A DNA stretch of 64,000 bases from NCBI GenBank assembly GCA_947165685.1, contig CAMVBK010000003.1, positions 39,299-103,298 of the forward strand, read 5' to 3'. The position numbers were made by a program, and so were the translations under genes. This stretch comes from an uncultured Bacteroidales bacterium. GTDB taxonomy: Bacteria; Bacteroidota; Bacteroidia; Bacteroidales; WCHB1-69. The notes under the pieces were generated by a model. It was not told where the DNA came from, ran no database searches, and was given only the letters and a program-made list of their open reading frames with translations. Positions 1 to 64,000 of the stretch are shown here, piece after piece. Within the stretch, counting starts at the first letter, position 1; the number at the start of each line of letters is the position of its first letter.

Positions 1-1
1 C

Positions 2-235
2 AAACACGAGATTGTGGAACTGCCCGAGAATATCCGCCAATTCTGTCTTGCTTTCCTGCAACGGATGAAGCTGAACTTTGGTTGCTTCGACTTCATCGTC
101 ACGCCCGAAGGCGAGTATGTCTTCCTCGAATGCAATCCCAACGGCCAGTGGCTCTGGATTGAGATGGAGACCGGCTACGACATCTCCAAAATCATGGCAA
201 AAAATCTGGCCAAATACGAAAATTTGAATTTGTAG
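2..235 (+). CDS. ATP-grasp domain protein, C-terminal fragment (5' end outside window)
   Basis: Frame is open from the window edge. FDFIVTPEGEYVFLECNPNGQWLWIE resembles the C-terminal lobe of ATP-grasp peptide ligases (RimK/MvdD-like). Confidence 0.5.
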   Translation, partial: KHEIVELPENIRQFCLAFLQRMKLNFGCFDFIVTPEGEYVFLECNPNGQWLWIEMETGYDISKIMAKNLAKYENLNL

Positions 236-294
236 GGTATGTCGCCTAATGGCATACCCTTATGTTATTTTTGTCGCCATAAAAAAAAGAAACA

Positions 295-1047
295 ATGGGA
301 AAAATCGCATTCAGAATCATCTGTGCAGTGCTTTGCATTATCGCAAGCCTTGCCGCAAATGCAACCCCTTACCGCTGTATAGCTTCCAAACTCAACATCC
401 GCGACACTGCCGACAAGTCGGGGAGAGTCATCGGACAGATAGCCCAGAACGAAACTGTTGACATTCTGTCCGCTGACGGCAAATGGGGATCGGTCTTGAT
501 TAATGGCGATACGGGGTACGTGAGTATGGATTATATGGAGCCGTTTGAAACATCCTCCAATCAAGGAGAGAGTGTGGAGAAGCCGTGGACTGATGCACAG
601 CAAGCCATATTTTGGATTTGTGTTGTCATAGCCGTTGCCATCTATGCCTTCGCCGTGGTCAAGGTACGGCAAGGCGAAATGGTGGTCATCCGAGGCTGGC
701 TCGACTTTGCGCTGCTGATGTTTCCCTGGCTTGTGGTATTTCTGCACCTTTATGACGCTTTCTTGGGTGGAGTGATTTTCGGGAAGTATGTGATTATCGC
801 GCTTTATGTCATAGCAGGACTGTGTCTCATTGGCAGTTTGGCTCTTTCGGTCATCGCTAACTGGGGCAGTCCGTTTTACGTCATCTTCTCGTTGATCATG
901 AAATTGGTGGTCATTCCCATTATGGCCTTCGGATTCTTCTATTTGATTTTCAAAATTTGGGAAAACCGCGGATTGAGCCGCAAAGCCGTCATCATCTTCC
1001 TCATCCTCGGCATCCTCATCGGCGGGCTGATGAGCTTCGAGGAGTGA
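295..1047 (+). CDS. SH3b-domain membrane protein
   Basis: ATG ORF of 250 aa with an N-terminal signal-like segment. ASKLNIRDTADKSGRVIGQI..VDILSADGKWGSVLINGDTGYVSMDYM is bacterial SH3-like. The C-terminal half has about 5 hydrophobic helices. Confidence 0.65.
   Translation: MGKIAFRIICAVLCIIASLAANATPYRCIASKLNIRDTADKSGRVIGQIAQNETVDILSADGKWGSVLINGDTGYVSMDYMEPFETSSNQGESVEKPWTDAQQAIFWICVVIAVAIYAFAVVKVRQGEMVVIRGWLDFALLMFPWLVVFLHLYDAFLGGVIFGKYVIIALYVIAGLCLIGSLALSVIANWGSPFYVIFSLIMKLVVIPIMAFGFFYLIFKIWENRGLSRKAVIIFLILGILIGGLMSFEE
1008..1047 (+). repeat. Copy A of the 30-40 bp gene-end repeat (native 3' end of the SH3 gene)
   Basis: cggcatcctcatcggcgggctgatgagcttcgaggagtga; near-identical copies at 1819-1858 and 3192-3221. 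Confidence 0.9.
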
Positions 1048-1141
1048 CTTTATTCGCCGGTGTTTCAGTGTTTTATATTATGCGTATTAGAAAAACAGAC
1101 AAATTTTATTAAATACTTGTTGGAAAAACGGACAAAAAGTG

Positions 1142-1149
1142 TATTTTTG
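1142..1149 (+). promoter_or_regulatory. Bacteroidetes -7 box (TAtTTTTG) flanked by the 19-bp direct repeat tgttggaaaaacggacaaa
   Basis: Matches TAnnTTTG 23 nt upstream of ATG 1172. Repeat copies lie at 1118-1136 and 1151-1169. Confidence 0.45.
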
Positions 1150-1171
1150 CTGTTGGAAAAACGGACAAACT

Positions 1172-1815
1172 ATGCTTGGCAGAAAGATTGACAACTATTT
1201 AGAGAATTACTACGCCACAACAAATAAAGCGTTGCTCGTCACAGGCGCACGACACAACTGAAGTTTTCCCGCTATGAAAACAGTTTCTTATGGCTTAAAG
1301 AAGCAGGTGTCGCATTGCCGGTTTACAACGTGGAAGCCCCCGTTGTTCCATTGAGATTGTCCCAGTCAAGGAACTTGTTCAAGCTGTTTCAAAACGATGT
1401 CGGACTTTTGGCCAGCCAATACGACGGCGGAATACAGATTCAACTGCTGACAGACGAGAAAAGCATCAATTTCGGCGCCGTCTATGAGAATGCCGTGGCC
1501 CAAGAACTTCACGCACACGGGTTCGACCTTTACTACTTCAACAGCAAAAAACAGGGCGAACTGGATTTCGTCATTGAAAAAAACGGGGAGGTAATGCCCA
1601 TAGAAGTCAAATCGGGCAAGGATTATCAACGTCACAACGCTTTGACAAACGTTATGGCCAACGAGGAATATCAGATTCGCAAAGCCATTGTGTTCAGCAA
1701 CACAAATGTCCGTCAATCAGGTAAAATTCTTTACCTTCCCATCTATATGACAGCATTCCTGGTGAGGGAAATCCCCGACAATATCGTTTATACTATTGAT
1801 TTGTCGGGACTTTAA
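1172..1815 (+). pseudogene. DUF4143-type AAA ATPase, internally deleted
   Basis: N-terminus MLGRKIDNYLENYYATTNKALLVTGARHN stops at 1259-1261, just where Walker A (GxxGKT) should follow. A different frame resumes with KFSRYENSFLWLKEAGVALPVYNV..., the DUF4143-like C-terminus (ORF 1315-1815). About 200 aa are missing. Confidence 0.7.
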
Positions 1816-1818
1816 CCC

Positions 1819-1858
1819 CGGCATCCTCATCGGCGGGCTGCTGAGCTTCGAGGAGTAG
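1819..1858 (+). repeat. Copy B of the gene-end repeat
   Basis: cggcatcctcatcggcgggctgctgagcttcgaggagtag. It differs from copy A by a few substitutions and keeps the frame and a stop codon. Confidence 0.9.
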
Positions 1859-1897
1859 CTTTCCACTAACTTGCATGGTTGATTCAGAAAAAAAATG

Positions 1898-1905
1898 TAT
1901 CTTTG
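1898..1905 (+). promoter_or_regulatory. -7 promoter box TAtcTTTG upstream of the AAA ATPase gene
   Basis: Matches TAnnTTTG 48 nt upstream of ATG 1954. The word tctaaagta occurs twice between the box and the ATG. Confidence 0.45.
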
Positions 1906-1953
1906 CCAAATCTAAAGTATAACTTTAATTTTGTCTAAAGTACACATAAGGCT

Positions 1954-3099
1954 ATGTATAACAGAGTGTTAGAAAATGAAGTTTTACGCTTGTCTGAACT
2001 CTTCAAGGTTGTTACCATTACGGGACCGCGGCAATCGGGCAAAACCACATTGTGCAAAAAGACTTTCCCTCACCACGATTATGTCAATCTGGAGGACGAA
2101 ACCGTTGTAGGCGAGATGGAACTCAACAAAAAGGAGTTTCTGGTGAAACACAGGAAAGGCCTGGTGATTGACGAAGTGCAAAAAATGCCCGAGATCCTCT
2201 CCGCTGTACAGGTTGTGGTGGATGAGTATCCAGACGCCGCCTTCGTTCTCACAGGAAGCAACAACCTGCTTTTGATGCAGCGCATCACTCAGTCGCTGGC
2301 TGGTCGTACCGCCGTGCTGACACTTCTTCCTTTTTCCATCGCCGAACTGACAGAAGTGGACAAGTCAGCAGGATTATACAGCATAATGTTGAACGGTTTT
2401 TATCCTGCGGTATGGGCACAGAACATACCGCCACAAGATGTTTACCGCCAATATTTCTCCACATACCTGCAACGTGATGTACGACAGGTGATGAATATTC
2501 GTCATCTTTCTGAATTCAGGAGATTTATCGTGATCTGCGCTTCGAGGATTGGCTCTGAATTCAACGCACAAGGAATCTCTAACGAATTGGGTGTGTCGAT
2601 ACCCACAATCCAGGAGTGGATGAACGTATTGGAGACTTCCTACGTGGCTTTCCGTCTGCCCCCATTTTTTCGCAATATTGGGAAACGGTTGGTCAAGACC
2701 CCTAAAATCTACTTTTACGACGTGGGACTGGTATGCTATCTGTTGGGAATTCACACACCGCAGCAGTTGGAAACCCATCCGTTAAGAGGCTCTATATTTG
2801 AAAATATGGTGGTGTGTGATTTTCTCAAGAACCAGTATAATCATGGTTTGGACAACAATCTGTATTTCTACCGCGACAAAAGCCAGCATGAGGTCGATTT
2901 GGTTGTAGAAGACGGCTTACAACTTAATGCGTATGAAATCAAACTTTCATCAAACATACACCCTGACTTCTATAAGAATCTCAACTATTTCCGCAGTCTG
3001 TTTCCCAACGAAACTGTCACTACGCAAGTGATAAACACGGGCCAAGCAGAAAATAACAGCAGTGAAAACGGACATCGCTTCTATCTGAATGTACCATAA
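1954..3099 (+). CDS. AAA+ ATPase with DUF4143 C-terminal domain (AAA_14/DUF4143 family)
   Basis: 381 aa. Walker A is GPRQSGKTTL and Walker B-like is GLVIDEVQ. The layout is typical of this multi-copy Bacteroidales family. Confidence 0.85.
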   Translation: MYNRVLENEVLRLSELFKVVTITGPRQSGKTTLCKKTFPHHDYVNLEDETVVGEMELNKKEFLVKHRKGLVIDEVQKMPEILSAVQVVVDEYPDAAFVLTGSNNLLLMQRITQSLAGRTAVLTLLPFSIAELTEVDKSAGLYSIMLNGFYPAVWAQNIPPQDVYRQYFSTYLQRDVRQVMNIRHLSEFRRFIVICASRIGSEFNAQGISNELGVSIPTIQEWMNVLETSYVAFRLPPFFRNIGKRLVKTPKIYFYDVGLVCYLLGIHTPQQLETHPLRGSIFENMVVCDFLKNQYNHGLDNNLYFYRDKSQHEVDLVVEDGLQLNAYEIKLSSNIHPDFYKNLNYFRSLFPNETVTTQVINTGQAENNSSENGHRFYLNVP

Positions 3100-3191
3100 G
3101 CACTTCTCCCCAACCTCCCCACCGGCTCCACCATCAACAACTACTAAAATATCCGCGAGGAACAACGGAAAGACATTGAGCCAGACAGCCA

Positions 3192-3221
3192 ATCGGCGGG
3201 CCGATGAGCTTCGAGGAGTGA
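3192..3221 (+). repeat. Copy C of the gene-end repeat (shorter)
   Basis: atcggcgggccgatgagcttcgaggagtga; matches the last 30 bp of copies A and B. Confidence 0.85.
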
Positions 3222-3247
3222 CGTGCGGCCGCTACTGCCCTTGACGA

Positions 3248-3754
3248 CTATCTTTTTTCCGCTATAATGTTCATCTCCAGGCCGTTGATGGTAGAAGTGG
3301 GTGCGCCGCTTTGGCTGCCGGTCCAGGTCTCCCGAAGAATCAGCGACCCGTCGCGGAAGGTTCCGCCACCCGTTGCGGTGACCCGATAGACGAGGGACGG
3401 GGTCTCGTCTTGGTTGAGGCTCGGCAGCCAGCTGGAAGAGAGTACGTTCGTGCTGAAGGTGTGCTCGTCTAACAGCAGGGAGTCGCCGCGCAGCTCGGCG
3501 GTCATCGTGTAGCCGCCGCCGTTCATCTCGTTCATCGTTATCAAATACTTGGACTTCTGAGACTTGTCGCGCAGAATTTGCATCTGGCCGATGCGGTGGA
3601 TGAGTTGGTAGGTCACCTCGCCTTCCGCGTCCCTCAGCTCCACTTCGCCCGAGAGTTTGTAGTTGTAGTCTCCGGCCAGCTTCCGGGTGTCTTTCTGGCA
3701 CGAAAGGAGCATTAAGGCGGCCAGCAGGGTTGTCAGTATGATGTTTTTGTTCAT
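3248..3754 (-). CDS. Lipoprotein of unknown function
   Basis: 168 aa. MNKNIILTTLLAALMLLSCQKD is a lipoprotein signal with a Cys lipobox. No recognisable catalytic motif. Confidence 0.6.
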   Translation of the reverse strand: MNKNIILTTLLAALMLLSCQKDTRKLAGDYNYKLSGEVELRDAEGEVTYQLIHRIGQMQILRDKSQKSKYLITMNEMNGGGYTMTAELRGDSLLLDEHTFSTNVLSSSWLPSLNQDETPSLVYRVTATGGGTFRDGSLILRETWTGSQSGAPTSTINGLEMNIIAEKR

Positions 3755-3911
3755 TTTTTTTAGTTTTGGCTTGTTTTGTGAATCGTATCTTGTTGTAATT
3801 CAGTGCCCAAAATTGCCATTGGGGCATGAAAACAACCAGGGTGCGAAGATACGTTTTTTTTGAAACCGCCGAATAGTTGTCGAAAGGACTGGTGCGGTTC
3901 AAAAAAAATCG

Positions 3912-3919
3912 TATTTTTG
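3912..3919 (+). promoter_or_regulatory. -7 promoter box TAttTTTG
   Basis: Lies 15 nt upstream of ATG 3935. Confidence 0.4.
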
Positions 3920-3934
3920 CCGAAAAATGGAACT

Positions 3935-4516
3935 ATGGAATTGTACGACGACCTGCTGCACATAGAGCCCACTGGGTTGAAGCCCGAGGCGGGACGGTTG
4001 CTGGTGTCCACGCCCTATTTCAACGACCCGTTTTTCAACCATTCGGTGGTCCTGATCACAGACTATGAGATGGAACACACGGCGGGGCTGATCATCAACC
4101 GGCAGCTCCCGCACACGGTTTACGAGGTGGTGAACGACATCAAGGTGGACGACCCGGTCTGTTTCGGCGGGCCCGTGCTGACCGAAGCGGTCTTCCTGCT
4201 TCACAGCTTCGATTCCTGCCCGGAGGCCACCCGGCTGCTCCCCGGCGTCTATGTCGGCTACAATCCGGTGCTGATCGCCCTCATCGAGCAACACGCCATC
4301 CCCAACCTCAAGAGCAAGTTCCTGCTGGGCTACGCAGGCTGGTCGCCCGGACAGCTCGAAGACGAAATCCAGCGCAATATGTGGGTCGTCGCCCCGGCCA
4401 CCAAGTCCCTCGTGTTCGACACGCCCGCCGAGCAAATCTGGCCGCGCACCGTCGCCCGCCTCGGCAAACCCTACGAGCACTGGCTGAAAATACCAAAACA
4501 TATTGCGTATAATTAG
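3935..4516 (+). CDS. YqgE/AlgH family protein (UPF0301)
   Basis: GRLLVSTPYFNDPFFNHSVVLITDYEMEHTAGLIINR and GGPV...GYAGWSPGQLEDEI are family hallmarks. ATG at 3935 is preferred over the upstream alternative start at 3860. Confidence 0.85.
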   Translation: MELYDDLLHIEPTGLKPEAGRLLVSTPYFNDPFFNHSVVLITDYEMEHTAGLIINRQLPHTVYEVVNDIKVDDPVCFGGPVLTEAVFLLHSFDSCPEATRLLPGVYVGYNPVLIALIEQHAIPNLKSKFLLGYAGWSPGQLEDEIQRNMWVVAPATKSLVFDTPAEQIWPRTVARLGKPYEHWLKIPKHIAYN

Positions 4517-4590
4517 AGCTTAGAATTTAGAATTTAGAGCTTAGAACTTTGAACTTTGAACTTGAAACCTGAAACCTGAAACTTGAAACC
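4516..4590. repeat. Intergenic tandem heptamer tract (aatttag / aactttg / aaacctg series)
   Basis: gagcttagaatttagaatttagagcttagaactttgaactttgaacttgaaacctgaaacctgaaacttgaaacc, between yqgE and xseA. Confidence 0.9.
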
Positions 4591-4622
4591 AATAAAAACC
4601 GCCCTTTACGCGAACCATCCGC

Positions 4623-6020
4623 ATGGAACGAGAGATTTTTAACAACCATACTGTTTATTCGCTGTCGGATGTGGCCATGAGCATCCACAAGGTGATCGAA
4701 CGCACGTATAACCGGCCGTATTATATCAAGGCTGAGATCTTGAAGCTGAATTATTACCCTTACAGCGGGCATTGCTATCCGGAGCTCGTGGAACGGGACG
4801 GGAATGCTATCAAGGCGGAGTTGCGCGCGGTGATTTGGTCTTCCAACTTCCAGGACATCAACCGGCGTTTCGTGCAGATTACCGGCGAGCCGCTGAAGGA
4901 GAATATCCGCATCCTTTGTCTGGCCACGGTGCAGTTCAGTCCGAAGCACGGCTTGGCCCTGCATATCGAGGACATCGAGCCGACTTACACCTTGGGCGAC
5001 ATGATGCGGAACCGGCAGGAGGTCATCGACCGGCTCAAGCAGGAGCAGGTGTTCGACCTCAACCGCAACCTCCCGATGCCGCTGCTGCCCAAGCGTGTGG
5101 CCGTCATCTCCGTGGAGACCAGCAAAGGCTACAGCGATTTCATGCAGACGCTGCAGGGCAACGAATACGGCTACCGTTTCCATACGGAGCTGTTCCCGAC
5201 GATCTTGCAAGGCGAGAAGGCCATCACGGGGATTCAGAGCCAGCTGGAGAACATCCGGCGCAGGCTTGACCAGTTCGACGTGGCGGTTCTTGTGCGCGGT
5301 GGCGGCGGCGATGTGGGCATGAGCTGTTACGACGACTACGGGTTGACCCGCAGCGTGGCGACCTTCCCGCTGCCCGTGCTCACCGGCATAGGCCATTCCA
5401 CCAACCTCTCCGTCACCGACATGGTGGCCCACGCGCGGTTCATCACCCCCACGGAGGTGGCTTTCGCCCTGTTGGACGCCTTCCGGAAGTTCGACGAACA
5501 GCTCGGGGATATGGCTCAGCGGATGACGCAGCGCGTGCAGGCGCAGCTTGCGGAGGCGAGGCAGTCGCTGACGCATACGGAAACGCTTTGCCAGTACAAG
5601 TTGCCGAAGGCACTCGACGCGCACCGGAACCGCTTGTCGGAACTCTGCGGCGACTTGGCGCTTCGGTCGAAACAACTGACCATGAACCAGATGTTTCGGC
5701 TCCGTTCGTTGTCCCAGGAGATGGACAAAGGCGTGCGGCTGCGCGGACAACGGGAGCGGCAGTCCCTGGCGCGTCTTGAGGAGGCACTTCCGCGCGAAAG
5801 CCTGGCGATGCTGCGGAAACGCGGGCTGGAGTGCGACCGGGTGGAGGAAAAGCTCCGGCTGCTCAGTCCCGAAAACGTCCTTCGACGCGGCTACAGCATC
5901 ACCCTCAAAGACGGGAAGGCGGTGACTGACGCATCCGTATTGCACCCTGGGGACGCTCTCGTGACAAGGTTTTATGCCGGGGAGGCGATTCTTCGGGTGG
6001 AAGATGGGAAAAAAATGTAA
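4623..6020 (+). CDS. xseA: Exodeoxyribonuclease VII large subunit
   Basis: 465 aa with an N-terminal OB-fold region (YWIKAEI-like YYIKAEILKLN). VISVETSKGYSDF and VLVRGGGG are XseA catalytic-core motifs. Confidence 0.9.
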   Translation: MEREIFNNHTVYSLSDVAMSIHKVIERTYNRPYYIKAEILKLNYYPYSGHCYPELVERDGNAIKAELRAVIWSSNFQDINRRFVQITGEPLKENIRILCLATVQFSPKHGLALHIEDIEPTYTLGDMMRNRQEVIDRLKQEQVFDLNRNLPMPLLPKRVAVISVETSKGYSDFMQTLQGNEYGYRFHTELFPTILQGEKAITGIQSQLENIRRRLDQFDVAVLVRGGGGDVGMSCYDDYGLTRSVATFPLPVLTGIGHSTNLSVTDMVAHARFITPTEVAFALLDAFRKFDEQLGDMAQRMTQRVQAQLAEARQSLTHTETLCQYKLPKALDAHRNRLSELCGDLALRSKQLTMNQMFRLRSLSQEMDKGVRLRGQRERQSLARLEEALPRESLAMLRKRGLECDRVEEKLRLLSPENVLRRGYSITLKDGKAVTDASVLHPGDALVTRFYAGEAILRVEDGKKM

Positions 6021-6025
6021 CTTTG
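6018..6025 (+). promoter_or_regulatory. -7 promoter box TAacTTTG upstream of tpiA
   Basis: Matches TAnnTTTG 63 nt upstream of ATG 6089. Confidence 0.4.
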
Positions 6026-6088
6026 CCCACTTTTAGAACGTACATATAGCATATTATAAAATAAAGAAAATCAGATAAATAGAAAATT

Positions 6089-6874
6089 ATGACGAAACCC
6101 AAGATTGTTATCGGAAACTGGAAAATGAACAAGGACTTCGAAGAGGCCGAAGACCTGATCTCCACCATACAGGAAAATTTGGAGGGATACCAGCTCCAGA
6201 CGGAGGTGGTGCTCTGCCCCCCGGCCGTCTATGCCGAGTTGGTGACCGACCATGCCAGCGAGGAGGGCAGCCACTTCTACGCCGGACTGCAGAATGTCAG
6301 CGAGTTCCCGAACGGCGCCTACACCGGCGAAATCTCTGCCGAGATGCTCGCGGCCATGCAGGTGGATTTCTGCATCGTGGGCCACTCCGAGCGCCGCAAG
6401 TACTTCGGCGAGACCGATGAGGTGGTGCTCAAGAAGATGCACCGGCTGCTCGACAACAACATCGTTCCCGTGATGTGCTGCGGCGAGACCCTCGAAGAAC
6501 GCAAGGCGGGCAAACATTTTGAAATTGTCCAGAAGCAGATTGAGAACACCATCTGCACGCTCAAGCCCGAGGAACTCGAGCGCACGATGATCGCCTACGA
6601 ACCCATCTGGGCCATCGGCACCGGCGAGACCGCCACGCCCGCGCAGGCGCAGGAGATGCTCGCCTTCATCCGCTCCCTTATCGAGAAGAAGTTCGGCACC
6701 GAAGCCGCCGTCTATGCCTACATCCTCTACGGCGGCAGCTGCAACGCCAAAAACGCCCTCGAACTCTTCAGCCAACCCGATGTCGATGGCGGACTCATCG
6801 GCGGCGCCTCCCTCAAGGCCGACGACTTCATCAAGATCATCGAGGCCGCGGAAACAGTGGTGAAGGAGAATTAG
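6089..6874 (+). CDS. tpiA: Triose-phosphate isomerase
   Basis: GNWKMN, IVGHSERR, AYEPIWAIGTG and GGASLK motifs. Confidence 0.95.
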   Translation: MTKPKIVIGNWKMNKDFEEAEDLISTIQENLEGYQLQTEVVLCPPAVYAELVTDHASEEGSHFYAGLQNVSEFPNGAYTGEISAEMLAAMQVDFCIVGHSERRKYFGETDEVVLKKMHRLLDNNIVPVMCCGETLEERKAGKHFEIVQKQIENTICTLKPEELERTMIAYEPIWAIGTGETATPAQAQEMLAFIRSLIEKKFGTEAAVYAYILYGGSCNAKNALELFSQPDVDGGLIGGASLKADDFIKIIEAAETVVKEN

Positions 6875-6958
6875 TTTAGAAAGTTTAGGAGGTTTAGTAT
6901 GATTAGGTGGTTTAGGAGGTTAAACATACTAAACATACTAAACATCCTAAACTACTAA
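6874..6958. repeat. Intergenic TTTAGG tandem tract arranged as an imperfect palindrome
   Basis: gtttaggaggtttagtatg (6883-6901) is the reverse complement, with 1 mismatch, of catactaaacatcctaaac (6934-6952). Confidence 0.85.
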
Positions 6959-8986
6959 ATGCAAAGAATGAACCACCTCTACTATATGGCGTTCGTGCTT
7001 CTCATGGCATTCGCCTGTGCGGGTTTCGCGCAGGACGATGATCCGTGTGTGCAGACCATGGACAAGGTCACCGAAAAGACGTTCAAGAAGGCCCGCGACT
7101 TCCATAAGTCGGGGAAGAGGGACGAGGCATATGAACTCTACGAGGAGATTCTCGACGAGCATCCGGAGTATTTGGAGGTGAACTACTACTATGCGCTGGG
7201 CTATTACCTTCCGCTCGAAAACAACGATTTCGTCTCCAAGCGGAAGGACCGTTCGGACGTGACCAAGGCCATGGCCGCCTTCAACCGGATATACGAGACA
7301 TGTCCCCATTACAAACCGAATTGCCTTTTTTATGCGGCCAAATTGGCCTACTACAACGAAATGTACGGCGAGGCGGAGAAGTTCGCCAAGGCGGTCCTCG
7401 ACAACCAGGACCTTTTCACGGGCGACAAGGGTGAGGAGAAAATCCGGAAGGCGGCGACCATCCTCAAAAAAGCGCGTTTCTACGGCGGCATCCTCAACAG
7501 CCCGGTCCCGTTCGACCCGCACCCGGTGCCGAACATCTCAACCTCAGCCGACGAATACCTCGGCACACTCTCGCCCGACGGACAGCTCTTCTACTTCACC
7601 CGTCGAAAGTATGTGGCCGACAATTCCCCTTTCGGACAGGGCGGGAAGGTGCAGCGGGAGTTCTTCAGCTGCAGCGAGAAGAAAAACGGGCAGTTCGGCG
7701 AGGGCGACGCGCTTCCCGAACCGTTCAACAAGGCGGAAGGGGAGGGTAGCCCCACGGTCAACCTCACCAACGACCTGCTGGTCTTCACGCAGCGTCACAT
7801 GGTGAAGCTGCAAGGGGGTAGTTATCCGAATTATGATCTCTATTACGCTGAGTATGATGGCTTTGACTGGTCCGCGCCGAAACCATTGCCAGGCAAAATT
7901 AACCGCAACGACTCGTGGGAGTCGCAGCCTTCGCTCAGCTCCGACGGCAAAGTGCTCTTCTTCGCCAGCGACCGGCCGGGCGGCTACGGCGGCTCCGACA
8001 TCTGGTATGCCACGCGCAAGAGCGACGGCTCCTGGAGCGACCCCGTCAACATGGGGCCGGTCATCAACACCGACCGTAACGAACGCTCGCCGTTCCTGCA
8101 CACCGACAGCAAGACCCTCTACTTCTCGTCCAATGGTCACGACGGCCTCGGCAGACAGGACATCTTTTACTCCAAGATGAACGCCAAACGGCAGTGGACG
8201 GAGCCGAAGAACATCGGCTATCCCATCAACACGGAAAACGACGAGGTCGATTTCTTTGTCAGTTTAGACGGCAAGACCGGCTACTTCTCCTCCAACAACT
8301 ATGGCGACCAAGACTGGAACATCTACCAGTTTGACCTCTACGAGGATGCGCGGCCGCATACGATGGTCATCGTGAAGGGCAAGGTGACGGTGGATGAGGG
8401 CGATTTGGAGAACGCCGTGGTCGAGATTCGCGACACCAACGCCAACGTGGTCTCCACGGGCATCGTGAGCGCGAACACGGGCAAGTACGCGGTGGCGGCG
8501 GAAATCAAGCACGATGATCCGCAGCCACTCATCGTGAATGTAAAAAAAGAGGGTTATTCGTTTGATACTCAAATTATTAAGCCAGAAGAAATCAAGGATG
8601 AGATTGTGGAGAAGGATGCGGAGGTGAAAGCCGTGGAAACCGGGAAAGTGTGTGACCTCCGCGACATTTACTACGAGACCAACGATTTCAGTCTGACGCA
8701 GGAGTCGAAGATGCTGCTGGCCCTTTTCATCGAGTTTCTGAAAGAGAACCCTACGGTGAAGGTGGAGATTCAGGGACATACGGACGACATCGGGCGCGAT
8801 GCCGACAACCTCTTGCTTTCGGAGCGCCGTGCCAAGTCGGTGTATGAATATGTGATCGCACAGGGAATCAGTGCCGATCGTTTGAGATACAAGGGTTACG
8901 GTGAGACGATGCCGATAGCCGACAACAGCACGGCCGAGGGCAGAGCCAAGAACCGCAGGACCGTTTTCTTGATTTATGAAAAATAG
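6959..8986 (+). CDS. OmpA-family protein with TPR and TolB-like beta-propeller repeats
   Basis: Has a signal peptide and repeated S.S.DG..LYF.S.R.GG.G..DI units. The C-terminal OmpA domain reads IQGHTDDIGRDADNLLLSERRAKSVYEY...NRRTVF. Confidence 0.85.
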   Translation: MQRMNHLYYMAFVLLMAFACAGFAQDDDPCVQTMDKVTEKTFKKARDFHKSGKRDEAYELYEEILDEHPEYLEVNYYYALGYYLPLENNDFVSKRKDRSDVTKAMAAFNRIYETCPHYKPNCLFYAAKLAYYNEMYGEAEKFAKAVLDNQDLFTGDKGEEKIRKAATILKKARFYGGILNSPVPFDPHPVPNISTSADEYLGTLSPDGQLFYFTRRKYVADNSPFGQGGKVQREFFSCSEKKNGQFGEGDALPEPFNKAEGEGSPTVNLTNDLLVFTQRHMVKLQGGSYPNYDLYYAEYDGFDWSAPKPLPGKINRNDSWESQPSLSSDGKVLFFASDRPGGYGGSDIWYATRKSDGSWSDPVNMGPVINTDRNERSPFLHTDSKTLYFSSNGHDGLGRQDIFYSKMNAKRQWTEPKNIGYPINTENDEVDFFVSLDGKTGYFSSNNYGDQDWNIYQFDLYEDARPHTMVIVKGKVTVDEGDLENAVVEIRDTNANVVSTGIVSANTGKYAVAAEIKHDDPQPLIVNVKKEGYSFDTQIIKPEEIKDEIVEKDAEVKAVETGKVCDLRDIYYETNDFSLTQESKMLLALFIEFLKENPTVKVEIQGHTDDIGRDADNLLLSERRAKSVYEYVIAQGISADRLRYKGYGETMPIADNSTAEGRAKNRRTVFLIYEK

Positions 8987-10310
8987 GAACATTTACTTTT
9001 TAGGCATCGGTGGCATCGGGATGAGCGCGTTGGCGCAATATTTCCTGCAAAACGGTGACCGTGTTTTCGGCTACGACCTCACGCCTTCCCCGGTTACCGA
9101 CATGTTGCGGCAGAAGGGGGCGGAAATCCATTTTGAAGGCGATGTTGCGAAAATTCCTGCTTCGGTGGATTTTGTGGTCTATACCCCTGCGGTGCCGAGG
9201 GATTTTGTTGAATATCAATATTTTGAAAAAGTCGGTGTGCCGATATACAAGCGCTCGCAGGTGCTGGGGCACATCACGGACGAACTGCGGACGATAGCGG
9301 TGGCGGGCACGCACGGCAAGACCACCACCACGTCGATGATTGCGCACTTGCTCTATCCGGAGCAGCCCCTTGCGGCTTTCATCGGCGGCATTTCCAAGAA
9401 TCTGGGCGACAACTATGTGTGCAGTATGCACCCTGACACCGCCGTGGTGGAGGCCGACGAGTTCGACCGCTCGTTCCTGACGCTACACCCCGAGGTTGCC
9501 GTCATCACCTCCATGGATGCCGACCATTTGGACATCTACCGTGATGTGGAGGACCTGCGCGGGGCGTTCCGGCAGTTCGCCGCCCAGACGCAGCGGGCGG
9601 TGATGGTGGAGGAGGCCGTTGCGCAGCATATCGACCATCCGGGCAAGCGGGTCTATGGGGTAGGGGAGCGTTGCGACTACCGCGCCTTCAACCTCAACTA
9701 CCGGCAGGAGGTCTCGAGATTCTCTCTGCACACTCCCAAAGGGGATATTGCAGATTTGGAGCTTCCGGCGCATGGTCTATATAATATATTGAATGCCACA
9801 GCCGCCATTGGAGCGGTGTTGGAGGCTTTCCCCGAAATTCCGGAAGCGCAGATCCGGCAGAAAATCCGCACTTTCGCCGGCGTGAAGCGCCGTTTCGACT
9901 ACATCGTCCGTTGTCCCGACTTTGTTTATATCGATGACTACGCGCACCATCCCAACGAGATGCGCTCGTTCATCACGGCAGTGCGGGAAATCTATCCGGA
10001 CAAGGAGATTTGCGGGGTGTTCCAACCGCATCTCTATACACGCACCCGTGACTTTGCGGACGAGTTTGCCGCCGCGCTTGCCCTGCTCGACCGGGTCATC
10101 CTGCTGCCCATCTATCCCGCGCGGGAGAAGCCGATAGAGGGGATAACGTCGGAATTTCTCCTCGGCAAAATAAAGAACCCCAACAAGTTGGTACTTCAAA
10201 AGGATGAGCTTTTCTCTCATCTACAGTCTCATCGTCCCGACGTGTTGCTTACCATCGGCGCGGGCGACATCGACCGGTTGGTGGGGACGTTGGCCGGCCT
10301 CGGCGACTGA
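8976..10310 (+). CDS. murC: UDP-N-acetylmuramate--L-alanine ligase
   Basis: IYFLGIGGIGMSALAQ and AVAGTHGKTTTTSM (Mur ligase P-loop). 444 aa; overlaps the upstream gene by 11 nt. Confidence 0.95.
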   Translation: MKNRNIYFLGIGGIGMSALAQYFLQNGDRVFGYDLTPSPVTDMLRQKGAEIHFEGDVAKIPASVDFVVYTPAVPRDFVEYQYFEKVGVPIYKRSQVLGHITDELRTIAVAGTHGKTTTTSMIAHLLYPEQPLAAFIGGISKNLGDNYVCSMHPDTAVVEADEFDRSFLTLHPEVAVITSMDADHLDIYRDVEDLRGAFRQFAAQTQRAVMVEEAVAQHIDHPGKRVYGVGERCDYRAFNLNYRQEVSRFSLHTPKGDIADLELPAHGLYNILNATAAIGAVLEAFPEIPEAQIRQKIRTFAGVKRRFDYIVRCPDFVYIDDYAHHPNEMRSFITAVREIYPDKEICGVFQPHLYTRTRDFADEFAAALALLDRVILLPIYPAREKPIEGITSEFLLGKIKNPNKLVLQKDELFSHLQSHRPDVLLTIGAGDIDRLVGTLAGLGD

Positions 10311-10364
10311 GGTTGTCGAAGTCGTAGCCAATGTTTTCGCAACCCGATTGCAGAAAATATTGTG

Positions 10365-10372
10365 TATCTTTG
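10365..10372 (+). promoter_or_regulatory. -7 promoter box TAtcTTTG
   Basis: Lies 21 nt upstream of ATG 10394. Confidence 0.45.
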
Positions 10373-10393
10373 CCGCCGGAAAATATCGAGATT

Positions 10394-10591
10394 ATGGCAC
10401 ATAAAAAATTGTATAGAACGAGGAATGATGCCAAAATCGCCGGTGTCTGCGGCGGTCTGGCTGAATATTTGGACATAGACGTCACCATTGTCAGGATTGT
10501 CTTCCTGCTGTTGCTGCTGACCGGTTCGCTGGGTTTTTGGATCTACTTGATAATTTGGATTGTGGCACCGTGGGACTATATGGCGAGGTGA
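10394..10591 (+). CDS. PspC domain-containing membrane protein
   Basis: KLYRTRNDAKIAGVCGGLAEYLDIDVTIVRIVF followed by a TM helix. ATG 10394 was chosen inside the longer ORF. Confidence 0.8.
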   Translation: MAHKKLYRTRNDAKIAGVCGGLAEYLDIDVTIVRIVFLLLLLTGSLGFWIYLIIWIVAPWDYMAR

Positions 10592-10595
10592 TTAT

Positions 10596-12884
10596 ATGAA
10601 AAAGGCAGTTCTCTTGTTGATGCTGTTGGTGGCAGTGGCAGGTTCGTTTGCCCAGTCGCTGACAGGTAAGGTGTTGCAAATCAGTGAGAATGGAGATACT
10701 ACGGCGGTGTCGAACGCGGCGGTGCAGTGGCTGCACACGTCCGTCGGCACGCACACGGATCCGAATGGGAAGTTCACCATCCCGCGCTCCAAGACCGACT
10801 CCTTGGTCATCTCCTTCCCGACCTTTCTTCCCGACACGGTGAGGATTCCCGTCGGACAGAACTATATCACGGTGTTCCTGAACACGGCGCACAGCCTCAA
10901 CGAGGTGAGCATCGTGGCTCGTGATGGTTCGTATATATCAGTGCAACCCATTTTGACCCAGGTGATTAGTACGGAAGGCCTGCGTCGTGCCGCCTGCTGC
11001 AACCTCGCCGAAAGTTTCGAGAGCAGTGTGGCCATCGACTCGGAGTTCCCCGACGCGGTGAGCGGCGCCCGGCAGATCTCCATGCTTGGACTCGCCGGCA
11101 CTTACAGCCAAATCCTGCTGGAAAATGTGCCCTACATCCGACTTCTCTCGCACCAGTTCGGCCTTGGTTTCATCCCCGGTTCGTGGATGGAGTCCATCAG
11201 TCTCTCGAAAGGCACCTCCTCCGTGGTGAACGGCTTCGAGGCCATCACCGGGCAAATCAACGTTGATTACAAGAAGCCCGAGACGAATCTCGAACGCTTC
11301 TTCATGAACTTCTATGCCAACTCGATGGGCAAGGGCGAACTCGCCATGAACACGCGCATCCCAGTGGGCAAGGACGAGAAGGTGAGCACCAACTTCCTCG
11401 TGTTCTTGGCCGACCAGTTCGTGAAAATGGACATGAACCACGACGGTTTCATGGATGTGCCGCGCAGTCGGCAAGTCAACGTGATGAACCGCTGGGACTA
11501 TAAGTCGCCTGTGGTGGAGGGCCGCACGATGGTCGATTTCGTTTGGGACAACCGTTTCGGTGGGCAGATGGATTTCCGGCCGAATTACGCGGTGCTGAAT
11601 GATCTGCCGTATGGCTTTGTTGCCGACAACAAGCGGGTGGATGCCATCACGAAAAACGGATTTTTGCTCAAAGGCAAGAACGAGAGCATCGGAACCATCC
11701 TCTCTTACACCGGCCACTGGCTTAATTCCCGCTATGGAAATAACAACGCATACGAGGGAAATCAACACAGTGTGTATGCCAATGTAATGTATTCCAACAA
11801 GTTCGGAGCATTAGAACGTCACAAGCTCACCGCAGGTGCCAGCTTGCAGTACGATTGTCTGAATGAGCGTTATTATGACGATATGGATTTGTACTACTAT
11901 GACGTGCCGCATCACCACGAGTTGATCCCCGGTCTTTTTGCGGAATACGCTTACATCATCGATCCCAAATTTGTGCTTACGGCAGGGATGCGACTGGATT
12001 ACAACCTTGTGCGCGACAGGCAATATTCGTATGTATGGGAACGAAACAACCAGCTGTTTTGGACACCGCGAATCCATGCCAAATGGCAGGTTACGAAGGA
12101 TTTGTCGTTGCGGGCATCGGCAGGCAAGGGCTATCGCAATGCCCATTTCTTCGCTGAGAACCAGTCGCTGATGCTCTCATCGCGCACGTTCCATTTCGAT
12201 GGTCTGTCTAAGCCTGAGGAGGCCTGGAATACTGGTGCAAGCGTGGTCTGGCAGTTTAACATGCCGGGAGGGAAAGCCTCGTTGGCCGTCGATTACTTCT
12301 ACACCCATTTCCTGCAGCAGATGATTGTGGATTTGGACCAGGATGTCCATGCGGTACACTACTATGCGCTGAACGGCGAATATAACGGATACCACAACCG
12401 CTCGCGTTCCCATTCCGCGCAGGTGGAGCTGACACTCAAGCCGTTGCAGCGTTTCGAGATTTTGTTGGCCTACCGTTACAACGATGTCCGCTACATGCGC
12501 CACGGGGTGATGCACCAGAAGGACATGATGAGTCCGCACAAGGCACTCGTCAACCTCAACTACAGCACGCCCTACGACAAGTGGAAGTTCAATTTGAATT
12601 GCCAGGTTTATGGTCCGATGCCGCTGCCTAACACGCAGGGCAACCCCGAGCAGTACCGTCGGCCCGACACCTCGAAACCCTACGTGCTGCTCAATGCGCA
12701 AATCACCAAGAAGTTCCGCAGATGGGAGATTTACGTCGGTGGCGAGAACCTTTTGAATGTCAAGCAGAAAGACCCGATTGTTCAGGCGGAGAATCCTTTC
12801 GGGGAATACTTCGATGCCACGATGGTCTATATGCCGGTTACGGGCATTATGGGATATTTGGGTGTTCGGGTGATACTGAAGTAG
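10596..12884 (+). CDS. TonB-dependent receptor with carboxypeptidase-regulatory-like N-domain
   Basis: Signal peptide MKKAVLLLMLLVAVAGSFAQ. The plug-like region is NLAESFESS..SGARQISMLGL, followed by a long beta-barrel ending in an aromatic-rich C-terminus. Confidence 0.8.
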   Translation: MKKAVLLLMLLVAVAGSFAQSLTGKVLQISENGDTTAVSNAAVQWLHTSVGTHTDPNGKFTIPRSKTDSLVISFPTFLPDTVRIPVGQNYITVFLNTAHSLNEVSIVARDGSYISVQPILTQVISTEGLRRAACCNLAESFESSVAIDSEFPDAVSGARQISMLGLAGTYSQILLENVPYIRLLSHQFGLGFIPGSWMESISLSKGTSSVVNGFEAITGQINVDYKKPETNLERFFMNFYANSMGKGELAMNTRIPVGKDEKVSTNFLVFLADQFVKMDMNHDGFMDVPRSRQVNVMNRWDYKSPVVEGRTMVDFVWDNRFGGQMDFRPNYAVLNDLPYGFVADNKRVDAITKNGFLLKGKNESIGTILSYTGHWLNSRYGNNNAYEGNQHSVYANVMYSNKFGALERHKLTAGASLQYDCLNERYYDDMDLYYYDVPHHHELIPGLFAEYAYIIDPKFVLTAGMRLDYNLVRDRQYSYVWERNNQLFWTPRIHAKWQVTKDLSLRASAGKGYRNAHFFAENQSLMLSSRTFHFDGLSKPEEAWNTGASVVWQFNMPGGKASLAVDYFYTHFLQQMIVDLDQDVHAVHYYALNGEYNGYHNRSRSHSAQVELTLKPLQRFEILLAYRYNDVRYMRHGVMHQKDMMSPHKALVNLNYSTPYDKWKFNLNCQVYGPMPLPNTQGNPEQYRRPDTSKPYVLLNAQITKKFRRWEIYVGGENLLNVKQKDPIVQAENPFGEYFDATMVYMPVTGIMGYLGVRVILK

Positions 12885-12911
12885 CGGGTTCAGGGTGTCA
12901 ACTGCGCAGCG

Positions 12912-14192
12912 CTATTTGCTTGTCATGATGTCGAGTACCAGATTGTCGGTAGCGGCCATGCCCAGAAGGCCGATGTCCGCCATATTGCGTACGCACTGGT
13001 CCACATCATCGTCGATGATGCCTTCCGCCGATGTAACCACTTCGTCTTCAATAGCCAGCATTGAGGAAAGGACGGCCGTGGAGACGCCAGTGGCCACTTT
13101 CAGCGAACAGCTTGGTTTCGCGCCGTCGCAGATCATGCCCGTGATGTTGGCAATCATGTTTTTCACTGCATAGACGATTTGCTCGTAGGAGCCGCCCATT
13201 AGCCAAGTGAGGCCGCAAGCGGAACCGGTGGCGGCGACTACGCATCCGCATAAGGGCGACAGTCGTCCGAAGCTCTGCTTGATGTAGATAACAGTCAAAT
13301 GACTGAGCATCAATGCTCTGGCAAGTTCCTCCTCCGTTTTCAGACGCTCCTTGGCGAACACCCAGACGGGCAGCGTGGCCGCGATGCCCTGGTTGCCGCT
13401 GCCGGAGTTGCTCATCACGGGCACCTTCACACCGGCCATACGCGCGTCGCAGGCTGCCGATGTGTAGGAGAGGATCTTGGAATAGATGCCGTTGCCGAAA
13501 AACTGGCATTTGGGTTCCATGAAAATGGTGCGGCCGAGTCCGTGTCCATAATGGTTGCTCAGCGACATTTCCGCCGCGCGTTTGTTCAGTTCCGCCGTCT
13601 CCAGGATGAAGTGGATGTCATTTTCCGGCGCAGTGGTGGCGAAATCGTAAACCATGCGCATGGTGAGCGTCAAATCGTCCGAAAAAGACGAATCTGACGT
13701 TTGGCTTTCGTCTTGCAAAAGGGGTGTCCCGTTTTTGGAGATGCGGCTGAAGTGGGTGTGTGCCCCGCTGATCACCACCGAGACGCTGTCGTCGCCGTTG
13801 TGGCACTCCACCTCGATGTAAAGTTTCTCAGCCGTGTCTTTCTTCCGAAGGATGTGGATGCGCCCTTGCGCAATGTACTCCTTGCCTTGTTCCACACTCT
13901 CAGGGGTGAGGTCTTTCAGTACCTCTAAGCTGTATTCCGACTTCCCGACCAGCGCGCCGAGGGCGATGGCGATGGGCAGGCCAATCATGCCCGTGCCCGG
14001 GATTCCTACCCCCATGGCGTTTTTCAACATATTGGTGCTCAGCCATACCGTAATCTGTTTGGGTATGCAGCCAAGTACCTCCTTGGCTTTGGCGACCGCC
14101 AGGGCCACCGCCATGGGCTCGGTGCACCCGATAGCTGGCACCACTTCCCGTTTCACTAATGCGATTATACGCTCTCGTTCCTCTTTTGTCAT
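12912..14192 (-). CDS. UPF0597/L-cysteine desulfidase (serine dehydratase alpha-like) family protein
   Basis: VPAIGCTEPMAVALAVAKA at the N-terminus and a GSGNQG motif. 426 aa. Confidence 0.75.
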   Translation of the reverse strand: MTKEERERIIALVKREVVPAIGCTEPMAVALAVAKAKEVLGCIPKQITVWLSTNMLKNAMGVGIPGTGMIGLPIAIALGALVGKSEYSLEVLKDLTPESVEQGKEYIAQGRIHILRKKDTAEKLYIEVECHNGDDSVSVVISGAHTHFSRISKNGTPLLQDESQTSDSSFSDDLTLTMRMVYDFATTAPENDIHFILETAELNKRAAEMSLSNHYGHGLGRTIFMEPKCQFFGNGIYSKILSYTSAACDARMAGVKVPVMSNSGSGNQGIAATLPVWVFAKERLKTEEELARALMLSHLTVIYIKQSFGRLSPLCGCVVAATGSACGLTWLMGGSYEQIVYAVKNMIANITGMICDGAKPSCSLKVATGVSTAVLSSMLAIEDEVVTSAEGIIDDDVDQCVRNMADIGLLGMAATDNLVLDIMTSK

Positions 14193-14252
14193 TGCAATGA
14201 ATATGAAGTTGCAAAAATACGAATTATATCGGCGCAGGGGCAGTTAAGAACA

Positions 14253-15071
14253 TCATTGCAACAATTCGCCCCAGTGCCGCTCTATTGGAATGCCGTTGTC
14301 GGGATTGAAGAAGTGATGGTTCGCCTCAATGACATGCGCCACGAAGTTCATCGCCTTCAGTACGCTGTCTTCCAGGGTGTTACCTTTCAAGTAATGCCCC
14401 ACCGTCACGGAAGAGAACACATCTCCGGTGCCGGAGAACTGCGATTCTACCTGACGGTACGGGAGCACCTTGATTCGTCCGACACCCTTGTCATACAGCA
14501 TCGTACAGGTCTGGCCCTCCATCAGCATACTGGAGATGATTACCGAATTATCGCCAATGCTTTGAAGTGTCATAAGCAAATCCACCGCCTCGTCATACGA
14601 CAAGTTAAAATTATCCAAATATTTGTCAGTCAAAAATTTAGCTTCTGTAACATTGGGGACTATGACATCCGCCACCTCGCAGGCCTTGCGCATGTAGTCC
14701 ACCGTTTCAGCCGACGCGCCATTATAGAGTTTCCCGTCATCGGCCATTATGGGATCGACAAATATGAACGTGCCTCGCGCCTTCAGGCGTCGGCAGTAGT
14801 CCGTCACAATCCGCGTTTGTTCCTCGGAGACCAGATAGCCCGTACAAACGGCATCCACCATAAAACCTTGTTCCTCCCAGATTTCAATGCTCTGTCGCAT
14901 GTATTCCGTTGTGTCCAACACTGCGAACTTGCCATAGCTGAAGTTGTTGGATACCAACGACGAAGGCAATCGGAAGATTTCGAACTTCAGGTGCGAAAGG
15001 ATTGGAGCCATCACGGACATGCCCAAGTTGCCGTAGCCGACAATGTCACCAATAAGTAAGATGCTGCTCAT
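14253..15071 (-). CDS. Pyridoxal/pyridoxamine kinase family protein
   Basis: ILLIGDIVGYGNLGMSVMAPILS, a VDPIMADDGKLY-type segment, and GTGDVFSS (ribokinase-like anion hole). Confidence 0.75.
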   Translation of the reverse strand: MSSILLIGDIVGYGNLGMSVMAPILSHLKFEIFRLPSSLVSNNFSYGKFAVLDTTEYMRQSIEIWEEQGFMVDAVCTGYLVSEEQTRIVTDYCRRLKARGTFIFVDPIMADDGKLYNGASAETVDYMRKACEVADVIVPNVTEAKFLTDKYLDNFNLSYDEAVDLLMTLQSIGDNSVIISSMLMEGQTCTMLYDKGVGRIKVLPYRQVESQFSGTGDVFSSVTVGHYLKGNTLEDSVLKAMNFVAHVIEANHHFFNPDNGIPIERHWGELLQ

Positions 15072-15130
15072 TAGGGGTTTAGGGGTTTAGAAGTTTAGAA
15101 GTTTAGAAGTTTAGAAGTTTAGGGGTTTAG
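15072..15130. repeat. Tandem octamer tract (gtttaggg x2, gtttagaa x4, gtttaggg) filling an entire intergenic spacer
   Basis: ttaggggtttaggggtttagaagtttagaagtttagaagtttagaagtttaggggtttag. It spans exactly from the COG0523 stop codon to the kinase start codon. Confidence 0.95.
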
Positions 15131-16419
15131 TTTTCTAAGCAGTTGTCGAGTTCGCGGGTGAGTTGGGGAATGTCCATGTTTTGTCCGATGAAGACGATTT
15201 TGACCATGCGGTCGCCGTATTCGGGGTCCCAGTCGCGCATGAACGAGGGGTCTTCTTGCATCAGTTGCACAAGATCTTCCTGCGGGGCGGTGGCGTACCA
15301 AAGACCCGCCTCGGTGAGCTTCTGCTGTACACCCGCTTGTTCGTAGAGGTACGACATGTCGCGGTATTCCTTGAAGTAGCACACGCCCTTGGCTCGGATG
15401 ATGTTCTTCGGGCGCTTTTTCGAGAGGAACTTGTTGAATTCGGCTATTTTAAACGGTTTCCGACGGTAATAGACGAACGTTGAAATCCCATACTCCTCCA
15501 CTTCTCCACCTTCGTGGTCATGGTGGTGGTGGTGATGGTGACCGTGATGACCATGGTCTTCTTCATCCTCGTCATCGTCATGGTGATGATGTTCGTCCTC
15601 GTGGTCATGGTGGTGATGCTCATGTTCGTCCTCCTCATCATGATGGTGGTGGTCGGCGCGGGCTTCGCGCTCCTCCTCCTCGGTGGTTTCGCGCTCGAGT
15701 TCGCGCACCCAGCCGGTGGAGACGGCCACATGCTCGTAGTCGAAGGCGTGGGTGTCAACGATGCGTTCCAGATCAACTTGCGCGTAGTTGGTTTCAATGA
15801 TAGTGGCACCGGGGTTAAGGTGGGTGATAATCTGGCGGAGGTGTGTGATTTCGCCACGGCTCACTTCATCCACTTTGTTGAGCAGCACGATGTTGCAGAA
15901 CTCAATCTGCTGGACGAGCAGGTTTTCAATGTCCTCCTCGCCGATATCCTCGCGCTCAAGGTCGCCGCCGCAGGCGAACTCGCTCTGCATCCGCAGGGCA
16001 TCGACCACCGTGACGATGCAGTCGAGGCGCGGGGTACCAAACTCCGTGTATTTGGGATTCATACGCGGGATGGTGGAGATGGTGCGGGCGATGGGCTCCG
16101 GTTCGCAGATGCCGCTGGCCTCGATGACAATGTAGTCGAACTGCTGCGACTTGACCAAATCAGACAGCTGATCGACCAAATCCATTTTCAGCGTGCAGCA
16201 TATACACCCGTTCTGCAGTGCCACAAGGCTGTCGTCCTTTTGGGCCACCACGCCGCCTTTCTGGATGAGCGAAGCATCAATGTTCACCTCGCCTATGTCA
16301 TTGACTATCACCGCAAACTTGATGCCCTTGCGGTTCGTCAGAATATGATTGACCAACGTTGTCTTTCCGCTTCCTAAATAGCCCGTCAGCAGTAACACCG
16401 GCACATCTTTCTTCGTCAT
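15127..16419 (-). CDS. COG0523 (CobW/ZigA/YeiR-like) GTPase metallochaperone with His-rich insert
   Basis: P-loop GYLGSGKTTL and CXCC motif GCICCT. A His/Asp/Glu tract covers about aa 245-306, followed by a CobW_C-like end. Confidence 0.9.
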   Translation of the reverse strand: MTKKDVPVLLLTGYLGSGKTTLVNHILTNRKGIKFAVIVNDIGEVNIDASLIQKGGVVAQKDDSLVALQNGCICCTLKMDLVDQLSDLVKSQQFDYIVIEASGICEPEPIARTISTIPRMNPKYTEFGTPRLDCIVTVVDALRMQSEFACGGDLEREDIGEEDIENLLVQQIEFCNIVLLNKVDEVSRGEITHLRQIITHLNPGATIIETNYAQVDLERIVDTHAFDYEHVAVSTGWVRELERETTEEEEREARADHHHHDEEDEHEHHHHDHEDEHHHHDDDEDEEDHGHHGHHHHHHHDHEGGEVEEYGISTFVYYRRKPFKIAEFNKFLSKKRPKNIIRAKGVCYFKEYRDMSYLYEQAGVQQKLTEAGLWYATAPQEDLVQLMQEDPSFMRDWDPEYGDRMVKIVFIGQNMDIPQLTRELDNCLEN

Positions 16420-16566
16420 AATCTCTATTTTTTTCGGGCGGCAAAGGTACTAAATATTGCCGTATCTTTGAGATTCATTCCTAAATATAACGCACAATGG
16501 TTTTGCAGGCCGCCATTCATGGGTCGTGACATTGTTTCGCTTTCAAATGACCTTGGAAACCTCGTT

Positions 16567-17346
16567 CTATCGCCTCACGGCCACATCCGACACATCGACA
16601 ATTCGTTCGAGCGGCTCCCATTCGGAGAGGATTTCGGCAGAGATGGAGCCATCCTCCTTGACAATCTGATGGAGATAGGCGCCGTTGTCCGTTTTGTGGA
16701 GGACGCAGGAAAGTGTCTCTCCGAGGTACGACTCGTGCAGCCAGTGGATGACGTAGCGGTTGGTGCGGTGTGAGAGCAGGAACTCATCGGGCACGGTTAG
16801 CATAGCGATGCTGATATAGCTGCGGTTGTTGACGTGCCCGTTGAAGTCGAGGTCGAGTTGGTTGACCTTGTGGTCTGCCCGTTTGAGGATGTTGTCGCTT
16901 TTCGGGAAGCGCACCTTCTTGTGACTATCGGTCATCATTTCGGGCAGTGTCTCGATTTTCGGGGCCACGCTGTCGGTCGGTTCCAATTTGCGCGTGTCGG
17001 CGTTCATCAGGTTCCAGCAGCTGGTGCCCTTCGCAATCAGCGCGTGCGTGTCGGCGTTGGAGATGCGGTAGTCGGCATAGACTCGCAGCGCGGTGATCTC
17101 GCTGACCCAGATTTCCACCTCGATGTCATCGCCCCAGAAAGTGTCAGAAGGAGTCATTTCCGCGCTCATCTCGGTGATAATCCACATTTTGCGTTCTTTC
17201 ACCAGGTCGAATGCGGCCAGGTGCAGGCAGCCCATATAGCGGGCGAAGCTCTCCTGGAAGTAGAGCAACACCGCAGCAGGGCTCAGCCGGTAGTCCTTGT
17301 TCATGTCTTGACACGTTATCGTGTACTTATGGGTGTATTTGTTCAT
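16567..17346 (-). CDS. Acyl-ACP thioesterase family protein
   Basis: 259 aa with a double hot-dog layout. The N-terminal pattern Y.I...D.....LSP..L..YFQE is typical of FatA/B-like bacterial thioesterases. Confidence 0.65.
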   Translation of the reverse strand: MNKYTHKYTITCQDMNKDYRLSPAAVLLYFQESFARYMGCLHLAAFDLVKERKMWIITEMSAEMTPSDTFWGDDIEVEIWVSEITALRVYADYRISNADTHALIAKGTSCWNLMNADTRKLEPTDSVAPKIETLPEMMTDSHKKVRFPKSDNILKRADHKVNQLDLDFNGHVNNRSYISIAMLTVPDEFLLSHRTNRYVIHWLHESYLGETLSCVLHKTDNGAYLHQIVKEDGSISAEILSEWEPLERIVDVSDVAVRR

Positions 17347-17379
17347 ATTTTTTTAGGGGGTTTTAAAGGATGTGCCAGA

Positions 17380-18924
17380 TTATTCCACCACTTTCCAGTC
17401 CTGAATCTTGCGGGTTTCAGAGGAGAAGTTCACTCCGATCTTGTAGAGCTTGCGCGGGTCGTGGGCGAACGGCGCGGCGTATTGCCTCTCTTCGATCTGC
17501 GCCAGCGCCTCTTCGACGGATTTGTCTAACTTGAACTCGAACAGGTAGATGTAGTCGGCGGTCTGCACCACCATGTCCATGCGGCCGTCGGAAGTGTGCC
17601 GCTCGGTCTCCGTGTAGAAACCCAACATTTGGAAGATGAGGCTCACGGCATTGTGGAAGTAGAGCTCCGCGTCTCCGGCGATTTGGTAGTCTTGGTTGGC
17701 GAACAGGGACTCCAGACGTGCCATGAACTTCAAAGGCTCCCCTGCCTCTATCTCTTGCACGAAGTTCATCACAAACAGACCGGTCTTCTCTTTCCTGAGC
17801 GGCACGTAGTATGGGAACAGGAAGAGGTTGAACCCGCGTTCCACCTCTTGGTTCGGGAATCCGAGCTGGTAGGTTCGGAAACGTGCGTTGTAACTCTTGA
17901 TGGTAAGATAGCCGCTTTGGTAGAGCAGCGGTATTGGATTGGTGTCGATAGCGTCCAAACTCCCGAGCAAATCTGCCGTTACATTTTCGCGGGTGAGCTG
18001 CTCCAGGTCGTAATTATTGCGTTTCAGGACCTCCACCAGGAACGTGGGCGTGCCCGACTGGAACCACTGGTCGCCGAACTCCTTGCGTTTTAAGGCAGAC
18101 AACAGACTGAAAGGATTATACATCCCCGCGCTGTTGGGGTGGAAGTGGTAGCCGTCGTATTGTTCTTTCAGTCTCCCGTAGCACTCCTCCTTGGTCAGGC
18201 CGTTGGCCGCCGCCAGTTCCCCGACTTGTGCATCGATGTTGTCGCGGATTTCCTGCTCGGTGATGCCGCAGATTTCGGCATACTGCTCTGACAACGAGAT
18301 GTCTTCCAGGTTGTTGAGGTCGCTGAACACGCTCACTTTCGAGAACTTGGTCACACCGGTGAAGAAGGCGAGACGGATGCACGCATCCATGGTCTTGACC
18401 ACCCCGTAGAAACCTTTCAGAATCTTGCGGTAGTCGTCCTGAAGTTTCTCGTCGCCGATGGCCTGCAACAGCGGCTTGTCGTACTCATCCACCAGAATCA
18501 CCACCTGCCTGCCGGCTTGTTCGCAGGTGCGGCGGATGACGCCTTTGAATCGTTCGGAAAGAGTGTCTTCCGCCGGTTGTTTTCCGTAGGTTTCTTCAAA
18601 ACGTCGCAGATGCCCGTCAAGGATAGAGACCAGGGCTTCCTCGCTTCTGTAGTCGGCGGCGTTGAGGTCTATATGAAACACGGGATACGGGTTCCACTCG
18701 GTCTCTAATTTGCTGATGGCCAGTCCGTCGAACAATTCCTTTCGGCCTTGGAAGTAGGCCTCTAACGTGGTGATCAGCAGACTCTTGCCGAACCTGCGGG
18801 GACGGCTCAGAAAGAAGTATTTGCCGGAATTGGCCAAGTCATACACCAACTTCGTTTTGTCAATGTACAGAAAACCTTCTTTGATGATATTCGCGAATGT
18901 CTGTATGCCGATGGGGTATTTCAT
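17380..18924 (-). CDS. AAA-ATPase-like / PD-(D/E)XK nuclease family protein (DUF1703-type), copy 1
   Basis: MKYPIGIQTF...YIDKT...RPRRFGKSL (N-terminal ATPase-like domain). The C-terminal GRMDMVVQT..YIYLFEFK is a PD-(D/E)XK-like motif. Paralog at 28209-29753. Confidence 0.8.
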   Translation of the reverse strand: MKYPIGIQTFANIIKEGFLYIDKTKLVYDLANSGKYFFLSRPRRFGKSLLITTLEAYFQGRKELFDGLAISKLETEWNPYPVFHIDLNAADYRSEEALVSILDGHLRRFEETYGKQPAEDTLSERFKGVIRRTCEQAGRQVVILVDEYDKPLLQAIGDEKLQDDYRKILKGFYGVVKTMDACIRLAFFTGVTKFSKVSVFSDLNNLEDISLSEQYAEICGITEQEIRDNIDAQVGELAAANGLTKEECYGRLKEQYDGYHFHPNSAGMYNPFSLLSALKRKEFGDQWFQSGTPTFLVEVLKRNNYDLEQLTRENVTADLLGSLDAIDTNPIPLLYQSGYLTIKSYNARFRTYQLGFPNQEVERGFNLFLFPYYVPLRKEKTGLFVMNFVQEIEAGEPLKFMARLESLFANQDYQIAGDAELYFHNAVSLIFQMLGFYTETERHTSDGRMDMVVQTADYIYLFEFKLDKSVEEALAQIEERQYAAPFAHDPRKLYKIGVNFSSETRKIQDWKVVE

Positions 18925-19008
18925 AGGGATATATTTTCAGGCTGCAAAGATAGGATTTATTTCCGATAGCGGATGCCTTGTCGCTATGCTTTTGTGGTGT
19001 TTGGAATT

Positions 19009-19091
19009 ATGGCGCGAAGATAATGTTTTTTCGGGTTGGGGCGACAATTAAGATATTTTTTTGACGACAACAGAGACAACTTGGACAACAT
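19009..19091 (-). repeat. Inverted extra copy of the about-85-bp orphan-cassette leader element
   Basis: The reverse complement aligns at about 85% by eye with 23134-23216 (gttgtc..gttgtcgtcaaaaaa..atcttaattgt..ccaacccgaaaaaa..ttatcttcgcgccat). No toxin ORF follows it. Confidence 0.75.
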
Positions 19092-19164
19092 GATTGCCCC
19101 ATGGCGGGACGGGAGGATTTTGTCGGGTATGTGTCGGTGTGGATCATGGCGCGAACTATATTCA

Positions 19165-20415
19165 TCATCGTTTCGTAATAACAAATTCCACCCGCCGGTT
19201 CAGCCTGAAGTCATCATTGCCGAAACATTTCCTACATCCCTCTCCTGACAACTTGTTGCAATCGATTAAGGGATAGTAATCATAGCATTGCTTTCCCGTA
19301 ACGTAGGACGTGTCCACACCTTTATTCCCCAAATAGAAAATAATCTCTTCGTACATATACAACAACAAGCTTATAGAATAGGAGTCATCATATTCTTTAA
19401 GTGACAGGTGTATGTCAACCTCTACGGATTTCACATCTTTATGTGAGATCAAGTAAGCCGCAATCGAATCCAAGAGAACGCGATTCTGATAGTCGTTGGT
19501 GTCCAAATGCAGAGTTACAAACTGAAAACAAATATCATGCGTTCTGAGCATCACCTTTTTAGAATCAGAATGAGCCAGCTCGTGAACGGTTTTGACCACG
19601 GGAATGGTATCGTCTCGCAAAGTCGTCTGCGCACTTCTTTTGTTTGTTGATGAAAGACTATCGGCAACCGTCACCATTATGCGACTATTGTATTTCATCG
19701 CCTTGGATTTTTCATCTGCGGGGAGATTGCGTATAAACTCCTCGTCCAAAAGGTCCTTAAAATGAAAATAGTTGTCAAATTCCTCCGGATATACTATTTG
19801 ATAAGGTTCAAAAGGATGCATAAGGACATCTATCTTTGAAGAATCCACACCATGTTGTAACAATATGTTTTTCACGCAATTTATTCTTTGTTCGCACAGT
19901 GTCTGGTCTTCTGAAATACAAAAAGCATTTAGTTGTATGATGAAATTGTTGGCTTTCTGAATTTTCCCCAACCACAAAACCGGGTATGTATAAATAGTGT
20001 TGAAATTTGTGTCGGGAACGATGCTTGCACTGTCGAAAAAGAATGCAGGCAGTTGCGGTTCTGAAAAAATGTAGTTCATTTTAACATGAATAGTTGTATC
20101 AGATAAGTTTTTTGGAATCTTTAAGTCAAAGACTTTGTCATGATAGTGGAATTTGTGAACTCTGATTCTGAATGCGTGGTCTATGGCATTGTCCAACACG
20201 AAGTGTGCGACATGGGGTTCATCAAAAGAAGGGAATACAATAGAGTCGTCGATATAAACACTATAACTGGTAACAATCTCTTCTGTCAAAGAGTCTGTGG
20301 CAAATAACGTTAATTTAACCGATTGTGTTCTTGCTATACCTGGCAATATCAACAAGATGCTTAATCCAATCCATGCAAAGATACTATTGATTTGATTCCT
20401 GCTCATATAACGCAT
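19165..20415 (-). CDS. Exported protein with two degenerate OmpA-like (peptidoglycan-binding) regions
   Basis: Has an N-terminal signal/TM segment and ends in FRLNRRVEFVITKR (OmpA C-terminal signature). A second OmpA-like stretch lies around FFFDSASIV...LCEQRINCVKNILLQHGVD. The gene is AT-rich. Confidence 0.5.
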   Translation of the reverse strand: MRYMSRNQINSIFAWIGLSILLILPGIARTQSVKLTLFATDSLTEEIVTSYSVYIDDSIVFPSFDEPHVAHFVLDNAIDHAFRIRVHKFHYHDKVFDLKIPKNLSDTTIHVKMNYIFSEPQLPAFFFDSASIVPDTNFNTIYTYPVLWLGKIQKANNFIIQLNAFCISEDQTLCEQRINCVKNILLQHGVDSSKIDVLMHPFEPYQIVYPEEFDNYFHFKDLLDEEFIRNLPADEKSKAMKYNSRIMVTVADSLSSTNKRSAQTTLRDDTIPVVKTVHELAHSDSKKVMLRTHDICFQFVTLHLDTNDYQNRVLLDSIAAYLISHKDVKSVEVDIHLSLKEYDDSYSISLLLYMYEEIIFYLGNKGVDTSYVTGKQCYDYYPLIDCNKLSGEGCRKCFGNDDFRLNRRVEFVITKR

Positions 20416-20723
20416 TCCTTTCTGTTTGCTCTTTTTCCTTCATCTCTATCATATCAGATGGCGTTTCAACAAAATCAGAGTTACTTTAATCCCGTATATT
20501 TCTTTCAATTTTAGCTGTTGATAAACCAGCAAATCATTGTTGATAAATAAATTAGCAACAACTTGCTGTTCTCGTGTCTTTCACCTGTTTTTGCGATTGC
20601 TTACTACAACAAACAATTGGCGAGAAATAAACACGGCAGCAAAAATACAAATTAAAAACGACAGAATCAACAGTTTCGTTTTTTTTCATCATCGATCAAT
20701 TTCGTTCATCCAGGCTTGCCGAA

Positions 20724-22511
20724 TTGGCTAACAAGTCATTGGGAATCAAATGGATAAATGCGGGCAGCAACTATTTCAACGATTATTCGCAGGAGGCCGT
20801 TCCCCTTTACAACGGGAACATTTCCGCCCTTTCCGAAAGTATCTATAACTTATGGAACAGAGGGATTCTAAAACTTTTCCGTTACGACAAGTTGAACAGG
20901 ATCAAAAGGATGCGAACGGCCGCACATCATTTCGAGGGGTCTGGATGGGAGACACCCTCCGACAACTTTGCCACGGATTACACCTACGACTGGAACGGAA
21001 ATTTGCTATCTTTGCGGCGCAAAAACCAATACGGCGAGGAGATGCACGATATCCGATATACGTACCCGAATGGCAACAATCGCCTGGGAAGCATAGCTGC
21101 CACCGGTATTTCATCCAGTGTCTATCAGTACGATGCGTTGGGCAACCTGGTGCGCGACAATGCCGAGGGTTTGACCGTGGGCTGGAACGCCTTGGGAAAA
21201 GTGGATACCATCCGCAGGAACGGTAACCTCCTGTCCGCATTCCGCTACAGTCCCACGGGCCAGCGGCAGGTGAAGACCGACTCCTCGGGCACGGCCTTCT
21301 ACATCCACGACGCCACGGGCAACGTGATGTGCATTTACCGGCAGGATGGCGACACCCTGAGAGCCACGGAGCGGTATCTATATGGCAGCAAGCGTTTAGG
21401 CATGTTGGAGCAACAGGTGTGGATTGCCGCGGGCGGCGTGGCACGATTGCAGGATGCCAGCACCATAGGGGCCCGTGTTTACGAGTTTACCGACCATTTG
21501 GGCAATGTGACCTACACGGCACAAGACCGGAAATACCTTGTGCCGGACAGTTATGGCCAACTTCAATATCTCCCTTCCACGGTCACCTACACCGACTACT
21601 ACCCCTTCGGCTACCCCATGCCAGGCCGAAGTTCCTACATGGGGGGTTATCGGTACTTCTTCAATGGGCAGGAGTCTGATAATGAGGTGTTTGGGGAAGT
21701 GATGAGTTTGACCGCTGAATTCTGGCAGTACGATACGAGGTTGGGCCGGAGGTGGAATGTGGACCCCGTGTTCAAGGAGTACGAGAGTCCGTATGCGTGC
21801 TTCGCGGGGAATCCGGTGCGGTTTGCGGATCCGAGAGGAAAGGATGGACGCGTTACTTATACTGAGACTGAAAATGGAGGAGACATTGTTGTTGAAACAA
21901 AATTCTTCGTTTATGGCAAAGGTGCAGAGATTGCTGTAGAAAACGCGAACAAACAGTTTGCTAAGTTAAACACATCCACTTCTGTTGTGATTGATGGAAA
22001 GACATACAATATCAGGCTGAATATCACATGGGAGGTTCGTCAAGATCTTGCAGACATGGACATTGAGAATATGGATTATGCCGATCTTCAATCAATAGAA
22101 GGGTATCAGGAAGGGGACAATTTCCTAAAAGTAGGGGTTCCCGTAGGAGGAGGAAGAACTGGTTTCCTCGGTGAAGGATACAAGGGCGGAAATACAGGTT
22201 ATTCTTTGGTAACATCCGCAGATGCGGTACTCCATGAATCTTTCCACAATCTGGGATTTAAAGATACGTATTATCAAAAAGGATTCGAACGCGACGTAAT
22301 GTCAAGTGGAGCACTTGCGGGACAAGAAATCAATCAAATTCATTACGAGGCTTTGATTCCTATTATTTTGCAAAACTATAATTACATCAAAGAACGTGTC
22401 ATTGCCAATCAGACGTTGGGGACTAACTGGCCTGTCCATAAATTGGGACTGGACATTAACAATCCGAAACAGTTTCATATTTTGCTACGAAGTATCTATC
22501 TGGATTATTAA
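20724..22511 (+). CDS. RHS repeat-associated core protein, 5'-truncated, with an HExxH C-terminal toxin domain
   Basis: YD repeats YTYDWNGNLLSL and YQYDALGNLV, plus DHLGN and YYPFG. The core end is GGYRYFFNGQESDNE..RLGRRWNVDPV..FADPRGKDG, followed by an unrelated tail containing HESFH. An in-frame stop sits at 20628 and the first start is TTG, so the usual long N-terminal shell is absent. Confidence 0.8.
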   Translation: MANKSLGIKWINAGSNYFNDYSQEAVPLYNGNISALSESIYNLWNRGILKLFRYDKLNRIKRMRTAAHHFEGSGWETPSDNFATDYTYDWNGNLLSLRRKNQYGEEMHDIRYTYPNGNNRLGSIAATGISSSVYQYDALGNLVRDNAEGLTVGWNALGKVDTIRRNGNLLSAFRYSPTGQRQVKTDSSGTAFYIHDATGNVMCIYRQDGDTLRATERYLYGSKRLGMLEQQVWIAAGGVARLQDASTIGARVYEFTDHLGNVTYTAQDRKYLVPDSYGQLQYLPSTVTYTDYYPFGYPMPGRSSYMGGYRYFFNGQESDNEVFGEVMSLTAEFWQYDTRLGRRWNVDPVFKEYESPYACFAGNPVRFADPRGKDGRVTYTETENGGDIVVETKFFVYGKGAEIAVENANKQFAKLNTSTSVVIDGKTYNIRLNITWEVRQDLADMDIENMDYADLQSIEGYQEGDNFLKVGVPVGGGRTGFLGEGYKGGNTGYSLVTSADAVLHESFHNLGFKDTYYQKGFERDVMSSGALAGQEINQIHYEALIPIILQNYNYIKERVIANQTLGTNWPVHKLGLDINNPKQFHILLRSIYLDY

Positions 22512-22515
22512 AACC

Positions 22516-23130
22516 ATGAGACTGACTACGTTAATTTTATATTTGCTGTTACCCATATTCTGTATTGGGCAAAGCAGTGCTGAACAAAAGTTCTGTTTCT
22601 GCTTTTTTGACAAATTTGGAGCAGAAGTAACCCCTTCTGAAATGCTGGTGCTGGACAACACAGGGGGTGTTTTTAATTTAGACAGTTCCAAATGTTTTCG
22701 TCATAAGGCCGACACGTCTTATTCTTTTATTTTGCAGGTGATAGACAGAAATTATTACTTTTCCCAAAAACAGTATGATGCCAATGAGATGTCGGGCTGT
22801 GACACGGTTCGATTGGAAAACATGGAGTGTATTAACAAACTCGCCTTCAGCTCTCACCGATTGAAACTGAACAACCGTCAGAAAAAGCAGATCGCCTCCT
22901 TCTTCTCAAACAGTAGGCGCGGGTTCCATCGCATTGCCATTCTTGTAGGGAAACCAACACGTGCGAAAACAGAAGCGAAACAGTGCGTCAACGATATCAT
23001 CAGATTATACGAAAAGGATTTGAAAGCAAGAAACATTCAGCAAACGCCCGAAGTGATGGTGCATTTCTACAATTTGCCTGAGGGGGGAAATACTTTTACG
23101 TTTGAGATTGAAGCGTATGATTACAAATAA
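22516..23130 (+). CDS. Putative immunity protein 1 (exported)
   Basis: Starts 5 nt after the toxin stop. Signal peptide MRLTTLILYLLLPIFCIGQSS. AT-rich with no known motif; assigned by position. Confidence 0.5.
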   Translation: MRLTTLILYLLLPIFCIGQSSAEQKFCFCFFDKFGAEVTPSEMLVLDNTGGVFNLDSSKCFRHKADTSYSFILQVIDRNYYFSQKQYDANEMSGCDTVRLENMECINKLAFSSHRLKLNNRQKKQIASFFSNSRRGFHRIAILVGKPTRAKTEAKQCVNDIIRLYEKDLKARNIQQTPEVMVHFYNLPEGGNTFTFEIEAYDYK

Positions 23131-23201
23131 CTGTTGTTCCGCGTTGTCCCCGTTGTCGTCAAAAAACACATCTTAATTGTTTCACCAACCCGAAAAAAAC
23201 T

Positions 23202-23209
23202 TATCTTCG
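23202..23209 (+). promoter_or_regulatory. -7-like box TAtcTTCG 4 nt upstream of the orphan-1 ATG
   Basis: cttatcttcgcgccATG. The same arrangement occurs at 25152-25159, with a degenerate version at 26585-26594. Confidence 0.4.
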
Positions 23210-23213
23210 CGCC

Positions 23214-24155
23214 ATGAACCACACCTCCACATACCCGCCAAAATTCCCCCGTCCCGCCATGGGGGGTTATCGGTACTTCTTCAACGGGCAGGAGGCTGAT
23301 AATGAGGTGCTTGGAGAAGGGATGAGTTTGGCCGCTGAATTTTGGCAGTACGACACGAGATTGGGCAGGAGGTGGAATGTGGACCCTGTGTTCAAGGAGT
23401 ACGAGAGTCCGTATGCGTGCTTCGCGGGGAATCCGGTATGGTTTGCGGACAGATTTGGAGCGGATACCGCATTCGACGATAACATAGCTAGAAATAATTT
23501 CTTAGAAAGTTATCAGTGGATTATTGGCCAAATATCATCAATCGAGAATAAAACTGCTGCTATTCGAGCGCAAGCTGCCCAGAAAGGATGGAATGACAAT
23601 AAAACAAATAGTAAAATCGACAAATTATTTGGTAAATACGACTACAACACGCTTCTTGAGATGAGGCAAGGATTTGAGGAAATCATGAGAGATCCTAACA
23701 TAATCGTCACATATTCAACAAACGAAGATATGATAGAAGACTTTACCGGGGGGCACACAAAACATGTTGACGACCTACATGTGAATGTATATTTCCGACG
23801 AAACAAGTTAGGGACCCTCATTCATGAATCCCGTCACGCATGGGGAGTGATAAGAAAAGAGTGGTCATTTAGAGGCGGATATGATACCACAGACGAACTA
23901 GTTGCTTTCACTTGGCAAAGTGTTAAAGATCCGACCGCAGTGAATTTATTTAAAGAAACCGTTTCAAAAATATACTATCGGAATGATTTGAGCCAAATGA
24001 TTGAAATGAGCTTGAGCAGTGCCATCAACTATTATTACATTGAAGTCTTGCATAAGAACATGACCAGAAGTGCTATACCTATACCAGAACCCTTCACTCA
24101 AATAAAAAACATTCAAACCGCAGGTTCTTATATCAGAAAACTCCTGAAAAGATAA
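23214..24155 (+). CDS. Orphan RHS C-terminal module 1 (core end plus an HExxH-containing tail)
   Basis: MNHTSTYPPKFPRPAMGGYRYFFNGQEADNE..RLGRRWNVDPVFKEYESPYACFAGNPVWFADRFG, then a unique tail containing LIHESRHAWG. Confidence 0.75.
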   Translation: MNHTSTYPPKFPRPAMGGYRYFFNGQEADNEVLGEGMSLAAEFWQYDTRLGRRWNVDPVFKEYESPYACFAGNPVWFADRFGADTAFDDNIARNNFLESYQWIIGQISSIENKTAAIRAQAAQKGWNDNKTNSKIDKLFGKYDYNTLLEMRQGFEEIMRDPNIIVTYSTNEDMIEDFTGGHTKHVDDLHVNVYFRRNKLGTLIHESRHAWGVIRKEWSFRGGYDTTDELVAFTWQSVKDPTAVNLFKETVSKIYYRNDLSQMIEMSLSSAINYYYIEVLHKNMTRSAIPIPEPFTQIKNIQTAGSYIRKLLKR

Positions 24156-24203
24156 CTTTAGTTTAGAAGAAGTATTCAATGTCCTCAAATAGTCACATAT
24201 AAA

Positions 24204-25151
24204 ATGAAACGTGCTCTTTATAATCTTGTAACATTCCTCTGTTTTCTAAACTTGCCATCGCTGCATGCACAAAACCAACCACCCGTTTGGATAGAAATTG
24301 TTCAGGGTGGCTTCCCCAATTACATAATCTTTTCACGTTATGGGGTGATTGTGTCAACGTTTGATTATAATCTCAATGACCGCTTGCACCTTTTTAATAC
24401 CTCATACTACCCGACAAGGACATTAGGTAACAGTCACATAGATAGTCTGCTTGAATATGTCGTTTTTCAGTATCAAAACTCAGAGCACAAAAAATTTATC
24501 ACTCATGATGTGTTGATATTGGATGGCTCTTATACAGAAATCAGAATCCATAACGGTCATTCAATTAACACATTAAGGACAACCGAAGAGTGCTACAGCA
24601 AAGAGATGGATATTATTGAACGAATGGCAAATCAAATCCTTAGCGAATTATCGGACTCTAACAGAATAGATCTCGGTGGGTATTGCGATCATTGTGAAAT
24701 CGTCAAAGCATCGCCTTATTGTCATTTCAAAACAATGGAGAATCCGACATTCTATGGATTTTTCTTCCAAATGATTGTTGATGACGAAGTTCTTCTTACT
24801 CTTCATGATGACCTTGGCATATTATATCAAGATACCGATGTGATTTTCATACCACGATTCCCGAACCGCGTCAAAAGGCATGAGTTCATGAATTGGAGAA
24901 AGCTGCTTTATCAAACGATAAGAACGGATATCCTCCAAAGTCAATTTGACACAACACCTTCATATACAGGTGGCTATTTGTTGGTTCGACTTGATGACAA
25001 GTGGGCATATATGAATCACGTGGACAGAAAAGTTATTAATAAATGGCTGAACAAAATGGAATGCGTCGTGCCACGCGCTTATCGCAAATCCTTCAAACGC
25101 AAAAAAACAATGATACTCCAATCGTGGAATAAAAATGTATCTAATATTTAG
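24204..25151 (+). CDS. Putative immunity protein 2 (exported)
   Basis: Signal peptide MKRALYNLVTFLCFLNLPSLHAQ. Assigned by its position after the orphan toxin. AT-rich. Confidence 0.5.
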   Translation: MKRALYNLVTFLCFLNLPSLHAQNQPPVWIEIVQGGFPNYIIFSRYGVIVSTFDYNLNDRLHLFNTSYYPTRTLGNSHIDSLLEYVVFQYQNSEHKKFITHDVLILDGSYTEIRIHNGHSINTLRTTEECYSKEMDIIERMANQILSELSDSNRIDLGGYCDHCEIVKASPYCHFKTMENPTFYGFFFQMIVDDEVLLTLHDDLGILYQDTDVIFIPRFPNRVKRHEFMNWRKLLYQTIRTDILQSQFDTTPSYTGGYLLVRLDDKWAYMNHVDRKVINKWLNKMECVVPRAYRKSFKRKKTMILQSWNKNVSNI

Positions 25152-25159
25152 TATCTTCG
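25152..25159 (+). promoter_or_regulatory. -7-like box TAtcTTCG 4 nt upstream of the orphan-2 ATG
   Basis: agtatcttcgcgccATG. Confidence 0.4.
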
Positions 25160-25163
25160 CGCC

Positions 25164-26219
25164 ATGATCCGCACCGCCACATACCCGCCCCAGCCCCCTC
25201 GTTACTATAAGGGGGGGTATCGGTACTTTTTCAACGGGCAAGAGGGAGATAACGAGGTGCTTGGGGAGGGGACTCTGCACGCCTTCGAGTACCGCATGCA
25301 CGACACGCGCACCGGGCGGTTCTGGAGCGTTGATCCCTTGGCGGGGAAGTTCCCGTGGTGGTCCACTTATCAGTTCGCAGGACTTATGCCAACATGGAGC
25401 AGAGAGCTGGAAGGGTTGGAACCGCTTAATAAAGGGAGTTATAATGGTCAAGGTGCTTATGCTCCTGTATTGGACGAAAACAATAATCCCGTTGATGGTA
25501 CAGAAGACCAAACTTGGATATGGAACAACGACACTTGGAATCAATCTGAATATGCCATTGTATATGAAATAATGAACAGTGTTTTCAAAAACGCCAAACC
25601 CTCGTTATTGAGAGGTGCCGAAGTCGCAGTAAATTTGTATGGCTCCACGTTTGGCATAAATAATCGGGAGGCTATTTGTCATTTCTTTGCGCAAGCAGGA
25701 CATGAAAGTGCTGGATTCACTAAAGTCGAAGAGAGTTTCAATTACACTGTCAAAGGTCTGTTGGGAACCTTCGGTAAATATTTCTACGTAGGAGCTCCTG
25801 TGGAAGGCAAATTTAATGCTGAAGAATATGGCCGAACAAACGATCATCCGGCAAACTATGAAGGTATTGCCAATATTGTTTATGACAATCGAATGGGTAA
25901 TGGGAAAAATGAAGGCTATTTGTATCGAGGTCGAGGATTAATACAATTAACAGGAAAGTCAAATTATCAAGCTTTTACGAACTACTTGAATAAAACGTTC
26001 ACGAACAATACAGTTGATTTTGTCCAATCACCTCAACTGGTGGCAACAGATCAATATGCGGTATTAAGTGCCATGTGGTTTTTCAAAAAGAACGTTATTG
26101 ACAAGATTGACATTGATAATGCAAGTGTAAAAGATGTGACGAAAATTGTTAATGGAGGGTATAATGGGTTGAAAGACCGCGAGAGTAAATATGAACAACT
26201 AAAAAACACTCTAAAGTGA
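25164..26219 (+). CDS. Orphan RHS C-terminal module 2 with a GH19/COG3179-like peptidoglycan hydrolase (chitinase/lysozyme) tail
   Basis: The core end is diverged: GGYRYFFNGQEGDNE..TRTGRFWSVDPLAGKFPWWSTYQFAG. The tail has ICHFFAQAGHESAGF, YRGRGLIQLTGKSNYQAF and LSAMWFF, which are GH19-type motifs. Confidence 0.75.
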   Translation: MIRTATYPPQPPRYYKGGYRYFFNGQEGDNEVLGEGTLHAFEYRMHDTRTGRFWSVDPLAGKFPWWSTYQFAGLMPTWSRELEGLEPLNKGSYNGQGAYAPVLDENNNPVDGTEDQTWIWNNDTWNQSEYAIVYEIMNSVFKNAKPSLLRGAEVAVNLYGSTFGINNREAICHFFAQAGHESAGFTKVEESFNYTVKGLLGTFGKYFYVGAPVEGKFNAEEYGRTNDHPANYEGIANIVYDNRMGNGKNEGYLYRGRGLIQLTGKSNYQAFTNYLNKTFTNNTVDFVQSPQLVATDQYAVLSAMWFFKKNVIDKIDIDNASVKDVTKIVNGGYNGLKDRESKYEQLKNTLK

Positions 26220-26581
26220 AACAATACATCTTCATTTTATTTTGGACATTAATTGGGGTATTCGTTTCTTCTGCTCAAGTCAGGATAGATTGCAATACAA
26301 AAGATTTGTATGATAATATTCAAGGCGTGTGGAGGCAAACTGATGGTTCTGGAAATGCTCTGGCAATAGTAGATAGCAATGCGTATTTTTTGTATGGCAC
26401 AGATCAAAGTGTTTGGCAAGATGATGTTGGAAACTTATTCAGCATAGTGAAAAATGACAAAGAAGAATCATTTTTTATATGGTGGTTAGATATGTTAGTT
26501 CAAGAATTTGTTTTGGAAAAAGATACATTGCTGCTGTTGGATTTTAAAGGACGTTCTGAAACGTATATTCGAATTAAGTAA
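26216..26581 (+). CDS. Putative immunity protein 3 (exported)
   Basis: GTG start overlaps the toxin stop (gtga). Signal peptide MKQYIFILFWTLIGVFVSSAQ. Confidence 0.5.
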   Translation: MKQYIFILFWTLIGVFVSSAQVRIDCNTKDLYDNIQGVWRQTDGSGNALAIVDSNAYFLYGTDQSVWQDDVGNLFSIVKNDKEESFFIWWLDMLVQEFVLEKDTLLLLDFKGRSETYIRIK

Positions 26582-26594
26582 AAACTATCGCGCC

Positions 26595-27517
26595 ATGAAT
26601 TTCACGACCACATACCCGCCAAAATCCTCCCGTTCCGCTATGGGGGTATATTGGTATTTCTTCAACGGGCAGGAGGCTGATAATGAGGTGCTTGGAGAGG
26701 GGCGAGTTTGACCGCGGAATTCTGGCAGTACGACACGAGGCTGGGCCGGAGGTGGAATGTGGACCCTGTTTTCAAGGAGTATGAAAGTCCGTATGCGTGC
26801 TTTGCAGGGAACCCGGTGTGGTTTGCGGATCCGAATGGAGACAGTAGTGTTGTTGATGCTAAAGGGTACATGATTTATTATGATGAGAACGACAAGGATT
26901 TGCGAGTTTTCATTAATGAGAACGGTAAGTTAAGACAAATTGGAGAATTAGGAAAGACAATTGAAGCAGACACTTGGTTCGCTAATTTGCTAAAAGAAAA
27001 TGCTGCCGCCGCGAAAGATTCTTGGAATCCTGTTAGCTTCAGGAACAAAGTGAAGCAGTATGGTGAGTGGGATTATAAATATGCTAGTAAAGGCAATAAA
27101 GAAAATGAGAACATCCGTTATCACTTGTTAGGCATTGCCTTTTACAGAAAAGACAAAAACAACAAGGACGCTGATTTGCCAGAGACCTATTTCTCGTTTA
27201 ATGGAATGATAGGAAGAGCCGAAGATTTGAACAACTTTCACTTTGGTGTTGTTGGCAAAGCATTCGGATGGTTCCCTGAGACCTTTATGCTAAAACAGGC
27301 TGGAAAAGCCGAAATGGATAAATGGGCGGAAGAAGGGCGGACTGTTCCTGCTGAATGGACCCCAAGAATAGAAGTTATCAAATTTCGAGGCGGAATGATA
27401 CCAACCTCTTATACCACAACAAAGTTACTGCCTCCTTACGGGGATAACCCTATTGACCATGAGTGGATAAAACGCGGATTTGAATATTATAATAATATGA
27501 CACTATCAAATGACTGA
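26595..27517 (+). pseudogene. Orphan RHS C-terminal module 3, frameshifted
   Basis: MNFTTTYPPKSSRSAMGVYWYFFNGQEADNEVLGEG stops at 26709-26711. The core continues in another frame (AEFWQYDTRLGRRWNVDPV...FADPNGDS). Compared with orphan 1, 1 nt is missing near 26697-26702. Confidence 0.7.
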
Positions 27518-27520
27518 AAG

Positions 27521-28132
27521 ATGAACCGTATCCCACGTATAATCGTCCTATCAATTCTGATTGTCATAGGTGTCGTAGGTGTAGCTTATGTGGCAATTAT
27601 GGCGTATATACACTATGATGTGTTCGGAAAAAGTCCGTCGTATGAAGGGACCAGACAAAATTTCATCAATAATGAGTTATATTTTCAGAAGACAGAAGAT
27701 TGTTTTCAGAAAATTTTCCAATGCTGTTCTTCCGTCGATTCAACAATGGAACTCATTAGATTCACTATTGACAATTCTAGCAACAATTTTGTGTTTTTTC
27801 AATATTTTTCGATAGAAGACAGAAGGCAACTTCTATTCCCGATTAGGGATTCTGGTCTTGAAATAAGCCAAAATCAAAAAGAAACATTGCAGTCCAACGG
27901 CATCACTCCTCAAATGATAGAAACACTTTATTCTAATCTAAAAAAAACAAATTGTCGTTCGGTGGAGAAAGATAAACTAAATTCTAACAACACGATATTT
28001 ATGACTTTTAAAATACTCGATTATTGTTCTATTCAATATATGTTTTATCCTCAACCTTTTGAAGAAGATTCCATTAAGAGTCATATCTCCAACACGCCAC
28101 TCGGTCGGCGAGTAAGGATCTATGTCGAATAA
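27521..28132 (+). CDS. Putative immunity protein 4 (N-terminal membrane anchor)
   Basis: Starts 3 nt after the toxin stop. TM helix IIVLSILIVIGVVGVAYVAIMAY. Confidence 0.45.
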   Translation: MNRIPRIIVLSILIVIGVVGVAYVAIMAYIHYDVFGKSPSYEGTRQNFINNELYFQKTEDCFQKIFQCCSSVDSTMELIRFTIDNSSNNFVFFQYFSIEDRRQLLFPIRDSGLEISQNQKETLQSNGITPQMIETLYSNLKKTNCRSVEKDKLNSNNTIFMTFKILDYCSIQYMFYPQPFEEDSIKSHISNTPLGRRVRIYVE

Positions 28133-28181
28133 TTCCACAAATGTTGTCCAAGTTGTCCAAGTTGTCTTTCTAAATAAATTG

Positions 28182-28189
28182 TATCTTTG
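28182..28189 (+). promoter_or_regulatory. -7 promoter box TAtcTTTG for ATPase copy 2
   Basis: Lies 19 nt upstream of ATG 28209. Confidence 0.45.
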
Positions 28190-28208
28190 CGGCAAAAATT
28201 TTGTCATT

Positions 28209-29753
28209 ATGAAATACCCCATCGGTATACAGACATTCGCCGAAATTATCGACAAAGGATACGTCTATATAGATAAAACGGCATTGGTGTATAAACTGGC
28301 CAACAGCGGATGCTACTATTCCCTGCATCGTCCCCGCAGGTTCGGCAAGAGTCTGCTGATCACCACGTTGGAGGCCTACTTCCAAGGCCGAAAGGAATTG
28401 TTCGACGGACTGGCCATCAGCAAGTTAGAGACCGAGTGGAACCCGTATCCCGTGTTTCATATAGACCTCAACGCCGCCGACTACAGAAGCGAGGAAGCCC
28501 TGGTCTCTATCCTTGACGGGCATCTGCGACGTTTTGAAGAAACCTACGGAAAACAACCGGCGGAAGACACTCTTTCCGAACGATTCAAAGGCGTCATCCG
28601 CCGCACCTGCGAACAAGCCGGCAGGCAGGTGGTGATTCTGGTGGATGAGTACGACAAGCCGCTGTTGCAGGCCATCGGCGACGAGAAACTTCAGGACGAC
28701 TACCGCAAGATTCTGAAAGGTTTCTACGGGGTGGTCAAGACCATGGATGCGTGTATCCGTCTCGCCTTCTTCACCGGTGTGACCAAGTTCTCGAAAGTGA
28801 GCGTGTTTAGTGATCTTAACAACCTGAAAGACATTTCGTTGGACAACAGGTATGCTGAGATTTGCGGTATCACGGAGAAAGAAATCCATGACAACATTGA
28901 CGCGGAGGTGGAAAGCATGGCCTCGGCTAACGGGATGAGCAAGGACGAGTGCTATGAGAAACTGAAAAAACAGTACGACGGCTACCATTTCAGCAAGAAC
29001 GGCACAGGAATGTACAATCCTTTCAGCCTGCTTAACGCGCTTGACAGCCAAGAGTTCGGCGACCAGTGGTTCCAGTCAGGTACGCCCACATTCTTAGTGG
29101 AGGTGATGAAGCGCAACCACTATGACCTGGAACAGCTCGCCCGCGAGGAGGCCACGGCCGACCTGTTGGGCAGTCTGGATGCCATCGACACCAACCCGAT
29201 CCCGCTGCTTTATCAGAGCGGCTATCTCACCATAAAAGGCTATGACCCTGAGTTTTGCACCTATCGACTGGGGTTCCCAAACCAAGAGGTGGAACGAGGC
29301 TTTTCCCGTTTTCTATTCCGATACTACACCCCTGCTTCCCAAGGACAGGGCAGCTTTGTAAAGGATTTCGTCTTGGCGGCGCGAGCCGGCCAGACCGACG
29401 AGTTCATGAAACGGCTGGAGACATTATTCGCCGGACAAGACTACCAGATAGCGGGTGACGCGGAGCTCTACTTCCACAACGCCGTCGCGCTCATCTTCAA
29501 GATGGTGGGCTTCTACACGGAGACCGAGCGGCACACTTCCGACGGCCGCATGGACATGGTGGTGCAGACCGCCGACTACATCTACCTGTTCGAGTTCAAG
29601 TTAGACAAATCCGTCGAAGAGGCGCTGGCGCAGATCGAAGAGAGGCAATACGCCGCGCCGTTCGCCCACGACCCGCGCAAGCTCTACAAGATCGGAGTGA
29701 ACTTCTCCTCTGAAACCCGCAAGATTCAGGACTGGAAAGTGGTGGAGCGGTAA
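28209..29753 (+). CDS. AAA-ATPase-like / PD-(D/E)XK nuclease family protein (DUF1703-type), copy 2
   Basis: Colinear with copy 1 and starts with the same MKYPIGIQTF. The 28122 start of the ORF track was rejected because it runs through the promoter box. Confidence 0.8.
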   Translation: MKYPIGIQTFAEIIDKGYVYIDKTALVYKLANSGCYYSLHRPRRFGKSLLITTLEAYFQGRKELFDGLAISKLETEWNPYPVFHIDLNAADYRSEEALVSILDGHLRRFEETYGKQPAEDTLSERFKGVIRRTCEQAGRQVVILVDEYDKPLLQAIGDEKLQDDYRKILKGFYGVVKTMDACIRLAFFTGVTKFSKVSVFSDLNNLKDISLDNRYAEICGITEKEIHDNIDAEVESMASANGMSKDECYEKLKKQYDGYHFSKNGTGMYNPFSLLNALDSQEFGDQWFQSGTPTFLVEVMKRNHYDLEQLAREEATADLLGSLDAIDTNPIPLLYQSGYLTIKGYDPEFCTYRLGFPNQEVERGFSRFLFRYYTPASQGQGSFVKDFVLAARAGQTDEFMKRLETLFAGQDYQIAGDAELYFHNAVALIFKMVGFYTETERHTSDGRMDMVVQTADYIYLFEFKLDKSVEEALAQIEERQYAAPFAHDPRKLYKIGVNFSSETRKIQDWKVVER

Positions 29754-29833
29754 AAGTTTGTCATCGCGCCAAGACTCCCACAATCACTGAGCGTGGACAA
29801 CTTCTGTTTTCAGACCTGCAAGGCCAGAATCCC

Positions 29834-32800
29834 TTATTTCAGCTTCTTCGACTGCTCCTTCAACTGCTTGGTGAGTTTGGCAATCTCGGCGGTGTTGGCG
29901 GCCTTGTCCTTTCCGAGGATCTCGATGAGCTGGGCGAGGGCGGCAACGTAGGCAGCGGAGACTTCGCCGGACTCAATCTTCTCACCGTATTCGATGGCCG
30001 TGCGGAGGTTCTGGATGGCCTTCTCCTCGTTGTTGACCTCCTGATAGACTACCCCCTTGAGGAAGTAATTTTGGATGATGTCGTCCTCCACTTCGGCCTT
30101 GTACTCGCTGTTGTAGAGCATCAGCAGCAGCTCGTTGGATTTGTCGAAGTAGTCTTGTGCAGATGGGACCATGTCGAGTTTGTAGAAGAGGGCGCCGTTG
30201 TTACGGTATTGCACGGCGGTGCGGTAGGTCAGGTTCACGTCGCCGTCGTTGTTGAGTTCCTTCATCAGGTCGATGAGGGTGTCGCGGGTGTCGATAGCGC
30301 GGTAGTACCAGTTCTCGGAATGGGCGGTGTCCACCTCCTCGGCCATCATCTCGTAGCAGGATGCCAGCTTCGAATAGACCTCGGCCATGTTCCCTTGGTA
30401 GGTGCTCATAGCCGTGTCTTTGAACATGAACTCGTTGATGTTCAGGCAGTCTTTGTAGAGGTCGATGGCCTGCTGCACGGAGTCGTTATCGACATAGACG
30501 CGGGCGAGGTTGAACAGGCTGCGCAAGTAGGGGAGGTCCACCTCCTCGCCGGCATCGTTCAGCTCGATGATGCCGTTGGTGATGTCGTGGGCGTAAGTCA
30601 GGGCCTCCTCCTTGGAGATGTTTTCGCTGCCGAGCATGATTTCCGCGTTCTGCACCAGTCCCACGGCATAGTCGCTGCCGTATTCATAGAACTTGCGGTA
30701 ATAGTCGGTAAGACCGGCGATGGTGCGGTAGTAGCCGGCGACATTCTTCTCTTCCTTGTAGAAGTCGCCCATGATGGACTTGGCGCGCTCGTAGGTTTTC
30801 AGCGGTATGCGGAGATCGGTGCCTTCGTAGCAGGCCACCGACTTCTCCACCATCTGGCGGCACTTCTTGAGATCCTTGTTCTGGGCAGCCACCACGGCTT
30901 TGCCCCAGTACATCTCGCCCATTGAGGCGTTGGCATCCGTGTAGCCCAAGGCCACTGCCTTCCTGAAGAGTTTTTCGGCCTGCTTGTACTCCTTTTCGGC
31001 GGCGGTCATGTCGCCGGTGGCCTTGCGCACGTCGCCGATGTAGTAGTGCACGTTGCCCTTCATGCGGATATACTGCGGCATCATGCTGGTGGGGATTTGC
31101 GACTCGAAGTCGAGGATTTTCTGGTAAGTCATTACCGCTTTGTCGTATTGGTTCTGGTAGAGGTGCGCATCGCCCATTTGCAGGTAGTTGCGCAGGTAGG
31201 GCTCCCACAGGTCGGGGTCGTTCGGGATGGCTTTTTCATAAAACTCGCAAGCCTGCATATAATAGCCCACGGCCTCGTCGTAGGCCTCCTCCTTGTAGAG
31301 CGACTCGGCCAGTCCGTTGGCGTATTCGGCCTTGCTCACGAGGAACTTCTGCGGGTCGTTTCCGGTCTGGATGCGCAGCAGCCGGTCGGTGAAATCGGTG
31401 AATTCATCAGTGAGTATGAACTGCTGGCTGGCGGTCAGATAGCCGTCAACCATGGCGTTGAAGCGCTGGTAGGTCCTGACGAAAGTCCCGGGGTAGAGGG
31501 CGTTCACGGCGTCGAAGCTGCGCTCGTAGCGGCGGAAGGCCTCCAAGGTCTTTTCATTGTCGCACTGCAGCATCAGGCAGGAGGCGAGCAACTGCGAGGC
31601 AACCTGCACGTTCTGCAGTGTGAAGAGGTCTGGGAAGTCCTTTGACAGGCTGGTCGCCACGTCGTTGAGTTGCCGGATAATCTCCATCCGGCGGTTCTCG
31701 CCACCCTCCATCTGCGGAGCCTCTTGCAGCCAGGCGAGGGCGGTCTCGGCCAGCTGGAGTTTCTGGAACAGGCTGGCGGTGTCGCGGTCGTAGTTCGCCT
31801 TGGCGGCGTTGTAAATCCCGTTGCACAGTTCAGACACGATGGAATCCGAGATATATTTCGGGAAATCCTTCACCATATTCAGCATGTGGCGATAGTTGTC
31901 GATAATCTCTTGGTTGTGAATGTAAGAATCTGATTCATAATGCTTCAGATATTGCTTCAGGTCGGTCTTGGAGGCCTCTATCGTGTGGGTGGCCGACACG
32001 CTGTCTTCTAAAAGGCTATAGACGGCGTAGAGGTTTTTCTGTAGCCAGTAGAGGTTGCCCAGCGTCTTGTAGTGCGGATAATCGTGGTAGGACTTCTGGC
32101 TCGCGTTCAGCTGCATTTCGGCAGTGGATTTCAGCATGGCCTTGTCCAATGGTGCCATATACTGCGCGGGTGAAGGCTGGAAGACGGTGGAGAAGCGTGG
32201 GTTGCGGTTCTTGGGCCGTTCAATTTGAGCGATAGAGTCCGCGAGGTTGTAATGCAGGTTGCCTCTCAGGTCGAGGATGTATTCAACTGCCGCATCTGGG
32301 TTGTAGTGGTTTTCGTACAGGAGGCGGGTGTAGTCGCTGAGCTGTCCGTCATCCTTGGTGCCGAGGTTCAGTTCCTTCAGTTTGCGGTACAGGGAAATCC
32401 ATTCGAGGTTCGCGCGGCTGTTGTCGGTGGTGTCGATTTGTCTCCTGACCATGGCCACTGCGCTATCGACATCGCCGGTGCGGAGCACGCGCAGCGCTTC
32501 GGCGAATTGCGGTTTCTCAAACATATAGCAGGAGTAACGGCTCACGTCGTTGTTCACGTCTATCCAGCGCCACCAAAGCTGGGTGCCGGTGCCCATGACC
32601 GCCGACACGAGGTCGTTGTCGAGAGTGAGCCCTTCGTCTGGATGATTGCGGATGGAGTCCTTCACTTTGTTGAGGTAGTCCATCACCGCATCGTCGTACC
32701 AGAAACGGTAGAACTGCACCGACAGGTCCTCCACTTCCTTGCGGTATTTGTCCCTTTCGGCCAGATAGTATTTGATGGTGTCCGTCGTTTGGAATTCGGT

Positions 32801-33079
32801 GTAGTAAGACTCCGGCGTGCGGCCAATCTGGACGTATCCGTCGAGTTTCCACTGTTCCAACGGCAGGTAGGCCCCTTTCTTGTCAACAGTGAGGTTGGCC
32901 ACGGCCACGCCCTTAGCATTGGTGGTGAGTTGCTGCCCGTAAAGCGAGGAGACGGCCCCCGCAATGGGTTGCCTGGTGTCGAAGTCCAGCACTTGATATA
33001 CCTGTTTGACCTGGGCGGAGGCGGTCATCGCCAGCGCTGAAAGTGCCAACACTATGATTGCTTTTGCCATGTTTTTCAT
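29834..33079 (-). CDS. Large exported TPR-repeat protein
   Basis: 1081 aa. Signal peptide MKNMAKAIIVLALSALAMTASAQ. Many TPR-like A..Y..A / Y..G.Y.eA units. Confidence 0.65.
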   Translation of the reverse strand: MKNMAKAIIVLALSALAMTASAQVKQVYQVLDFDTRQPIAGAVSSLYGQQLTTNAKGVAVANLTVDKKGAYLPLEQWKLDGYVQIGRTPESYYTEFQTTDTIKYYLAERDKYRKEVEDLSVQFYRFWYDDAVMDYLNKVKDSIRNHPDEGLTLDNDLVSAVMGTGTQLWWRWIDVNNDVSRYSCYMFEKPQFAEALRVLRTGDVDSAVAMVRRQIDTTDNSRANLEWISLYRKLKELNLGTKDDGQLSDYTRLLYENHYNPDAAVEYILDLRGNLHYNLADSIAQIERPKNRNPRFSTVFQPSPAQYMAPLDKAMLKSTAEMQLNASQKSYHDYPHYKTLGNLYWLQKNLYAVYSLLEDSVSATHTIEASKTDLKQYLKHYESDSYIHNQEIIDNYRHMLNMVKDFPKYISDSIVSELCNGIYNAAKANYDRDTASLFQKLQLAETALAWLQEAPQMEGGENRRMEIIRQLNDVATSLSKDFPDLFTLQNVQVASQLLASCLMLQCDNEKTLEAFRRYERSFDAVNALYPGTFVRTYQRFNAMVDGYLTASQQFILTDEFTDFTDRLLRIQTGNDPQKFLVSKAEYANGLAESLYKEEAYDEAVGYYMQACEFYEKAIPNDPDLWEPYLRNYLQMGDAHLYQNQYDKAVMTYQKILDFESQIPTSMMPQYIRMKGNVHYYIGDVRKATGDMTAAEKEYKQAEKLFRKAVALGYTDANASMGEMYWGKAVVAAQNKDLKKCRQMVEKSVACYEGTDLRIPLKTYERAKSIMGDFYKEEKNVAGYYRTIAGLTDYYRKFYEYGSDYAVGLVQNAEIMLGSENISKEEALTYAHDITNGIIELNDAGEEVDLPYLRSLFNLARVYVDNDSVQQAIDLYKDCLNINEFMFKDTAMSTYQGNMAEVYSKLASCYEMMAEEVDTAHSENWYYRAIDTRDTLIDLMKELNNDGDVNLTYRTAVQYRNNGALFYKLDMVPSAQDYFDKSNELLLMLYNSEYKAEVEDDIIQNYFLKGVVYQEVNNEEKAIQNLRTAIEYGEKIESGEVSAAYVAALAQLIEILGKDKAANTAEIAKLTKQLKEQSKKLK

Positions 33080-33093
33080 ATCGACGTGTTTTT

Positions 33094-33115
33094 AATGTAC
33101 AATGTATAATGTATA
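33094..33115. repeat. Left arm of the inverted repeat flanking the four-helix-bundle gene
   Basis: aatgtacaatgtataatgtata. Its reverse complement matches 33443-33462 over 20 nt. Confidence 0.85.
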
Positions 33116-33120
33116 GGGGG

Positions 33121-33384
33121 TTATTGATGCGTTTGTCTGGATTTAGTTTCTTTTTTCAAGGATTCGCGTGCAGACTTGATGATGGATATGTTCATTTTGG
33201 CAATAAACGCAGCCTTGGACTGTGCCAGCGACGCTTCCTTTGCATTCGCACCAATGCTCAATCCCGAACGCACTATTTGTTTCGAAATGACAAACTCCTT
33301 TTTCTCCTTCTGCAAATATTCGTACAACCTAATCATTCTCAAAGCAAACGCCTTGCTCTTTCCCAAAATCAAATTCTCTCTCAT
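33121..33384 (-). CDS. Four-helix-bundle protein (23S rRNA intervening-sequence protein family), probably C-terminally truncated
   Basis: MRENLILGKSKAFALRMIRLYEYL....SKQIVRSGLSIGANAKEA...SK..FIAKMNIS...ARES matches this family. At 87 aa it lacks the usual ETxYWL end. Confidence 0.7.
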   Translation of the reverse strand: MRENLILGKSKAFALRMIRLYEYLQKEKKEFVISKQIVRSGLSIGANAKEASLAQSKAAFIAKMNISIIKSARESLKKETKSRQTHQ

Positions 33385-33440
33385 TTCTCAAACCTTTTAG
33401 TTTTTTACAAGCCAAACATTGAACATTGCTCATTATTCAC

Positions 33441-33462
33441 TGTACATTATACATTGTACATT
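33441..33462. repeat. Right arm of the inverted repeat
   Basis: tgtacattatacattgtacatt. Confidence 0.85.
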
Positions 33463-33464
33463 GA

Positions 33465-34199
33465 TCACCTCCTCAGCTCGAAGTTCGATCCGAGATAGAC
33501 CTTTTTCACCACGGGGTCGGCGGCAAGTTCCTCGGCGGTGCCGTCCTTGAGCACGCGGCCTTCGAACAGGAGGTAGGCGCGGTCGGTGATGGAGAGGGTT
33601 TCGTGGACGTTGTGGTCGGTGATGACGACCCCGATGTGACGTTCCTTCAGTTTGCGGATGATGCCCTGGATGTCCTCCACGGCGATGGGATCGACCCCGG
33701 CGAAGGGCTCGTCGAGGAGGATGAACTTGGGGTCGGAGGCGAGGCAGCGGGCGATCTCCACGCGCCGGCGCTCACCGCCGGAAAGGTTGTTTCCCTTGTT
33801 CTTGCGCACTTTTTCGATGTTGAACTCCGCGATCAGGCTCTCCAGTTTCTCCTTTTGCTGGGCCTTGGTCATGCCGCTGAACTCGAGGATGGCCCGGATG
33901 TTGTCCTCCACGGTCAGCTGCCGGAACACCGATGCCTCCTGCGGCAGGTAGGCGATGCCCATCTGCGCGCGCTTGTACATCGGTTCCTCCGAAATGTCCT
34001 TGTCGTCGAGGAAGATGCGGCCCGAGAATGGTTTGATCAGCCCCACGATCATGTAGAACGAGGTGGTCTTGCCCGCGCCGTTCGGTCCGAGCAGCCCCAC
34101 GATCTCGCCCTGCGTGAAGTTGATGGAGACCTCGTTGACGACTGTCCTGCTCTTGTATTTCTTGACTAACTTGTCGGTGCGGATGACGTGGTTTTCCAT
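33465..34199 (-). CDS. lptB: LPS export ABC transporter ATP-binding protein
   Basis: Walker [10 protein letters not shown], signature [13 protein letters not shown], Walker [13 protein letters not shown]. 244 aa. Confidence 0.9.
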
Positions 34200-34200
34200 A

Positions 34201-34605
34201 TCAGTTCTTTTCGATATACGTCTTCAGATATTGCAGGGCGGTGTCCATGAACTTGTCCACCAGCCCTTTGACCATGGGCTTCAGGAAGAACGGCACGTCG
34301 ATGTCGGCCTGTCCCCACAGACGGCTTTCCTCGCCGCACGGGGCGATGTCGAACGTCACTTTCGCCGAGACGGGCTTGTCGGTTTCCGCCATATAGACGA
34401 CCCGGCTGCAGGGCACCTGTTCGGCGAGGGTGAGCTGGCATTGGATTTGGTCCTGCACGTTGAAGCGGCAGCCGTTCTCCAGCCGCTCGAACCCCGTGAC
34501 CCCGGGGATGTTGTCCAACGGGTTTTGGAAGAACTGTGTCAGCACCCGATAGACCTTTTCGGCGCTGGCCTCGATGACCTGTTCTGAACTGTTGATTTGA
34601 AGCAT
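34201..34605 (-). CDS. Small SRPBCC-like protein (function unknown)
   Basis: 134 aa, tightly coupled upstream of lptB. The fold guess comes only from length and the alternating beta/alpha pattern. Confidence 0.35.
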
Positions 34606-34746
34606 ATCTTACTCGTTAAATGAACTTGCAAAAATACATTTTTTTCGAGGTGGAACGGCACAAGGGGATTTTTCCGCAGGGCTTGCGCGTCGTTTTTTTT
34701 GACTTGGACTATTGACGATGGCTCAAACTTCTGTGAACGCCTTTTT

Positions 34747-35211
34747 TTATTGCCTTTTTGGGCGAGCCGTCACAGGGGGGCGGCGCTTCCAAGCGTCGCC
34801 AAAATTACTAATTTCTAATTGCGGCAGCTTGTTGTTCGAGACCCTCCCGTCGGCGTAGTAGTAGCGCATCTCGCCGTTGCTGGAGAACACGCCCTCGTTG
34901 CCGAGAAATTGTCCTGACCCCGGCATGTCGTCCACCGAGCCAATCCCGTGCACAAAACCGACAAAGTCACGGTACCACGGAAAAAATACCTCCTCCCCGC
35001 TCGGGTCCACCCACTGCAGCGGGTTGTTCAAACAGTACGAGTACCGGTTGTAGCTCTGCGTGAAGTCGGGCAGTTGCACGAAATTGTCGGGGGAGAAGAA
35101 GCGGGCGATCACGGGGTCGTACAGGCGGCCGTTCATGTTGATGACCTTCAGGCCGTCGTAGTGCTCGTGGCCGGTGAAGTTATGTGTGTGATTTCTAACA
35201 ACTTTATTCAT
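34747..35211 (-). CDS. Orphan RHS core-end fragment with a short truncated tail
   Basis: FTGHEHYDGLKVINMNGRLYDPVIARFFSPDNFVQ..NRYSYCLNNPLQWVDPSGE. About 187 bp are near-identical to 37592-37778. The tail shares SSNGEMRYYxADGRVSNNKLPQ with ORF 35671-36384. Confidence 0.7.
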   Translation of the reverse strand: MNKVVRNHTHNFTGHEHYDGLKVINMNGRLYDPVIARFFSPDNFVQLPDFTQSYNRYSYCLNNPLQWVDPSGEEVFFPWYRDFVGFVHGIGSVDDMPGSGQFLGNEGVFSSNGEMRYYYADGRVSNNKLPQLEISNFGDAWKRRPPVTARPKRQ

Positions 35212-35216
35212 TTCCT

Positions 35217-35669
35217 TTATAAGACTTTCGCATTGATTAATAACGACAGCATAAAGAAAGCAACAATTATCATAGTATGTAAGAGGGCAATGGCTACAAC
35301 GAGAACCATCGGTAAGACTCTTTTCAAGTTTTCAATAGATTTAACAAAAGATTCCCCGGCATAAGACAAGAACACTTCCTTTTTTTTTGCTGATGATTTT
35401 ATGGTGTAATGATCGATTACAGACAGTGAAATTACAACTAAAAGCACACCTATAAAAACAAAAAGGTAATATTCACTGTAATATTGCAATACAAGATTTG
35501 GAAAGAAAAAAGGAACAATACTCCACAACACGATCCAAATATGAAATCCCAATAATCCCAAAGCACTTGATAGTGTGGAATACATTATTTCAAGAGAAAG
35601 CCATTGATACGCTCTACTAAGCCATTTCAACCACCATGAAAAGTGAATATTTTTTGCTTGAGAATCCAT
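35217..35669 (-). CDS. Putative immunity protein (polytopic membrane protein)
   Basis: Its ATG lies 2 nt after the upstream toxin stop. It has 3-4 hydrophobic helices and is AT-rich. Confidence 0.45.
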   Translation of the reverse strand: MDSQAKNIHFSWWLKWLSRAYQWLSLEIMYSTLSSALGLLGFHIWIVLWSIVPFFFPNLVLQYYSEYYLFVFIGVLLVVISLSVIDHYTIKSSAKKKEVFLSYAGESFVKSIENLKRVLPMVLVVAIALLHTMIIVAFFMLSLLINAKVL

Positions 35670-35670
35670 G

Positions 35671-36384
35671 TTAATACATCTTTCCAAAACCGCCGAAGCT
35701 ATCTGTTGATACGTCTAATATAAAATATGTAGTACTAATTGCAAATCCTAAAGGACCGCCAAAGACACCTAAACAAGTCATGGCAAAATCTATCCCGAAT
35801 TTTGTTGTTGCCTCCCATGAAAATCCATGATTGTTGGTATATGTAAATAAATCATATCCTTCAAGACCAATAGATACAGCTGCCAATCCATTTCCTGTCC
35901 ACTTTGCCACGCTTTTGAGTGCTTTACCTGACTGTCCGATAGAATGGTTATATCTCCATGTCCTTTTAGATTCAGAAAGATTTTTAAACTTACGCCATGT
36001 CCTAGCAGATTTATACTTGCTCCTGGCTGCAAATTCAATCAGATGATACTGCGTTCCAACAGAGACTGATAACCCGTTCAACCCGTTGATATATCCGGGA
36101 TTTATGGGAGCCATATATTGGAAAGTGGTAGAGAAGCTGCCCGTCTGTCCGGAGGGGTCGCCGATGCGGTAGAAGCCCGCGCCGCGCATGGGGAAAGAGG
36201 GGAAGGCAAGCTCCGATGGATTCCCCCGGTCGATGAACACCTGCGGCAGCTTGTTGTTCGAGACCCTCCCGTCGGCGAAGTAGTAGCGCATCTCGCCGTT
36301 GCTGGAGAAGCCGTGTGTCTCCGCGTATCGCACGGATCGCGCGGATAATTCCTCAGGGCTGTATGTTCGGGGCGGGTTCGTCAT
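35671..36384 (-). CDS. Orphan toxin module with a Gly-rich hydrophobic C-terminus (putative membrane-active toxin)
   Basis: The N-terminus shares the linker SSNGEMRYYFADGRVSNNKLPQ. The C-terminus GLAAVSIGLEG...FAMTCLGVFGGPLGFAISTTYFIL..FGGFG is glycine-zipper-like. ATG 36384 was chosen, with a -7 box upstream. Confidence 0.55.
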   Translation of the reverse strand: MTNPPRTYSPEELSARSVRYAETHGFSSNGEMRYYFADGRVSNNKLPQVFIDRGNPSELAFPSFPMRGAGFYRIGDPSGQTGSFSTTFQYMAPINPGYINGLNGLSVSVGTQYHLIEFAARSKYKSARTWRKFKNLSESKRTWRYNHSIGQSGKALKSVAKWTGNGLAAVSIGLEGYDLFTYTNNHGFSWEATTKFGIDFAMTCLGVFGGPLGFAISTTYFILDVSTDSFGGFGKMY

Positions 36385-36402
36385 TTTTCTACAATTCCGT
36401 CG

Positions 36403-36410
36403 CAAAAGTA
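36403..36410 (-). promoter_or_regulatory. -7 promoter box TActTTTG (minus strand) for the orphan toxin
   Basis: The plus strand reads caaaagta, 18 nt upstream of ATG 36384. Confidence 0.4.
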
Positions 36411-36525
36411 CGATTTATTTGGTTTGATGTGCGAAATTTGTAGCGTAATATATGAACACTTCTGATGGCTTCTGATGATTCGGTTGATTCTTCTGGCAAT
36501 TATGGCATTGACCACTCGTTTTGCA

Positions 36526-37197
36526 TTAAGGTTCAAAGATGTCATCGTCAAATTCAATGTCAAAGATATTACCTTGAGGAGATGTTGGGTCGTCTGATGT
36601 TTGTGTTTTAATCAACCACCGTTCGTCGAAAGAGGTTGGATAAGGACAGCGTTTTCTGTATTTCAATTTATCTTTTTCATAATATGGGGCTTTAAGAGTG
36701 TTGTATTTGAGAATCTCATATTCATTTGTTTTTTCATCAAAATAAAGCAGGGAGATGGAACCTTTCAATATTGAAATAATTTTGTTGCTGGCCAGTTTTA
36801 TATCTTCTATGATAATTTTTTTATCACAAGGAAGAACTTCATCTGAAAATGCCGCCACTAACCAAGCTGAAGACACACTGTTTGATTTTCGAATTGTTTC
36901 ATCACAAGTAATAAAGGGTATTGTGTCCTTGCTGTTGTTAAAAAGAAGGAAAAAAGGAGTCTTGTCGTTGTCTAACAATGATGAGTCTTCAGTTTGGATT
37001 TTCATATATAATAGGTGGTAATAGATTTGGTACAAATTAATGTTGAGTCTCACGGATGATTCCCCGATATAATTTACCCTATCGAATTCATCGTTTACAT
37101 ATACAACTTCTTTTACGGTTATTGCTGCTTGAGCATTCACTCGAACAGATAATACTGAAACAATAGACGCCATCAGCGCAACCAAGATCCTGTTCAT
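36526..37197 (-). CDS. Putative immunity protein (exported)
   Basis: Signal peptide MNRILVALMASIVSVLSVRVNAQA. Lies directly downstream of the RHS tail. AT-rich. Confidence 0.5.
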   Translation of the reverse strand: MNRILVALMASIVSVLSVRVNAQAAITVKEVVYVNDEFDRVNYIGESSVRLNINLYQIYYHLLYMKIQTEDSSLLDNDKTPFFLLFNNSKDTIPFITCDETIRKSNSVSSAWLVAAFSDEVLPCDKKIIIEDIKLASNKIISILKGSISLLYFDEKTNEYEILKYNTLKAPYYEKDKLKYRKRCPYPTSFDERWLIKTQTSDDPTSPQGNIFDIEFDDDIFEP

Positions 37198-37208
37198 ACG
37201 ACAATTGC

Positions 37209-37427
37209 TTAATACTTTTTATATAATTGAGGATTTCCACTGACGACTTTTTTGAATTTTGCACTGGTTTTGGCATATATTTCTTGTGCTCGTTGATAAG
37301 CGACAGCATAAGATTCTCTTTGGAAAGGTGTCAAATTATTGAATTCCACTATGCCTAATTCCTTACATTGTTTCATGTGCCCTATTTCATTATCATAACT
37401 GCTTTTTATATCGTAATAGTTGTCCAA
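37209..37427 (-). other. Out-of-frame continuation of the RHS toxin tail (72 codons)
   Basis: Starts (TTG) inside the T6 run at the end of ORF 37406-38188 and ends 11 nt before the immunity ATG. One extra T would fuse the two frames. Confidence 0.5.
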
Positions 37428-38188
37428 AAAAGAAAATTGCGAGAAATCATTCGCACACCATCGTTACCTACCCAAGACATGTTGTCCTTGATTTGATTCC
37501 AAAAATCACGATTGATGATGTGAATTTTACCATCATCAATCCCATCTGTGCCTAAAAACACGCCATATTGGTCAAAATAATCCCCAAACATCTCCCCGCT
37601 CGGGTCCACCCACTGCAGCGGGTTGTTCAAACAGTACGAGTACCGGTTGTAGCTCTGCGTGAAGTCGGGCAGTTGCACGAAATTGTCGGGGGAGAAGAAG
37701 CGGGCGATCACGGGGTCGTACAGGCGGCCGTTCATGTTGATGACCTTCAGGCCGGCGTAGTGCTCGTGGCCGGTGAAGCCGCGGTCGAAACGGAAGGTCT
37801 CTGCCAATTGGCCTGGCTCGCCCTCTGCAAACACCGTCCAGTCGGCATCGGTCTTCACGTTGCCCCACGGGTCGAAGTGCAAAGCGCGGACCACCTGCTT
37901 GCCGCTGTTGGTGATGTGCGTGTAGCTGCCGAAACGGTCGGGATGCACGTAGTACATACTGTCAATGCCGTTGCGGCGCACGCAGATGGCGGCGAGGCCG
38001 TTTACACCATAGACGTAGTTGTAATGGGTGGTCACCCCGCCGGCTTCCACCTCCTTCTCGTAGTTGGAGCTGATGTGGTAGCGGGTGCGCACCACATGCC
38101 CGTGGTATTTGAACACTGCCTTCACCCGCTGTCCGTCGGCACCGTACTCCAACAGGAACGGCTGCTTGATTACGTGTCGTGTTTTCAT
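37406..38188 (-). CDS. RHS repeat-associated core fragment plus short tail (probably frameshifted toxin gene)
   Basis: YYVHPDRFGSYTHITN..LHFDPWGN..FTGHEHYAGLKVINMNGRLYDPVIARFFSPDNF..NRYSYCLNNPLQWVDPSGE. Only about 200 aa of the shell are present. Confidence 0.75.
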   Translation of the reverse strand: MKTRHVIKQPFLLEYGADGQRVKAVFKYHGHVVRTRYHISSNYEKEVEAGGVTTHYNYVYGVNGLAAICVRRNGIDSMYYVHPDRFGSYTHITNSGKQVVRALHFDPWGNVKTDADWTVFAEGEPGQLAETFRFDRGFTGHEHYAGLKVINMNGRLYDPVIARFFSPDNFVQLPDFTQSYNRYSYCLNNPLQWVDPSGEMFGDYFDQYGVFLGTDGIDDGKIHIINRDFWNQIKDNMSWVGNDGVRMISRNFLFWTTITI

Positions 38189-38195
38189 GACTATG

Positions 38196-38525
38196 CTACT
38201 TTTTCACGATTTTCCAGGTCTCCGTTTTTCCGTTCAATGCGATGGTCAGCATATAAACTCCTGTTTTATACGCTGAAAGATCTATGGTTATCGTTGTTCC
38301 GGTAATCCACGCCTCTGAAAGCAGCTGTCCTGCCAGATTGGAAAGCCGGTAATAGCTGCCGGCAACAGGCTGCCCGAACTGCAACGATTTAGCATCGACC
38401 TCAATCGTGGATCGCAGAATGCGGTTGCCTGCGGCGTCGTAGTCATAGGTGCGGGGGAGGTTTTCCTGGGCGAGGCACGAAAGAACGATAAACGATGCCA
38501 GCGACAACACGATGATTTTCTTCAT
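38196..38525 (-). CDS. Mini-protein: signal peptide + single YD repeat + T9SS type-A C-terminal sorting domain
   Basis: MKKIIVLSLASFIVLSCLAQ, then TYDYDAAGNRILR, then YRLSNLAGQLL...IDLSAYKTGVYMLTIALNGKTETWKIVKK (Por secretion tail pattern). Its stop lies 7 nt before the RHS fragment ATG. Confidence 0.55.
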   Translation of the reverse strand: MKKIIVLSLASFIVLSCLAQENLPRTYDYDAAGNRILRSTIEVDAKSLQFGQPVAGSYYRLSNLAGQLLSEAWITGTTITIDLSAYKTGVYMLTIALNGKTETWKIVKK

Positions 38526-38741
38526 TGTTTCTTATTTCTTGAGATTTAATTGGGTGAGCTCCCGTAGGGGAAATTCCGCATATTCACCTTTCACCCAGTC
38601 TCCGGCAACAGTGCGAAGCCCACCAAACAGTATGAAAGAAAAATATCGCGGCAAAATTAATACAAAATACAATACACTAAGCCAAGCATTTTTCGAAAAA
38701 TTTCATACCAACAGCAACGGAGTGCTGTGCGGCCTTTCCGT

Positions 38742-40931
38742 TCAGCGGGTCACCACTACCCGTACGACTTCGCCCAGTGACGACCGCAGAAAATACACTC
38801 CCGCAGGAAGCCTCGACACGTCCAGCACCGCCGCTGTCTGCGCCGCGCCAGAAGCCATCACCAGCCGGCCATAAAGGTCGTAAACGGCAATCTGCTGCAG
38901 CGGGCGGTCGCTCTCGACATGCAACACGCCGCTTGACGGGTTTGGATAGACACGCAGCGAAGCCTGTTTTTCATACGTCCCCGCGGACGTGTGCGCTGGA
39001 GGAATCGCCCCGCGGAAAAAGGCCGCTCCGCCGGCATAGTTGCCGATTAACAGCTCGGGTCGCCCGTCGCCGTTGAGGTCGGCCGCTGCCGGAGCCGTTC
39101 TCCTGCCCTCACGGAAACCGTGCGCAGTTCCGGCAATGGTCTCTGCCAAGTTCGCCTCCGACTTCTCGAAAACACCCGACAGATTGCCGTCAATTTGCTT
39201 GTAATAAGCGATTTCGCCCTGCTCGCCCCCGCAGAACAACACGGTTCCGCGCTGCGCGTCCCGATAGAGGCACGGCACGCTGTAACCGAAATAGGACTGC
39301 GTGAAGTCGCGCATGTCAACCCCCCCAAGTGTGTCGGTGATCTTTTGGAAGACACTGGCTGCCGAGCCGTCACCCCGATAATAGGACAGCAGTCCGCGCC
39401 TGTTGCCTATGACCAAGTCCGCATTCCCGTCCCCGTCCAAATCGAAGCACTGCGGGGTTGCGCATTCGCCGACATCCACTCCCGCATAGTTCATCACCAC
39501 CGAAGCGTCCCCGAACAGCAGACGGTCGTGCGGCACCAACATTAAGGAGCCGTCTTGCAACCCGCAGAGCATATCCGGCTGCCCGTCTCCGTCAAAATCT
39601 CCGAAAGTGGGATGCAATGCATTGAGACCCATTGTTTTCAGATTCCCGAAGTCGCGGGTCTGCAACGAAAATGCCGGCATGGAGGATGTCCCGACATTCC
39701 GATAGTAGCTCACCGATGCCGAGAAATGGGAGGTCAGCCACCCGTTCACCACCTGTGCGCTGTCGAACCGGCCGTAGTTCCCGACAAACAAGTCCAGAAG
39801 CCCGTCTCCGTCAAAGTCGTAAAGCACGGGATGGCAGCCGCTGCCCACATCCAGCATCTCCCGTTGCAGGAAATCCGTCTGGGTGAGAATGTACTGCTGA
39901 ATCTGCGTGTCGTAATCGAAGACCCACACGCTGTTCAGATCCTGCGACTTGGTGAGGGAAGGGTCCGACGGCGACACCACAAGCGACGGGGCGTCATGTC
40001 CGGGCAGTGACACGAAGGATGCCGCCGGCATGGAGTAGAGCTTGATGGGCGTGAAAGTCGGAAACGCCGTGTCCTGCTCGGTCATCCGCGCATCCGAAAG
40101 CGTGCCGTGGTTATATAATAATATATTGTAAGGGGAATCGACATCGCCAAGCAGCAGGTCGGGCAGGCCGTTGCCGTCGAAGTCGTGCAACAGCATGGAG
40201 GAGCCGGTGTGCCGTGTAGGACCGTCGCCGGACTTGTCGGCGCAATCCGTGAAAAGGGTGACGACGTTGTTGTCGGCCGCCTCCGAAAAATGGCCCCAGC
40301 ATTCATTTTCCAAGCGGAAGTCAAACGGTTCGCCGTCGGAGGCGTAATTTCGCAGCTGATGGACATATCTGCCTAAAACCCAGAAGTTCAGGATGTCCAA
40401 GTGGCCGTCATCATCCACATCGTCCACCACCAAATAGTCGTCGGGGGAGGCGTAGATGTTAGTATAGCCGTTATAGTAGTAGGCCTGTAAGGCATCCGTG
40501 ACCGGGCGGAAGCGCAGCGTGTCTGTGGAAATGTTCTCGAAGACGCGGATGGAGGCGAGTCCGTAGGTGAAGATGTCGGGCTTGCCGTCATGGTTGTAGT
40601 CGTGGAGGATGGCCCAATCATGCAAATCCGGGAAACAATGCGCATACTGCGGCGCAAACACATAGTCATCGTCCCTGCGGAGAAACGGCAGAAGCCGGTT
40701 GCCGTGCTTCTCGAAGCCGAGGAGGTCGGGGGTGCCGTCCAAATCCAGGTCTATTTCCGAGAAACGCACGGAGTTGAGGCCGCCTGCCCACGGGAACTTC
40801 AACACGCGACAATTCTCTTCCACTTGGACGTGTCCGTCCCGCTCAAAGCCAAAGTCGTAAAAGGTATTCTGCGCGGCGAGGAAGCCCGGCAGAAGACAAA
40901 GGAGGAGACCAAAAAGGAGAGTCCGGCCCAT
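38742..40931 (-). CDS. FG-GAP/VCBS repeat protein with T9SS C-terminal sorting domain
   Basis: Signal peptide MGRTLLFGLLLCLLPGFLAAQ. Repeats include DFDGDGLLDLFVGN, DLDGDGNADLVIGN and DLNGDGRPELLIGN. The CTD is LRVYPNPSSGVLHVE...VYDLYGRLV...LPAGVYFL. Confidence 0.8.
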   Translation of the reverse strand: MGRTLLFGLLLCLLPGFLAAQNTFYDFGFERDGHVQVEENCRVLKFPWAGGLNSVRFSEIDLDLDGTPDLLGFEKHGNRLLPFLRRDDDYVFAPQYAHCFPDLHDWAILHDYNHDGKPDIFTYGLASIRVFENISTDTLRFRPVTDALQAYYYNGYTNIYASPDDYLVVDDVDDDGHLDILNFWVLGRYVHQLRNYASDGEPFDFRLENECWGHFSEAADNNVVTLFTDCADKSGDGPTRHTGSSMLLHDFDGNGLPDLLLGDVDSPYNILLYNHGTLSDARMTEQDTAFPTFTPIKLYSMPAASFVSLPGHDAPSLVVSPSDPSLTKSQDLNSVWVFDYDTQIQQYILTQTDFLQREMLDVGSGCHPVLYDFDGDGLLDLFVGNYGRFDSAQVVNGWLTSHFSASVSYYRNVGTSSMPAFSLQTRDFGNLKTMGLNALHPTFGDFDGDGQPDMLCGLQDGSLMLVPHDRLLFGDASVVMNYAGVDVGECATPQCFDLDGDGNADLVIGNRRGLLSYYRGDGSAASVFQKITDTLGGVDMRDFTQSYFGYSVPCLYRDAQRGTVLFCGGEQGEIAYYKQIDGNLSGVFEKSEANLAETIAGTAHGFREGRRTAPAAADLNGDGRPELLIGNYAGGAAFFRGAIPPAHTSAGTYEKQASLRVYPNPSSGVLHVESDRPLQQIAVYDLYGRLVMASGAAQTAAVLDVSRLPAGVYFLRSSLGEVVRVVVTR

Positions 40932-40933
40932 GG

Positions 40934-41887
40934 CTAACGCACGCGCAGCCGCTGGCCCTCACGGATGAAATCGCCGCGCAGGCGATTGAGTTTCTTGATT
41001 TTCGAGACCGTGGTGTGGTACTTGATGGCAATCCTGCCCAAGTTTTCTCCTTTGCGCACCCTGTGGTATTGCGCCGAGGCAGCCGGTTTCTTGGGCTTCT
41101 GTTGCTGTTGGATGTCCTGTGCGGTCGGGTTCGGCACGGAGACCGTGTATCCGGAGATGAACAGGGTGTCGTACTTCACCTTGAAGTTGTCGAAGTCGAT
41201 GAGGCGGTTGGGGTTGATGTCGTTGCCGAGATAGCGGACCTCGAAATGGAGGTGCGAGCCGTAAGAGCGGCCGGTGTTGCCGCCGAGGCCGATGATGTCG
41301 CCGGCCTTCACCATTTGTCCGGGGTTGACCAGGCGGCGGGAGAGGTGGCCGTAGTAGGTCTCCAAGCCGTTTTCGTGGCGGATGACCACCAGGTTGCCGT
41401 AGCCGCCGGTGTTGGCCGTGCCTTTGGAGATGCGGACGATGCCGTCCCAGGCGGCCGCCACGGGGGTGCCCTCCGGGTAGCCGAGATCGACGCCGCGGTG
41501 CATGCGGCGGTGACGGTAGCCGTAGTTGGAGGTGATGCGGTATTGGGCCGGATGGTGGTAGCCCGTCAGGTCGATGGTGTCACGCGCCGCCGAACCCGTG
41601 TGACGGTAGTGGATGGTCACGATGTCGAAGTTCTGGTACAGGTTGAAGCCTGGCATCCAGTTGAAGTAGGTGAACAGCAGGCCGTTGCCGTGGTCCACGT
41701 TGTCAAGGTTGGAGTCATACATCGAGTTGATGAGGTTGCCTAAGGAATCCTCCTCAATGTCGGCATCAATGTGCGCGGTGTCGTTCACCACGTTGAACTG
41801 GATAATGTTCTCCTGCGCCGACATCTGTCCGAAAAGAAGCAGGCACAGCGGCAACAGGAGGATATAACGGATTAACATTCTGCTCAT
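40934..41887 (-). CDS. M23 family metallopeptidase with C-terminal LysM domain
   Basis: HRGVDL, GNTGRSYGSHLHFEV, and a LysM YHRVRKGENLGRIAIKYHTTVSKIKKLN. Confidence 0.85.
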   Translation of the reverse strand: MSRMLIRYILLLPLCLLLFGQMSAQENIIQFNVVNDTAHIDADIEEDSLGNLINSMYDSNLDNVDHGNGLLFTYFNWMPGFNLYQNFDIVTIHYRHTGSAARDTIDLTGYHHPAQYRITSNYGYRHRRMHRGVDLGYPEGTPVAAAWDGIVRISKGTANTGGYGNLVVIRHENGLETYYGHLSRRLVNPGQMVKAGDIIGLGGNTGRSYGSHLHFEVRYLGNDINPNRLIDFDNFKVKYDTLFISGYTVSVPNPTAQDIQQQQKPKKPAASAQYHRVRKGENLGRIAIKYHTTVSKIKKLNRLRGDFIREGQRLRVR

Positions 41888-41890
41888 AGA

Positions 41891-42175
41891 CTAACGTTTG
41901 CTGGTTTTGCCGGGACGGCGCTGGTTTTTCTTGTTTGCCTTGTGCTTGATCGTCTTCCCGTCGTGGCTCTTGCGCGTGGAGCGCTTCTTGATGTAGTAGG
42001 TCGTGTTCTGCGAGGTGGTGGCGTTGCGCTTGGGCGTGTGGTTGGTGCGAACCTTTTGATAACGGGTAGATTTATGTACGTGGTTGCGAGAGCTATTGCA
42101 CGCGCACAGCGACAACACCAGCATGGTGCAGAGGAACAAGACAACGCTCTTCAAATATCTGTTTTTTGCATTCAT
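41891..42175 (-). CDS. Small, highly basic lipoprotein
   Basis: Lipobox LSLCAC. Of 94 aa, about one third are K/R/H. Confidence 0.45.
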   Translation of the reverse strand: MNAKNRYLKSVVLFLCTMLVLSLCACNSSRNHVHKSTRYQKVRTNHTPKRNATTSQNTTYYIKKRSTRKSHDGKTIKHKANKKNQRRPGKTSKR

Positions 42176-42288
42176 TTTCCTGAGAATTTAAGCCGCAAAG
42201 ATACACTTTTTCACAACAGCCTCGGCGAAAAAACGAAAATAAAACTGGAAAAAACTAAGAATCAAACACTTAAAAATCTTACCCGCAA

Positions 42289-42350
42289 TAATCTTTCTAA
42301 TCTTTCTAATCTTTCTAAACCTCCTAAACCTCCTAAACTTCCTAAACCTC
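42289..42350. repeat. Tandem nonamer tract (aatctttct x3, then aaacctcct-type x4)
   Basis: taatctttctaatctttctaatctttctaaacctcctaaacctcctaaacttcctaaacctc, 40 nt upstream of the MFS start. Confidence 0.9.
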
Positions 42351-42389
42351 AAAATTTCGTATTTTTGCCGCCCGAAAATAAAGAAAGAA

Positions 42390-43577
42390 ATGTCGGAGAC
42401 CAAAGAAGTTTTATGGAATCGGGAATACATCAAGGTGATGGTGGCGAATTTCTCGCTTTTTTTTGCTTTCTACATCCTCACGCCGTTGCTCCCGATTTAC
42501 CTTAGCGAGCATTTCGGGGCCAGCAAGGATGTGATCGGGCTGGTGCTGTCGGGCTACACGGTGGCGGCGCTGCTGTTCCGCCCGTTCAGCGGCTATGTGG
42601 TCGATTCCTTTGACCGGAAAAAGGTGCTGGTGTTCTTCATGCTGCTGAGCTTCCTGTTCTACGGCCTTTACCTGCTGGCGGGCACGCTGCTGCTCTTCGC
42701 CCTGGTGCGCACGCTCCACGGCGGGCCGTTCGGGGGGTGCACCGTCGCCAACTCCACCGTCGCCATCGACGTGCTGCCCTCCTCGCGCCGCAACGAGGGC
42801 ATCGGCTACTACGGGCTGAGCAACAACATCGCCACGGCCATCGCCCCGACGGCCGGCATCGCCCTCTACAAATACTTCGACGACTTCAACATCCTGTTCG
42901 TCGTCGCCCTGCTCTTCGCTCTGCTCAGCACAGTCGTCGCCGCATCCGTGAAACTGCCCACACGTCCAGTCCTCGCCGACAAGAAGAAGCTGTCGCTCGA
43001 CCGGTTCTTCCTCATCCGGGGCTGGTTCATTGGCGCCAACATGATTTTCTTCGCCATCTGCTACGGCGTGATGAGCAATTATTTGGCCATCTACGCCAAG
43101 GAGACGCTGGGCATTACCAGTGGCTCGGGTACCTTCTTCCTGCTGCTCTCCATCGGGCTGATTCTGTCTCGATTGCAAGGAGGTAAGTCTTTGAGGGAAG
43201 GGAAGTTGGTGCGAAATGCCGGCGTCGGCATCCTCATCTCCACCGTTGGCTACACCGTTTTCATCATCTCGCCGCACCCGGTCTGCTTCTACGCCTCCGC
43301 CCTGTTGGTGGGGCTCGGCAACGGGCACCTCTGGCCGGCTTTCCAGAACATGATCATCTCGGTGGCGCACCACAACGAGCGCGGCACCGCCAACTCGACG
43401 CTGCTCACCAGCTGGGACCTCGGCATGGGGATTGGCATCGTCCTCGGAGGAGTCATCGCTGAATACCTCGGCTACGCTGCGGCCTTCTGGACCGTGGTGG
43501 CCGTGCACGTCGCCGGCGTGGCCATGTTCTTCTCCACCACACGGAAAATGTTCGTACAACGTAGATTAGATATATAA
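42390..43577 (+). CDS. MFS transporter
   Basis: 395 aa with about 12 TM helices. The loop 2-3 motif is PFSGYVVDSFDRKKV. Confidence 0.85.
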   Translation: MSETKEVLWNREYIKVMVANFSLFFAFYILTPLLPIYLSEHFGASKDVIGLVLSGYTVAALLFRPFSGYVVDSFDRKKVLVFFMLLSFLFYGLYLLAGTLLLFALVRTLHGGPFGGCTVANSTVAIDVLPSSRRNEGIGYYGLSNNIATAIAPTAGIALYKYFDDFNILFVVALLFALLSTVVAASVKLPTRPVLADKKKLSLDRFFLIRGWFIGANMIFFAICYGVMSNYLAIYAKETLGITSGSGTFFLLLSIGLILSRLQGGKSLREGKLVRNAGVGILISTVGYTVFIISPHPVCFYASALLVGLGNGHLWPAFQNMIISVAHHNERGTANSTLLTSWDLGMGIGIVLGGVIAEYLGYAAAFWTVVAVHVAGVAMFFSTTRKMFVQRRLDI

Positions 43578-43621
43578 GTGATAACGCCGTCGTATTACGG
43601 TATCCAAAAAATGATAAGATT

Positions 43622-45964
43622 ATGATGACAACGCGTAAATGGACAGGCAGGCGGATGCTGCCGGTGTTCTTTGTCTTAAGCCTTATGGCAGGTCTTCTCG
43701 AAGGGTATGGCCAGAATTCCATGCTGGTCAACCAAAGCTACGACCCAGTCGCTGACTCGCTCTTCTTCAAGGAGATGCAGGAGCGGATGGCGAAGATCCG
43801 CCGCACCCAGCACCGTCCGACCGTGGCCTTGGCACTGGCGGGCGGCGGGGCGCGCGGCACCGCCCACATCGGCGTGCTGCAATATTTGGAGGAGAAGGGC
43901 ATCCCTGTGGACTTTGTCGTCGGCACCAGCATGGGCGGACTGATGGGCGGCCTCTATTCCCTCGGCTACAGTGTGCATGAAATCGACTCCCTCATCCGCG
44001 GCATCGACTGGAATGTGATGATGAGCGACGAGATTCCGGCGGAGTACTACTCCTACGACCAGAAACGCTACAAATCCACTTACCTGCTGGACTTCCCCTT
44101 TGACCGGAAGAAATTTGTCAAGAGCCTCCCGTCCGGCATCAAATACGGGTTGAACATCTATAACTTGATGAGTTCCAAGACCGTGGATTATCAGGGCAAA
44201 ATCGATTTCGCCGACCTCCCGTTGCCCTTCTGCTGTGTGGCCACGGAGATCGTGACCCAAACCGAGAAGCACTGGAGCTCCGGCGACCTGATCAGTGCGC
44301 TGCGCTCCACCATGTCCATCCCGGGCTACTTCCGCCCTGTGCGGGTCGATTCCATGATCCTGTCGGACGGCGGCACCAAGAACAACTTCCCTGCGGATGT
44401 CGCTAAGGCTGCCGGCGCGGACGTCATCATCGGCGTGGAGCTCTATATGCCTCGCGACTACGACGAGGTGAACAACATTGCGGAGGTGCTGATGCAGACC
44501 ACCCAATACTCCGGCAGTTTGGAGGCGCACAAGCGCAACGTGCAATACTCCACAATCTATGTCACACCGAATCTGGCCGGCTACGGCTCGCTGAGCTTCA
44601 GTACCGAGGAAATCGACAAGATGATCCGCATCGGATACGCGGCGGCGGCGCAGCACGAGCGGGAGTTCGACAGCCTGGCCGACATCGTGGGCCATGGCGG
44701 GAGAGTGCTGCAAAGTCCCAAGGCCATAGACCTCGCCACCACGAAGGTGCTGATCTCCAAAGTGCGGTTCGACGGTCTCAGTGACAAGGAGATGAACTAT
44801 TTCAAAGACAAGCTCCGCATAGTTCCGGGCACGCGCTACGGCAAGCACGAGATCGAGATTGCGCAGTCGGTCATCTACAGCACCATGGCCTTCTCGCAGG
44901 TCACCTACGAACTCGTGGCCGACAGCACCGGCGAGGGCTACTCGCTGGTTTACGACTGCGTGAAGCGTCCGATCAACGCCTTGGGCATCGGCATCAGGGC
45001 GGACACGGAGGAGTGGATGGCCATCCTGCTGAACGGCGGCTTCGGCCGCAACCGCATCTTCGGTCCAAGGCTCGATGTTACGGCGCGGTTCTCCATCTCC
45101 CCCTACCTGCGCCTCGACTTCTGCTACATCCCCGTCCGCGGACCCATGTTCGGCATCGCGCTGAAGTCGCAGTACCGCACCCTGAACGGCGCCTTCAGCT
45201 TTGACTTCGACGGTATAGGGGACGACCCCGACGCGGAATACGAGCCCGCCCAATACTACCAGAAAACCTGGCGCAACGTCCTCGACATCTACGGGGCCGA
45301 CACCCACTGGAGCCGCCTCGACCTGCGGGTGGGCTTCCGTCTCGAACACACCCCCTATTACAACATTTTCTCGACCTTCGGGCTGGTGAAGGGCTGGGAT
45401 TGGGCGAACTTCCACCCCTACCTCTATTTCCGGCTCACGTTCGACAACCAGAGCGACCGCTACTTCCCGGACAAAGGCCTCCGCGTCACCGCCAGCTACG
45501 ACTACAAGCCGGTCAATACACATTACGCGGCGGCCAGCATACAGGGCACCATCCCCGTGTGCCGCTTCTTCCACATCATCCCCTCGCTGAGAGGCCGCTA
45601 CATCCTGGGACATGCTGACGGCAACGACTACATGTACAACTTCGTGGGCGGCGTGTTGGAAGGACGGTATTTTGACCACCAGATGCCGTTCATCGGCTTC
45701 AACGGGAGCACCAACTGCCAGGACTTCCTTACGATGGTCGATGTCGATTTCCGTTTCAAGGTCTATAAGAACCTGTACCTCTCCCTCGTGGGTGCGGCGA
45801 TGCACGACGGCAACGTAAACGGGATGAGCGAGCACGCCATCTACGCCGCCGGGCTGAAGGTCGCCTACAAGAGCAAGATAGGGCCGATACAGGCCAATGC
45901 CCACTGGAACAGCAAGAACAAGAAACGGGTGGGATTCTATGTGGGGGTAGGGTATGACTTCTGA
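43622..45964 (+). CDS. Patatin-like phospholipase with C-terminal Omp85/surface-antigen-like beta-barrel
   Basis: ALALAGGGARGTAHIGVL (oxyanion GGGxRG), GTSMGG (GxSxG) and DGG. The long C-terminal beta-rich region ends in GVGYDF. Confidence 0.85.
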   Translation: MMTTRKWTGRRMLPVFFVLSLMAGLLEGYGQNSMLVNQSYDPVADSLFFKEMQERMAKIRRTQHRPTVALALAGGGARGTAHIGVLQYLEEKGIPVDFVVGTSMGGLMGGLYSLGYSVHEIDSLIRGIDWNVMMSDEIPAEYYSYDQKRYKSTYLLDFPFDRKKFVKSLPSGIKYGLNIYNLMSSKTVDYQGKIDFADLPLPFCCVATEIVTQTEKHWSSGDLISALRSTMSIPGYFRPVRVDSMILSDGGTKNNFPADVAKAAGADVIIGVELYMPRDYDEVNNIAEVLMQTTQYSGSLEAHKRNVQYSTIYVTPNLAGYGSLSFSTEEIDKMIRIGYAAAAQHEREFDSLADIVGHGGRVLQSPKAIDLATTKVLISKVRFDGLSDKEMNYFKDKLRIVPGTRYGKHEIEIAQSVIYSTMAFSQVTYELVADSTGEGYSLVYDCVKRPINALGIGIRADTEEWMAILLNGGFGRNRIFGPRLDVTARFSISPYLRLDFCYIPVRGPMFGIALKSQYRTLNGAFSFDFDGIGDDPDAEYEPAQYYQKTWRNVLDIYGADTHWSRLDLRVGFRLEHTPYYNIFSTFGLVKGWDWANFHPYLYFRLTFDNQSDRYFPDKGLRVTASYDYKPVNTHYAAASIQGTIPVCRFFHIIPSLRGRYILGHADGNDYMYNFVGGVLEGRYFDHQMPFIGFNGSTNCQDFLTMVDVDFRFKVYKNLYLSLVGAAMHDGNVNGMSEHAIYAAGLKVAYKSKIGPIQANAHWNSKNKKRVGFYVGVGYDF

Positions 45965-46012
45965 TGTTGAAAAATATTTTTCAACAACCCTTGACAATAT
46001 CAAAAAAAAGTC

Positions 46013-46020
46013 TATTTTTG
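46013..46020 (+). promoter_or_regulatory. -7 promoter box TAttTTTG upstream of rplM-rpsI
   Basis: Matches TAnnTTTG 111 nt upstream of ATG 46132. The leader contains the hairpin at 46081-46106. Confidence 0.4.
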
Positions 46021-46131
46021 CGCGCTTAAAAAAACTCGATTATTATCCTTAAGTTAGCAAAGGAAAAAAATTAAAAATCAGAGAGATATGGGTGAAGATA
46101 TCTCTCGCAAAAAAAAGACAAAACTGAAAAA

Positions 46132-46587
46132 ATGGATGCAGTAAGTTACAAAACAATTTCGGCGAATGAGAAAATCGTCAAGAAAGAATGGGTGGTCGTT
46201 GACGCCCAGGAGATGGTTGTGGGCCGCCTTGCTACACAGGTGGCGCGCATTCTGAAAGGCAAGAACAAGCCTTATTACACGCCTCACTTCGACTGCGGCG
46301 ACAATGTGATCATCATCAACGCGGAGAAGGTGAAGTTCACGGGCCACAAGTGGACGGACAAGCAGTATGTCCACCACACCACGTATCCCGGCGGACAGCG
46401 TTTCGCGACCCCGCGGGAGCTGATGCGCAAGGACCCGAGACGCATTCTGGAACACGCCATCAAGGGCATGCTCCCGAAAAACAGACTCGGTGCCCAACTG
46501 TTCCGCAACCTCCACGTCTATGTGGGACCCAACCATCCGCACGAGGCCCAGCAACCCAAAGTCATTAACATTAAGGATATTAAATAA
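46132..46587 (+). CDS. rplM: 50S ribosomal protein L13
   Basis: WVVVDAQEMVVGRLA and the HTTYPGG pattern. 151 aa. Confidence 0.95.
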   Translation: MDAVSYKTISANEKIVKKEWVVVDAQEMVVGRLATQVARILKGKNKPYYTPHFDCGDNVIIINAEKVKFTGHKWTDKQYVHHTTYPGGQRFATPRELMRKDPRRILEHAIKGMLPKNRLGAQLFRNLHVYVGPNHPHEAQQPKVINIKDIK

Positions 46588-46589
46588 CA

Positions 46590-46976
46590 ATGGAAGTAAT
46601 CAATACATTAGGCAGAAGAAAAACCGCCGTCGCGCGCTTGTACATGAAACCCGGCAGCGGCCAAATCACGGTCAACAACCGCGACTATAAGGAATATTTT
46701 TGCGTTCCCACCCTGCAGTACAAGGTCGAGCAACCCCTCCAGGTGGCCAACCTGATGGGTCAGTATGACATCAAGGCTAACCTCGACGGCGGCGGCGTGA
46801 CCGGCCAGGCCGAGGCCCTCCGCATGGCCATCGCCAAGGCGCTCACCCAAATCGACCCCGAACTCCGCCCCGCACTGAAAGCCCAGGGCTTCCTGCGCCG
46901 CGACCCGCGTATGGTGGAACGTAAGAAACCCGGTCAGCCCAAGGCCCGTAAGAGATTCCAATTCTCCAAACGTTAA
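46590..46976 (+). CDS. rpsI: 30S ribosomal protein S9
   Basis: GRRKTAVARLYMKPGSG...GGGVTGQAEALR...RRDPRMVERKKPG..KARKRFQFSKR. Confidence 0.95.
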   Translation: MEVINTLGRRKTAVARLYMKPGSGQITVNNRDYKEYFCVPTLQYKVEQPLQVANLMGQYDIKANLDGGGVTGQAEALRMAIAKALTQIDPELRPALKAQGFLRRDPRMVERKKPGQPKARKRFQFSKR

Positions 46977-47082
46977 TCGGAATTTCACTTGGACAGTGTT
47001 TAGTATCGAAACGGTGAAGATTCCCGCTTAGAGACTACTCCACCGTTGCTTTCAAGAATGTAAACAAATCAAAAAAAAGAAA

Positions 47083-47895
47083 ATGTCAAACGTACAATTT
47101 GAAGAACTTTTAGAAGCTGGTTGTCACTTCGGACACCTGAAAAGAAAATGGAACCCCGCCATGGCTCCCTACATCTTCATGGAGAAGAATGGCATCCACA
47201 TCATCGACCTCTACAAGACGATGGACAAGCTTGAGGAAGCCTGCAGCGCCGCCAAGAGCATCGCACGCTCCGGCCGCAAGATCCTCTTCGTCGCCACCAA
47301 GAAACAAGCTAAGGAAACCGTAGCCAGCATGGTCAAGGAAGTGAACATGCCCTACGTGACCGAGCGCTGGCCCGGCGGCATGCTCACCAACTTCTTCACC
47401 ATCCGCAAGGCTGTCAAGAAAATGAGCGACATCGACCGTCTGATCGAAAGCCCCCAATTCCAGAACATCTCCAAACGCGAGCGCCTGCAAATCAGCCGCG
47501 AGCGCGCTAAACTGGAAAAGAACCTCGGCTCCATCAGCGACCTGTCTCGCCTTCCTGCAGCCGTCTTCATCGTGGATATCATGAAAGAGCACATCGCCCT
47601 GGCCGAGGCCCGCAAACTCGCCATCCCCACCTTCGCCATCGTCGATACCAACTCCGACCCGCGCATGGTCGATTTCCCCATCCCGGCCAATGACGACGCA
47701 TCCAAGTCAATCGCCGTGGTCCTCAAAGCCATCTGCGACAGCATCCGCGAAGGACAGGCCGAGCGCGAGATGAACAAGGACCGCATGGAAGAGGAAATCG
47801 CTGAGATGAACGCCGAGAACGACGGCGAAGAGCGCGAGAACGACGACCGCGACGGCGGCAGACGCAGAAGAGTGTCCCGCAAAAACAACGAATAA
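47083..47895 (+). CDS. rpsB: 30S ribosomal protein S2
   Basis: LLEAGCHFGHLKRKWNPAMAPYIF, ILFVATKKQAK, with an acidic C-terminal extension. Confidence 0.95.
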   Translation: MSNVQFEELLEAGCHFGHLKRKWNPAMAPYIFMEKNGIHIIDLYKTMDKLEEACSAAKSIARSGRKILFVATKKQAKETVASMVKEVNMPYVTERWPGGMLTNFFTIRKAVKKMSDIDRLIESPQFQNISKRERLQISRERAKLEKNLGSISDLSRLPAAVFIVDIMKEHIALAEARKLAIPTFAIVDTNSDPRMVDFPIPANDDASKSIAVVLKAICDSIREGQAEREMNKDRMEEEIAEMNAENDGEERENDDRDGGRRRRVSRKNNE

Positions 47896-47925
47896 TTTTT
47901 AATCACGAAAAAAACTTACAACAAT

Positions 47926-48933
47926 ATGGCTAATATTACCGCAGCTGATGTTAACAAACTCAGACAAGAGACCGGTATCGGCATGATGGACTGCAAGAAA
48001 GCCCTCGTGGAAGCCGACGGCGACTTCGAGAAAGCACGCGACATCCTCCGCAAGAAAGGACAGAAAGTGGCCGCCAAGCGCGCCGACCGCGCCTCCAACG
48101 AAGGACGCATCATCGCCAAGACCAACGCCGACAGAACTAAGGGCTACATGCTCGCCATGGCCTGCGAGACTGACTTCGTGGGCAAGGGCGAGGAATTCGT
48201 CAACTTCACTGACAGCGTCCTCGACAAAGCTATGGCCGCTGACATCAAGACCAAGGACGAACTGCTCAACATGAACTTCGACGGACAAACCGTGGCCGAG
48301 AAACTGATCGAGATGACCGGCAAGACCGGCGAGAAGATCGAATGCCCCGACTATGAGGTGATCGAGGCCGCCTACGTGGAGGCTTACAACCACATGGGCA
48401 ACCACAAAGCCACCCTCGTGGGCTTCAACAAGACTGGCGAAAAGGTTGCCGAAGTAGCCCACAACGTCGCTATGCATATCACTGCCATGGCTCCCGTCGC
48501 CCTCGACGAGAATGCCATCCCGCAAGATGTGAAAGACCGCGAACTCGCCATCGGCATCGAGAAGACCCGTCTCGAAATGATCCAAAGAGCCGTTGATTCC
48601 GCCCTGCACAAAGCCGGCATCAACCCCGCCCACGTCGATAGCGACGACCATATCAACTCCAATATGGCCAAGGGTTGGATCACCGAGGAACAGGCTGAAC
48701 TGGCCCGCAAAATCAAGGCTGAGGAAGCCGAAAAGGCTGCCGCTAACCTTAACGAGAAACAAATCCAGCAAATCGCACAAGGCCGCTTGGTGAAGTTCTT
48801 CAAGGAAAGCACCCTCACCTATCAAGTGCTCGTGATGGGCAGCGACGGCAAAGAAAGCGTCGGTGACTACATCAAGAGAATGGAAAAAGGATTGGCCTGC
48901 ACAGGTTTTATCCGCAGACAAATTGGTGAATAA
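47926..48933 (+). CDS. tsf: Elongation factor Ts
   Basis: ITAADVNKLRQETGIGMMDCKKALVEADGDFEKARDILRKKG is the UBA-like N-domain. Confidence 0.95.
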   Translation: MANITAADVNKLRQETGIGMMDCKKALVEADGDFEKARDILRKKGQKVAAKRADRASNEGRIIAKTNADRTKGYMLAMACETDFVGKGEEFVNFTDSVLDKAMAADIKTKDELLNMNFDGQTVAEKLIEMTGKTGEKIECPDYEVIEAAYVEAYNHMGNHKATLVGFNKTGEKVAEVAHNVAMHITAMAPVALDENAIPQDVKDRELAIGIEKTRLEMIQRAVDSALHKAGINPAHVDSDDHINSNMAKGWITEEQAELARKIKAEEAEKAAANLNEKQIQQIAQGRLVKFFKESTLTYQVLVMGSDGKESVGDYIKRMEKGLACTGFIRRQIGE

Positions 48934-48965
48934 TAATCGCCAATTGTTTTGGTAATATGATGGAA

Positions 48966-48990
48966 GCGCGAAGAGATTCGCGCTTTTTTT
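48966..48990 (+). terminator. Rho-independent terminator after tsf
   Basis: Stem gcgcgaa / ttcgcgc with a short loop, followed by T7. Confidence 0.7.
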
Positions 48991-49015
48991 ATGGAATACC
49001 TAATCGAAAAAAAAG

Positions 49016-49023
49016 TATCTTTG
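49016..49023 (+). promoter_or_regulatory. -7 promoter box TAtcTTTG upstream of fba
   Basis: Matches TAnnTTTG 63 nt upstream of ATG 49087. Confidence 0.45.
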
Positions 49024-49086
49024 CCACCCAATTAGCATTCATTGAACATAGAACAATAAACAGTAATTAGTAAACAATAAACAGAC

Positions 49087-50166
49087 ATGTCAGAGAAAAT
49101 CTTATCCAAAGTGAAACCCGGTGTGGTTTATGGCAAGGATCTCCAGGAGATCTTCCACATTGCAAAAGCTAACAAGTTCGCTCTTCCGGCAGTGAACGTG
49201 GTCGGTACCGACTCGATCAACGCCGTCATGGAGGCCGCCAAGGCGGTGAACTCCCCGGTGATGATCCAGTTCTCGAACGGCGGCGGCGTGTTCTGCGCCG
49301 GCAAATCGTTGAGCAACGACGGCCAGGCGGCTGCCATCGCCGGTTCCATCTCCGGAGCCATGCACATCCACCGCATGGCCGAGATGTATGGCATTCCCGT
49401 GGTCGTGCACACCGACCATGCCGCCAAGAAACTCCTCCCCTGGATCGACGGGCTGCTCGACGCAGGTGAGAAATACTACGCCGAGAATGGCAAACCGCTC
49501 TTCAGCTCCCACATGCTCGACCTCTCGGAAGAGCCTCTGAAAGAGAATATTGAAATCTGCAAGAAGTATCTGGCCCGCATGGCCAAGATCGAGATGACTC
49601 TCGAAATCGAGCTCGGCATCACCGGTGGCGAGGAAGACGGTGTCGATAACACCGGCATCGACAGCGCACGTCTCTACACTCAACCTGAAGATGTGGCCTA
49701 CGCCTACGAAGAACTCAGCAAGATCAGCCCCAACTTCACCATCGCCGCCTCCTTCGGCAACGTCCATGGTGTCTATAAACCCGGCAATGTGAAGCTGGAG
49801 CCCATCATCCTGCACAACTCCCAGGAATACATCCAGAAGAAGTTCAACACCGAAGCGAATCCTGTGAACTTCGTTTTCCACGGCGGCTCCGGATCCGAAC
49901 CCGCCAAAATCAAGGAGGCTATCAGCTACGGTGTCATCAAGATGAATATCGACACCGACACGCAATGGGCGTTCTGGGAAGGCGTGATGAACTACTACAA
50001 GAAAAACGAAGCCTACCTGCAAAGTCAGATTGGCAACCCTGAAGGCGAAGACAAACCCAACAAGAAGTACTACGACCCGCGCATGTTCCTGCGTGAAGGC
50101 GAAAAGTCCATGGTCGAGCGCCTCAAAGTGGCGTTCAGCGATTTGAACTGCATCGACAGACTGTAG
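49087..50166 (+). CDS. fba: Class II fructose-bisphosphate aldolase
   Basis: FALPAVNVVGTDSINAVMEAA, VVVHTDHAAK, LEIELGITGGEEDGV, FHGGSGS. Confidence 0.95.
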   Translation: MSEKILSKVKPGVVYGKDLQEIFHIAKANKFALPAVNVVGTDSINAVMEAAKAVNSPVMIQFSNGGGVFCAGKSLSNDGQAAAIAGSISGAMHIHRMAEMYGIPVVVHTDHAAKKLLPWIDGLLDAGEKYYAENGKPLFSSHMLDLSEEPLKENIEICKKYLARMAKIEMTLEIELGITGGEEDGVDNTGIDSARLYTQPEDVAYAYEELSKISPNFTIAASFGNVHGVYKPGNVKLEPIILHNSQEYIQKKFNTEANPVNFVFHGGSGSEPAKIKEAISYGVIKMNIDTDTQWAFWEGVMNYYKKNEAYLQSQIGNPEGEDKPNKKYYDPRMFLREGEKSMVERLKVAFSDLNCIDRL

Positions 50167-50167
50167 T

Positions 50168-50222
50168 CGGCTGTTGGCTGTTGGCTGTTGGCTGTTGGCA
50201 GATATGCCAAACGCCAACAGCT
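50168..50222. repeat. Tandem heptamer (ggctgtt x4) plus inverted copy, forming a hairpin between convergent genes
   Basis: cggctgttggctgttggctgttggctgttggcagatatgccaaacgccaacagc. gctgttggc pairs with gccaacagc. Probably a bidirectional terminator for fba and rnhA. Confidence 0.8.
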
Positions 50223-50238
50223 AATGGCTAAAAGCCCA

Positions 50239-50880
50239 TTATTTCCTTCCGAAATCCGCCGGAATTTCGCCCCATAGCGTCGTATTCCACTTGTAGATGG
50301 GGGTGTCGTAGGTGTTGCTGCGCAGCCAATTCTCGGCACGGGCCAACAGGTTGATGACTTCCGCCGTCTCAGCGGTGGGGCGAATCACGGAGTTGTGTTT
50401 CTTCTTGCGCACCCACGACAGGGCGGTCATGCTGTCGGTATAAATCGGAATGTCAAAGCCTTGCTGTTTGATTAGCGCAAGGCCATGCACGATGGCCAGG
50501 AACTCGCCCACGTTGTTGGTGGCATGGGGGAACGGCCCCTTGTGGAACCACTCCTTGCCGGTCTCGGTATAGACTCCGCGGTACTCCATCACTTTCGTCA
50601 CGGAATTCCACGCCGCGTCCACGGAGAGACTCCGCAAGATGGGTTTCTGCTGGTCCTGGAGCAGAAGCAACTGTTTCGCGGAATTGTTCGGGGATGGATT
50701 CTCCTTGTAGAACTTCTTGTAACCCTGCTTGAAAGCCGCCATCGCGTCAGCGCGGCTCTCAAACGACTTGTACTTGGCGTTCTCGAAATGATAGACCTGG
50801 TTCTTGCAGTCATTCCAGTTGTCGTAAACCCCAGGCGTCACCCCTTCCCACACCACATAGTATTTTTGTTGCTTTGCCAT
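50239..50880 (-). CDS. rnhA: Ribonuclease HI with N-terminal hybrid-binding (viroplasmin-like) domain
   Basis: N-domain YYVVWEGVTPGVYDNWNDCKNQV..F.NAKYKSFESRADA. RNase H core SVDAAW...TNNVGEFLAIVHGL...IYTDS. ATG 50880 was chosen. Confidence 0.8.
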   Translation of the reverse strand: MAKQQKYYVVWEGVTPGVYDNWNDCKNQVYHFENAKYKSFESRADAMAAFKQGYKKFYKENPSPNNSAKQLLLLQDQQKPILRSLSVDAAWNSVTKVMEYRGVYTETGKEWFHKGPFPHATNNVGEFLAIVHGLALIKQQGFDIPIYTDSMTALSWVRKKKHNSVIRPTAETAEVINLLARAENWLRSNTYDTPIYKWNTTLWGEIPADFGRK

Positions 50881-51037
50881 CTTAAAAATGTTATTTTTGC
50901 CGTTGCTTTTTTTCGTTTTTTGGGGTGGCAAAAGTACACAAATTTCGAATACGGGAAAAAGCAACGGAAGAGAAGCGAATCAGCGTGTTATGGCTGTGTA
51001 AATTATTGACAATAAAACAATTAAAATAGCAATTAGT

Positions 51038-51556
51038 ATGAAGAAGATAGGTTTTCAACGAGGGATTTGTGCGGCTTTCACCGCGGTCTTTCTGCTTTTT
51101 GGCATCGCTGCGTGCGACAGCTTGTCCAACCGGCGCGGCGGCAACGACATTCAGGAGGTGCGCCATGAGTTCCCGAACACCAACTGGGCTTTCGAGGAAG
51201 AGGTGCTGGACTTCAACTTTACCATCGAAGACACCGCCAAATACTATGACGTGTCCGTCGCATTGGTTTACGACACCACCGTGGCCGCTTTGCCGGACAT
51301 CCCGCTCTCCCTCACCTTGAGCACCCCCGACGGCATGAAATCATTCTCCACCAGCCATTTCCTGCTCAACCGAAAAGAGAATCCGGGCATCAAGCCCACG
51401 GGAGACGGCAACAATGCGGAAATCGACGTGGTCGTTTATCCGCGGCGCAAGTTCAAAGTCCCCGGCACCTACACCCTCACCGTCTATCGCCGCGCCGACA
51501 AAGCTGACAATTTCGGATTCGTCAGTTTGAGCGCGAAAGTCCGTGCCGTTAAATAG
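51038..51556 (+). CDS. Lipoprotein, GldH-like (tentative)
   Basis: Lipobox FGIAAC. Size and pattern (W.f...l.F.F.i.D....Y.v.v.l.......P.G) resemble gliding-motility lipoprotein GldH. Not verifiable here. Confidence 0.4.
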   Translation: MKKIGFQRGICAAFTAVFLLFGIAACDSLSNRRGGNDIQEVRHEFPNTNWAFEEEVLDFNFTIEDTAKYYDVSVALVYDTTVAALPDIPLSLTLSTPDGMKSFSTSHFLLNRKENPGIKPTGDGNNAEIDVVVYPRRKFKVPGTYTLTVYRRADKADNFGFVSLSAKVRAVK

Positions 51557-51589
51557 CATGTCATTGAATCCTGAACCTTGAACCAGCCA

Positions 51590-53194
51590 ATGCGTACCAA
51601 ATTCAACATCCCCCATACTTTCACCATTGTCTTCGGCATCATCGCCGTGTGCGCGGTCCTGACTTGGATTGTGCCTGCCGGACAATTTGACCGTCAGACG
51701 GTTACAGTTGATGGACACGAGCGCAACGTGGTGGTGGCCGACTCCTACCATCGCGTGGATTCCGCGCCCCAGACTTGGCAGGTTTTCACCGCCTTTTTCA
51801 AAGGGTTTGAGCGCACCTCCGGCATCATCGTCTTCATTTTGATGATCGGTGGCGCATTCTGGGTGATGAACGAAACCGATGCCATCAACCGGGGCATCTG
51901 GCTTTTCTTGGACAAAACCCAGCGGATGCAGCAGCACGTCCTTTTCCGAAAGGTCGGGGTCAATAATCTGTTGATTATTGCCATAATGCTGATGTTCAGT
52001 CTGTTCGGGTCGGTGTTCGGGATGAGCGAGGAGACCATCGCCTTCATTGTAGTCTTTGTACCGCTGGCCGTCTCGATGGGCTACGATTCCATCACGGGCG
52101 TACTGATGTGCTACGTGGCCGCGCACGTGGGCTTCGCGGGCGCCATGCTCAACCCCTTCACCATCGGCATTGCGCAGGGACTGTCCGGGCTGCCCACTTT
52201 CTCGGGCCTCGGCTATCGGCTGCTCTGTTGGATCATCCTGACGGTTATCGCCATTGTCTTCACGCTGATATATGCCAATTACATCAAGAAAAATCCCGAA
52301 AAGTCGCTGACATACAGCATCGACAGCTATTGGCGCGAGAAAACGGCCGTGACGGATTCGCAACGCGAGATGGTGAAATCCGGCATTCCCGCCTGGATCG
52401 TCTATGGCTGCATTTCCGCAGTCTTGATATACTGCGCCGTCGCGATGCCCTACACCGACATCACCGTCGGCATGGGCAGCCGTCGCGTGATGCTTTTCCC
52501 GATTTGGGCGGCTTTGTTCGTCGTTATCGGCTTCTTCGCAACCCGGAAATCCGTCCACCATCTGATACTTACGCTGTTGCTGTTCACGATTCTGATTCTC
52601 GTGACGGGCGTGTTGGGTTATGGCTGGTATGTGATGGAGATTGCGGGCCTCTTCTTCGCGATGGGCGTCTCCGCTGGCATCGCCTTCGGGATGAAATTCG
52701 ACAAGGTGGTCCGCAGCTTCCTGGAAGGTTGCAAAGACATTCTCGTGGCCGCGCTCGTGGTCGGTTTGGCCGGCGGCATCATCATCATTCTGGAAGACGG
52801 TCACATCATCGACACCATCCTTTACGCCGTGGCGCAGGGGATGCAAGGGGCCGGCCGCGTCGGCAGCACGGCCACCATGTACGTGATGCAGAACCTGTTG
52901 AACCTGATTATCCCGTCAGGCTCCGCCAAGGCCGCGCTCACCATCCCGATGATGGCCGAATGGTCGGATCTGATGGAGATTCCGCGGCAGCTGACGGTCC
53001 TGGCCTTCCAGTTCGGCGATGGTTTCACCAACATGATTACCCCCACGTCCGGTGTGCTTATCGGCGTGCTCGGCGTGGCGCGGATTCCCTATGCCACTTG
53101 GTTCAAGTTCATCTGGAAGTTCCTTTTGGTGCTTATCGTGTTGGGCTTCCTCTTGTTGCTCCCGCCGCTGTTCATGCCGTTCGCAGGTTTCTGA
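51590..53194 (+). CDS. YfcC family (DcuC-like) membrane transporter
   Basis: About 534 aa and polytopic. The opening MRTKFNIPHTFTIVFGIIAV..LTWIVPAGQFDR is typical of YfcC. ATG 51590 is preferred over TTG 51578. Confidence 0.8.
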   Translation: MRTKFNIPHTFTIVFGIIAVCAVLTWIVPAGQFDRQTVTVDGHERNVVVADSYHRVDSAPQTWQVFTAFFKGFERTSGIIVFILMIGGAFWVMNETDAINRGIWLFLDKTQRMQQHVLFRKVGVNNLLIIAIMLMFSLFGSVFGMSEETIAFIVVFVPLAVSMGYDSITGVLMCYVAAHVGFAGAMLNPFTIGIAQGLSGLPTFSGLGYRLLCWIILTVIAIVFTLIYANYIKKNPEKSLTYSIDSYWREKTAVTDSQREMVKSGIPAWIVYGCISAVLIYCAVAMPYTDITVGMGSRRVMLFPIWAALFVVIGFFATRKSVHHLILTLLLFTILILVTGVLGYGWYVMEIAGLFFAMGVSAGIAFGMKFDKVVRSFLEGCKDILVAALVVGLAGGIIIILEDGHIIDTILYAVAQGMQGAGRVGSTATMYVMQNLLNLIIPSGSAKAALTIPMMAEWSDLMEIPRQLTVLAFQFGDGFTNMITPTSGVLIGVLGVARIPYATWFKFIWKFLLVLIVLGFLLLLPPLFMPFAGF

Positions 53195-53290
53195 GGCAGC
53201 GTGAACAATAAATTGGAAAGCGTCACCGACTGGATATTTCCCCAAAAAACTACCAAAACAAACGCAACCTGAAAAATCTTCCAACTGATT

Positions 53291-54220
53291 ATGAAGAAGA
53301 AACTGAAACTTAAAGAGAAAATCCAGAAGTTCCGGGCATGGCGCGAGCGGCCCTGCAAGGTCGCGCCGATGTCAACCGAAGAGCACGAGTGCCTGAACTG
53401 TCATGACCATTATATCGGAAAGTACTGTCCCCGTTGTGGGCAGGCCGCAACCACACAGCGCTTTTCCATGAAGGTGGCGGCAGAGAATTTTGTCAATGAA
53501 TACGGCATGGGCGAGCGCGGAATGTTCCGTACCATCCGGGACATTATCCTGCGCCCCGGCTTTTTGATTCTCGATTACCTCCGCGGCATGAGAATGTCCT
53601 ATTTTGCCCCCTTCAAGATGTATTTTCTGCTCGCCGCCATCTCCCTCCTCGTAACCCACGGGCTGAACATCACGGGCCAGCCTCTCCAAGACGATTCCGA
53701 AGCCGACAAAGTGGAGGTGTCTGCGGGAAAGGATGCGGAAGGAACTGACAAAACGGAAACAGATGCCGCTAAAAGCTTCAAAGAAGAATATCCAAGACAA
53801 GCGAAAATACATTCCATTGTGTATGGAGTGGTAAACAAAATGGAACGTTTCGCGCAAAAATACCCCAGCATAAACATCTTGCTGATACTGATGCTCATTT
53901 CGGGAAACCTATATTTCTTTTTCCGCCACAGCCCGAACATCCCCGACCTGCGCTATCCCGAGTTGTTCATCTCGTTGGTTTATATCGCCAACATGTACAC
54001 CATCTATTCTATCGTGTTTAGTTTCTTCGGCCTGACAAAGCTGACCTCGTACGCCATTTTTCTCACGATAATCCCTCTCAAACAGATGAGCGGCTACAGC
54101 TGGTGGCGCACTATCCTGAAGACCGTGACCGCCTTCACCATCATGTTTGTACTTTTTGTCCTGTTCGTCGTAATAGCGGTGTTCTGCATCTCTATGCTCG
54201 TGAGAGCATTCGGAAGTTGA
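53291..54220 (+). CDS. DUF3667-like zinc-ribbon membrane protein
   Basis: N-terminal CLNCHDHYIGKYCPRCGQ followed by several TM helices. Confidence 0.65.
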   Translation: MKKKLKLKEKIQKFRAWRERPCKVAPMSTEEHECLNCHDHYIGKYCPRCGQAATTQRFSMKVAAENFVNEYGMGERGMFRTIRDIILRPGFLILDYLRGMRMSYFAPFKMYFLLAAISLLVTHGLNITGQPLQDDSEADKVEVSAGKDAEGTDKTETDAAKSFKEEYPRQAKIHSIVYGVVNKMERFAQKYPSINILLILMLISGNLYFFFRHSPNIPDLRYPELFISLVYIANMYTIYSIVFSFFGLTKLTSYAIFLTIIPLKQMSGYSWWRTILKTVTAFTIMFVLFVLFVVIAVFCISMLVRAFGS

Positions 54221-54243
54221 GGCCTGTGCCTCCTCCATATCCC

Positions 54244-56703
54244 TTAATTTCCCATTCCGCCGCCACTGCCTTCGCTGGCCGCGCCCTGGCGTGCCTGCTG
54301 CTCCAGCTCCATCTTGCCGAATCGCAGCGTGAAGCCCAACGACACTGAACGGGAGTTGTACTTGTAGGTGCTGTGCGAGACATAGTACGGACTGTCGTTG
54401 TTCTGGCCCCAGCGGTTCCAGTTGAAGATGTCGTTGGCGTTCAGATAGACCGACAGCTTCTTGTCGAAGAAGTCGCAACGCAGTCCCGCGTTAATGCTGT
54501 AGTAGGGCAGGGTTGTGCTGAACAACGACAAGGAGGGCGACTGATAATATCCGGACACGCTGATTTCCAGACGTTTCCATAGCTTCGCCCACACGCTGGC
54601 ATTGAAGCTGTAGGTCCACTTGTCGGCCTTGTACATCTCGCCGTTATACATCGTCTCCAAATAGGAGTAATAGACGTTCGCGTAGAAGCGGACGTTGAGC
54701 ATGGCGTTCGGGCGGTACATCGTGTTGAACTCCAGTCCCGTGTTCGACGATTTGCCGACATTCACCGGATAGGAGTAACGCACCAGTTCGCCGTAGAGGT
54801 CGTGGTAGGCGGGGACGCTGATGGTGTTGATGTCGCGGTCTTTGGCGCGGAAGTAGAGGGTGAGGCCCACTGAGCCGTACTTGGTCCAGTATTTCTGCCA
54901 GCCGGCCTCCAAGGAGTGCGTCAGGATGGACTTCAACTCCGGGTTGCCGCTGCTGAAGTCCTCCTCGTCGAATTCCACGAAGCGCGTGAGCTGGTCGGCG
55001 TCGGGGTTGCTGCTGCGGAAAGTGTAGCTCAGGCGGAAGTTGTGCATCGACTTGGTGCGGTACGACAGGTGCAGCGACGGCCGGATGTGGAAATAGTGCT
55101 TGCGGATGCCGAAGGTGTCGGGCACGATGTCGGGATAGCGCAACGTGACGTATGTGTGTTCGAGGCGCACGCCCGGCTTGATGGTGAAGTTGCCGAACTT
55201 GTGCTGCAGCGTGAAGAAGACTTGGTTTTCGAACTGCGGCGACAGGTGGAAATAGCTGCGGACAGAATCGCGCACCCACGCGCCCGCCTGCATCGTATCG
55301 ACATAGTTATAGCCTTTGTCACGCTCTATGGCGCCGTAGTAGCCCAAGGAAATCTCGCCATTCTCGGAGTAGGGCCGGTTGTAGGTCAGCTCGCCCGAGA
55401 CATTGAACGAGCTGCCGTCGTAGTCCATGAGGCGGTCGCGCTTGCTCTCGACCGGCTGGAGGAAGAGCTTGTGTAGCTCCGACTTGCTCATCCAGCCCCA
55501 CGTGCTGCCGTTCAGATCCACGGAGAGGTTGTGCCCCTTGTTGTCGAACTTGTGCTGGTAGTATGCGCCGAAACCGCCCCAGTGGCTGCGGTTACGCCCC
55601 GTTGCGTTCTCTTTGTAGAAAACGGTGTCCGGGATCAGGAAGAATTCCTGCAACTGCTCGTTGTAGCCCTTGCTGTCTCCCCAGCTCGGCCAATAGCTGC
55701 CCCAGAAGGAGAGGGTGTTCGCCGTGTCAATGTCATAGTCGAGGCTGAAGTGGATGCCGGCGCCGTACCGGTTGCCCTTGGAATAGGTCGAGTCTGTCTC
55801 GAAACTCACCATCTCGCGGCCCTCTTCGCCGGGTTGGTAGATGGTCTGGTCTCCCTTCCCGAAGTGCTTGTCCATCGAGTAGGAGAAGTTGCTGTAGAGG
55901 TTGATGGATATCTTGTCGTTGCTCCAGACGTAGGAAATCCACGGGCTCACGTATGGTTTGATGGAGGCGTTGGCACCGAAGCTGATGAACTGGTTCTTCT
56001 TGATTTTGCTGTTCGTCACGATGTTGATGATGCCGTCGGCCTTGGAACCGTAGCGGGCCGACGGGTTGGTGATGACCTCCACGTGGTCGATGCTGTTGGC
56101 GGGCATCTGCTGGAGGTAGGTCTTGAGGTTTTCTTCCGTGAGGTGCGACGGCTTGTCGTTGATCCAGACCTCGACGCTGGAGGTGCCGCGCAGGGTGACG
56201 TTGCCCTCCACGTCCACCGACACGCCCGGCGCGTTCTGCAGCACGTCGGAGGCGGTACCGGTCTGCACGGTCGGGTCCTCGGCGGTGTTGTAGTAGGTCT
56301 TCTCGCCATCCACCGCGAACAGCGGCCGCTCGCCCTTCACCACCACCTCGCCGATGGTGGCTGTCCCCGGGGTGATCTTGAGCGTGCCGAGGTCAACGTC
56401 CTTTTTGACGGAAATCATCTGCACGTAATTCTCGTAGCCCACGAAAAAGACCACCAGGCGGTAGTCGTCGTTCGGGACCATCTGCAGCTGGAAAGCGCCC
56501 TTCTCGTCGGCGGAAGTGTAGCCCACCAGCACGCTGTCGCTCTGCCGCAGCAGGCTCACATTCGCGTACTGCACGGGCTTCCCGGTTTTTACGTCCTGTA
56601 TCACGCCGGAAATTGTGTTTTGAGAAAATGCTGACAAACAGAAAGTTGTTGTTAGCAAAAAGAGGACAACTGCTTTTGAAACTGCTTTTCTTTGTTGTGT
56701 CAT
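54244..56703 (-). CDS. Outer-membrane beta-barrel (TonB-dependent-receptor-like) protein with carboxypeptidase-regulatory-like domain
   Basis: Signal peptide, then ISGVIQDVKTGKPVQYANVSL (CarbopepD_reg). The plug-like region is DVLQNAPGVSVDVEGNVTLRG, and the barrel ends in FTLRFGK. ATG 56703 was chosen. Confidence 0.8.
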   Translation of the reverse strand: MTQQRKAVSKAVVLFLLTTTFCLSAFSQNTISGVIQDVKTGKPVQYANVSLLRQSDSVLVGYTSADEKGAFQLQMVPNDDYRLVVFFVGYENYVQMISVKKDVDLGTLKITPGTATIGEVVVKGERPLFAVDGEKTYYNTAEDPTVQTGTASDVLQNAPGVSVDVEGNVTLRGTSSVEVWINDKPSHLTEENLKTYLQQMPANSIDHVEVITNPSARYGSKADGIINIVTNSKIKKNQFISFGANASIKPYVSPWISYVWSNDKISINLYSNFSYSMDKHFGKGDQTIYQPGEEGREMVSFETDSTYSKGNRYGAGIHFSLDYDIDTANTLSFWGSYWPSWGDSKGYNEQLQEFFLIPDTVFYKENATGRNRSHWGGFGAYYQHKFDNKGHNLSVDLNGSTWGWMSKSELHKLFLQPVESKRDRLMDYDGSSFNVSGELTYNRPYSENGEISLGYYGAIERDKGYNYVDTMQAGAWVRDSVRSYFHLSPQFENQVFFTLQHKFGNFTIKPGVRLEHTYVTLRYPDIVPDTFGIRKHYFHIRPSLHLSYRTKSMHNFRLSYTFRSSNPDADQLTRFVEFDEEDFSSGNPELKSILTHSLEAGWQKYWTKYGSVGLTLYFRAKDRDINTISVPAYHDLYGELVRYSYPVNVGKSSNTGLEFNTMYRPNAMLNVRFYANVYYSYLETMYNGEMYKADKWTYSFNASVWAKLWKRLEISVSGYYQSPSLSLFSTTLPYYSINAGLRCDFFDKKLSVYLNANDIFNWNRWGQNNDSPYYVSHSTYKYNSRSVSLGFTLRFGKMELEQQARQGAASEGSGGGMGN

Positions 56704-56747
56704 AATCCAAAATAATAAGATTGTTGCAAACAATTGTTTGTAATCGG

Positions 56748-56755
56748 CAAAGATA
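56748..56755 (-). promoter_or_regulatory. -7 promoter box TAtcTTTG (minus strand) with a downstream 14-bp palindrome
   Basis: The plus strand reads caaagata. The palindrome caaacaattgtttg at 56727-56740 lies between the box and ATG 56703. Confidence 0.4.
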
Positions 56756-56815
56756 TAATTTTTACCTATACGGACCGTTTCCGTTTATCCCGAAAAATTG
56801 ATCTGGGGAAATCAA

Positions 56816-57004
56816 TTAGCGTTTTCTGGGGATTCCGAGCTGTTTGCAGATTGCGTCTGCCAGCTCTTCGTCAATGTCAGCGTGCCTCGGAATGGTCGTT
56901 TTCACTTTTGTTTCCGTGTTGATGTAAACATCGTGTTTTTTGCCGTGGTTTAGAAATTCGCACTTGTATGCTTTCAGATGGTTGATGAGGACTTTTCTTT
57001 TCAC
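56816..57004 (-). CDS. hicA: Type II toxin HicA
   Basis: 62 aa. LINHLKAYKCEFLNHGKKHDVY....KTTIPRH.DI is the HicA/YcfA mRNA interferase pattern. Confidence 0.85.
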   Translation of the reverse strand: MKRKVLINHLKAYKCEFLNHGKKHDVYINTETKVKTTIPRHADIDEELADAICKQLGIPRKR

Positions 57005-57216
57005 AGTATGGCTATTTTCTTTCGGATGAATTTGTTGCCCTTTGATTTCTTTTGCGTTTCTTCTGTTTCTGTTTCCAAGATGAGGTCTATGGCGTCATGC
57101 AGGTTCTCCATGGCTTCTTCCTCCGTGTCTCCCTGGGTGAGCGCCGCCGGTAGCTGCTCACATTGGGCTATGTAATGCCCGCTTTTGGTCTTTTTCACGA
57201 TGGCTGTATATTCCAT
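57001..57216 (-). CDS. hicB: Type II antitoxin HicB
   Basis: MEYTAIVKKTKSGHYIAQCEQLPAALTQGDTEEEAMENLHDAI. Overlaps hicA by 4 nt. Confidence 0.8.
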   Translation of the reverse strand: MEYTAIVKKTKSGHYIAQCEQLPAALTQGDTEEEAMENLHDAIDLILETETEETQKKSKGNKFIRKKIAIL

Positions 57217-57294
57217 ATTTTTGCTTTTTATTAAAGAATTATTTTACGGCTGCAAAAATAATATTTTTTCATTTCAGTGCCTCAAATCTTTTTG

Positions 57295-57302
57295 TATCTT
57301 TG
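57295..57302 (+). promoter_or_regulatory. -7 promoter box TAtcTTTG
   Basis: Lies 21 nt upstream of ATG 57324. Confidence 0.45.
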
Positions 57303-57323
57303 TCCCGTTAAAATTTCAATACG

Positions 57324-58265
57324 ATGCCCCGAGGAAAATCCACATGCAAGGTCCTGAAGGAGGTGCGGCGGAGGGTCGCCGAAGCCAACAACATCCCGCT
57401 GCAGGAGCGCGAATGCACTCACACGGGCGACTGCGCGGGCACGTGCCCCTACTGCGAGTCGGAGGTGCGCTACCTCGAACGCGAACTGTCGAAACGCCGC
57501 GCCCTCGGCAAGGCCGTCGCAGTGGCGGGCATCGCGATGCTGTCGGTGGCACCGGCGGTCGCGCAGACACCGGAGACCCCTGAAGCCGGCACCGGACCGC
57601 AAAAACACGCCGGCCCGACTATCCCTGCGGCTCCGGATTCCGCGAAACCCTGCGACACCTACCGGATGATGGGCATCGTCCCGAAAGAGGTTGCTGAACA
57701 GGAAGTTGACACAGCCGCTGAATCAGACCTCCCGACAAGTTTGGACACTATAGAGGTGGTTTTTGAACCGCCTGAATTTGCTATGGACGGCACGGTGTCG
57801 GCCCCACGATCGGTCAGAAAAGACGTGTGGCGTTTCCCTTCTGAATATGGCACATTCAAGTCTTTCATGCACCGTCAATTGAAAAACAATCCGGAATTGC
57901 GGAAGTGGCTCAAGGGAAAAACGAAACTGGATCATGCAAAACGGTCAGAAATAAAACACTCCCGTGATCCTATTGAGCGTATGATGGAAAAACAATGGAA
58001 AAAAGAAAGACGTCAATATCGGAAAGAGGAGCGTTCCTCGAAGTACAAATCCGTCAATGACAATGCTTTCCTTCTGGAATTCAATCAAGACGGCGAGGTG
58101 GTGGATGTCCGTCTGCGTTTTGCGATTTCAGGAGAAGAGGACGAGCGCATGTTTGGCGCCTTTTACCGTATTATCGACAACATGCCCCGTTGGACACTCA
58201 ACCCCAAGATGTCCCCACCTACGGATATGATATTCCAGGAATATCCTTATTGGATCTTGCGGTGA
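57324..58265 (+). CDS. Cys-rich N-terminal domain / single TM / TonB-C-like periplasmic domain protein, paralog 1
   Basis: MPRGKSTCKVLKEVRRRVAEANNIPLQERECTHTGDCAGTCPYCESEVRYLE, then TM AVAVAGIAMLSVAPAVA. The C-terminus LLEFNQDGEVVDV....MPRWT resembles the TonB_C fold pattern. Confidence 0.55.
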   Translation: MPRGKSTCKVLKEVRRRVAEANNIPLQERECTHTGDCAGTCPYCESEVRYLERELSKRRALGKAVAVAGIAMLSVAPAVAQTPETPEAGTGPQKHAGPTIPAAPDSAKPCDTYRMMGIVPKEVAEQEVDTAAESDLPTSLDTIEVVFEPPEFAMDGTVSAPRSVRKDVWRFPSEYGTFKSFMHRQLKNNPELRKWLKGKTKLDHAKRSEIKHSRDPIERMMEKQWKKERRQYRKEERSSKYKSVNDNAFLLEFNQDGEVVDVRLRFAISGEEDERMFGAFYRIIDNMPRWTLNPKMSPPTDMIFQEYPYWILR

Positions 58266-58379
58266 TTATCCCGGCAGAAAAAGCGCCTTTAAACGCCATT
58301 CTTGTGTTAAAATCGGTTAAAAGTGTGGTTTGGGACGGTTTTTGAAGGAACTGGAGAAGAGTTGTGTGAGAAAAATTTA

Positions 58380-58387
58380 TACTTTTG
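58380..58387 (+). promoter_or_regulatory. -7 promoter box TActTTTG for the TA pair
   Basis: Lies 36 nt upstream of ATG 58424. Confidence 0.4.
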
Positions 58388-58423
58388 CGGCATCATTATA
58401 TCGAACGACAAAATAAACATATT

Positions 58424-58627
58424 ATGTGTACGGTAACCATTACATACGACAACAATGACACTGTCATTGCGGACTTGATTGCCAAAATCAAAAGCAGAGG
58501 GGCCGTTGTGGTGTCAAATGATGAACTGGAATATAATCCAGAATTTGTGGCAAAGGTCCAACGGGGACACGCGGCTTATTTGAACGGAGAATGTGTGAAA
58601 GTTGATGTGGATAACCTATGGAGTTAA
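58424..58627 (+). CDS. Putative antitoxin partner of the YoeB/Txe toxin
   Basis: 67 aa; overlaps the toxin start by 10 nt. No Phd/YefM motif recognised, so it is assigned by position. ATG 58424 was chosen. Confidence 0.55.
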   Translation: MCTVTITYDNNDTVIADLIAKIKSRGAVVVSNDELEYNPEFVAKVQRGHAAYLNGECVKVDVDNLWS

Positions 58628-58890
58628 TGTTTTCACCCGATGCGTTGGATGATTTGAACTATTGGAAACAATCCGGAGCGGTCATAAACCAGCGAAAAAT
58701 ACAAAAGATTTTGAAGTCCATGAAAACTGACGCGTGTTCAGGGTTAGGTCATCCGGAGCCATTGACGGGTAATTTATCCCGATATTGGTCTCGCAGGATA
58801 GATAAGAAAAACCGCATTGTGTACGAAATCTTCGAAGAGGAACAGGTAATCAACGTGGTCTCATTACGAGGTCATTATTTTGACAAGTAG
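58618..58890 (+). CDS. Txe/YoeB family type II toxin
   Basis: FSPDALDDLNYWKQSG...GLGHPEPLTGNLSRYWSRRIDKKNRIVYEI....INVVSLRGHY. Confidence 0.85.
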   Translation: MELMFSPDALDDLNYWKQSGAVINQRKIQKILKSMKTDACSGLGHPEPLTGNLSRYWSRRIDKKNRIVYEIFEEEQVINVVSLRGHYFDK

Positions 58891-58899
58891 TTATTAACG

Positions 58900-59838
58900 A
58901 TGCCCCGAGGAAAATCCACATGCAAAGTACTGAAGGAGGTGCGGCGGAGGGTCGCCGAAGCCAACAACATCCCGCTGCAGGAGCGCGAATGCACTCACAC
59001 GGGCGACTGCGCGGGCACGTGCCCCTACTGCGAGTCGGAGGTGCGCTACCTCGAGCGCGAGCTGTCGAAACGGCGCGCCCTCGGCAAGGCCGTGGCGGTG
59101 GCGGGCATCGCCCTCTCGGCGGTGACGATGGCCGGTTGCGCGACTTCCGAGCCCGTGAGTTCCGATTCTTCGAACAACCCCAGAAAGACTCCTTTCCGGG
59201 ATATAAAGTCTGCTCTTTCTTGGATGGGCGCCATTGTTGTAGAAAACAATGACAAGCCGGACGCTTGTAATCCGGAAAAGAACAAGTCGAAGAAAAAGAA
59301 GCGGCAGGAAAATTGCGATACCTTGCAGTTGCGGGGAATTGTACTCGACCCTGAATCAAGGCACGATACGGCCCAAAAGGAGATCACTTTCGATGAAAGT
59401 CTTCTGCTCGATGAGGGTGAGGATAAGCAAAAAACGGGAAATGACGAAGTCATTGTTGGCTTGGTGGATGATCAGGGTTTTCAAAATCGGATCTTCAACG
59501 AAGAACAACGAATTGCTTCTGAGTCAATTCCGGGTTTTACACCGGCCGTTTTCATGGAAGGCCAGTTCGAGGAATGGCTGCGCGGCCAGCTTCAAAAGTT
59601 CCAGTCTTACATGCAGGATCCGCGTCTTGATCCCGTGGAAATCCGCTTTTTCGTGGAAGAAGACGGTTCCGTGTCGTTGATCAACGTCCAGAACATGCCG
59701 GAAATTTACAAACAGGAAGACGAGGCGTTCCGCGCGAAAGTTACCGCAGTGGTCAGCGGTTCCGAATGGACACCGGCGACCGTTTCAGGCAAGCCCATCT
59801 CCTCCATCGTCACCGTCCACCTGCGGGATCTTCGGTAA
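58900..59838 (+). CDS. Cys-rich N-terminal domain / TM / TonB-C-like protein, paralog 2
   Basis: The first 212 nt are near-identical to 57324-57535. The C-terminus AVFMEGQFEEWLRGQL....VEIRFFVEEDGSVSLINV....EAFRAKV...SEWTPATVSGKPISS is TonB_C-like. Confidence 0.55.
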   Translation: MPRGKSTCKVLKEVRRRVAEANNIPLQERECTHTGDCAGTCPYCESEVRYLERELSKRRALGKAVAVAGIALSAVTMAGCATSEPVSSDSSNNPRKTPFRDIKSALSWMGAIVVENNDKPDACNPEKNKSKKKKRQENCDTLQLRGIVLDPESRHDTAQKEITFDESLLLDEGEDKQKTGNDEVIVGLVDDQGFQNRIFNEEQRIASESIPGFTPAVFMEGQFEEWLRGQLQKFQSYMQDPRLDPVEIRFFVEEDGSVSLINVQNMPEIYKQEDEAFRAKVTAVVSGSEWTPATVSGKPISSIVTVHLRDLR

Positions 59839-59855
59839 TCAGCAAATTGTTACAT

Positions 59856-59890
59856 AAACTCCTAAACTCCTAATCTCCTAAACTCCTAAT
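59856..59890. repeat. Tandem aaactcct/aatctcct octamer tract (CYYCTAAA family)
   Basis: taaactcctaaactcctaatctcctaaactcctaa. Overlaps the last codons of the minus-strand gene 59878-60288. Confidence 0.85.
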
Positions 59891-60288
59891 TCACGAATCC
59901 TCCCATTCTCAAAATCAATCTCAAACACCTTCTTCTCCAGCCCGTTCGTCACGCACAGCAGAGGGGCCTTTAGGACGCTGTTGTAGCGGGCGGCCTGTTC
60001 CGCTACCTTCTGCGTGAGCTTCACATGCGGGGCCTTGCATTCCACCACCATGTACGGCTGCAACGCATCATCGAAGATCACCAGGTCGTAACGCTGGGTC
60101 ATCCCGTTGACCGTCACGGCGTGCTCGACGGAGAGGTGCGACAACGGGAACCCCTTGACATTCAGCAGGTAGAGGATGAAAATCTGTCGGACACGCTCCT
60201 CGGGCGTGAGCACGACCCACTTCTGCCGCACGGGGTCGAAAACCTCCTGCTGTGCATCGTTTTCCCGTATTTTCAATGTAAATGCCAT
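59878..60288 (-). CDS. Type I restriction enzyme HsdR N-terminal domain-like stand-alone protein
   Basis: 136 aa. PEERVRQ.F..YL......P...L.VE.......RYDLVIFD....YMVVECKAP is the HsdR_N (PD-(D/E)XK-like) pattern common as a solo gene in Bacteroidota. Confidence 0.7.
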   Translation of the reverse strand: MAFTLKIRENDAQQEVFDPVRQKWVVLTPEERVRQIFILYLLNVKGFPLSHLSVEHAVTVNGMTQRYDLVIFDDALQPYMVVECKAPHVKLTQKVAEQAARYNSVLKAPLLCVTNGLEKKVFEIDFENGRIRELGV

Positions 60289-60334
60289 TTCTGCTGTCCT
60301 CTATCCTTGTTTATTTACCATTCCTAATTCATAG

Positions 60335-61486
60335 TTACCCTAATTTCGCCTTGTACGAGGCGTAGTCGCCGGGTTGCGCGAGCATCTCGAACTGGCCGTC
60401 CTGGTGGATGACCCCGATGGCGGGATGCGCCACCCCGTTGAAGAAGGTGGTTTTCACCATCGTGTAGTGGATCATGTCGTCGAAGACGATGCGGTCGCCG
60501 ATCTCCAACGGCTCCTTGAAGGCGAAGTCGCCCATGCCGATGAAGTCGCCGGCGAGGCAGGAGCAGCCGCCTAAACGATAGACGTACTTGCTGTGTTCGT
60601 CGGGTTCGGAGGCGTCCAAGACCGTCGGCTTGTAGGGCATTTCAAGGCAGTCGGGCATGTGGCAGGCGAAGGAGACGTTGAGCATTGCGATTTTGATGCC
60701 CTTGTTCACCACGATGTCCTCCACGGTGGAGGTCAGCACGCCGGTCTGCCAGCCCACGGCCTCGCCCGGTTCGAGAATCACCTCTTGGAGGTTGGGGTAG
60801 CGTTTTCGGAAGTCCTGCAGCAGGCCGATGAGGTGCGGGATGTCGTAGTCGGCGCGGGTGATGTGGTGGCCGCCGCCCATGTTGAACCACTTGCACTGCC
60901 GGATGAGGTCGGAGAATTTCTCCTCCACGGCCTTCAGGCAGCGTTCGAGGGCGTAGCTGTCGTTTTCGCAGAGCACGTGGAAATGCAGCCCCTCGATGCC
61001 TTCGGGCAGCGTGTCGGGCATGTCCTCGCGCAGGATGCCTAAGCGCGACCCGGGCACGGCGGGGTTGTAGAGATCGGTCTCGATTTCCGAATATTCGGGG
61101 TTGATGCGCAGTCCGAGCGAGACCTTCTTGGAAAAGGCCATCGCCTGTTCGCGGAACCTCTCGTACTGTCCCAACGAGTTGAACGTCAGGTGACTGCTGT
61201 ACATGAGCAGCTGTTCGAAGTCTTGGTCGGTATAGACGGGGGCGTAGGTGTGGGCCTCGCAGCCCATCTCCTCGGCGATGAGCCTCGCTTCGTTGAGGGA
61301 GCTGGCGGTGGCGCCGCTGAGCCACTCGCGGATGAGCGGGAACGACGGCCAGAAAGCGTAGCCTTTGAGGGCGCAGATGATCCTCACGCCGGCCTCTTTC
61401 TGCACGAGGTCCAGCAGTTGCAGGTTGGCTAACAAGGCTTCCTCCGAGAGGATGTAGCACGGGGAGGGTAGGGTGTTGTAATTCAT
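60335..61486 (-). CDS. nspC: Carboxynorspermidine/carboxyspermidine decarboxylase
   Basis: 383 aa. TLPSPCYILSEEALLANL, ICALKGYAFW, and HFHVLCEN...FNMGGGHHIT is an Orn/DAP/Arg decarboxylase fold lacking the PLP lysine context of LysA. Confidence 0.8.
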   Translation of the reverse strand: MNYNTLPSPCYILSEEALLANLQLLDLVQKEAGVRIICALKGYAFWPSFPLIREWLSGATASSLNEARLIAEEMGCEAHTYAPVYTDQDFEQLLMYSSHLTFNSLGQYERFREQAMAFSKKVSLGLRINPEYSEIETDLYNPAVPGSRLGILREDMPDTLPEGIEGLHFHVLCENDSYALERCLKAVEEKFSDLIRQCKWFNMGGGHHITRADYDIPHLIGLLQDFRKRYPNLQEVILEPGEAVGWQTGVLTSTVEDIVVNKGIKIAMLNVSFACHMPDCLEMPYKPTVLDASEPDEHSKYVYRLGGCSCLAGDFIGMGDFAFKEPLEIGDRIVFDDMIHYTMVKTTFFNGVAHPAIGVIHQDGQFEMLAQPGDYASYKAKLG

Positions 61487-61706
61487 AAATCAGGAATTAT
61501 ATGGGGTTCTGGGATTGGGGGAGGGGAGTTGGGCGAGTTTGACGGGGCGGCAAAGATAGCATATTTTTGTATTGAATAATTGTGTAGTTTTGCACGTTGA
61601 TATTCCGGCTCTTTTGGCGGGGCGGCAACCTCCGGAAATTCAGGAGGCCGCCAGAATAACCGGGACTGGATAAATGGCAATTTTTAACATCAAATAATAA
61701 TATCGT

Positions 61707-62939
61707 ATGAGACAAGAAAAACTCTTCAACGGCAAAACATTGGCGATTCTTTCCGGCGGCGGCGACACCCCGGCCATCAATTCCAGCATCGAGGCGGTGC
61801 GCAACCGTGCCTCCATGCTCGGCTTCCGCGTCTATGGCGTGCTGCGCGGCTGGAAGGGCCTGCTCGGCGACGGCGACATCGTCGATTTGACCAATATCCC
61901 CTACAACGGCCTCTACGGCGGCACCGCGCTGCTCTCCTCCCGCACCAACCCCTTCCCGAGCAAGAAGAGCCCCGAGGACCGTTCCCAGCAGATTCTCCGC
62001 AACATCGAACGCTACAAGATCGACGTTTTGGTGACCATCGGCGGTGACGACACCAACGGCGCGGCCAAGAAGATGTACGAGAAATACGGCATCCCGGTCA
62101 TCGGCTTCCCGAAGACCATCGACAACGACCTTCGCACCCACACCTACCACCACTACAACGGTCAGCAGCACGAGACGGTGCTCTGTCCGGGTTTCCCGTC
62201 CGGTGCCATGGCCATCAAGAAGCTGACCGCCAAGCTGCACACCACCAACGAGTCGCACCAGCGCATCATGGTGCTTGAGGTGATGGGCCGCGACGCGGGT
62301 TGGCTCACCGGCACGGCCTCCTTCGGCGGCGCCCAGCTGGCCCTCGTGCCCGAGGTGGAGATGACCAAGGAACGTAAGGAGTTCTTCTTCGAGACGGTCA
62401 AGGAGATGTACATGCGTTCCCCGAAGCACAGCCTCATCATCGCCGCCTCCGAGGGTGTGCGCTGGTGGGATGACGAGAAGGAGGAACTCGGCATGGTGTA
62501 TGCCAGCTCCGATCTTGACGAGTACGGTCATCCGCGCTTCGGCGGTGTGAGCGGCGTCATCGCATCGGAAATCAACAAGAAGCTCGGCATCGAGGCCCGC
62601 GGCCAGATCTCCGGCTACATCCCGCGCTCCGGCAAGTGCTACGAGTACGACCGCCGGCTGACCTCCACGTTGGCCGACAAGGTCGTCGATCTGCTGCTCC
62701 GCGAGGACTACGGCAAGATGCCCGTTTTGCGCGACATCGTGCCCTACGACGAGCTTGAGGAGTTCCACACCGACGCCATCGAGATGGGCAACGTCGGCAA
62801 CTTCCCGCTGCCCGCCGCCTACTACGACCCCAACAAGTTCATGTTCACCGACCAATACACCGACTTCCTGACCAACATCATCGGTGCACCCTACCGCATG
62901 GAGTTCACGCAGAATTTCCCGATTGTAATCCCGGAATAA
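61707..62939 (+). CDS. pfp: Pyrophosphate-dependent phosphofructokinase (PPi-PFK)
   Basis: ILSGGGDTPAIN, IGGDDTNG (Asp where ATP-PFKs have Gly), GFPKTIDNDL (Lys where ATP-PFKs have Gly), and MGR.AGW. Confidence 0.8.
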   Translation: MRQEKLFNGKTLAILSGGGDTPAINSSIEAVRNRASMLGFRVYGVLRGWKGLLGDGDIVDLTNIPYNGLYGGTALLSSRTNPFPSKKSPEDRSQQILRNIERYKIDVLVTIGGDDTNGAAKKMYEKYGIPVIGFPKTIDNDLRTHTYHHYNGQQHETVLCPGFPSGAMAIKKLTAKLHTTNESHQRIMVLEVMGRDAGWLTGTASFGGAQLALVPEVEMTKERKEFFFETVKEMYMRSPKHSLIIAASEGVRWWDDEKEELGMVYASSDLDEYGHPRFGGVSGVIASEINKKLGIEARGQISGYIPRSGKCYEYDRRLTSTLADKVVDLLLREDYGKMPVLRDIVPYDELEEFHTDAIEMGNVGNFPLPAAYYDPNKFMFTDQYTDFLTNIIGAPYRMEFTQNFPIVIPE

Positions 62940-62973
62940 GTGATTGGTGATTAGTGATTGGTGATTAGTGAAT
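62940..62973. repeat. Tandem heptamer tract gtgattg/gtgatta x4
   Basis: gtgattggtgattagtgattggtgattagtgaat, immediately after the pfp stop. Confidence 0.9.
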
Positions 62974-63079
62974 AAAACAATTAACTTAAAAATAATTCCT
63001 TGAGCAGCCCTGTAAGGGCAAGATATGTCAGCCCAGAGTAAAGCCGGAGGCCGCAGCCCTGGGTTAAAATGAAAAAGTC

Positions 63080-64000
63080 ATGGCAGAATTTATCATCGAA
63101 GGCGGCCATCGGTTGCACGGCGAGATCACCCCGCAGGGCGCGAAGAACGAAGCCCTGCAGGTGCTCTCGGCCGTCTTGCTGACGCGTGAGCCCGTCACCA
63201 TTTCCAATATCCCCGACATCCTCGACACGCGGCGTTACATGGACATCCTGAAGCTGATGGGGGTGAAAGTGACCCGCATTGACGCGCACACGTTCACTTT
63301 CCAGGCCGAGGACGTCGATTTCGAGCAGTTGCACACGGAAGAGTTTGTGCGGCTGTCGGCCAAGATCCGTGCCTCCATCATGGTGCTCGGCCCGCTGTTG
63401 GGCCGATACGGCAAGGCCTACTCTGGCAAGCCCGGCGGCGACCAGATCGGGCGCCGCCCGCTGACCACCCACTTCGAAGGCTTGGAGAAGTTAGGCGCAG
63501 TGATTTCCACTTCGCCCGACGAGAAGTTCTTCGAGTTGGAGGCCAAGCAATTGAAAGGCTGCTATATGCAGCTGAACGAGCCCTCCGTGACGGGCACCGC
63601 CAACATTGTGATGGCGGCGGTGCTGGCGGAAGGGGAGACCACCATCTTCAACGCCGCCTGCGAACCCTATCTCTACCAGCTTTGCACCATGCTCAACAAG
63701 ATGGGCGCGAGGATTGAAGGTATCGGTTCTAATCTGCTCAAAATAAAGGGCGTCAAGGAGTTGCACGGATGCGAACACCGCATCTTCCCCGACATGATCG
63801 AGGTGGGCAGCTTTATCGGCATGGCTGCGATGACCCAGTCGGAGCTTACCATCAAGGAGTGCGCCTGCGACCATCTCGGGCTCATCCCCTACACGTTTGC
63901 GAAGATGGGCGTGAAGTTCGACCGGGTGGGCGACGACCTCGTGGTGCACGGGCAGGAGCCGTACAGCATCTACACCAACCCGATGGATGCCTCCATCCTG
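63080..64000 (+). CDS. murA: UDP-N-acetylglucosamine 1-carboxyvinyltransferase, 3' end outside window
   Basis: Absent from the ORF track because no stop falls in the window. MAEFIIEGGHRLHGEITPQGAKNEALQVLSAVLLT...KPGGDQIGRRPLTTH. The frame stays open to 64000. Confidence 0.9.
   Translation, partial: MAEFIIEGGHRLHGEITPQGAKNEALQVLSAVLLTREPVTISNIPDILDTRRYMDILKLMGVKVTRIDAHTFTFQAEDVDFEQLHTEEFVRLSAKIRASIMVLGPLLGRYGKAYSGKPGGDQIGRRPLTTHFEGLEKLGAVISTSPDEKFFELEAKQLKGCYMQLNEPSVTGTANIVMAAVLAEGETTIFNAACEPYLYQLCTMLNKMGARIEGIGSNLLKIKGVKELHGCEHRIFPDMIEVGSFIGMAAMTQSELTIKECACDHLGLIPYTFAKMGVKFDRVGDDLVVHGQEPYSIYTNPMDASIL

Follow-up and report, generated by a model that had tools for sequence, protein, structure and literature searches.

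A family of small YD-hairpin proteins with a T9SS sorting domain encoded upstream of giant RHS genes in Bacteroidota, and a deletion allele of it in an uncultured Bacteroidales bacterium

In Porphyromonas gingivalis a small gene for a protein with a T9SS C-terminal domain (CTD) adjoins rhs, and a link to the T9SS was proposed in 2019 (PMC6775972). The small protein PGN_1817 has 145 aa (PMC7712824), and its gene immediately precedes PGN_1818, the largest Rhs gene; neither of the two occurs in strain W83 (PMC6775972, PMC7712824). In Apibacter most rhs genes of the SpvB/TcdB type adjoin genes for type A sorting-domain proteins, and there too a T9SS link was proposed (2021, PMC8125069). These papers report the adjacency and propose a T9SS connection, but describe no YD hairpin, tether architecture, phylum-wide family or mechanism. 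Beyond such adjacency remarks and a hypothesis for the TANFOR toxins, no description of a T9SS-Rhs export mechanism was found in the literature.

Signal-peptide-bearing RHS toxins of the TcB/TcC-like kind are common in gut, mouth, rumen and environmental Bacteroidota; how the RHS toxins of this phylum cross the outer membrane is not established, and the T9SS recognizes only C-terminal domains. An earlier note on the DNA analyzed here, made from the letters alone, proposed that a 109-aa protein encoded next to an RHS fragment might act as a T9SS adaptor in trans, and knew of no described system of this kind. The mechanism is indeed undescribed, but the adjacency was already known in P. gingivalis (PMC6775972) and Apibacter (PMC8125069). 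The protein belongs to a large and functionally unnamed family in which a single hairpin of the RHS type is joined by a tether to a T9SS tag, offering a simple and directly testable answer to the export question.

A small hairpin and sorting-domain protein and its family

The window, the whole stretch of DNA analyzed here, comprises 64,000 nucleotides from an uncultured Bacteroidales bacterium. On its minus strand, positions 38196-38525 encode a protein of 109 aa whose translation is identical to that quoted in the earlier note, and the sequence agrees with the description given there of a signal peptide, a YDYDAAGNR element and a T9SS CTD in an ORF 7 nt from an RHS ORF. Its features are as follows.

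38196..38525, minus strand: mini-ORF, a deletion allele of a conserved ~149-aa family made up of signal peptide, YD hairpin, tether and T9SS CTD
38469..38525, minus strand: predicted signal peptide MKKIIVLSLASFIVLSCLA, from the sequence, an AF2 helix at residues 3-17 and the family alignment
38397..38453, minus strand: YD beta-hairpin RTYDYDAAGNRILRSTIEV, one RHS-repeat-like unit with AF2 strands at 25-29 and 35-43
38378..38386, minus strand: deletion scar with a single CGTTGCAGT copy left, seen when the window and L039 are aligned at the DNA level with L036 and L037
38199..38372, minus strand: remaining T9SS type A CTD (aa 52-109), from TIGR04183, without strand 1 and the PNP motif
38652..38659, minus strand: TAATTTTG box in the 216-nt gap upstream of the mini-ORF, matching the Bacteroidota -7 promoter motif TAnnTTTG

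The stop codon TAG (38196-38198) is followed by 7 nt (CATAGTC) and then by the ATG of the RHS ORF at 38188, and in the window sequence the two ORFs are in different frames. A fusion of the two by frameshift or read-through was considered and is ruled out by the different frames and by the TAG with its 7 nt, as well as by the partners elsewhere, which have their own start codons and signal peptides. The TAATTTTG box lies 127-134 nt upstream of the mini-ORF ATG; the window has 57 copies of TAnnTTTG where 27.6 would be expected, and a single copy is therefore weak evidence of a promoter. The box noted earlier at about 130 nt upstream is thus present, but carries too little information to serve as evidence.

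At the N-terminus a positively charged beginning precedes a hydrophobic stretch and an A|Q site kept across the family. The family-wide ...AQ pattern and the Q-rule of Bacteroidota together predict cleavage before Q20. The hairpin core YDYDAAGNR (38421-38447, minus strand) follows, and within it D30, A32, G33, N34 and R35 are invariant in 68 homologues. Neither the RHS_repeat nor the YD_repeat profile (PF05593 in Pfam, TIGR01643 in NCBIfam) matches the protein at E<=1, so that of the single YD repeat claimed earlier the motif with its invariant D-A-G-N-R stands, but not a profile match. The protein has this one hairpin and no Rhs core, and is not a tandem-repeat RHS shell.

For the C-terminal part the proposed scan with TIGR04183 (NCBIfam) gave a match above the cutoff (35.4 bits against 23, E 7.8e-9) that covers aa 52-109, up to the last residue, and profile positions 17-72 of 72. 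Some 16 positions at the start of the profile are left unmatched, and the type A CTD that the earlier note had seen in the last ~70 aa is therefore genuine but truncated at its N-terminal side to ~58 aa. Pfam PF18962 is present in all intact homologues and scores 24.5 bits here, below its cutoff of 27. The full seven-strand beta-sandwich, complete in intact relatives, was not found in the window CTD, from which strand 1 (INVKVF) and the PNP motif are gone. The AF2 model of the window protein shows no tether, the hairpin leading straight into the remaining sandwich; 17 residues have pLDDT >= 90, against 79 in the model of an intact homologue.

A word-indexed search found 566 homologous clusters, and an exhaustive search at E<=1e-30 yielded representatives of at least 419 clusters (50% identity), with lengths of 135-170 aa in nearly every case. 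Some of the homologues from the word-indexed search carry the JGI label 'YD repeat-containing protein'. Members of the family begin with a Sec signal peptide, followed by the YD hairpin, a polar and disordered tether (20-60 aa) and an entire CTD of T9SS type A. The hairpin, of motif [YF]xYDAAGNR[IV]xR, stands almost at the mature N-terminus, and its turn holds half of the invariant columns of the family. In the AF2 model of an intact member the hairpin (25-29/35-40) is followed by a disordered stretch at 46-62 (pLDDT <50) and a CTD with pLDDT of ~95, which matches the solved T9SS CTDs 8qb1, 8glk_D, 8gl8_D and 5m11; for 8glk_D, a substrate CTD bound in the translocon, TMt is 0.87. The family is spread over 27 species-level genome loci, from Prevotellaceae, Muribaculaceae, Tannerella, Limibacterium, Labilibaculum, Chitinophagales and Kapaibacterium. 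Two segments, positions 1-52 and 89-142, make up the match between the family HMM and the window ORF (E 1.5e-32), and the ORF matches 13 relatives at E 5e-62 to 7e-24; on these alignments it is a member of the ~149-aa family in the form of a deletion allele. The family merits a model of its own; the label 'T9SS type A sorting domain-containing protein' is too generic for it.

RHS toxin genes downstream of the family

Wherever the next ORF in the genome loci is longer than 1500 aa, it encodes an RHS toxin (15 of 15 loci; 1690-2203 aa). All 15 partners have a signal peptide of their own and a variable C-terminal toxin tail, and the Rhs core motif is found in 13. Searches of five partners against Pfam returned SpvB, FG-GAP and RHS_repeat in each and TcdB_toxin_midN in some, with no Por_Secre_tail, that is, no CTD, in any of the five. 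Along the ~2000 aa of a partner the order is signal peptide, SpvB N-terminal domain, FG-GAP propeller, RHS shell, Rhs core and variable toxin, and the mini-gene lies directly upstream, usually 0-60 nt away. In L001, for example, the mini-ORF is at 10112-10558, with a mature form predicted to begin at Q21, and the 1986-aa RHS partner is at 10566-16526. The partners lack a CTD because their C-terminus is the toxin, and the conflict that had been pointed out between an RHS toxin and a T9SS signal, both of which must be C-terminal, is borne out by the toxin tails of the 15 and by the five searched for a CTD.

The association also holds in the reverse direction. Among 66 metagenomic SpvB-RHS genes, each with at least 500 nt of upstream sequence, a mini-ORF lies upstream of 41, and in 37 of the 41 it is within 200 nt. 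It is found upstream in about 40 of 50 low-GC loci and in none of the 14 loci with a GC content of 0.52-0.62. The prediction that such mini-ORFs would be found next to RHS genes in other genomes is thus confirmed, with reciprocal conservation across Bacteroidota. About 20% of the low-GC SpvB-RHS genes are without the mini-ORF, and in some of these the upstream place is taken by a gene resembling those of tail fibres. The gene tables of eight loci (L001-L008) show no TcA-like gene.

An N-terminal YD extension was looked for in the GC-rich SpvB-RHS proteins that are without a mini-ORF, and none was found; the partners therefore give no sign of a 'missing strand' that the small protein would supply. 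An HMM of the hairpin only, run against the 15 partner shells, returned weak generic YxYD matches at no consistent position. The place of the family directly upstream of giant RHS genes suggests that it may belong to the route by which these toxins reach the cell surface.

Decay of the locus in the window

No full-length, signal-peptide-bearing RHS partner was found at the window locus. Downstream of the mini-ORF are the following features.

37406..38188, minus strand: RHS remnant of 260 aa, in which the end of the YD shell is followed by the Rhs core and 61 aa of tail
38168..38188, minus strand: retained RHS codons 1-7 (MKTRHVI), with the deletion junction directly downstream
36526..37197, minus strand: ORF between toxin modules, with no Pfam or NCBIfam match
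35671..36405, minus strand: orphan toxin module from this same RHS locus, 68% identical to residues 1774-1985, the toxin tail, in the intact RHS protein of L001
34747..35211, minus strand: another orphan fragment of an Rhs core, short-tailed, with TIGR03696 at 59.7 bits and tblastn matches to RHS cores

The remnant carries the Rhs core PLQWVDPSGE at aa 190-199 (TIGR03696, 62.9 bits), and its residues ~10-233 are 73% identical to residues 1550-1773 of the 1986-aa RHS protein of L001. Of the Tc-like set of SpvB, FG-GAP, shell and core, only the core was found in the window fragment; SpvB and the FG-GAP propeller are missing, as is nearly the entire shell, and the N-terminus, MKTRHVIKQPFLLEYG..., contains no signal peptide. 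The full-length RHS gene of L040 begins MKTQHVINRSGLIMLLCLLGLVVKAQNTSLPVG and has its first seven codons in common with the remnant, and MKT[RQ]HVIKQPFLLEYGADG is read in the window and in L036, L037, L038 and L039. From these comparisons the remnant is an internal-deletion product in which codons 1-7 are fused to the last ~250 codons.

The mini-ORF has suffered a loss of its own. It is short of 40 aa, namely the tether and the first CTD strand with its near-invariant PNP motif, and in the family alignment this 40-aa gap is found in the window allele and in P0001 only. Intact alleles of the same species have the 9-mer CGTTGCAGT twice, flanking the 120 bp that are absent from the window, and by this alignment the loss is a slippage deletion between the two CGTTGCAGT repeats. 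In L036 and L037 the mini-ORF is intact and the RHS gene already deleted; the RHS deletion is therefore older than the 120-bp deletion. The history of the locus would then have two steps, an older in-frame deletion of ~1540 RHS codons that left hardly any of the shell and nothing of the signal peptide, SpvB or the propeller, and a later slippage of 120 bp between the CGTTGCAGT repeats that removed the tether and the first CTD strand. The 109-aa allele is open in 8 sequence variants on more than 20 contigs, and as it is still open, its loss of function is inferred rather than demonstrated; the variants differ at 1-5 residues, too little divergence for purifying selection to be separated from recent origin.

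Farther downstream, the orphan toxin module at 35671-36405 has weak similarity to the Bfe1 family, and the ORFs at 36526-37197, 37209-37427 and 35217-35687 are putative immunity genes, judging from their position and the usual layout of RHS loci. The locus is degraded, and what is left of it is most probably a non-secreting relic heading an orphan toxin/immunity array; what the window mainly illustrates is the decay of such modules into arrays of this kind. Elsewhere in the window, another CTD protein is encoded at 38742-40931 and a PorE-like OmpA protein, with a score below the cutoff, at 6959-8986, both of them indirect pointers to a T9SS in the host.

Proposed export route, its alternatives and known systems

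The explanation that best covers these observations, with a probability of roughly 0.6, is a widespread family, most likely serving the export of its RHS partner in trans, of which the window copy has been degraded in two steps along with its RHS gene. What the intact members would do is a more tentative matter, and the reading favored here, held at somewhat less than even odds, is that they may be T9SS adaptors acting in trans and surface tethers, the hairpin docking on the CTD-less RHS cocoon and the CTD exporting and anchoring the complex. The small protein and the RHS protein would both enter the periplasm via Sec, where the YD hairpin would attach to the RHS protein through beta-strand augmentation and so add one more repeat to an open edge of the YD strip. 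The CTD of the small protein would then engage the T9SS, so that the CTD-less toxin is exported in trans, and removal of the CTD with probable lipid/A-LPS attachment would leave the toxin flexibly tethered at the surface, ready to be delivered on contact. Docking of the hairpin on the shell, export by piggyback and retention at the surface are all inferred. There is precedent for a YD shell built from more than one chain in TcB and TcC, separate chains that form one continuous shell, and for adaptors in trans in the T6SS Rhs effectors. Counting against the mechanism are the weak and inconsistently placed hairpin matches, the lack of any sign of a 'missing strand' and the low-GC genes that have no mini-ORF; an RHS cocoon of ~230 kDa, once folded, might also be too large to pass through the SprA channel.

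The alternative that survives best, although unlikely, is that the small protein is ordinary T9SS cargo, a YD peptide displayed at the surface as a docking site, receptor or kin tag, and that the toxin leaves the cell otherwise. Outer-membrane vesicles, lysis or an unidentified exporter would be the routes, with later binding to the peptide optional. The small protein does have the full architecture of a cargo, with a tether, and GC-rich, apparently non-Bacteroidota SpvB-RHS toxins with signal peptides exist without a mini-ORF; this class of toxin is therefore not intrinsically dependent on the mini-ORF for export, and the fifth or so of low-GC loci that lack it point the same way. Against this, the spacing of 0-60 nt and the reciprocal conservation suggest co-expression and a stoichiometric partnership, and we know of no other general two-step outer-membrane exporter in Bacteroidota for a periplasmic protein of 230 kDa. 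The same argument about exporters has been made in PMC7073777.

Less probable still is a role of the hairpin as a cap or primer of assembly in the periplasm, nucleating or capping the open edge of the growing YD strip and thereby helping the shell to fold or keeping it from aggregation, with the CTD serving to remove the cap afterwards. The hairpin is more strictly conserved than any shell repeat and stands at the very N-terminus of the mature protein, as would suit such a role, but a chaperone would need neither a disordered tether of 20-60 aa nor a full sorting domain in hundreds of members, and RHS proteins of the same architecture fold where no small protein is encoded.

That the 109-aa protein and the 260-aa RHS piece in the window are a working minimal pair exported via the T9SS, as the earlier note had hypothesized in assigning the product of 37406-38188 to the small protein as its passenger, is very improbable. 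Both ORFs are open and 7 nt apart, the 109-aa allele has stayed open in its 8 variants, and independent cassettes of a mini-ORF with the C-terminal tip of an RHS gene, and a further ORF downstream, are seen in Labilibaculum sp. K2S (L035, L031), L022 and L024. The 260-aa fragment, however, has no signal peptide, being the deletion product of a gene that had one; it would therefore stay in the cytoplasm and could not meet a Sec-exported protein in the periplasm, and by this absence the pairing is largely refuted. Moreover, the fragment retains only the end of the shell, the tips examined in other lineages either have no ATG or do not share the reading frame of the retained start codon, and the small protein, short of 40 aa, has lost CTD strand 1, the PNP motif and the tether.

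The remaining idea, also raised in the earlier note, of a chance ORF or chimeric deletion product with no biology of its own can be set aside, for although a deletion relative to its relatives does exist, those relatives are free-standing ~149-aa genes in hundreds of clusters, uniform in length and architecture across the phylum, with no larger uninterrupted parent gene from which the ORF could have been carved.

If the adaptor reading is correct, the family would represent the first case of piggyback cargo in the T9SS and the export path that has long been sought for Bacteroidota RHS toxins. It would add cargo recognition in trans to the T9SS, give that system a direct part in contact-dependent interbacterial antagonism, and provide a compact, portable tag of hairpin and CTD for the export or display of RHS cages.

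Canonical type A cargo of the T9SS (RgpB, mirolase, NucA) has the N-terminal signal peptide, predicted in the small protein, and the terminal TIGR04183 CTD in common with it. In canonical cargo, passenger, Ig-like domain and cleavable CTD are in one chain, whereas here the passenger is a hairpin of ~20 aa with a tether, the presumed real cargo is a separate protein encoded downstream, and in the window copy CTD strand 1 is also absent. The RHS partners resemble the BC component of Tc toxins (TcB-TcC; TcdB2-TccC3) in the order SpvB, FG-GAP, TcdB_midN, RHS shell, Rhs core and toxin, but B and C form a single chain that has a signal peptide, and instead of half a shell the small partner provides a T9SS-tagged hairpin. 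The adaptors of T6SS Rhs toxins (PAAR, VgrG, EagR chaperones) are small rhs-adjacent proteins that, as proposed for this family, couple a signal-less toxin to a secretion machine; they differ in the machine, in the one-step route from the cytoplasm, in their unrelated folds and in having no signal peptides. PorA of P. gingivalis (PGN_0123), a small CTD protein in the service of the secretion system and neither enzyme nor adhesin, is a precedent for such a role, but it has a FimH-like Ig domain, acts in PorXY-SigP signaling, is confined to Porphyromonas and outside the CTD is not homologous to the family. WapA of Bacillus subtilis is a surface-anchored RHS toxin of contact-dependent inhibition; its anchoring, however, is in cis and to a Gram-positive cell wall. 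The TANFOR toxins of Bacteroidetes have a signal peptide, no CTD and CTD-bearing neighbors, and use of the T9SS has been hypothesized for them (PMC7073777), but they are not RHS proteins and their neighbors are large proteins of the SprB type. As for the loci described at the outset, the PGN_1817/PGN_1818 pair and the rhs loci of Apibacter are almost certainly the same module. P. gingivalis lies outside the genome loci sampled here, and PGN_1817 would be placed in the family by its length, its listing among CTD proteins and its position; with both genes present, P. gingivalis ATCC 33277/381 is a genetically tractable model for the module.

The mini-ORF and its RHS neighbour in the window

The 109-aa ORF at 38196-38525 (minus strand), put forward in the earlier note as an in-trans T9SS adaptor for RHS toxins, is present with a translation identical to that quoted there. 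Its proposed T9SS sorting domain (CTD) is recovered by profile, TIGR04183 (NCBIfam) scoring 35.4 bits against a cutoff of 23 and matching aa 52-109 only (profile positions 17-72 of 72), and PF18962 (Pfam) gives 24.5 bits, slightly under its threshold of 27. RHS and YD repeat profiles of NCBIfam and Pfam do not match the mini-protein, so that the proposed YD repeat stands at motif level. The box reported upstream, TAATTTTG, is found at 38652-38659 (minus strand); TAnnTTTG is found 57 times in the whole window where 27.6 copies are expected, a count reached in none of 100 shuffles, and a single box proves little about a promoter. The excess is consistent with a genome using the Bacteroidota promoter type.

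Features of the window discussed in the text
40934-41887, minus strand: M23 peptidase with LysM domain, next upstream
38742-40931, minus strand: 729-aa FG-GAP/VCBS-repeat protein with T9SS CTD (PF18962, 41.8 bits), directly upstream of the mini-ORF
38196-38525, minus strand: mini-ORF; its stop codon TAG is followed after 7 nt by the ATG, at 38188, of the 260-aa ORF
37406-38188, minus strand: 260-aa RHS remnant with Rhs-associated core (TIGR03696, NCBIfam, 62.9 bits)
35671-36405, minus strand: orphan toxin module, 68% identity to the toxin tail of the related metagenome locus L001
34747-35211, minus strand: second Rhs core fragment
20724-22511, plus strand: second RHS-like ORF, 595 aa, with YD motifs YTYDWNGNL and YQYDALGNL (RHS_repeat 20.3 bits, under the cutoff of 22)
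6959-8986, plus strand: OmpA-family protein (PorE NF052230, 230 bits, cutoff 600; CHU_0125, 278 bits, cutoff 620)

The gene order upstream of the mini-ORF is the same in the related locus L039, and the L001 lineage likewise has an M23 peptidase upstream, separated from the module by an NMN transporter gene. The ORF at 20724-22511 is probably another RHS fragment; no mini-ORF adjoins it. The sub-cutoff PorE-like protein is a hint that the genome possesses a T9SS.

The first homology search with the window mini-protein returned 13 clusters, 12 of them 148-185 aa long (ten of these 149 aa); only cluster P0001 shares the length of 109 aa, and alignment with relatives reveals that 40 internal residues are absent from both it and the window protein. 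In the same-species loci L036 and L037 (DNA ∼99% identical) the gene is intact at 149 aa and contains the 9-mer CGTTGCAGT twice, 120 bp apart; in the window and L039 one copy is left (window 38378-38386) and everything between the two is gone. The loss is thus a classical in-frame slippage or microhomology deletion. The 109-aa allele, labeled solely "hypothetical protein [Bacteroidales bacterium]", is known in 8 sequence variants from over 20 contigs (NCBI, ENA, Logan), which rules out an assembly artefact. Corresponding to residues 48-87 of the intact scheme, the deletion takes out nearly all of the tether and, from the CTD, strand 1 (INVKVF), half of strand 2, and the PNP motif, which hardly varies in the family. 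In the AF2 model the 109-aa protein still folds, with the hairpin leading directly into what is left of the sandwich, and pLDDT is at least 90 in 17 residues versus 79 in an intact homologue.

The RHS neighbour has been shortened as well. Its N-terminus reads MKTRHVIKQPFLLEYGADG, and the corresponding gene in L040, a locus whose mini-protein is 87% identical, starts with MKTQHVINRSGLIMLLCLLGLVVKAQNTSLPVG, the signal peptide and SpvB-type start of a full-length protein; from residue ∼10 the window ORF is 73% identical to the L001 protein (1986 aa) over residues 1550-1773 of the latter. Together these show that the window gene is codons 1-7 joined, in frame, to a terminal stretch of about 250 codons, having lost about 1540 codons with the signal peptide, SpvB, the propeller, and nearly all of the shell. 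This deletion is common to L036-L039, and since the mini-ORF is still intact in L036 and L037, the RHS deletion came earlier and the mini-ORF deletion later. The window copy belongs to a conserved two-gene module but has been damaged by deletion, and is most probably a local relic.

In the cluster of relatives of the RHS remnant most members are only 127-139 aa long versus 260 aa, and related strains may carry further truncations or different tips. The C-terminal end of the 34747-35211 product and the N-terminal region of that of 35671-36405 have in common the stretch SSNGEMRYY[YF]ADGRVSNNKLPQ, which has the look of a junction where toxin cassettes recombined. Weak similarity (E 0.019) links the 35671-36405 product to the T6SS effector family Bfe1. 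ORFs interspersed with these modules match no Pfam or NCBIfam family and, judged from position only, may be immunity genes.

The mini-protein family

Searching with a profile of 24 diverse members retrieves 566 clusters at E ≤ 1e-5, almost all of 135-155 aa, which records name only "T9SS type A sorting domain-containing protein", "YD repeat-containing protein", or "hypothetical protein". When 1.84 billion representatives are scanned exhaustively with HMMER, 419 clusters (50% identity) match at E ≤ 1e-30, almost all 135-170 aa with end-to-end profile matches. The best match of that scan, P0122, is a giant 3404-aa protein built of CTD-like Ig repeats, with 23 stretches resembling the CTD part of the profile. 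In a set of 68 members no variation is seen at D30, A32, G33, N34, R35, P79, P81, G106, G129, and K148, and the hairpin turn thus accounts for half of the invariant positions; motif variants such as F-x-YDADGNMESR, YDNAGNL, and YNNAGNR leave the pattern unchanged.

AF2 model of the intact member P0002 (68-sequence alignment)
Residues 2-17: signal-peptide helix
Residues 25-29/35-40: beta-hairpin, pLDDT about 65
Residues 46-62: disordered stretch, pLDDT below 50
Residues 66-149: beta-sandwich, very confident, pLDDT about 95

The modeled sandwich superposes on the solved T9SS CTDs 8qb1 (mirolase), 8glk_D, 8gl8_D (RemZ), and 5m11 (PorZ), with TMt 0.87 and 1.8 Å for 8glk_D (NucA CTD, translocon-bound). 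Model and superposition together predict a family layout in which the signal peptide is followed by a single YD hairpin at the N-terminus of the mature protein, a flexible tether, and the CTD.

Linkage to giant RHS toxin genes

On metagenome contigs with intact relatives, 7-8 nt separate the mini-ORF from the start of the gene downstream. The 1986-aa partner in the L001 lineage matches SpvB, FG-GAP, TcdB_toxin_midN, RHS_repeat, and TEN_YD-shell; in L005-L008 the partner is called as two pieces that jointly carry the L001-type domains. With each GTDB species represented by a single genome, scanning found 27 loci with a mini-ORF, in Prevotellaceae, Muribaculaceae, Tannerella, Limibacterium, Proteiniphilum, Labilibaculum, Lentimicrobiaceae, Flavipsychrobacter/Chitinophagales, and Kapaibacterium. 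In all 15 loci with a downstream ORF of more than 1500 aa (twelve in genomes, three in the metagenome lineage of L001), that ORF is 1690-2203 aa long, alignable to the L001 RHS shell, and provided with its own N-terminal signal peptide; the Rhs core motif was found in 13 of the 15, lying 250-335 aa before the end and followed by an unrelated toxin tail. Pfam searches of four partners (L009, L017, L025, L029) found SpvB, FG-GAP, and RHS_repeat in each, TcdB_midN in one, and Por_Secre_tail in none.

In the reverse direction, the SpvB N-terminal region of the partners identified 80 metagenome loci, 66 of them with at least 500 nt upstream; a family member lies upstream in 41 of the 66, within 200 nt in 37. 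Fourteen of the 24 loci lacking a mini-ORF have a GC content of 0.52-0.62 and look non-Bacteroidota, against 0.28-0.47, with one exception, where a mini-ORF is present; about 40 of 50 low-GC SpvB-RHS loci have one. The association is thus strong in both directions and follows the T9SS-owning phylum, and the mini-ORFs that the earlier note had proposed seeking beside RHS genes elsewhere in Bacteroidota do exist.

In the P0004 lineage (L005:41-9108, L006:1-9105, L007:3-6861) the RHS gene is split (188 + 1837 aa, or 788 aa + 866-912 aa), a LytTR-type regulator and a 166-aa ORF with no assigned function always precede the module, and varying defence islands adjoin it (DarT/Macro, AbiEii, RloB/AAA_21, ORC-CDC6-like/PRTase). 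In L079, L085, L103, and L113 a tail-fibre-like gene replaces the mini-ORF upstream of the SpvB-RHS start, and in L087:3-1541 a YD-tether-CTD module shares one open frame, with no intervening stop, with the C-terminus of a tail-fibre-like protein ending in a coiled coil that resembles an endosialidase-chaperone domain. The tail-fibre-like gene may be an alternative or additional partner.

Cassettes of mini-ORF plus RHS tip recur in Labilibaculum sp. K2S, in tandem (two and a half in L035:1045-6786, two in L031:2631-5144), and in L022 and L024; L022:9923-14312 holds two mini-ORF copies, with RHS remnants behind the first. The Labilibaculum tips either have no ATG or do not share a frame with the retained start, and behind each is a further ORF, possibly an immunity gene. 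Such cassettes would be displaced or decayed modules that kept the promoter-proximal gene and downstream ORFs. From the repeated copies in L035, L031, and L022, each orphan toxin module has its own mini-ORF, unlike classical rhs orphan arrays.

Proposed export mechanism and known systems

For the module as a whole, the mini-protein layout, a partner with its own signal peptide, no CTD and a C-terminal toxin, and tight reciprocal linkage are shown. On the most likely reading, both proteins would enter the periplasm via Sec, where the hairpin, a single RHS-repeat unit more strictly conserved than any repeat within the shells, would bind the RHS protein by beta-augmentation; the CTD would then recruit the T9SS, and after its removal the toxin would stay tethered on the cell surface. 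Of two indirect probes for a docking site, one found no N-terminal YD extension in SpvB-RHS proteins that have no mini-ORF, and the other, a hairpin-only HMM, hit 15 partner shells weakly, generically, and at varying positions. The main rival holds that the mini-protein is a surface peptide or docking site only and that the toxin leaves by another route. A role as periplasmic cap or primer is less likely because tether and CTD are universal in the family. Adaptor-mediated export does not extend to the window pair itself, for which it was first proposed, because the 260-aa piece lacks a signal peptide and the sorting domain of the mini-protein is cut short. The earlier interpretation is thus partly supported, being right on the family, wrong on the window pair, and not wholly unprecedented.

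The proposed mechanism has precedents: TcB and TcC are two chains that form a single YD shell, T6SS Rhs effectors depend on small in-trans adaptors, and WapA is an RHS toxin anchored at the surface.

The earlier note knew of no described system of this kind; gene adjacency and a suspected T9SS link are already published. In P. gingivalis 381 the "T9SS-cargo protein" PGN_1817, tabulated elsewhere as a hypothetical CTD protein of 145 aa absent from W83 (PMC7712824), is located upstream of PGN_1818, the largest Rhs gene, and a mechanistic link between them was suggested (Moradali et al., 2019, PMC6775972). Most Apibacter rhs genes encode SpvB/TcdB N-termini and adjoin type A sorting-domain genes, for which a T9SS association was proposed in an area termed poorly understood (Steele & Moran, 2021, PMC8125069), and an analogous T9SS hypothesis exists for TANFOR toxins (Jana et al., 2020, PMC7073777). 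These four papers do not contain the YD hairpin, the tether layout, the family size and spread, or the mechanism, and literature searches beyond them found no further description. The window relic leads to a large unnamed family, through which RHS toxin export in Bacteroidota becomes a directly testable question; the two-gene module is a novel variation on how T9SS cargo is organised, its mechanism being hypothetical.

Follow-up and report, generated by a model that had tools for sequence, protein, structure and literature searches.

Two neighboring genes in a Bacteroidales genome begin with almost the same 212 bp and then diverge, and the question raised by this locus is what keeps the shared 5' module alike and what it contributes to the proteins that carry it. 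The genes lie in the 64,000-nucleotide stretch of DNA analyzed here (the window), on either side of a toxin-antitoxin (TA) operon. An original prediction had read them as a polymorphic cassette system, with a constant N-terminal head, swappable C-terminal domains and a stabilizing addiction module, built on a putative signal- or energy-transducing membrane protein. The account that we consider probable is a different one, in which old tandem paralogs of one family share a leader through selection and gene conversion, and repeat-mediated recombination adds or removes whole units.

Organization of the array

Nucleotide alignment of the two modules (57324-57535 and 58900-59111) confirmed their predicted near-identity, with 205 of 212 nt the same. 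The seven mismatches (module positions 27, 30, 156, 162, 174, 195 and 198) all fall at third codon positions and are synonymous, so that the 71 encoded residues are identical in both paralogs. Identity begins 3 nt upstream of the ATG (ACGATG) and starts to decay at codon 72, with similarity stopping within a hydrophobic segment. A repeat search extended the pair to 57321-57548 and 58897-59124 (94% over 228 nt, spacing 1576) and found no further direct repeats in 50000-64000. GC3 is 0.84 in head copy 1, compared to 0.55 in the remainder of paralog 1 and 0.55-0.59 in the tails overall. The constant head joined to two different tails was likewise borne out, and Pfam and NCBIfam matches confirmed the YoeB-type TA pair between the copies. 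The features of the array are as follows:

56816..57004, - strand: hicA toxin gene at the left flank of the array (Pfam HicA_toxin, E 1.3e-6, 28.8 bits against a cut-off of 27)
57001..57216, - strand: HicB-like antitoxin gene, divergent from paralog 1 (Pfam HicB_lk_antitox, E 2.3e-4, below the cut-off)
57295..57302, + strand: Bacteroidetes-type -7 box TATCTTTG, a pattern match 22 nt upstream of the paralog-1 ATG; putative promoter
57324..58265, + strand: paralog 1, 313 aa, with head, AVA-Q81 site, Pro-rich linker and TonB_C-like domain with a charged helical insertion
57324..57535, + strand: head module copy 1, with a Cys-rich domain (C8, C31, H33, C37, C41 and C44; two helices) and the start of the hydrophobic segment
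57816..58262, + strand: paralog 1 tail domain, residues ~165-313, diverged TonB/TolA-C-terminal-like (hhalign, secondary structure, Foldseek)
58252..58388, + strand: conserved promoter-bearing intergenic element upstream of the TA operon, with a -7 box at 58380-58387 (TACTTTTG)
58424..58627, + strand: DUF2683 gene, presumed antitoxin, 67 aa (Pfam PF10884, E 4.6e-11)
58618..58890, + strand: YoeB/Txe-type toxin gene (Pfam YoeB_toxin, E 5.6e-22; NCBIfam TIGR02116)
58900..59838, + strand: paralog 2, 312 aa, with head, lipobox TMAG-C80, Ser/Lys-rich linker and TonB_C-like domain
58900..59111, + strand: head module copy 2, a repeat of copy 1; private variants A90 and T96 common to both
59551..59835, + strand: paralog 2 tail domain, residues ~218-312, diverged TonB/TolA-C-terminal-like (hhalign, Foldseek)
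59878..60288, - strand: HSDR_N_2 small PDDEXK-like gene at the right flank of the array (Pfam, E 7.2e-33)
60335-61486: nspC-like decarboxylase gene, after the HSDR_N_2 gene

The YoeB protein, which ends in ...RGHYFDK, scored 78 bits against Pfam PF06769 (cut-off 27) and 72.5 bits against TIGR02116 (cut-off 51.8). Its antitoxin is a DUF2683 protein and not YefM or Phd, and the TA pairing is therefore a variant one; it recurs in L001-L003, L007, L083, L084, L088 and L093. The two genes overlap by 10 nt, with the -7 box 37 nt upstream of the DUF2683 gene, and the yoeB stop codon lies 9 nt upstream of the paralog-2 ATG. At the left flank, the HicB-like gene and hicA share a 4-nt overlap, and TAnnTTTG was matched at 57253-57260 on the - strand, by the HicB-like gene. 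A pattern search of 58388-59838 found no TAnnTTTG on the + strand, and -7 boxes precede only paralog 1 and the TA operon. Lacking a -7 box of its own, paralog 2 is therefore probably co-transcribed with the TA operon, which would now supply its promoter. The operon itself appears to be a selfish type II TA module that has come to lie between the two repeats, and it may counter-select repeat-mediated loss of the unit. In related arrays, nearly all gaps between tandem family genes are occupied by TA or other selfish modules.

Several of these elements recur in related loci. The ~30-nt flank with TATCTTTG is kept before head modules in L001, L004, L005, L085, L087, L092 and L094; copies of the 58252..58388 element precede TA or RAYT genes in L004, L005, L007, L081, L085, L087 and L089; and the HSDR_N_2 gene occupies the same position in L001, L003, L007, L081, L086, L088, L089, L095 and L096. 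An Rfam scan of 52000-64000 returned nothing in the module or TA region, only sub-threshold RsmY (E 0.4) and Acido-Lenti-1.

The head domain family and its tails

Both paralogs carry the family signature, C8...C31-x-H33-x3-C37-x3-C41-x2-C44 plus an EVRYLE helix, at the very start of the protein, and both agree with the family consensus at every invariant head position. The head is a ~60-residue cytoplasmic, two-helix, Cys-rich domain followed by a signal-peptide-like segment, and the domain is probably metal-binding. It occurs in at least 2,672 representative protein clusters (at the protein start in nearly all of 150 among the matches listed) from Bacteroidales, Clostridia and Chloroflexi, with the Bacteroides members annotated as TonB. 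Head protein identity is 77-97% in all 120 homologues among the matches listed, whose tails fall into at least three classes, and 54-94% across 76 genome loci that include Firmicutes and Chloroflexi (54-67% within these two groups). Pfam and NCBIfam scans of both paralogs yielded no family for the head, only noise; Pfam matches in 73 relatives were to tail domains and none to the head; and a literature search found no description of the domain or of the radical SAM link discussed below. Paralogs 1 and 2 are thus old tandem members of a large unnamed family, whose unannotated head domain is concealed, in anaerobes of gut and rumen, by protein names such as 'TonB' or 'hypothetical'.

Two candidate identities for the head were set aside. 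A PDB sequence search returned a consensus C2H2 finger (E 0.013), a chance match, and ferredoxin-type CxxxCP segments (E>0.6), and neither counts as evidence. The spacing C37xxxC41xxC44 prompted the idea of a zinc-binding anti-sigma (ZAS-like) domain, which was dropped because a zf-HC2 match was absent and a sigma-factor gene was not recurrent among the genes sampled immediately upstream.

The C-terminal parts had been described as different, which holds at the level of BLASTP, where tail 1 and tail 2 share no similarity except a short CDTxxxxGIV motif, but not at that of profiles, where hhalign finds them remotely homologous (probability 97%, E 1.9e-10, 52 columns). Their predicted TonB_C-like ends are supported by profile and structure comparison, although neither paralog matches Pfam TonB_C (PF03544) at E<=0.1. 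By hhalign, tail 2 aligns with Pfam-positive TonB_C relatives (93%, E 2.4e-7), and in AlphaFold models both tails end in a beta-beta-alpha-beta unit with matching positions (pLDDT 77-93 over residues 161-313 of paralog 1). Foldseek placed the paralog 2 tail closest to the HasB CTD (E 3.6e-3, probability 0.98), then TolA and TonB CTDs, and the best matches of the paralog 1 tail were TonB CTDs, at weak scores (E at least 0.25). The tail 1 type is present in 48 of the 120 homologues among the matches listed (25-90% identity), and orthologues of the paralog 2 tail are 34-99% identical, with C80 invariant in alignment A3. The two tails are thus of old origin and distant homologues of one another, TonB/TolA-C-terminal-like in type, and purifying selection acts on both (dN/dS of 0.17-0.35 in four of five informative orthologue comparisons).

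Such ends raise the alternative that both proteins are genuine TonB energy transducers, held by an uncleaved inner-membrane anchor, with the head docking to the same ExbBD motor or cytoplasmic regulator and the C-termini choosing TonB-dependent receptors. A receptor gene does lie at 54244-56733, 0.6 kb upstream of the array; of 73 Bacteroidales relatives, 42 match Pfam TonB_C and 13 carry a CarboxypepD_reg domain; and public names read 'energy transducer TonB'. We nevertheless regard this alternative as unlikely. The hydrophobic segment, AVAVAGIA(M/L)..., spans 16-18 residues with no His and no His/Ser coupling motif, and is followed by AVA-Q81 in paralog 1 and the lipobox TMAG-C80 in paralog 2. 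In three sets of family members, 92/143, 52/83 and 20/23 have a PROSITE-type lipobox at domain position ~80, and most of the others have AxA-Q. Moreover, proteins that have no TonB_C carry the same head in Chloroflexi and in the monoderm Firmicutes. The YP motif that opens the C-terminal domain, seen as ...YP... in the A4 consensus of Pfam-positive relatives, is not intact in the window (in paralog 2, YMQDP has Y and P apart; in paralog 1, the equivalent site has no YP). Finally, the conserved partner at other loci is a radical SAM gene, and exbBD is not recurrent among the genes sampled immediately upstream of arrays.

The placement of the similarity collapse at a transmembrane helix needs correction, in that the segment looks like a signal-peptide h-region, with a lipobox or AVA-Q next to it, rather than a permanent anchor. 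The description as a signal- or energy-transducing membrane protein is doubtful for the same reason, namely the lipobox or AxA-Q site that comes after the hydrophobic segment. Judging from these sequence patterns, the module would be a cleaved leader and not a permanent TonB anchor. The hydrophobic segment is followed, in order, by a signal-peptidase-type motif, a disordered linker and the diverged TonB/TolA-C-terminal-like domain. If the leader is cleaved, some of the proteins tallied as TonB paralogs in Bacteroidales may be processed lipoproteins and not energy transducers.

A folded n-region of 60 residues is unusual for Sec or Lsp substrates, an observation that counts against cleavage of the leader.

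Recombination among head modules

The original prediction proposed surveying relatives for loss of the repeat-bounded unit, and such a variant was found. L094 lacks exactly the 1,576-bp unit (tail 1, the TA pair and one head), and between flanks 97-98% identical to the window, HicAB and the paralog-1 promoter are joined to a single head and tail 2. Repeat-induced misassembly is possible in this metagenome contig of 1.5 kb, but the L094 head is of the paralog-2 type at all seven diagnostic sites, so that any false join is confined to the first ~29 nt. Extra units also occur: L001 has an extra head-bounded unit, with an orphan head and two genes, and L003 another, with an orphan head beside HicA in both L003 and L082. 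The arrays of L095 and L096 differ in order and content. Subject to the assembly caveat, these variants show that unequal homologous recombination acts on the direct repeats, and related strains therefore differ by whole head-bounded units. At the level of strains, it is through these head repeats that a gene and its TA pair are gained or lost together.

For L088, which is 93.6% identical in the head-tail1-TA-head block compared to 77% in the HSDR flank, we weighed horizontal transfer of the block and did not adopt it, because HSDR evolves faster than the neighboring decarboxylase gene in other contigs.

These rearrangements also bear on the cassette reading, in which one expressed head would be recombined onto alternative tails to change specificity, with the TA pair as addiction module. 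The part of it that stood is the constant head and the apparent gain and loss of units. Joining of the paralog-1 promoter and head directly to tail 2 in L094 would fit such a system, as would the position of the head-tail1-TA-head block, which precedes a different tail in each of the window, L080 and L088, the paralog-1-type promoter flank before tail-2-type genes in L004, L005, L085, L087 and L092, and the selfish modules in the gaps of related arrays. However, no tail lacks a complete head and ATG of its own, silent head-less tail cassettes number 0 among ~98 loci, and the orphans that were found are heads. The notion of swappable C-terminal domains did not survive, since each tail belongs to an ancient orthologous lineage, with identities of 40-99% over many genomes and the purifying selection noted above. 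L007 retains the arrangement and the 1,576-bp spacing although its tail 2 is only 74% identical, and the L003 unit has not been lost although its yoeB is pseudogenized by two nonsense mutations. No recombinase gene is adjacent, and the tails, being TonB_C-like, are neither toxins nor variable receptors paired with immunity proteins. A dedicated cassette system is accordingly improbable, and we return to the account of tandem paralogs with recombining leaders.

Comparison of individual copies bears on the low divergence of the heads. Between window paralog 2 and its L001 orthologue, 15/212 nt differ in the head compared to 6/724 in the tail, a 9-fold excess (Fisher p = 2e-6), with dS of 0.24 and 0.006, respectively. 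The variants A90 and T96, shared by both window copies, occur in none of 11 related copies, nor in L094. L008 and L009 have tails that are 100% identical and heads that are 90% identical, and the paralog heads of B. faecalis are 94% alike mutually but 75-84% compared to other Bacteroides. In several lineages heads group by genome, not by tail type; for some of the contigs compared, the background divergence rests on one or two flanking genes. Head dS is 0.12-0.24 in all comparisons. The low synonymous divergence of the two window heads is attributable to gene conversion. As far as sequence comparison can show it, then, the similarity of the heads is the product of very strong purifying selection together with within-genome gene conversion. 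The heads thus behave as one recombining pool while the tails diverge independently, and the locus is a clean natural case in which gene conversion keeps the coding 5' end of each gene uniform as the remainder diverges.

Selection on synonymous sites, given the GC3 of 0.84, could explain part of the low head dS. That purifying selection alone, acting on protein sequence and codon usage, kept the 5' ends alike without recombination since a simple, old duplication is very improbable, as the family-wide head conservation, the extreme GC3 and a dS range that could be a constraint plateau are what it would predict, but the head-tail contrasts with L001 and between L008 and L009, the clustering by genome and the private variants already contradict it, and only chimeric assembly of the compared contigs would revive it.

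A radical SAM link and comparison with known systems

At other loci, family members neighbor a PflA-like radical SAM gene, the only conserved neighbor among the genes sampled immediately upstream of arrays. For the encoded ~200-aa proteins the best-scoring models are TIGR02494, PflA and other activases, at 112-141 bits and below every curated cut-off; like PflA, the proteins have no ferredoxin insert. A tblastn search with three such proteins found no homologue in the 64-kb window (E>0.1); in related MAGs, the gene stands beside a TonB_C-class member on another contig (e.g., L023 compared to L007, both ruminal_MAG_164). From these other loci, the Cys-rich domain would be expected to work with a PflA-like radical SAM enzyme. 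We tentatively suggest that the module may serve as leader in a radical-SAM-dependent pathway of anaerobes that has yet to be described, where a cytoplasmic Cys-rich (Zn or Fe-S) domain fused to a signal peptide would be recognized or modified by a dedicated PflA-like enzyme before export of the lipoprotein or periplasmic protein attached to it. The motif phi-x-G-[D/E/I]-[V/I/M/L/P], enriched in the exported parts, could be a modification site. Since the leader would have to fit a single enzyme, all copies would be homogenized by gene conversion; the leader would then serve as portable homology, with tails and TA modules gained, lost and reshuffled as a side effect, and many Bacteroidales 'TonB' annotations would be wrong. 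The genetic tie between the head domain and a small radical SAM enzyme opens a testable route to new chemistry of post-translational modification or export. Compared to the glycyl-radical-enzyme activases of the PflA family, the family-linked radical SAM genes have no adjacent glycyl-radical enzyme, and their partner is a small Cys-rich, leader-bearing exported protein.

The closest named relatives are the multiple TonB paralogs of Bacteroides. B. thetaiotaomicron has 11 TonB homologues, of which TonB7 and TonB11 carry a CarboxypepD_reg domain (Pollet et al. 2023, PMC10350073). The window family resembles them in its TonB_C-type C-terminal domain, in several paralogs per genome and in the CarboxypepD_reg domain of some relatives, and its Bacteroides members bear the public name 'energy transducer TonB'. 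It differs in tails that fall below the Pfam TonB_C threshold, and PMC10350073 describes no Cys-rich N-terminal domain, lipobox/AxA-Q end, homogenized tandem arrays or radical SAM neighbor.

Polymorphic toxin, CDI and Rhs systems share with the window genes a constant N-terminus, divergent C-termini, a sharp homology boundary and, as after tail 1, small downstream genes. In contrast with those systems, head-less orphan tails are absent (orphans in relatives are heads), both window genes are complete and without a toxin domain, and the genes after tail 1 are a generic DUF2683-YoeB pair rather than a cognate immunity gene.

Type II TA modules stabilize repeat-flanked chromosomal segments such as superintegron cassettes and genomic islands. 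The YoeB-type operon likewise sits inside a deletable segment flanked by direct repeats, and most gaps of related arrays hold TA or selfish modules. Unlike superintegrons or islands, the window has no integron integrase or attC sites, its repeats are coding 5' gene ends, and any stabilization here is putative, the toxin having decayed in L003.

The Mycoplasma Vsp/Vsa and Borrelia paralogous lipoproteins combine a conserved signal-peptide-coding 5' region with a divergent mature part, in tandem arrays that recombine at the 5' region. The window genes are like them in their conserved 5' leader, divergent mature regions, tandem array and recombining 5' ends. They are unlike them in having no site-specific invertase or phase-variation machinery, in a leader that includes a 60-residue, probably metal-binding cytoplasmic domain conserved across phyla, and in mature parts that are conserved orthologous lineages rather than fast-varying antigens.

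Two tandem genes with a constant Cys-rich head

The two TonB-like exported-protein candidates of the window flank a toxin-antitoxin (TA) pair in the following array.

Features of the array
upstream, minus strand: HicA gene and HicB-like gene
57324-58265 (+): paralog 1
58424-58627: DUF2683 gene, above curated threshold
58618-58890: YoeB toxin gene, above curated threshold
58900-59838 (+): paralog 2
downstream: HSDR_N_2 gene and nspC-like decarboxylase gene

Nucleotide alignment of both genes confirmed the near-identical 212-bp 5' modules described in the original prediction: 57324-57535 and 58900-59111 match at 205 of 212 nt, all seven differences are synonymous third-position changes, and the 71 encoded residues (the head) are identical. 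Identity begins 3 nt 5' of each ATG and decays from codon 72, where the remainder of each protein (tail 1 or tail 2) begins. A direct-repeat search of 50000-64000 returned a sole pair, 57321-57548 and 58897-59124, with a spacing of 1,576 nt. GC content is ~68% in the head module and 41-50% in the tails and TA genes.

Sequence searches indicate that the head is a family-wide trait rather than a peculiarity of this locus. Paralog 1 as query retrieved 532 homologues; in each of the 120 listed, residues 1-71 share 77-97% identity with those of the window, and the tails of these 120 are of at least three kinds (tail-1 type, tail-2 type and a Pfam TonB_C-matching class). Scans of species-representative genomes detected the head at 70-94% identity in rumen Bacteroidales, 54-68% in Bacteroides and Muribaculaceae, and 54-67% in Firmicutes and Chloroflexi MAGs. 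An exhaustive phmmer search with the head yielded, at E<=1e-3, 2,672 representative clusters; among the 150 listed, nearly all have it N-terminally, in proteins of 90-430 residues. No Pfam or NCBIfam model covered the head in scans of the window proteins and relatives, and Bacteroides members bear the public names 'energy transducer TonB', 'TonB family protein' or 'carboxypeptidase-like regulatory domain-containing protein'. C8, C31, C37, C41 and C44 are invariant, H33 is nearly so, and a helix ExEVRYLE is also constant; AlphaFold predicts two helices (about 7-21 and 42-60) with a Cys-bearing loop between them. We also observed that many MAG and metagenome contigs, such as L035, L038, L027, L016, L006, L083 and L088 (among the related loci and contigs L001-L096 from other genomes or metagenomes) start or stop inside or beside the head module. 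This suggests that the multi-copy module breaks short-read assemblies, and per-genome copy numbers are therefore probably underestimated.

The collapse of similarity had been placed at a transmembrane helix. The drop does fall inside a hydrophobic segment, a stretch of 16-18 residues, but this segment reads as the end of a leader. In paralog 2 it ends in TMAG followed by C80, which is invariant in tail-2 orthologues, and in paralog 1 in PAVA followed by Q81. A PROSITE-type lipobox at domain position ~80 occurs in 92 of 143 representative clusters, 52 of 83 Bacteroidota genome-locus members and 20 of 23 Firmicutes and Chloroflexi members, and most family members lacking it have AxA-Q. The module end thus looks like a signal peptide, with leader cleavage suggested by these patterns, and because a lipobox or AxA-Q ends the hydrophobic stretch, the point of collapse would be the boundary between leader and exported part.

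Old tails and converted heads

BLASTP of the remaining ~240 residues detected no similarity between paralogs 1 and 2 except for a short CDTxxxxGIV motif. Profile-profile comparison matched tail 1 to tail 2 (probability 97%, E 1.9e-10, 52 columns) and tail 2 to the Pfam TonB_C-positive class (93%). AlphaFold models of both paralogs end in a beta-beta-alpha-beta arrangement at matching positions, and the top-ranked Foldseek matches in the PDB are the C-terminal domains (CTDs) of TonB, HasB, FusB and TolA. Paralog 2 was closest to the HasB CTD (E 3.6e-3, probability 0.98); paralog 1, whose tail carries a ~50-residue charged helical insertion, gave weak matches (E>=0.25). These results support the TonB_C-like ends proposed originally and indicate that both tails are distantly related to TonB_C and to one another, as old paralogs. 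Tail dN/dS is 0.17-0.35 in four of five informative orthologue comparisons, a sign of purifying selection. Pfam TonB_C is present in 42 of 73 Bacteroidales relatives and CarbopepD_reg_2 also in 13; the extra domains reported for B. thetaiotaomicron TonB7 and TonB11 are those seen in these 13 (PMC10350073).

Family genes often stand in tandem arrays of 2-4, within which heads share 69-96% nucleotide identity and tails 21-67% protein identity. Selection alone is insufficient to explain this likeness of heads, because of several comparisons. Between paralog 2 and its orthologue in L001, 6 of 724 nt differ in the tail and 15 of 212 in the head (Fisher p = 2e-6), with dS of 0.006 and 0.24, respectively; the two window heads differ from each other at 7 sites, fewer than either does from the head of its own orthologue. 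A90 and T96 occur in both window heads but in none of 11 related copies, nor in L094, a 1.5-kb metagenome contig. L008_4964 and L009_8001 have tails that are 100% identical and heads that are 90% identical. In B. faecalis, the heads of the two paralogs share 94% identity with each other and 75-84% with other Bacteroides heads, while their tails are closer to orthologues of other species. Head identity is thus the product of family-wide constraint plus gene conversion. GC3 is 0.84 in the heads and 0.55-0.59 in the tails (whole-window GC, 52%), and this contrast between head and tail recurs in other Bacteroidales arrays, although not in all Bacteroides. This excess is compatible with GC-biased conversion, codon selection being the alternative.

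Variation of the array among relatives

The order head-tail 1, DUF2683-(YoeB), head-tail 2, HSDR_N_2, decarboxylase is also found in L001, L002, L003, L007 and L083 and is partly kept in L084, L090/L080 and L093; in L007, the spacing of 1,576 nt is unchanged although its tail 2 shares only 74% identity with that of the window. Because the order recurs across relatives, the arrangement is stable over considerable divergence. A TonB-dependent receptor gene (54244-56733, minus strand) lies 0.6 kb upstream of the array, and its L001 orthologue has CarboxypepD_reg, Plug and beta-barrel domains; since a sialidase gene holds this position in L003, the linkage is not conserved. At 63006-63063 (minus strand) there is also a sub-threshold Rfam match to the Acido-Lenti-1 sRNA (30.7 bits against a gathering score of 37, E 8.7e-4).

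Closely related contigs differ by whole units ending in heads. L001 (97% identical) carries an orphan 69-codon head after HicAB, with the paralog-1 promoter flank kept, followed by a 194-aa gene, a HicB+HTH gene and then head-tail 1. In L003 and L082, an orphan head that has lost its start codon lies between a 198-aa gene and HicA. Orphan heads stop at or just past the AVAVAG codons, at or near the end of paralog likeness.

Orphan heads without tails
L001, 3005-3214
L003, 5266-5463
L082, 715-912
L010, 6487-6666

L094 encodes a 98.8%-identical tail 2 in the order HicA-HicB, paralog-1 promoter, one head, tail 2, HSDR; its positions 1-633 match window 56903-57535 (97.8%) and 419-1563 match 58897-60017 (96.6%), so that it equals the window less exactly one 1,576-bp unit (tail 1, TA pair and one head), although in so short a contig a repeat-induced misjoin is possible. 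Because its head is paralog-2-type at 7 of 7 diagnostic sites, any false join is confined to the first ~29 nt. In L095 and L096 the array is ordered differently, a degraded tail 1 is present, and the gaps are occupied by RAYT or HicAB. Selfish modules, namely HicAB, HicA with HicB-HTH, DUF2683-YoeB or an IS200-like RAYT, separate tandem members of the family in nearly every case. The repeat-bounded unit thus appears to have been gained or lost between strains.

Bacteroidetes -7 boxes (TAnnTTTG) lie before paralog 1 (57295-57302) and the TA operon (58380-58387). Since the search found none before paralog 2, and its ATG is 9 nt past the yoeB stop, paralog 2 probably belongs to the TA operon as its third gene. 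A TA pair flanked by direct repeats of 97% identity could plausibly counter-select deletion of the unit. In L003, the yoeB orthologue (7268-7543) has two nonsense mutations (R26*, W57*) with the DUF2683 antitoxin gene and arrangement intact, a case of toxin decay within a conserved arrangement. At 58252-58388 we observed a ~130-nt intergenic element that is conserved, has an invariant core (GTGTTAAAATCGGTTAAAAG...) and carries a -7 promoter box; it also lies 5' of TA operons or IS200-like RAYT genes in L004, L005, L007, L081, L085, L087 and L089, and may be a mobile promoter or operator cassette.

A radical SAM neighbour and the cassette model

Of 76 genome loci from Bacteroidota, Firmicutes and Chloroflexi, 45 (21 of the 23 in the latter two phyla among them) have a gene for a ~200-aa PflA-like radical SAM protein as an immediate neighbour of the family gene or genes.

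Radical SAM genes beside family genes (examples; 41 further loci)
L033, 4932-5531
L050, 8432-9046
L037, 6382-7017
L014, 8916-9554 (-)

The radical SAM proteins show 43-87% identity to whichever of three references from different phyla matches best. They lack a ferredoxin insert and score below every curated NCBIfam cut-off, the best match being a glycyl-radical-enzyme activase family (112-141 bits against 174). In the genes sampled directly upstream of the arrays, no other neighbour recurred. The window contained no homologue of this radical SAM gene; in related MAGs the gene adjoins a TonB_C-class family member on a different contig. The exported parts are enriched 4-8-fold over shuffled controls in a motif, phi-x-G-[D/E/I]-[V/I/M/L/P], exemplified by YRMMGIVP (57666-57689, paralog 1) and LQLRGIVL (59323-59346, paralog 2) and repeated in Firmicutes members such as L046. 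We found no description of the radical SAM link or this motif in the literature. A functional link between the head family and the radical SAM protein, which we hypothesize, would lie outside the window. This link and the unannotated Cys-rich leader family itself are the chief novelty of the locus.

Of the polymorphic cassette system originally proposed, the constant head, the different tails and a repeat-bounded unit apparently gained or lost are retained. The toxin-style kind does not fit: the tails are old homologous paralogs, and head identity reflects constraint plus gene conversion. Rather than such a system, the array most likely reflects passive homologous recombination between copies of a leader under functional constraint, TA modules being putative lodgers between these copies.
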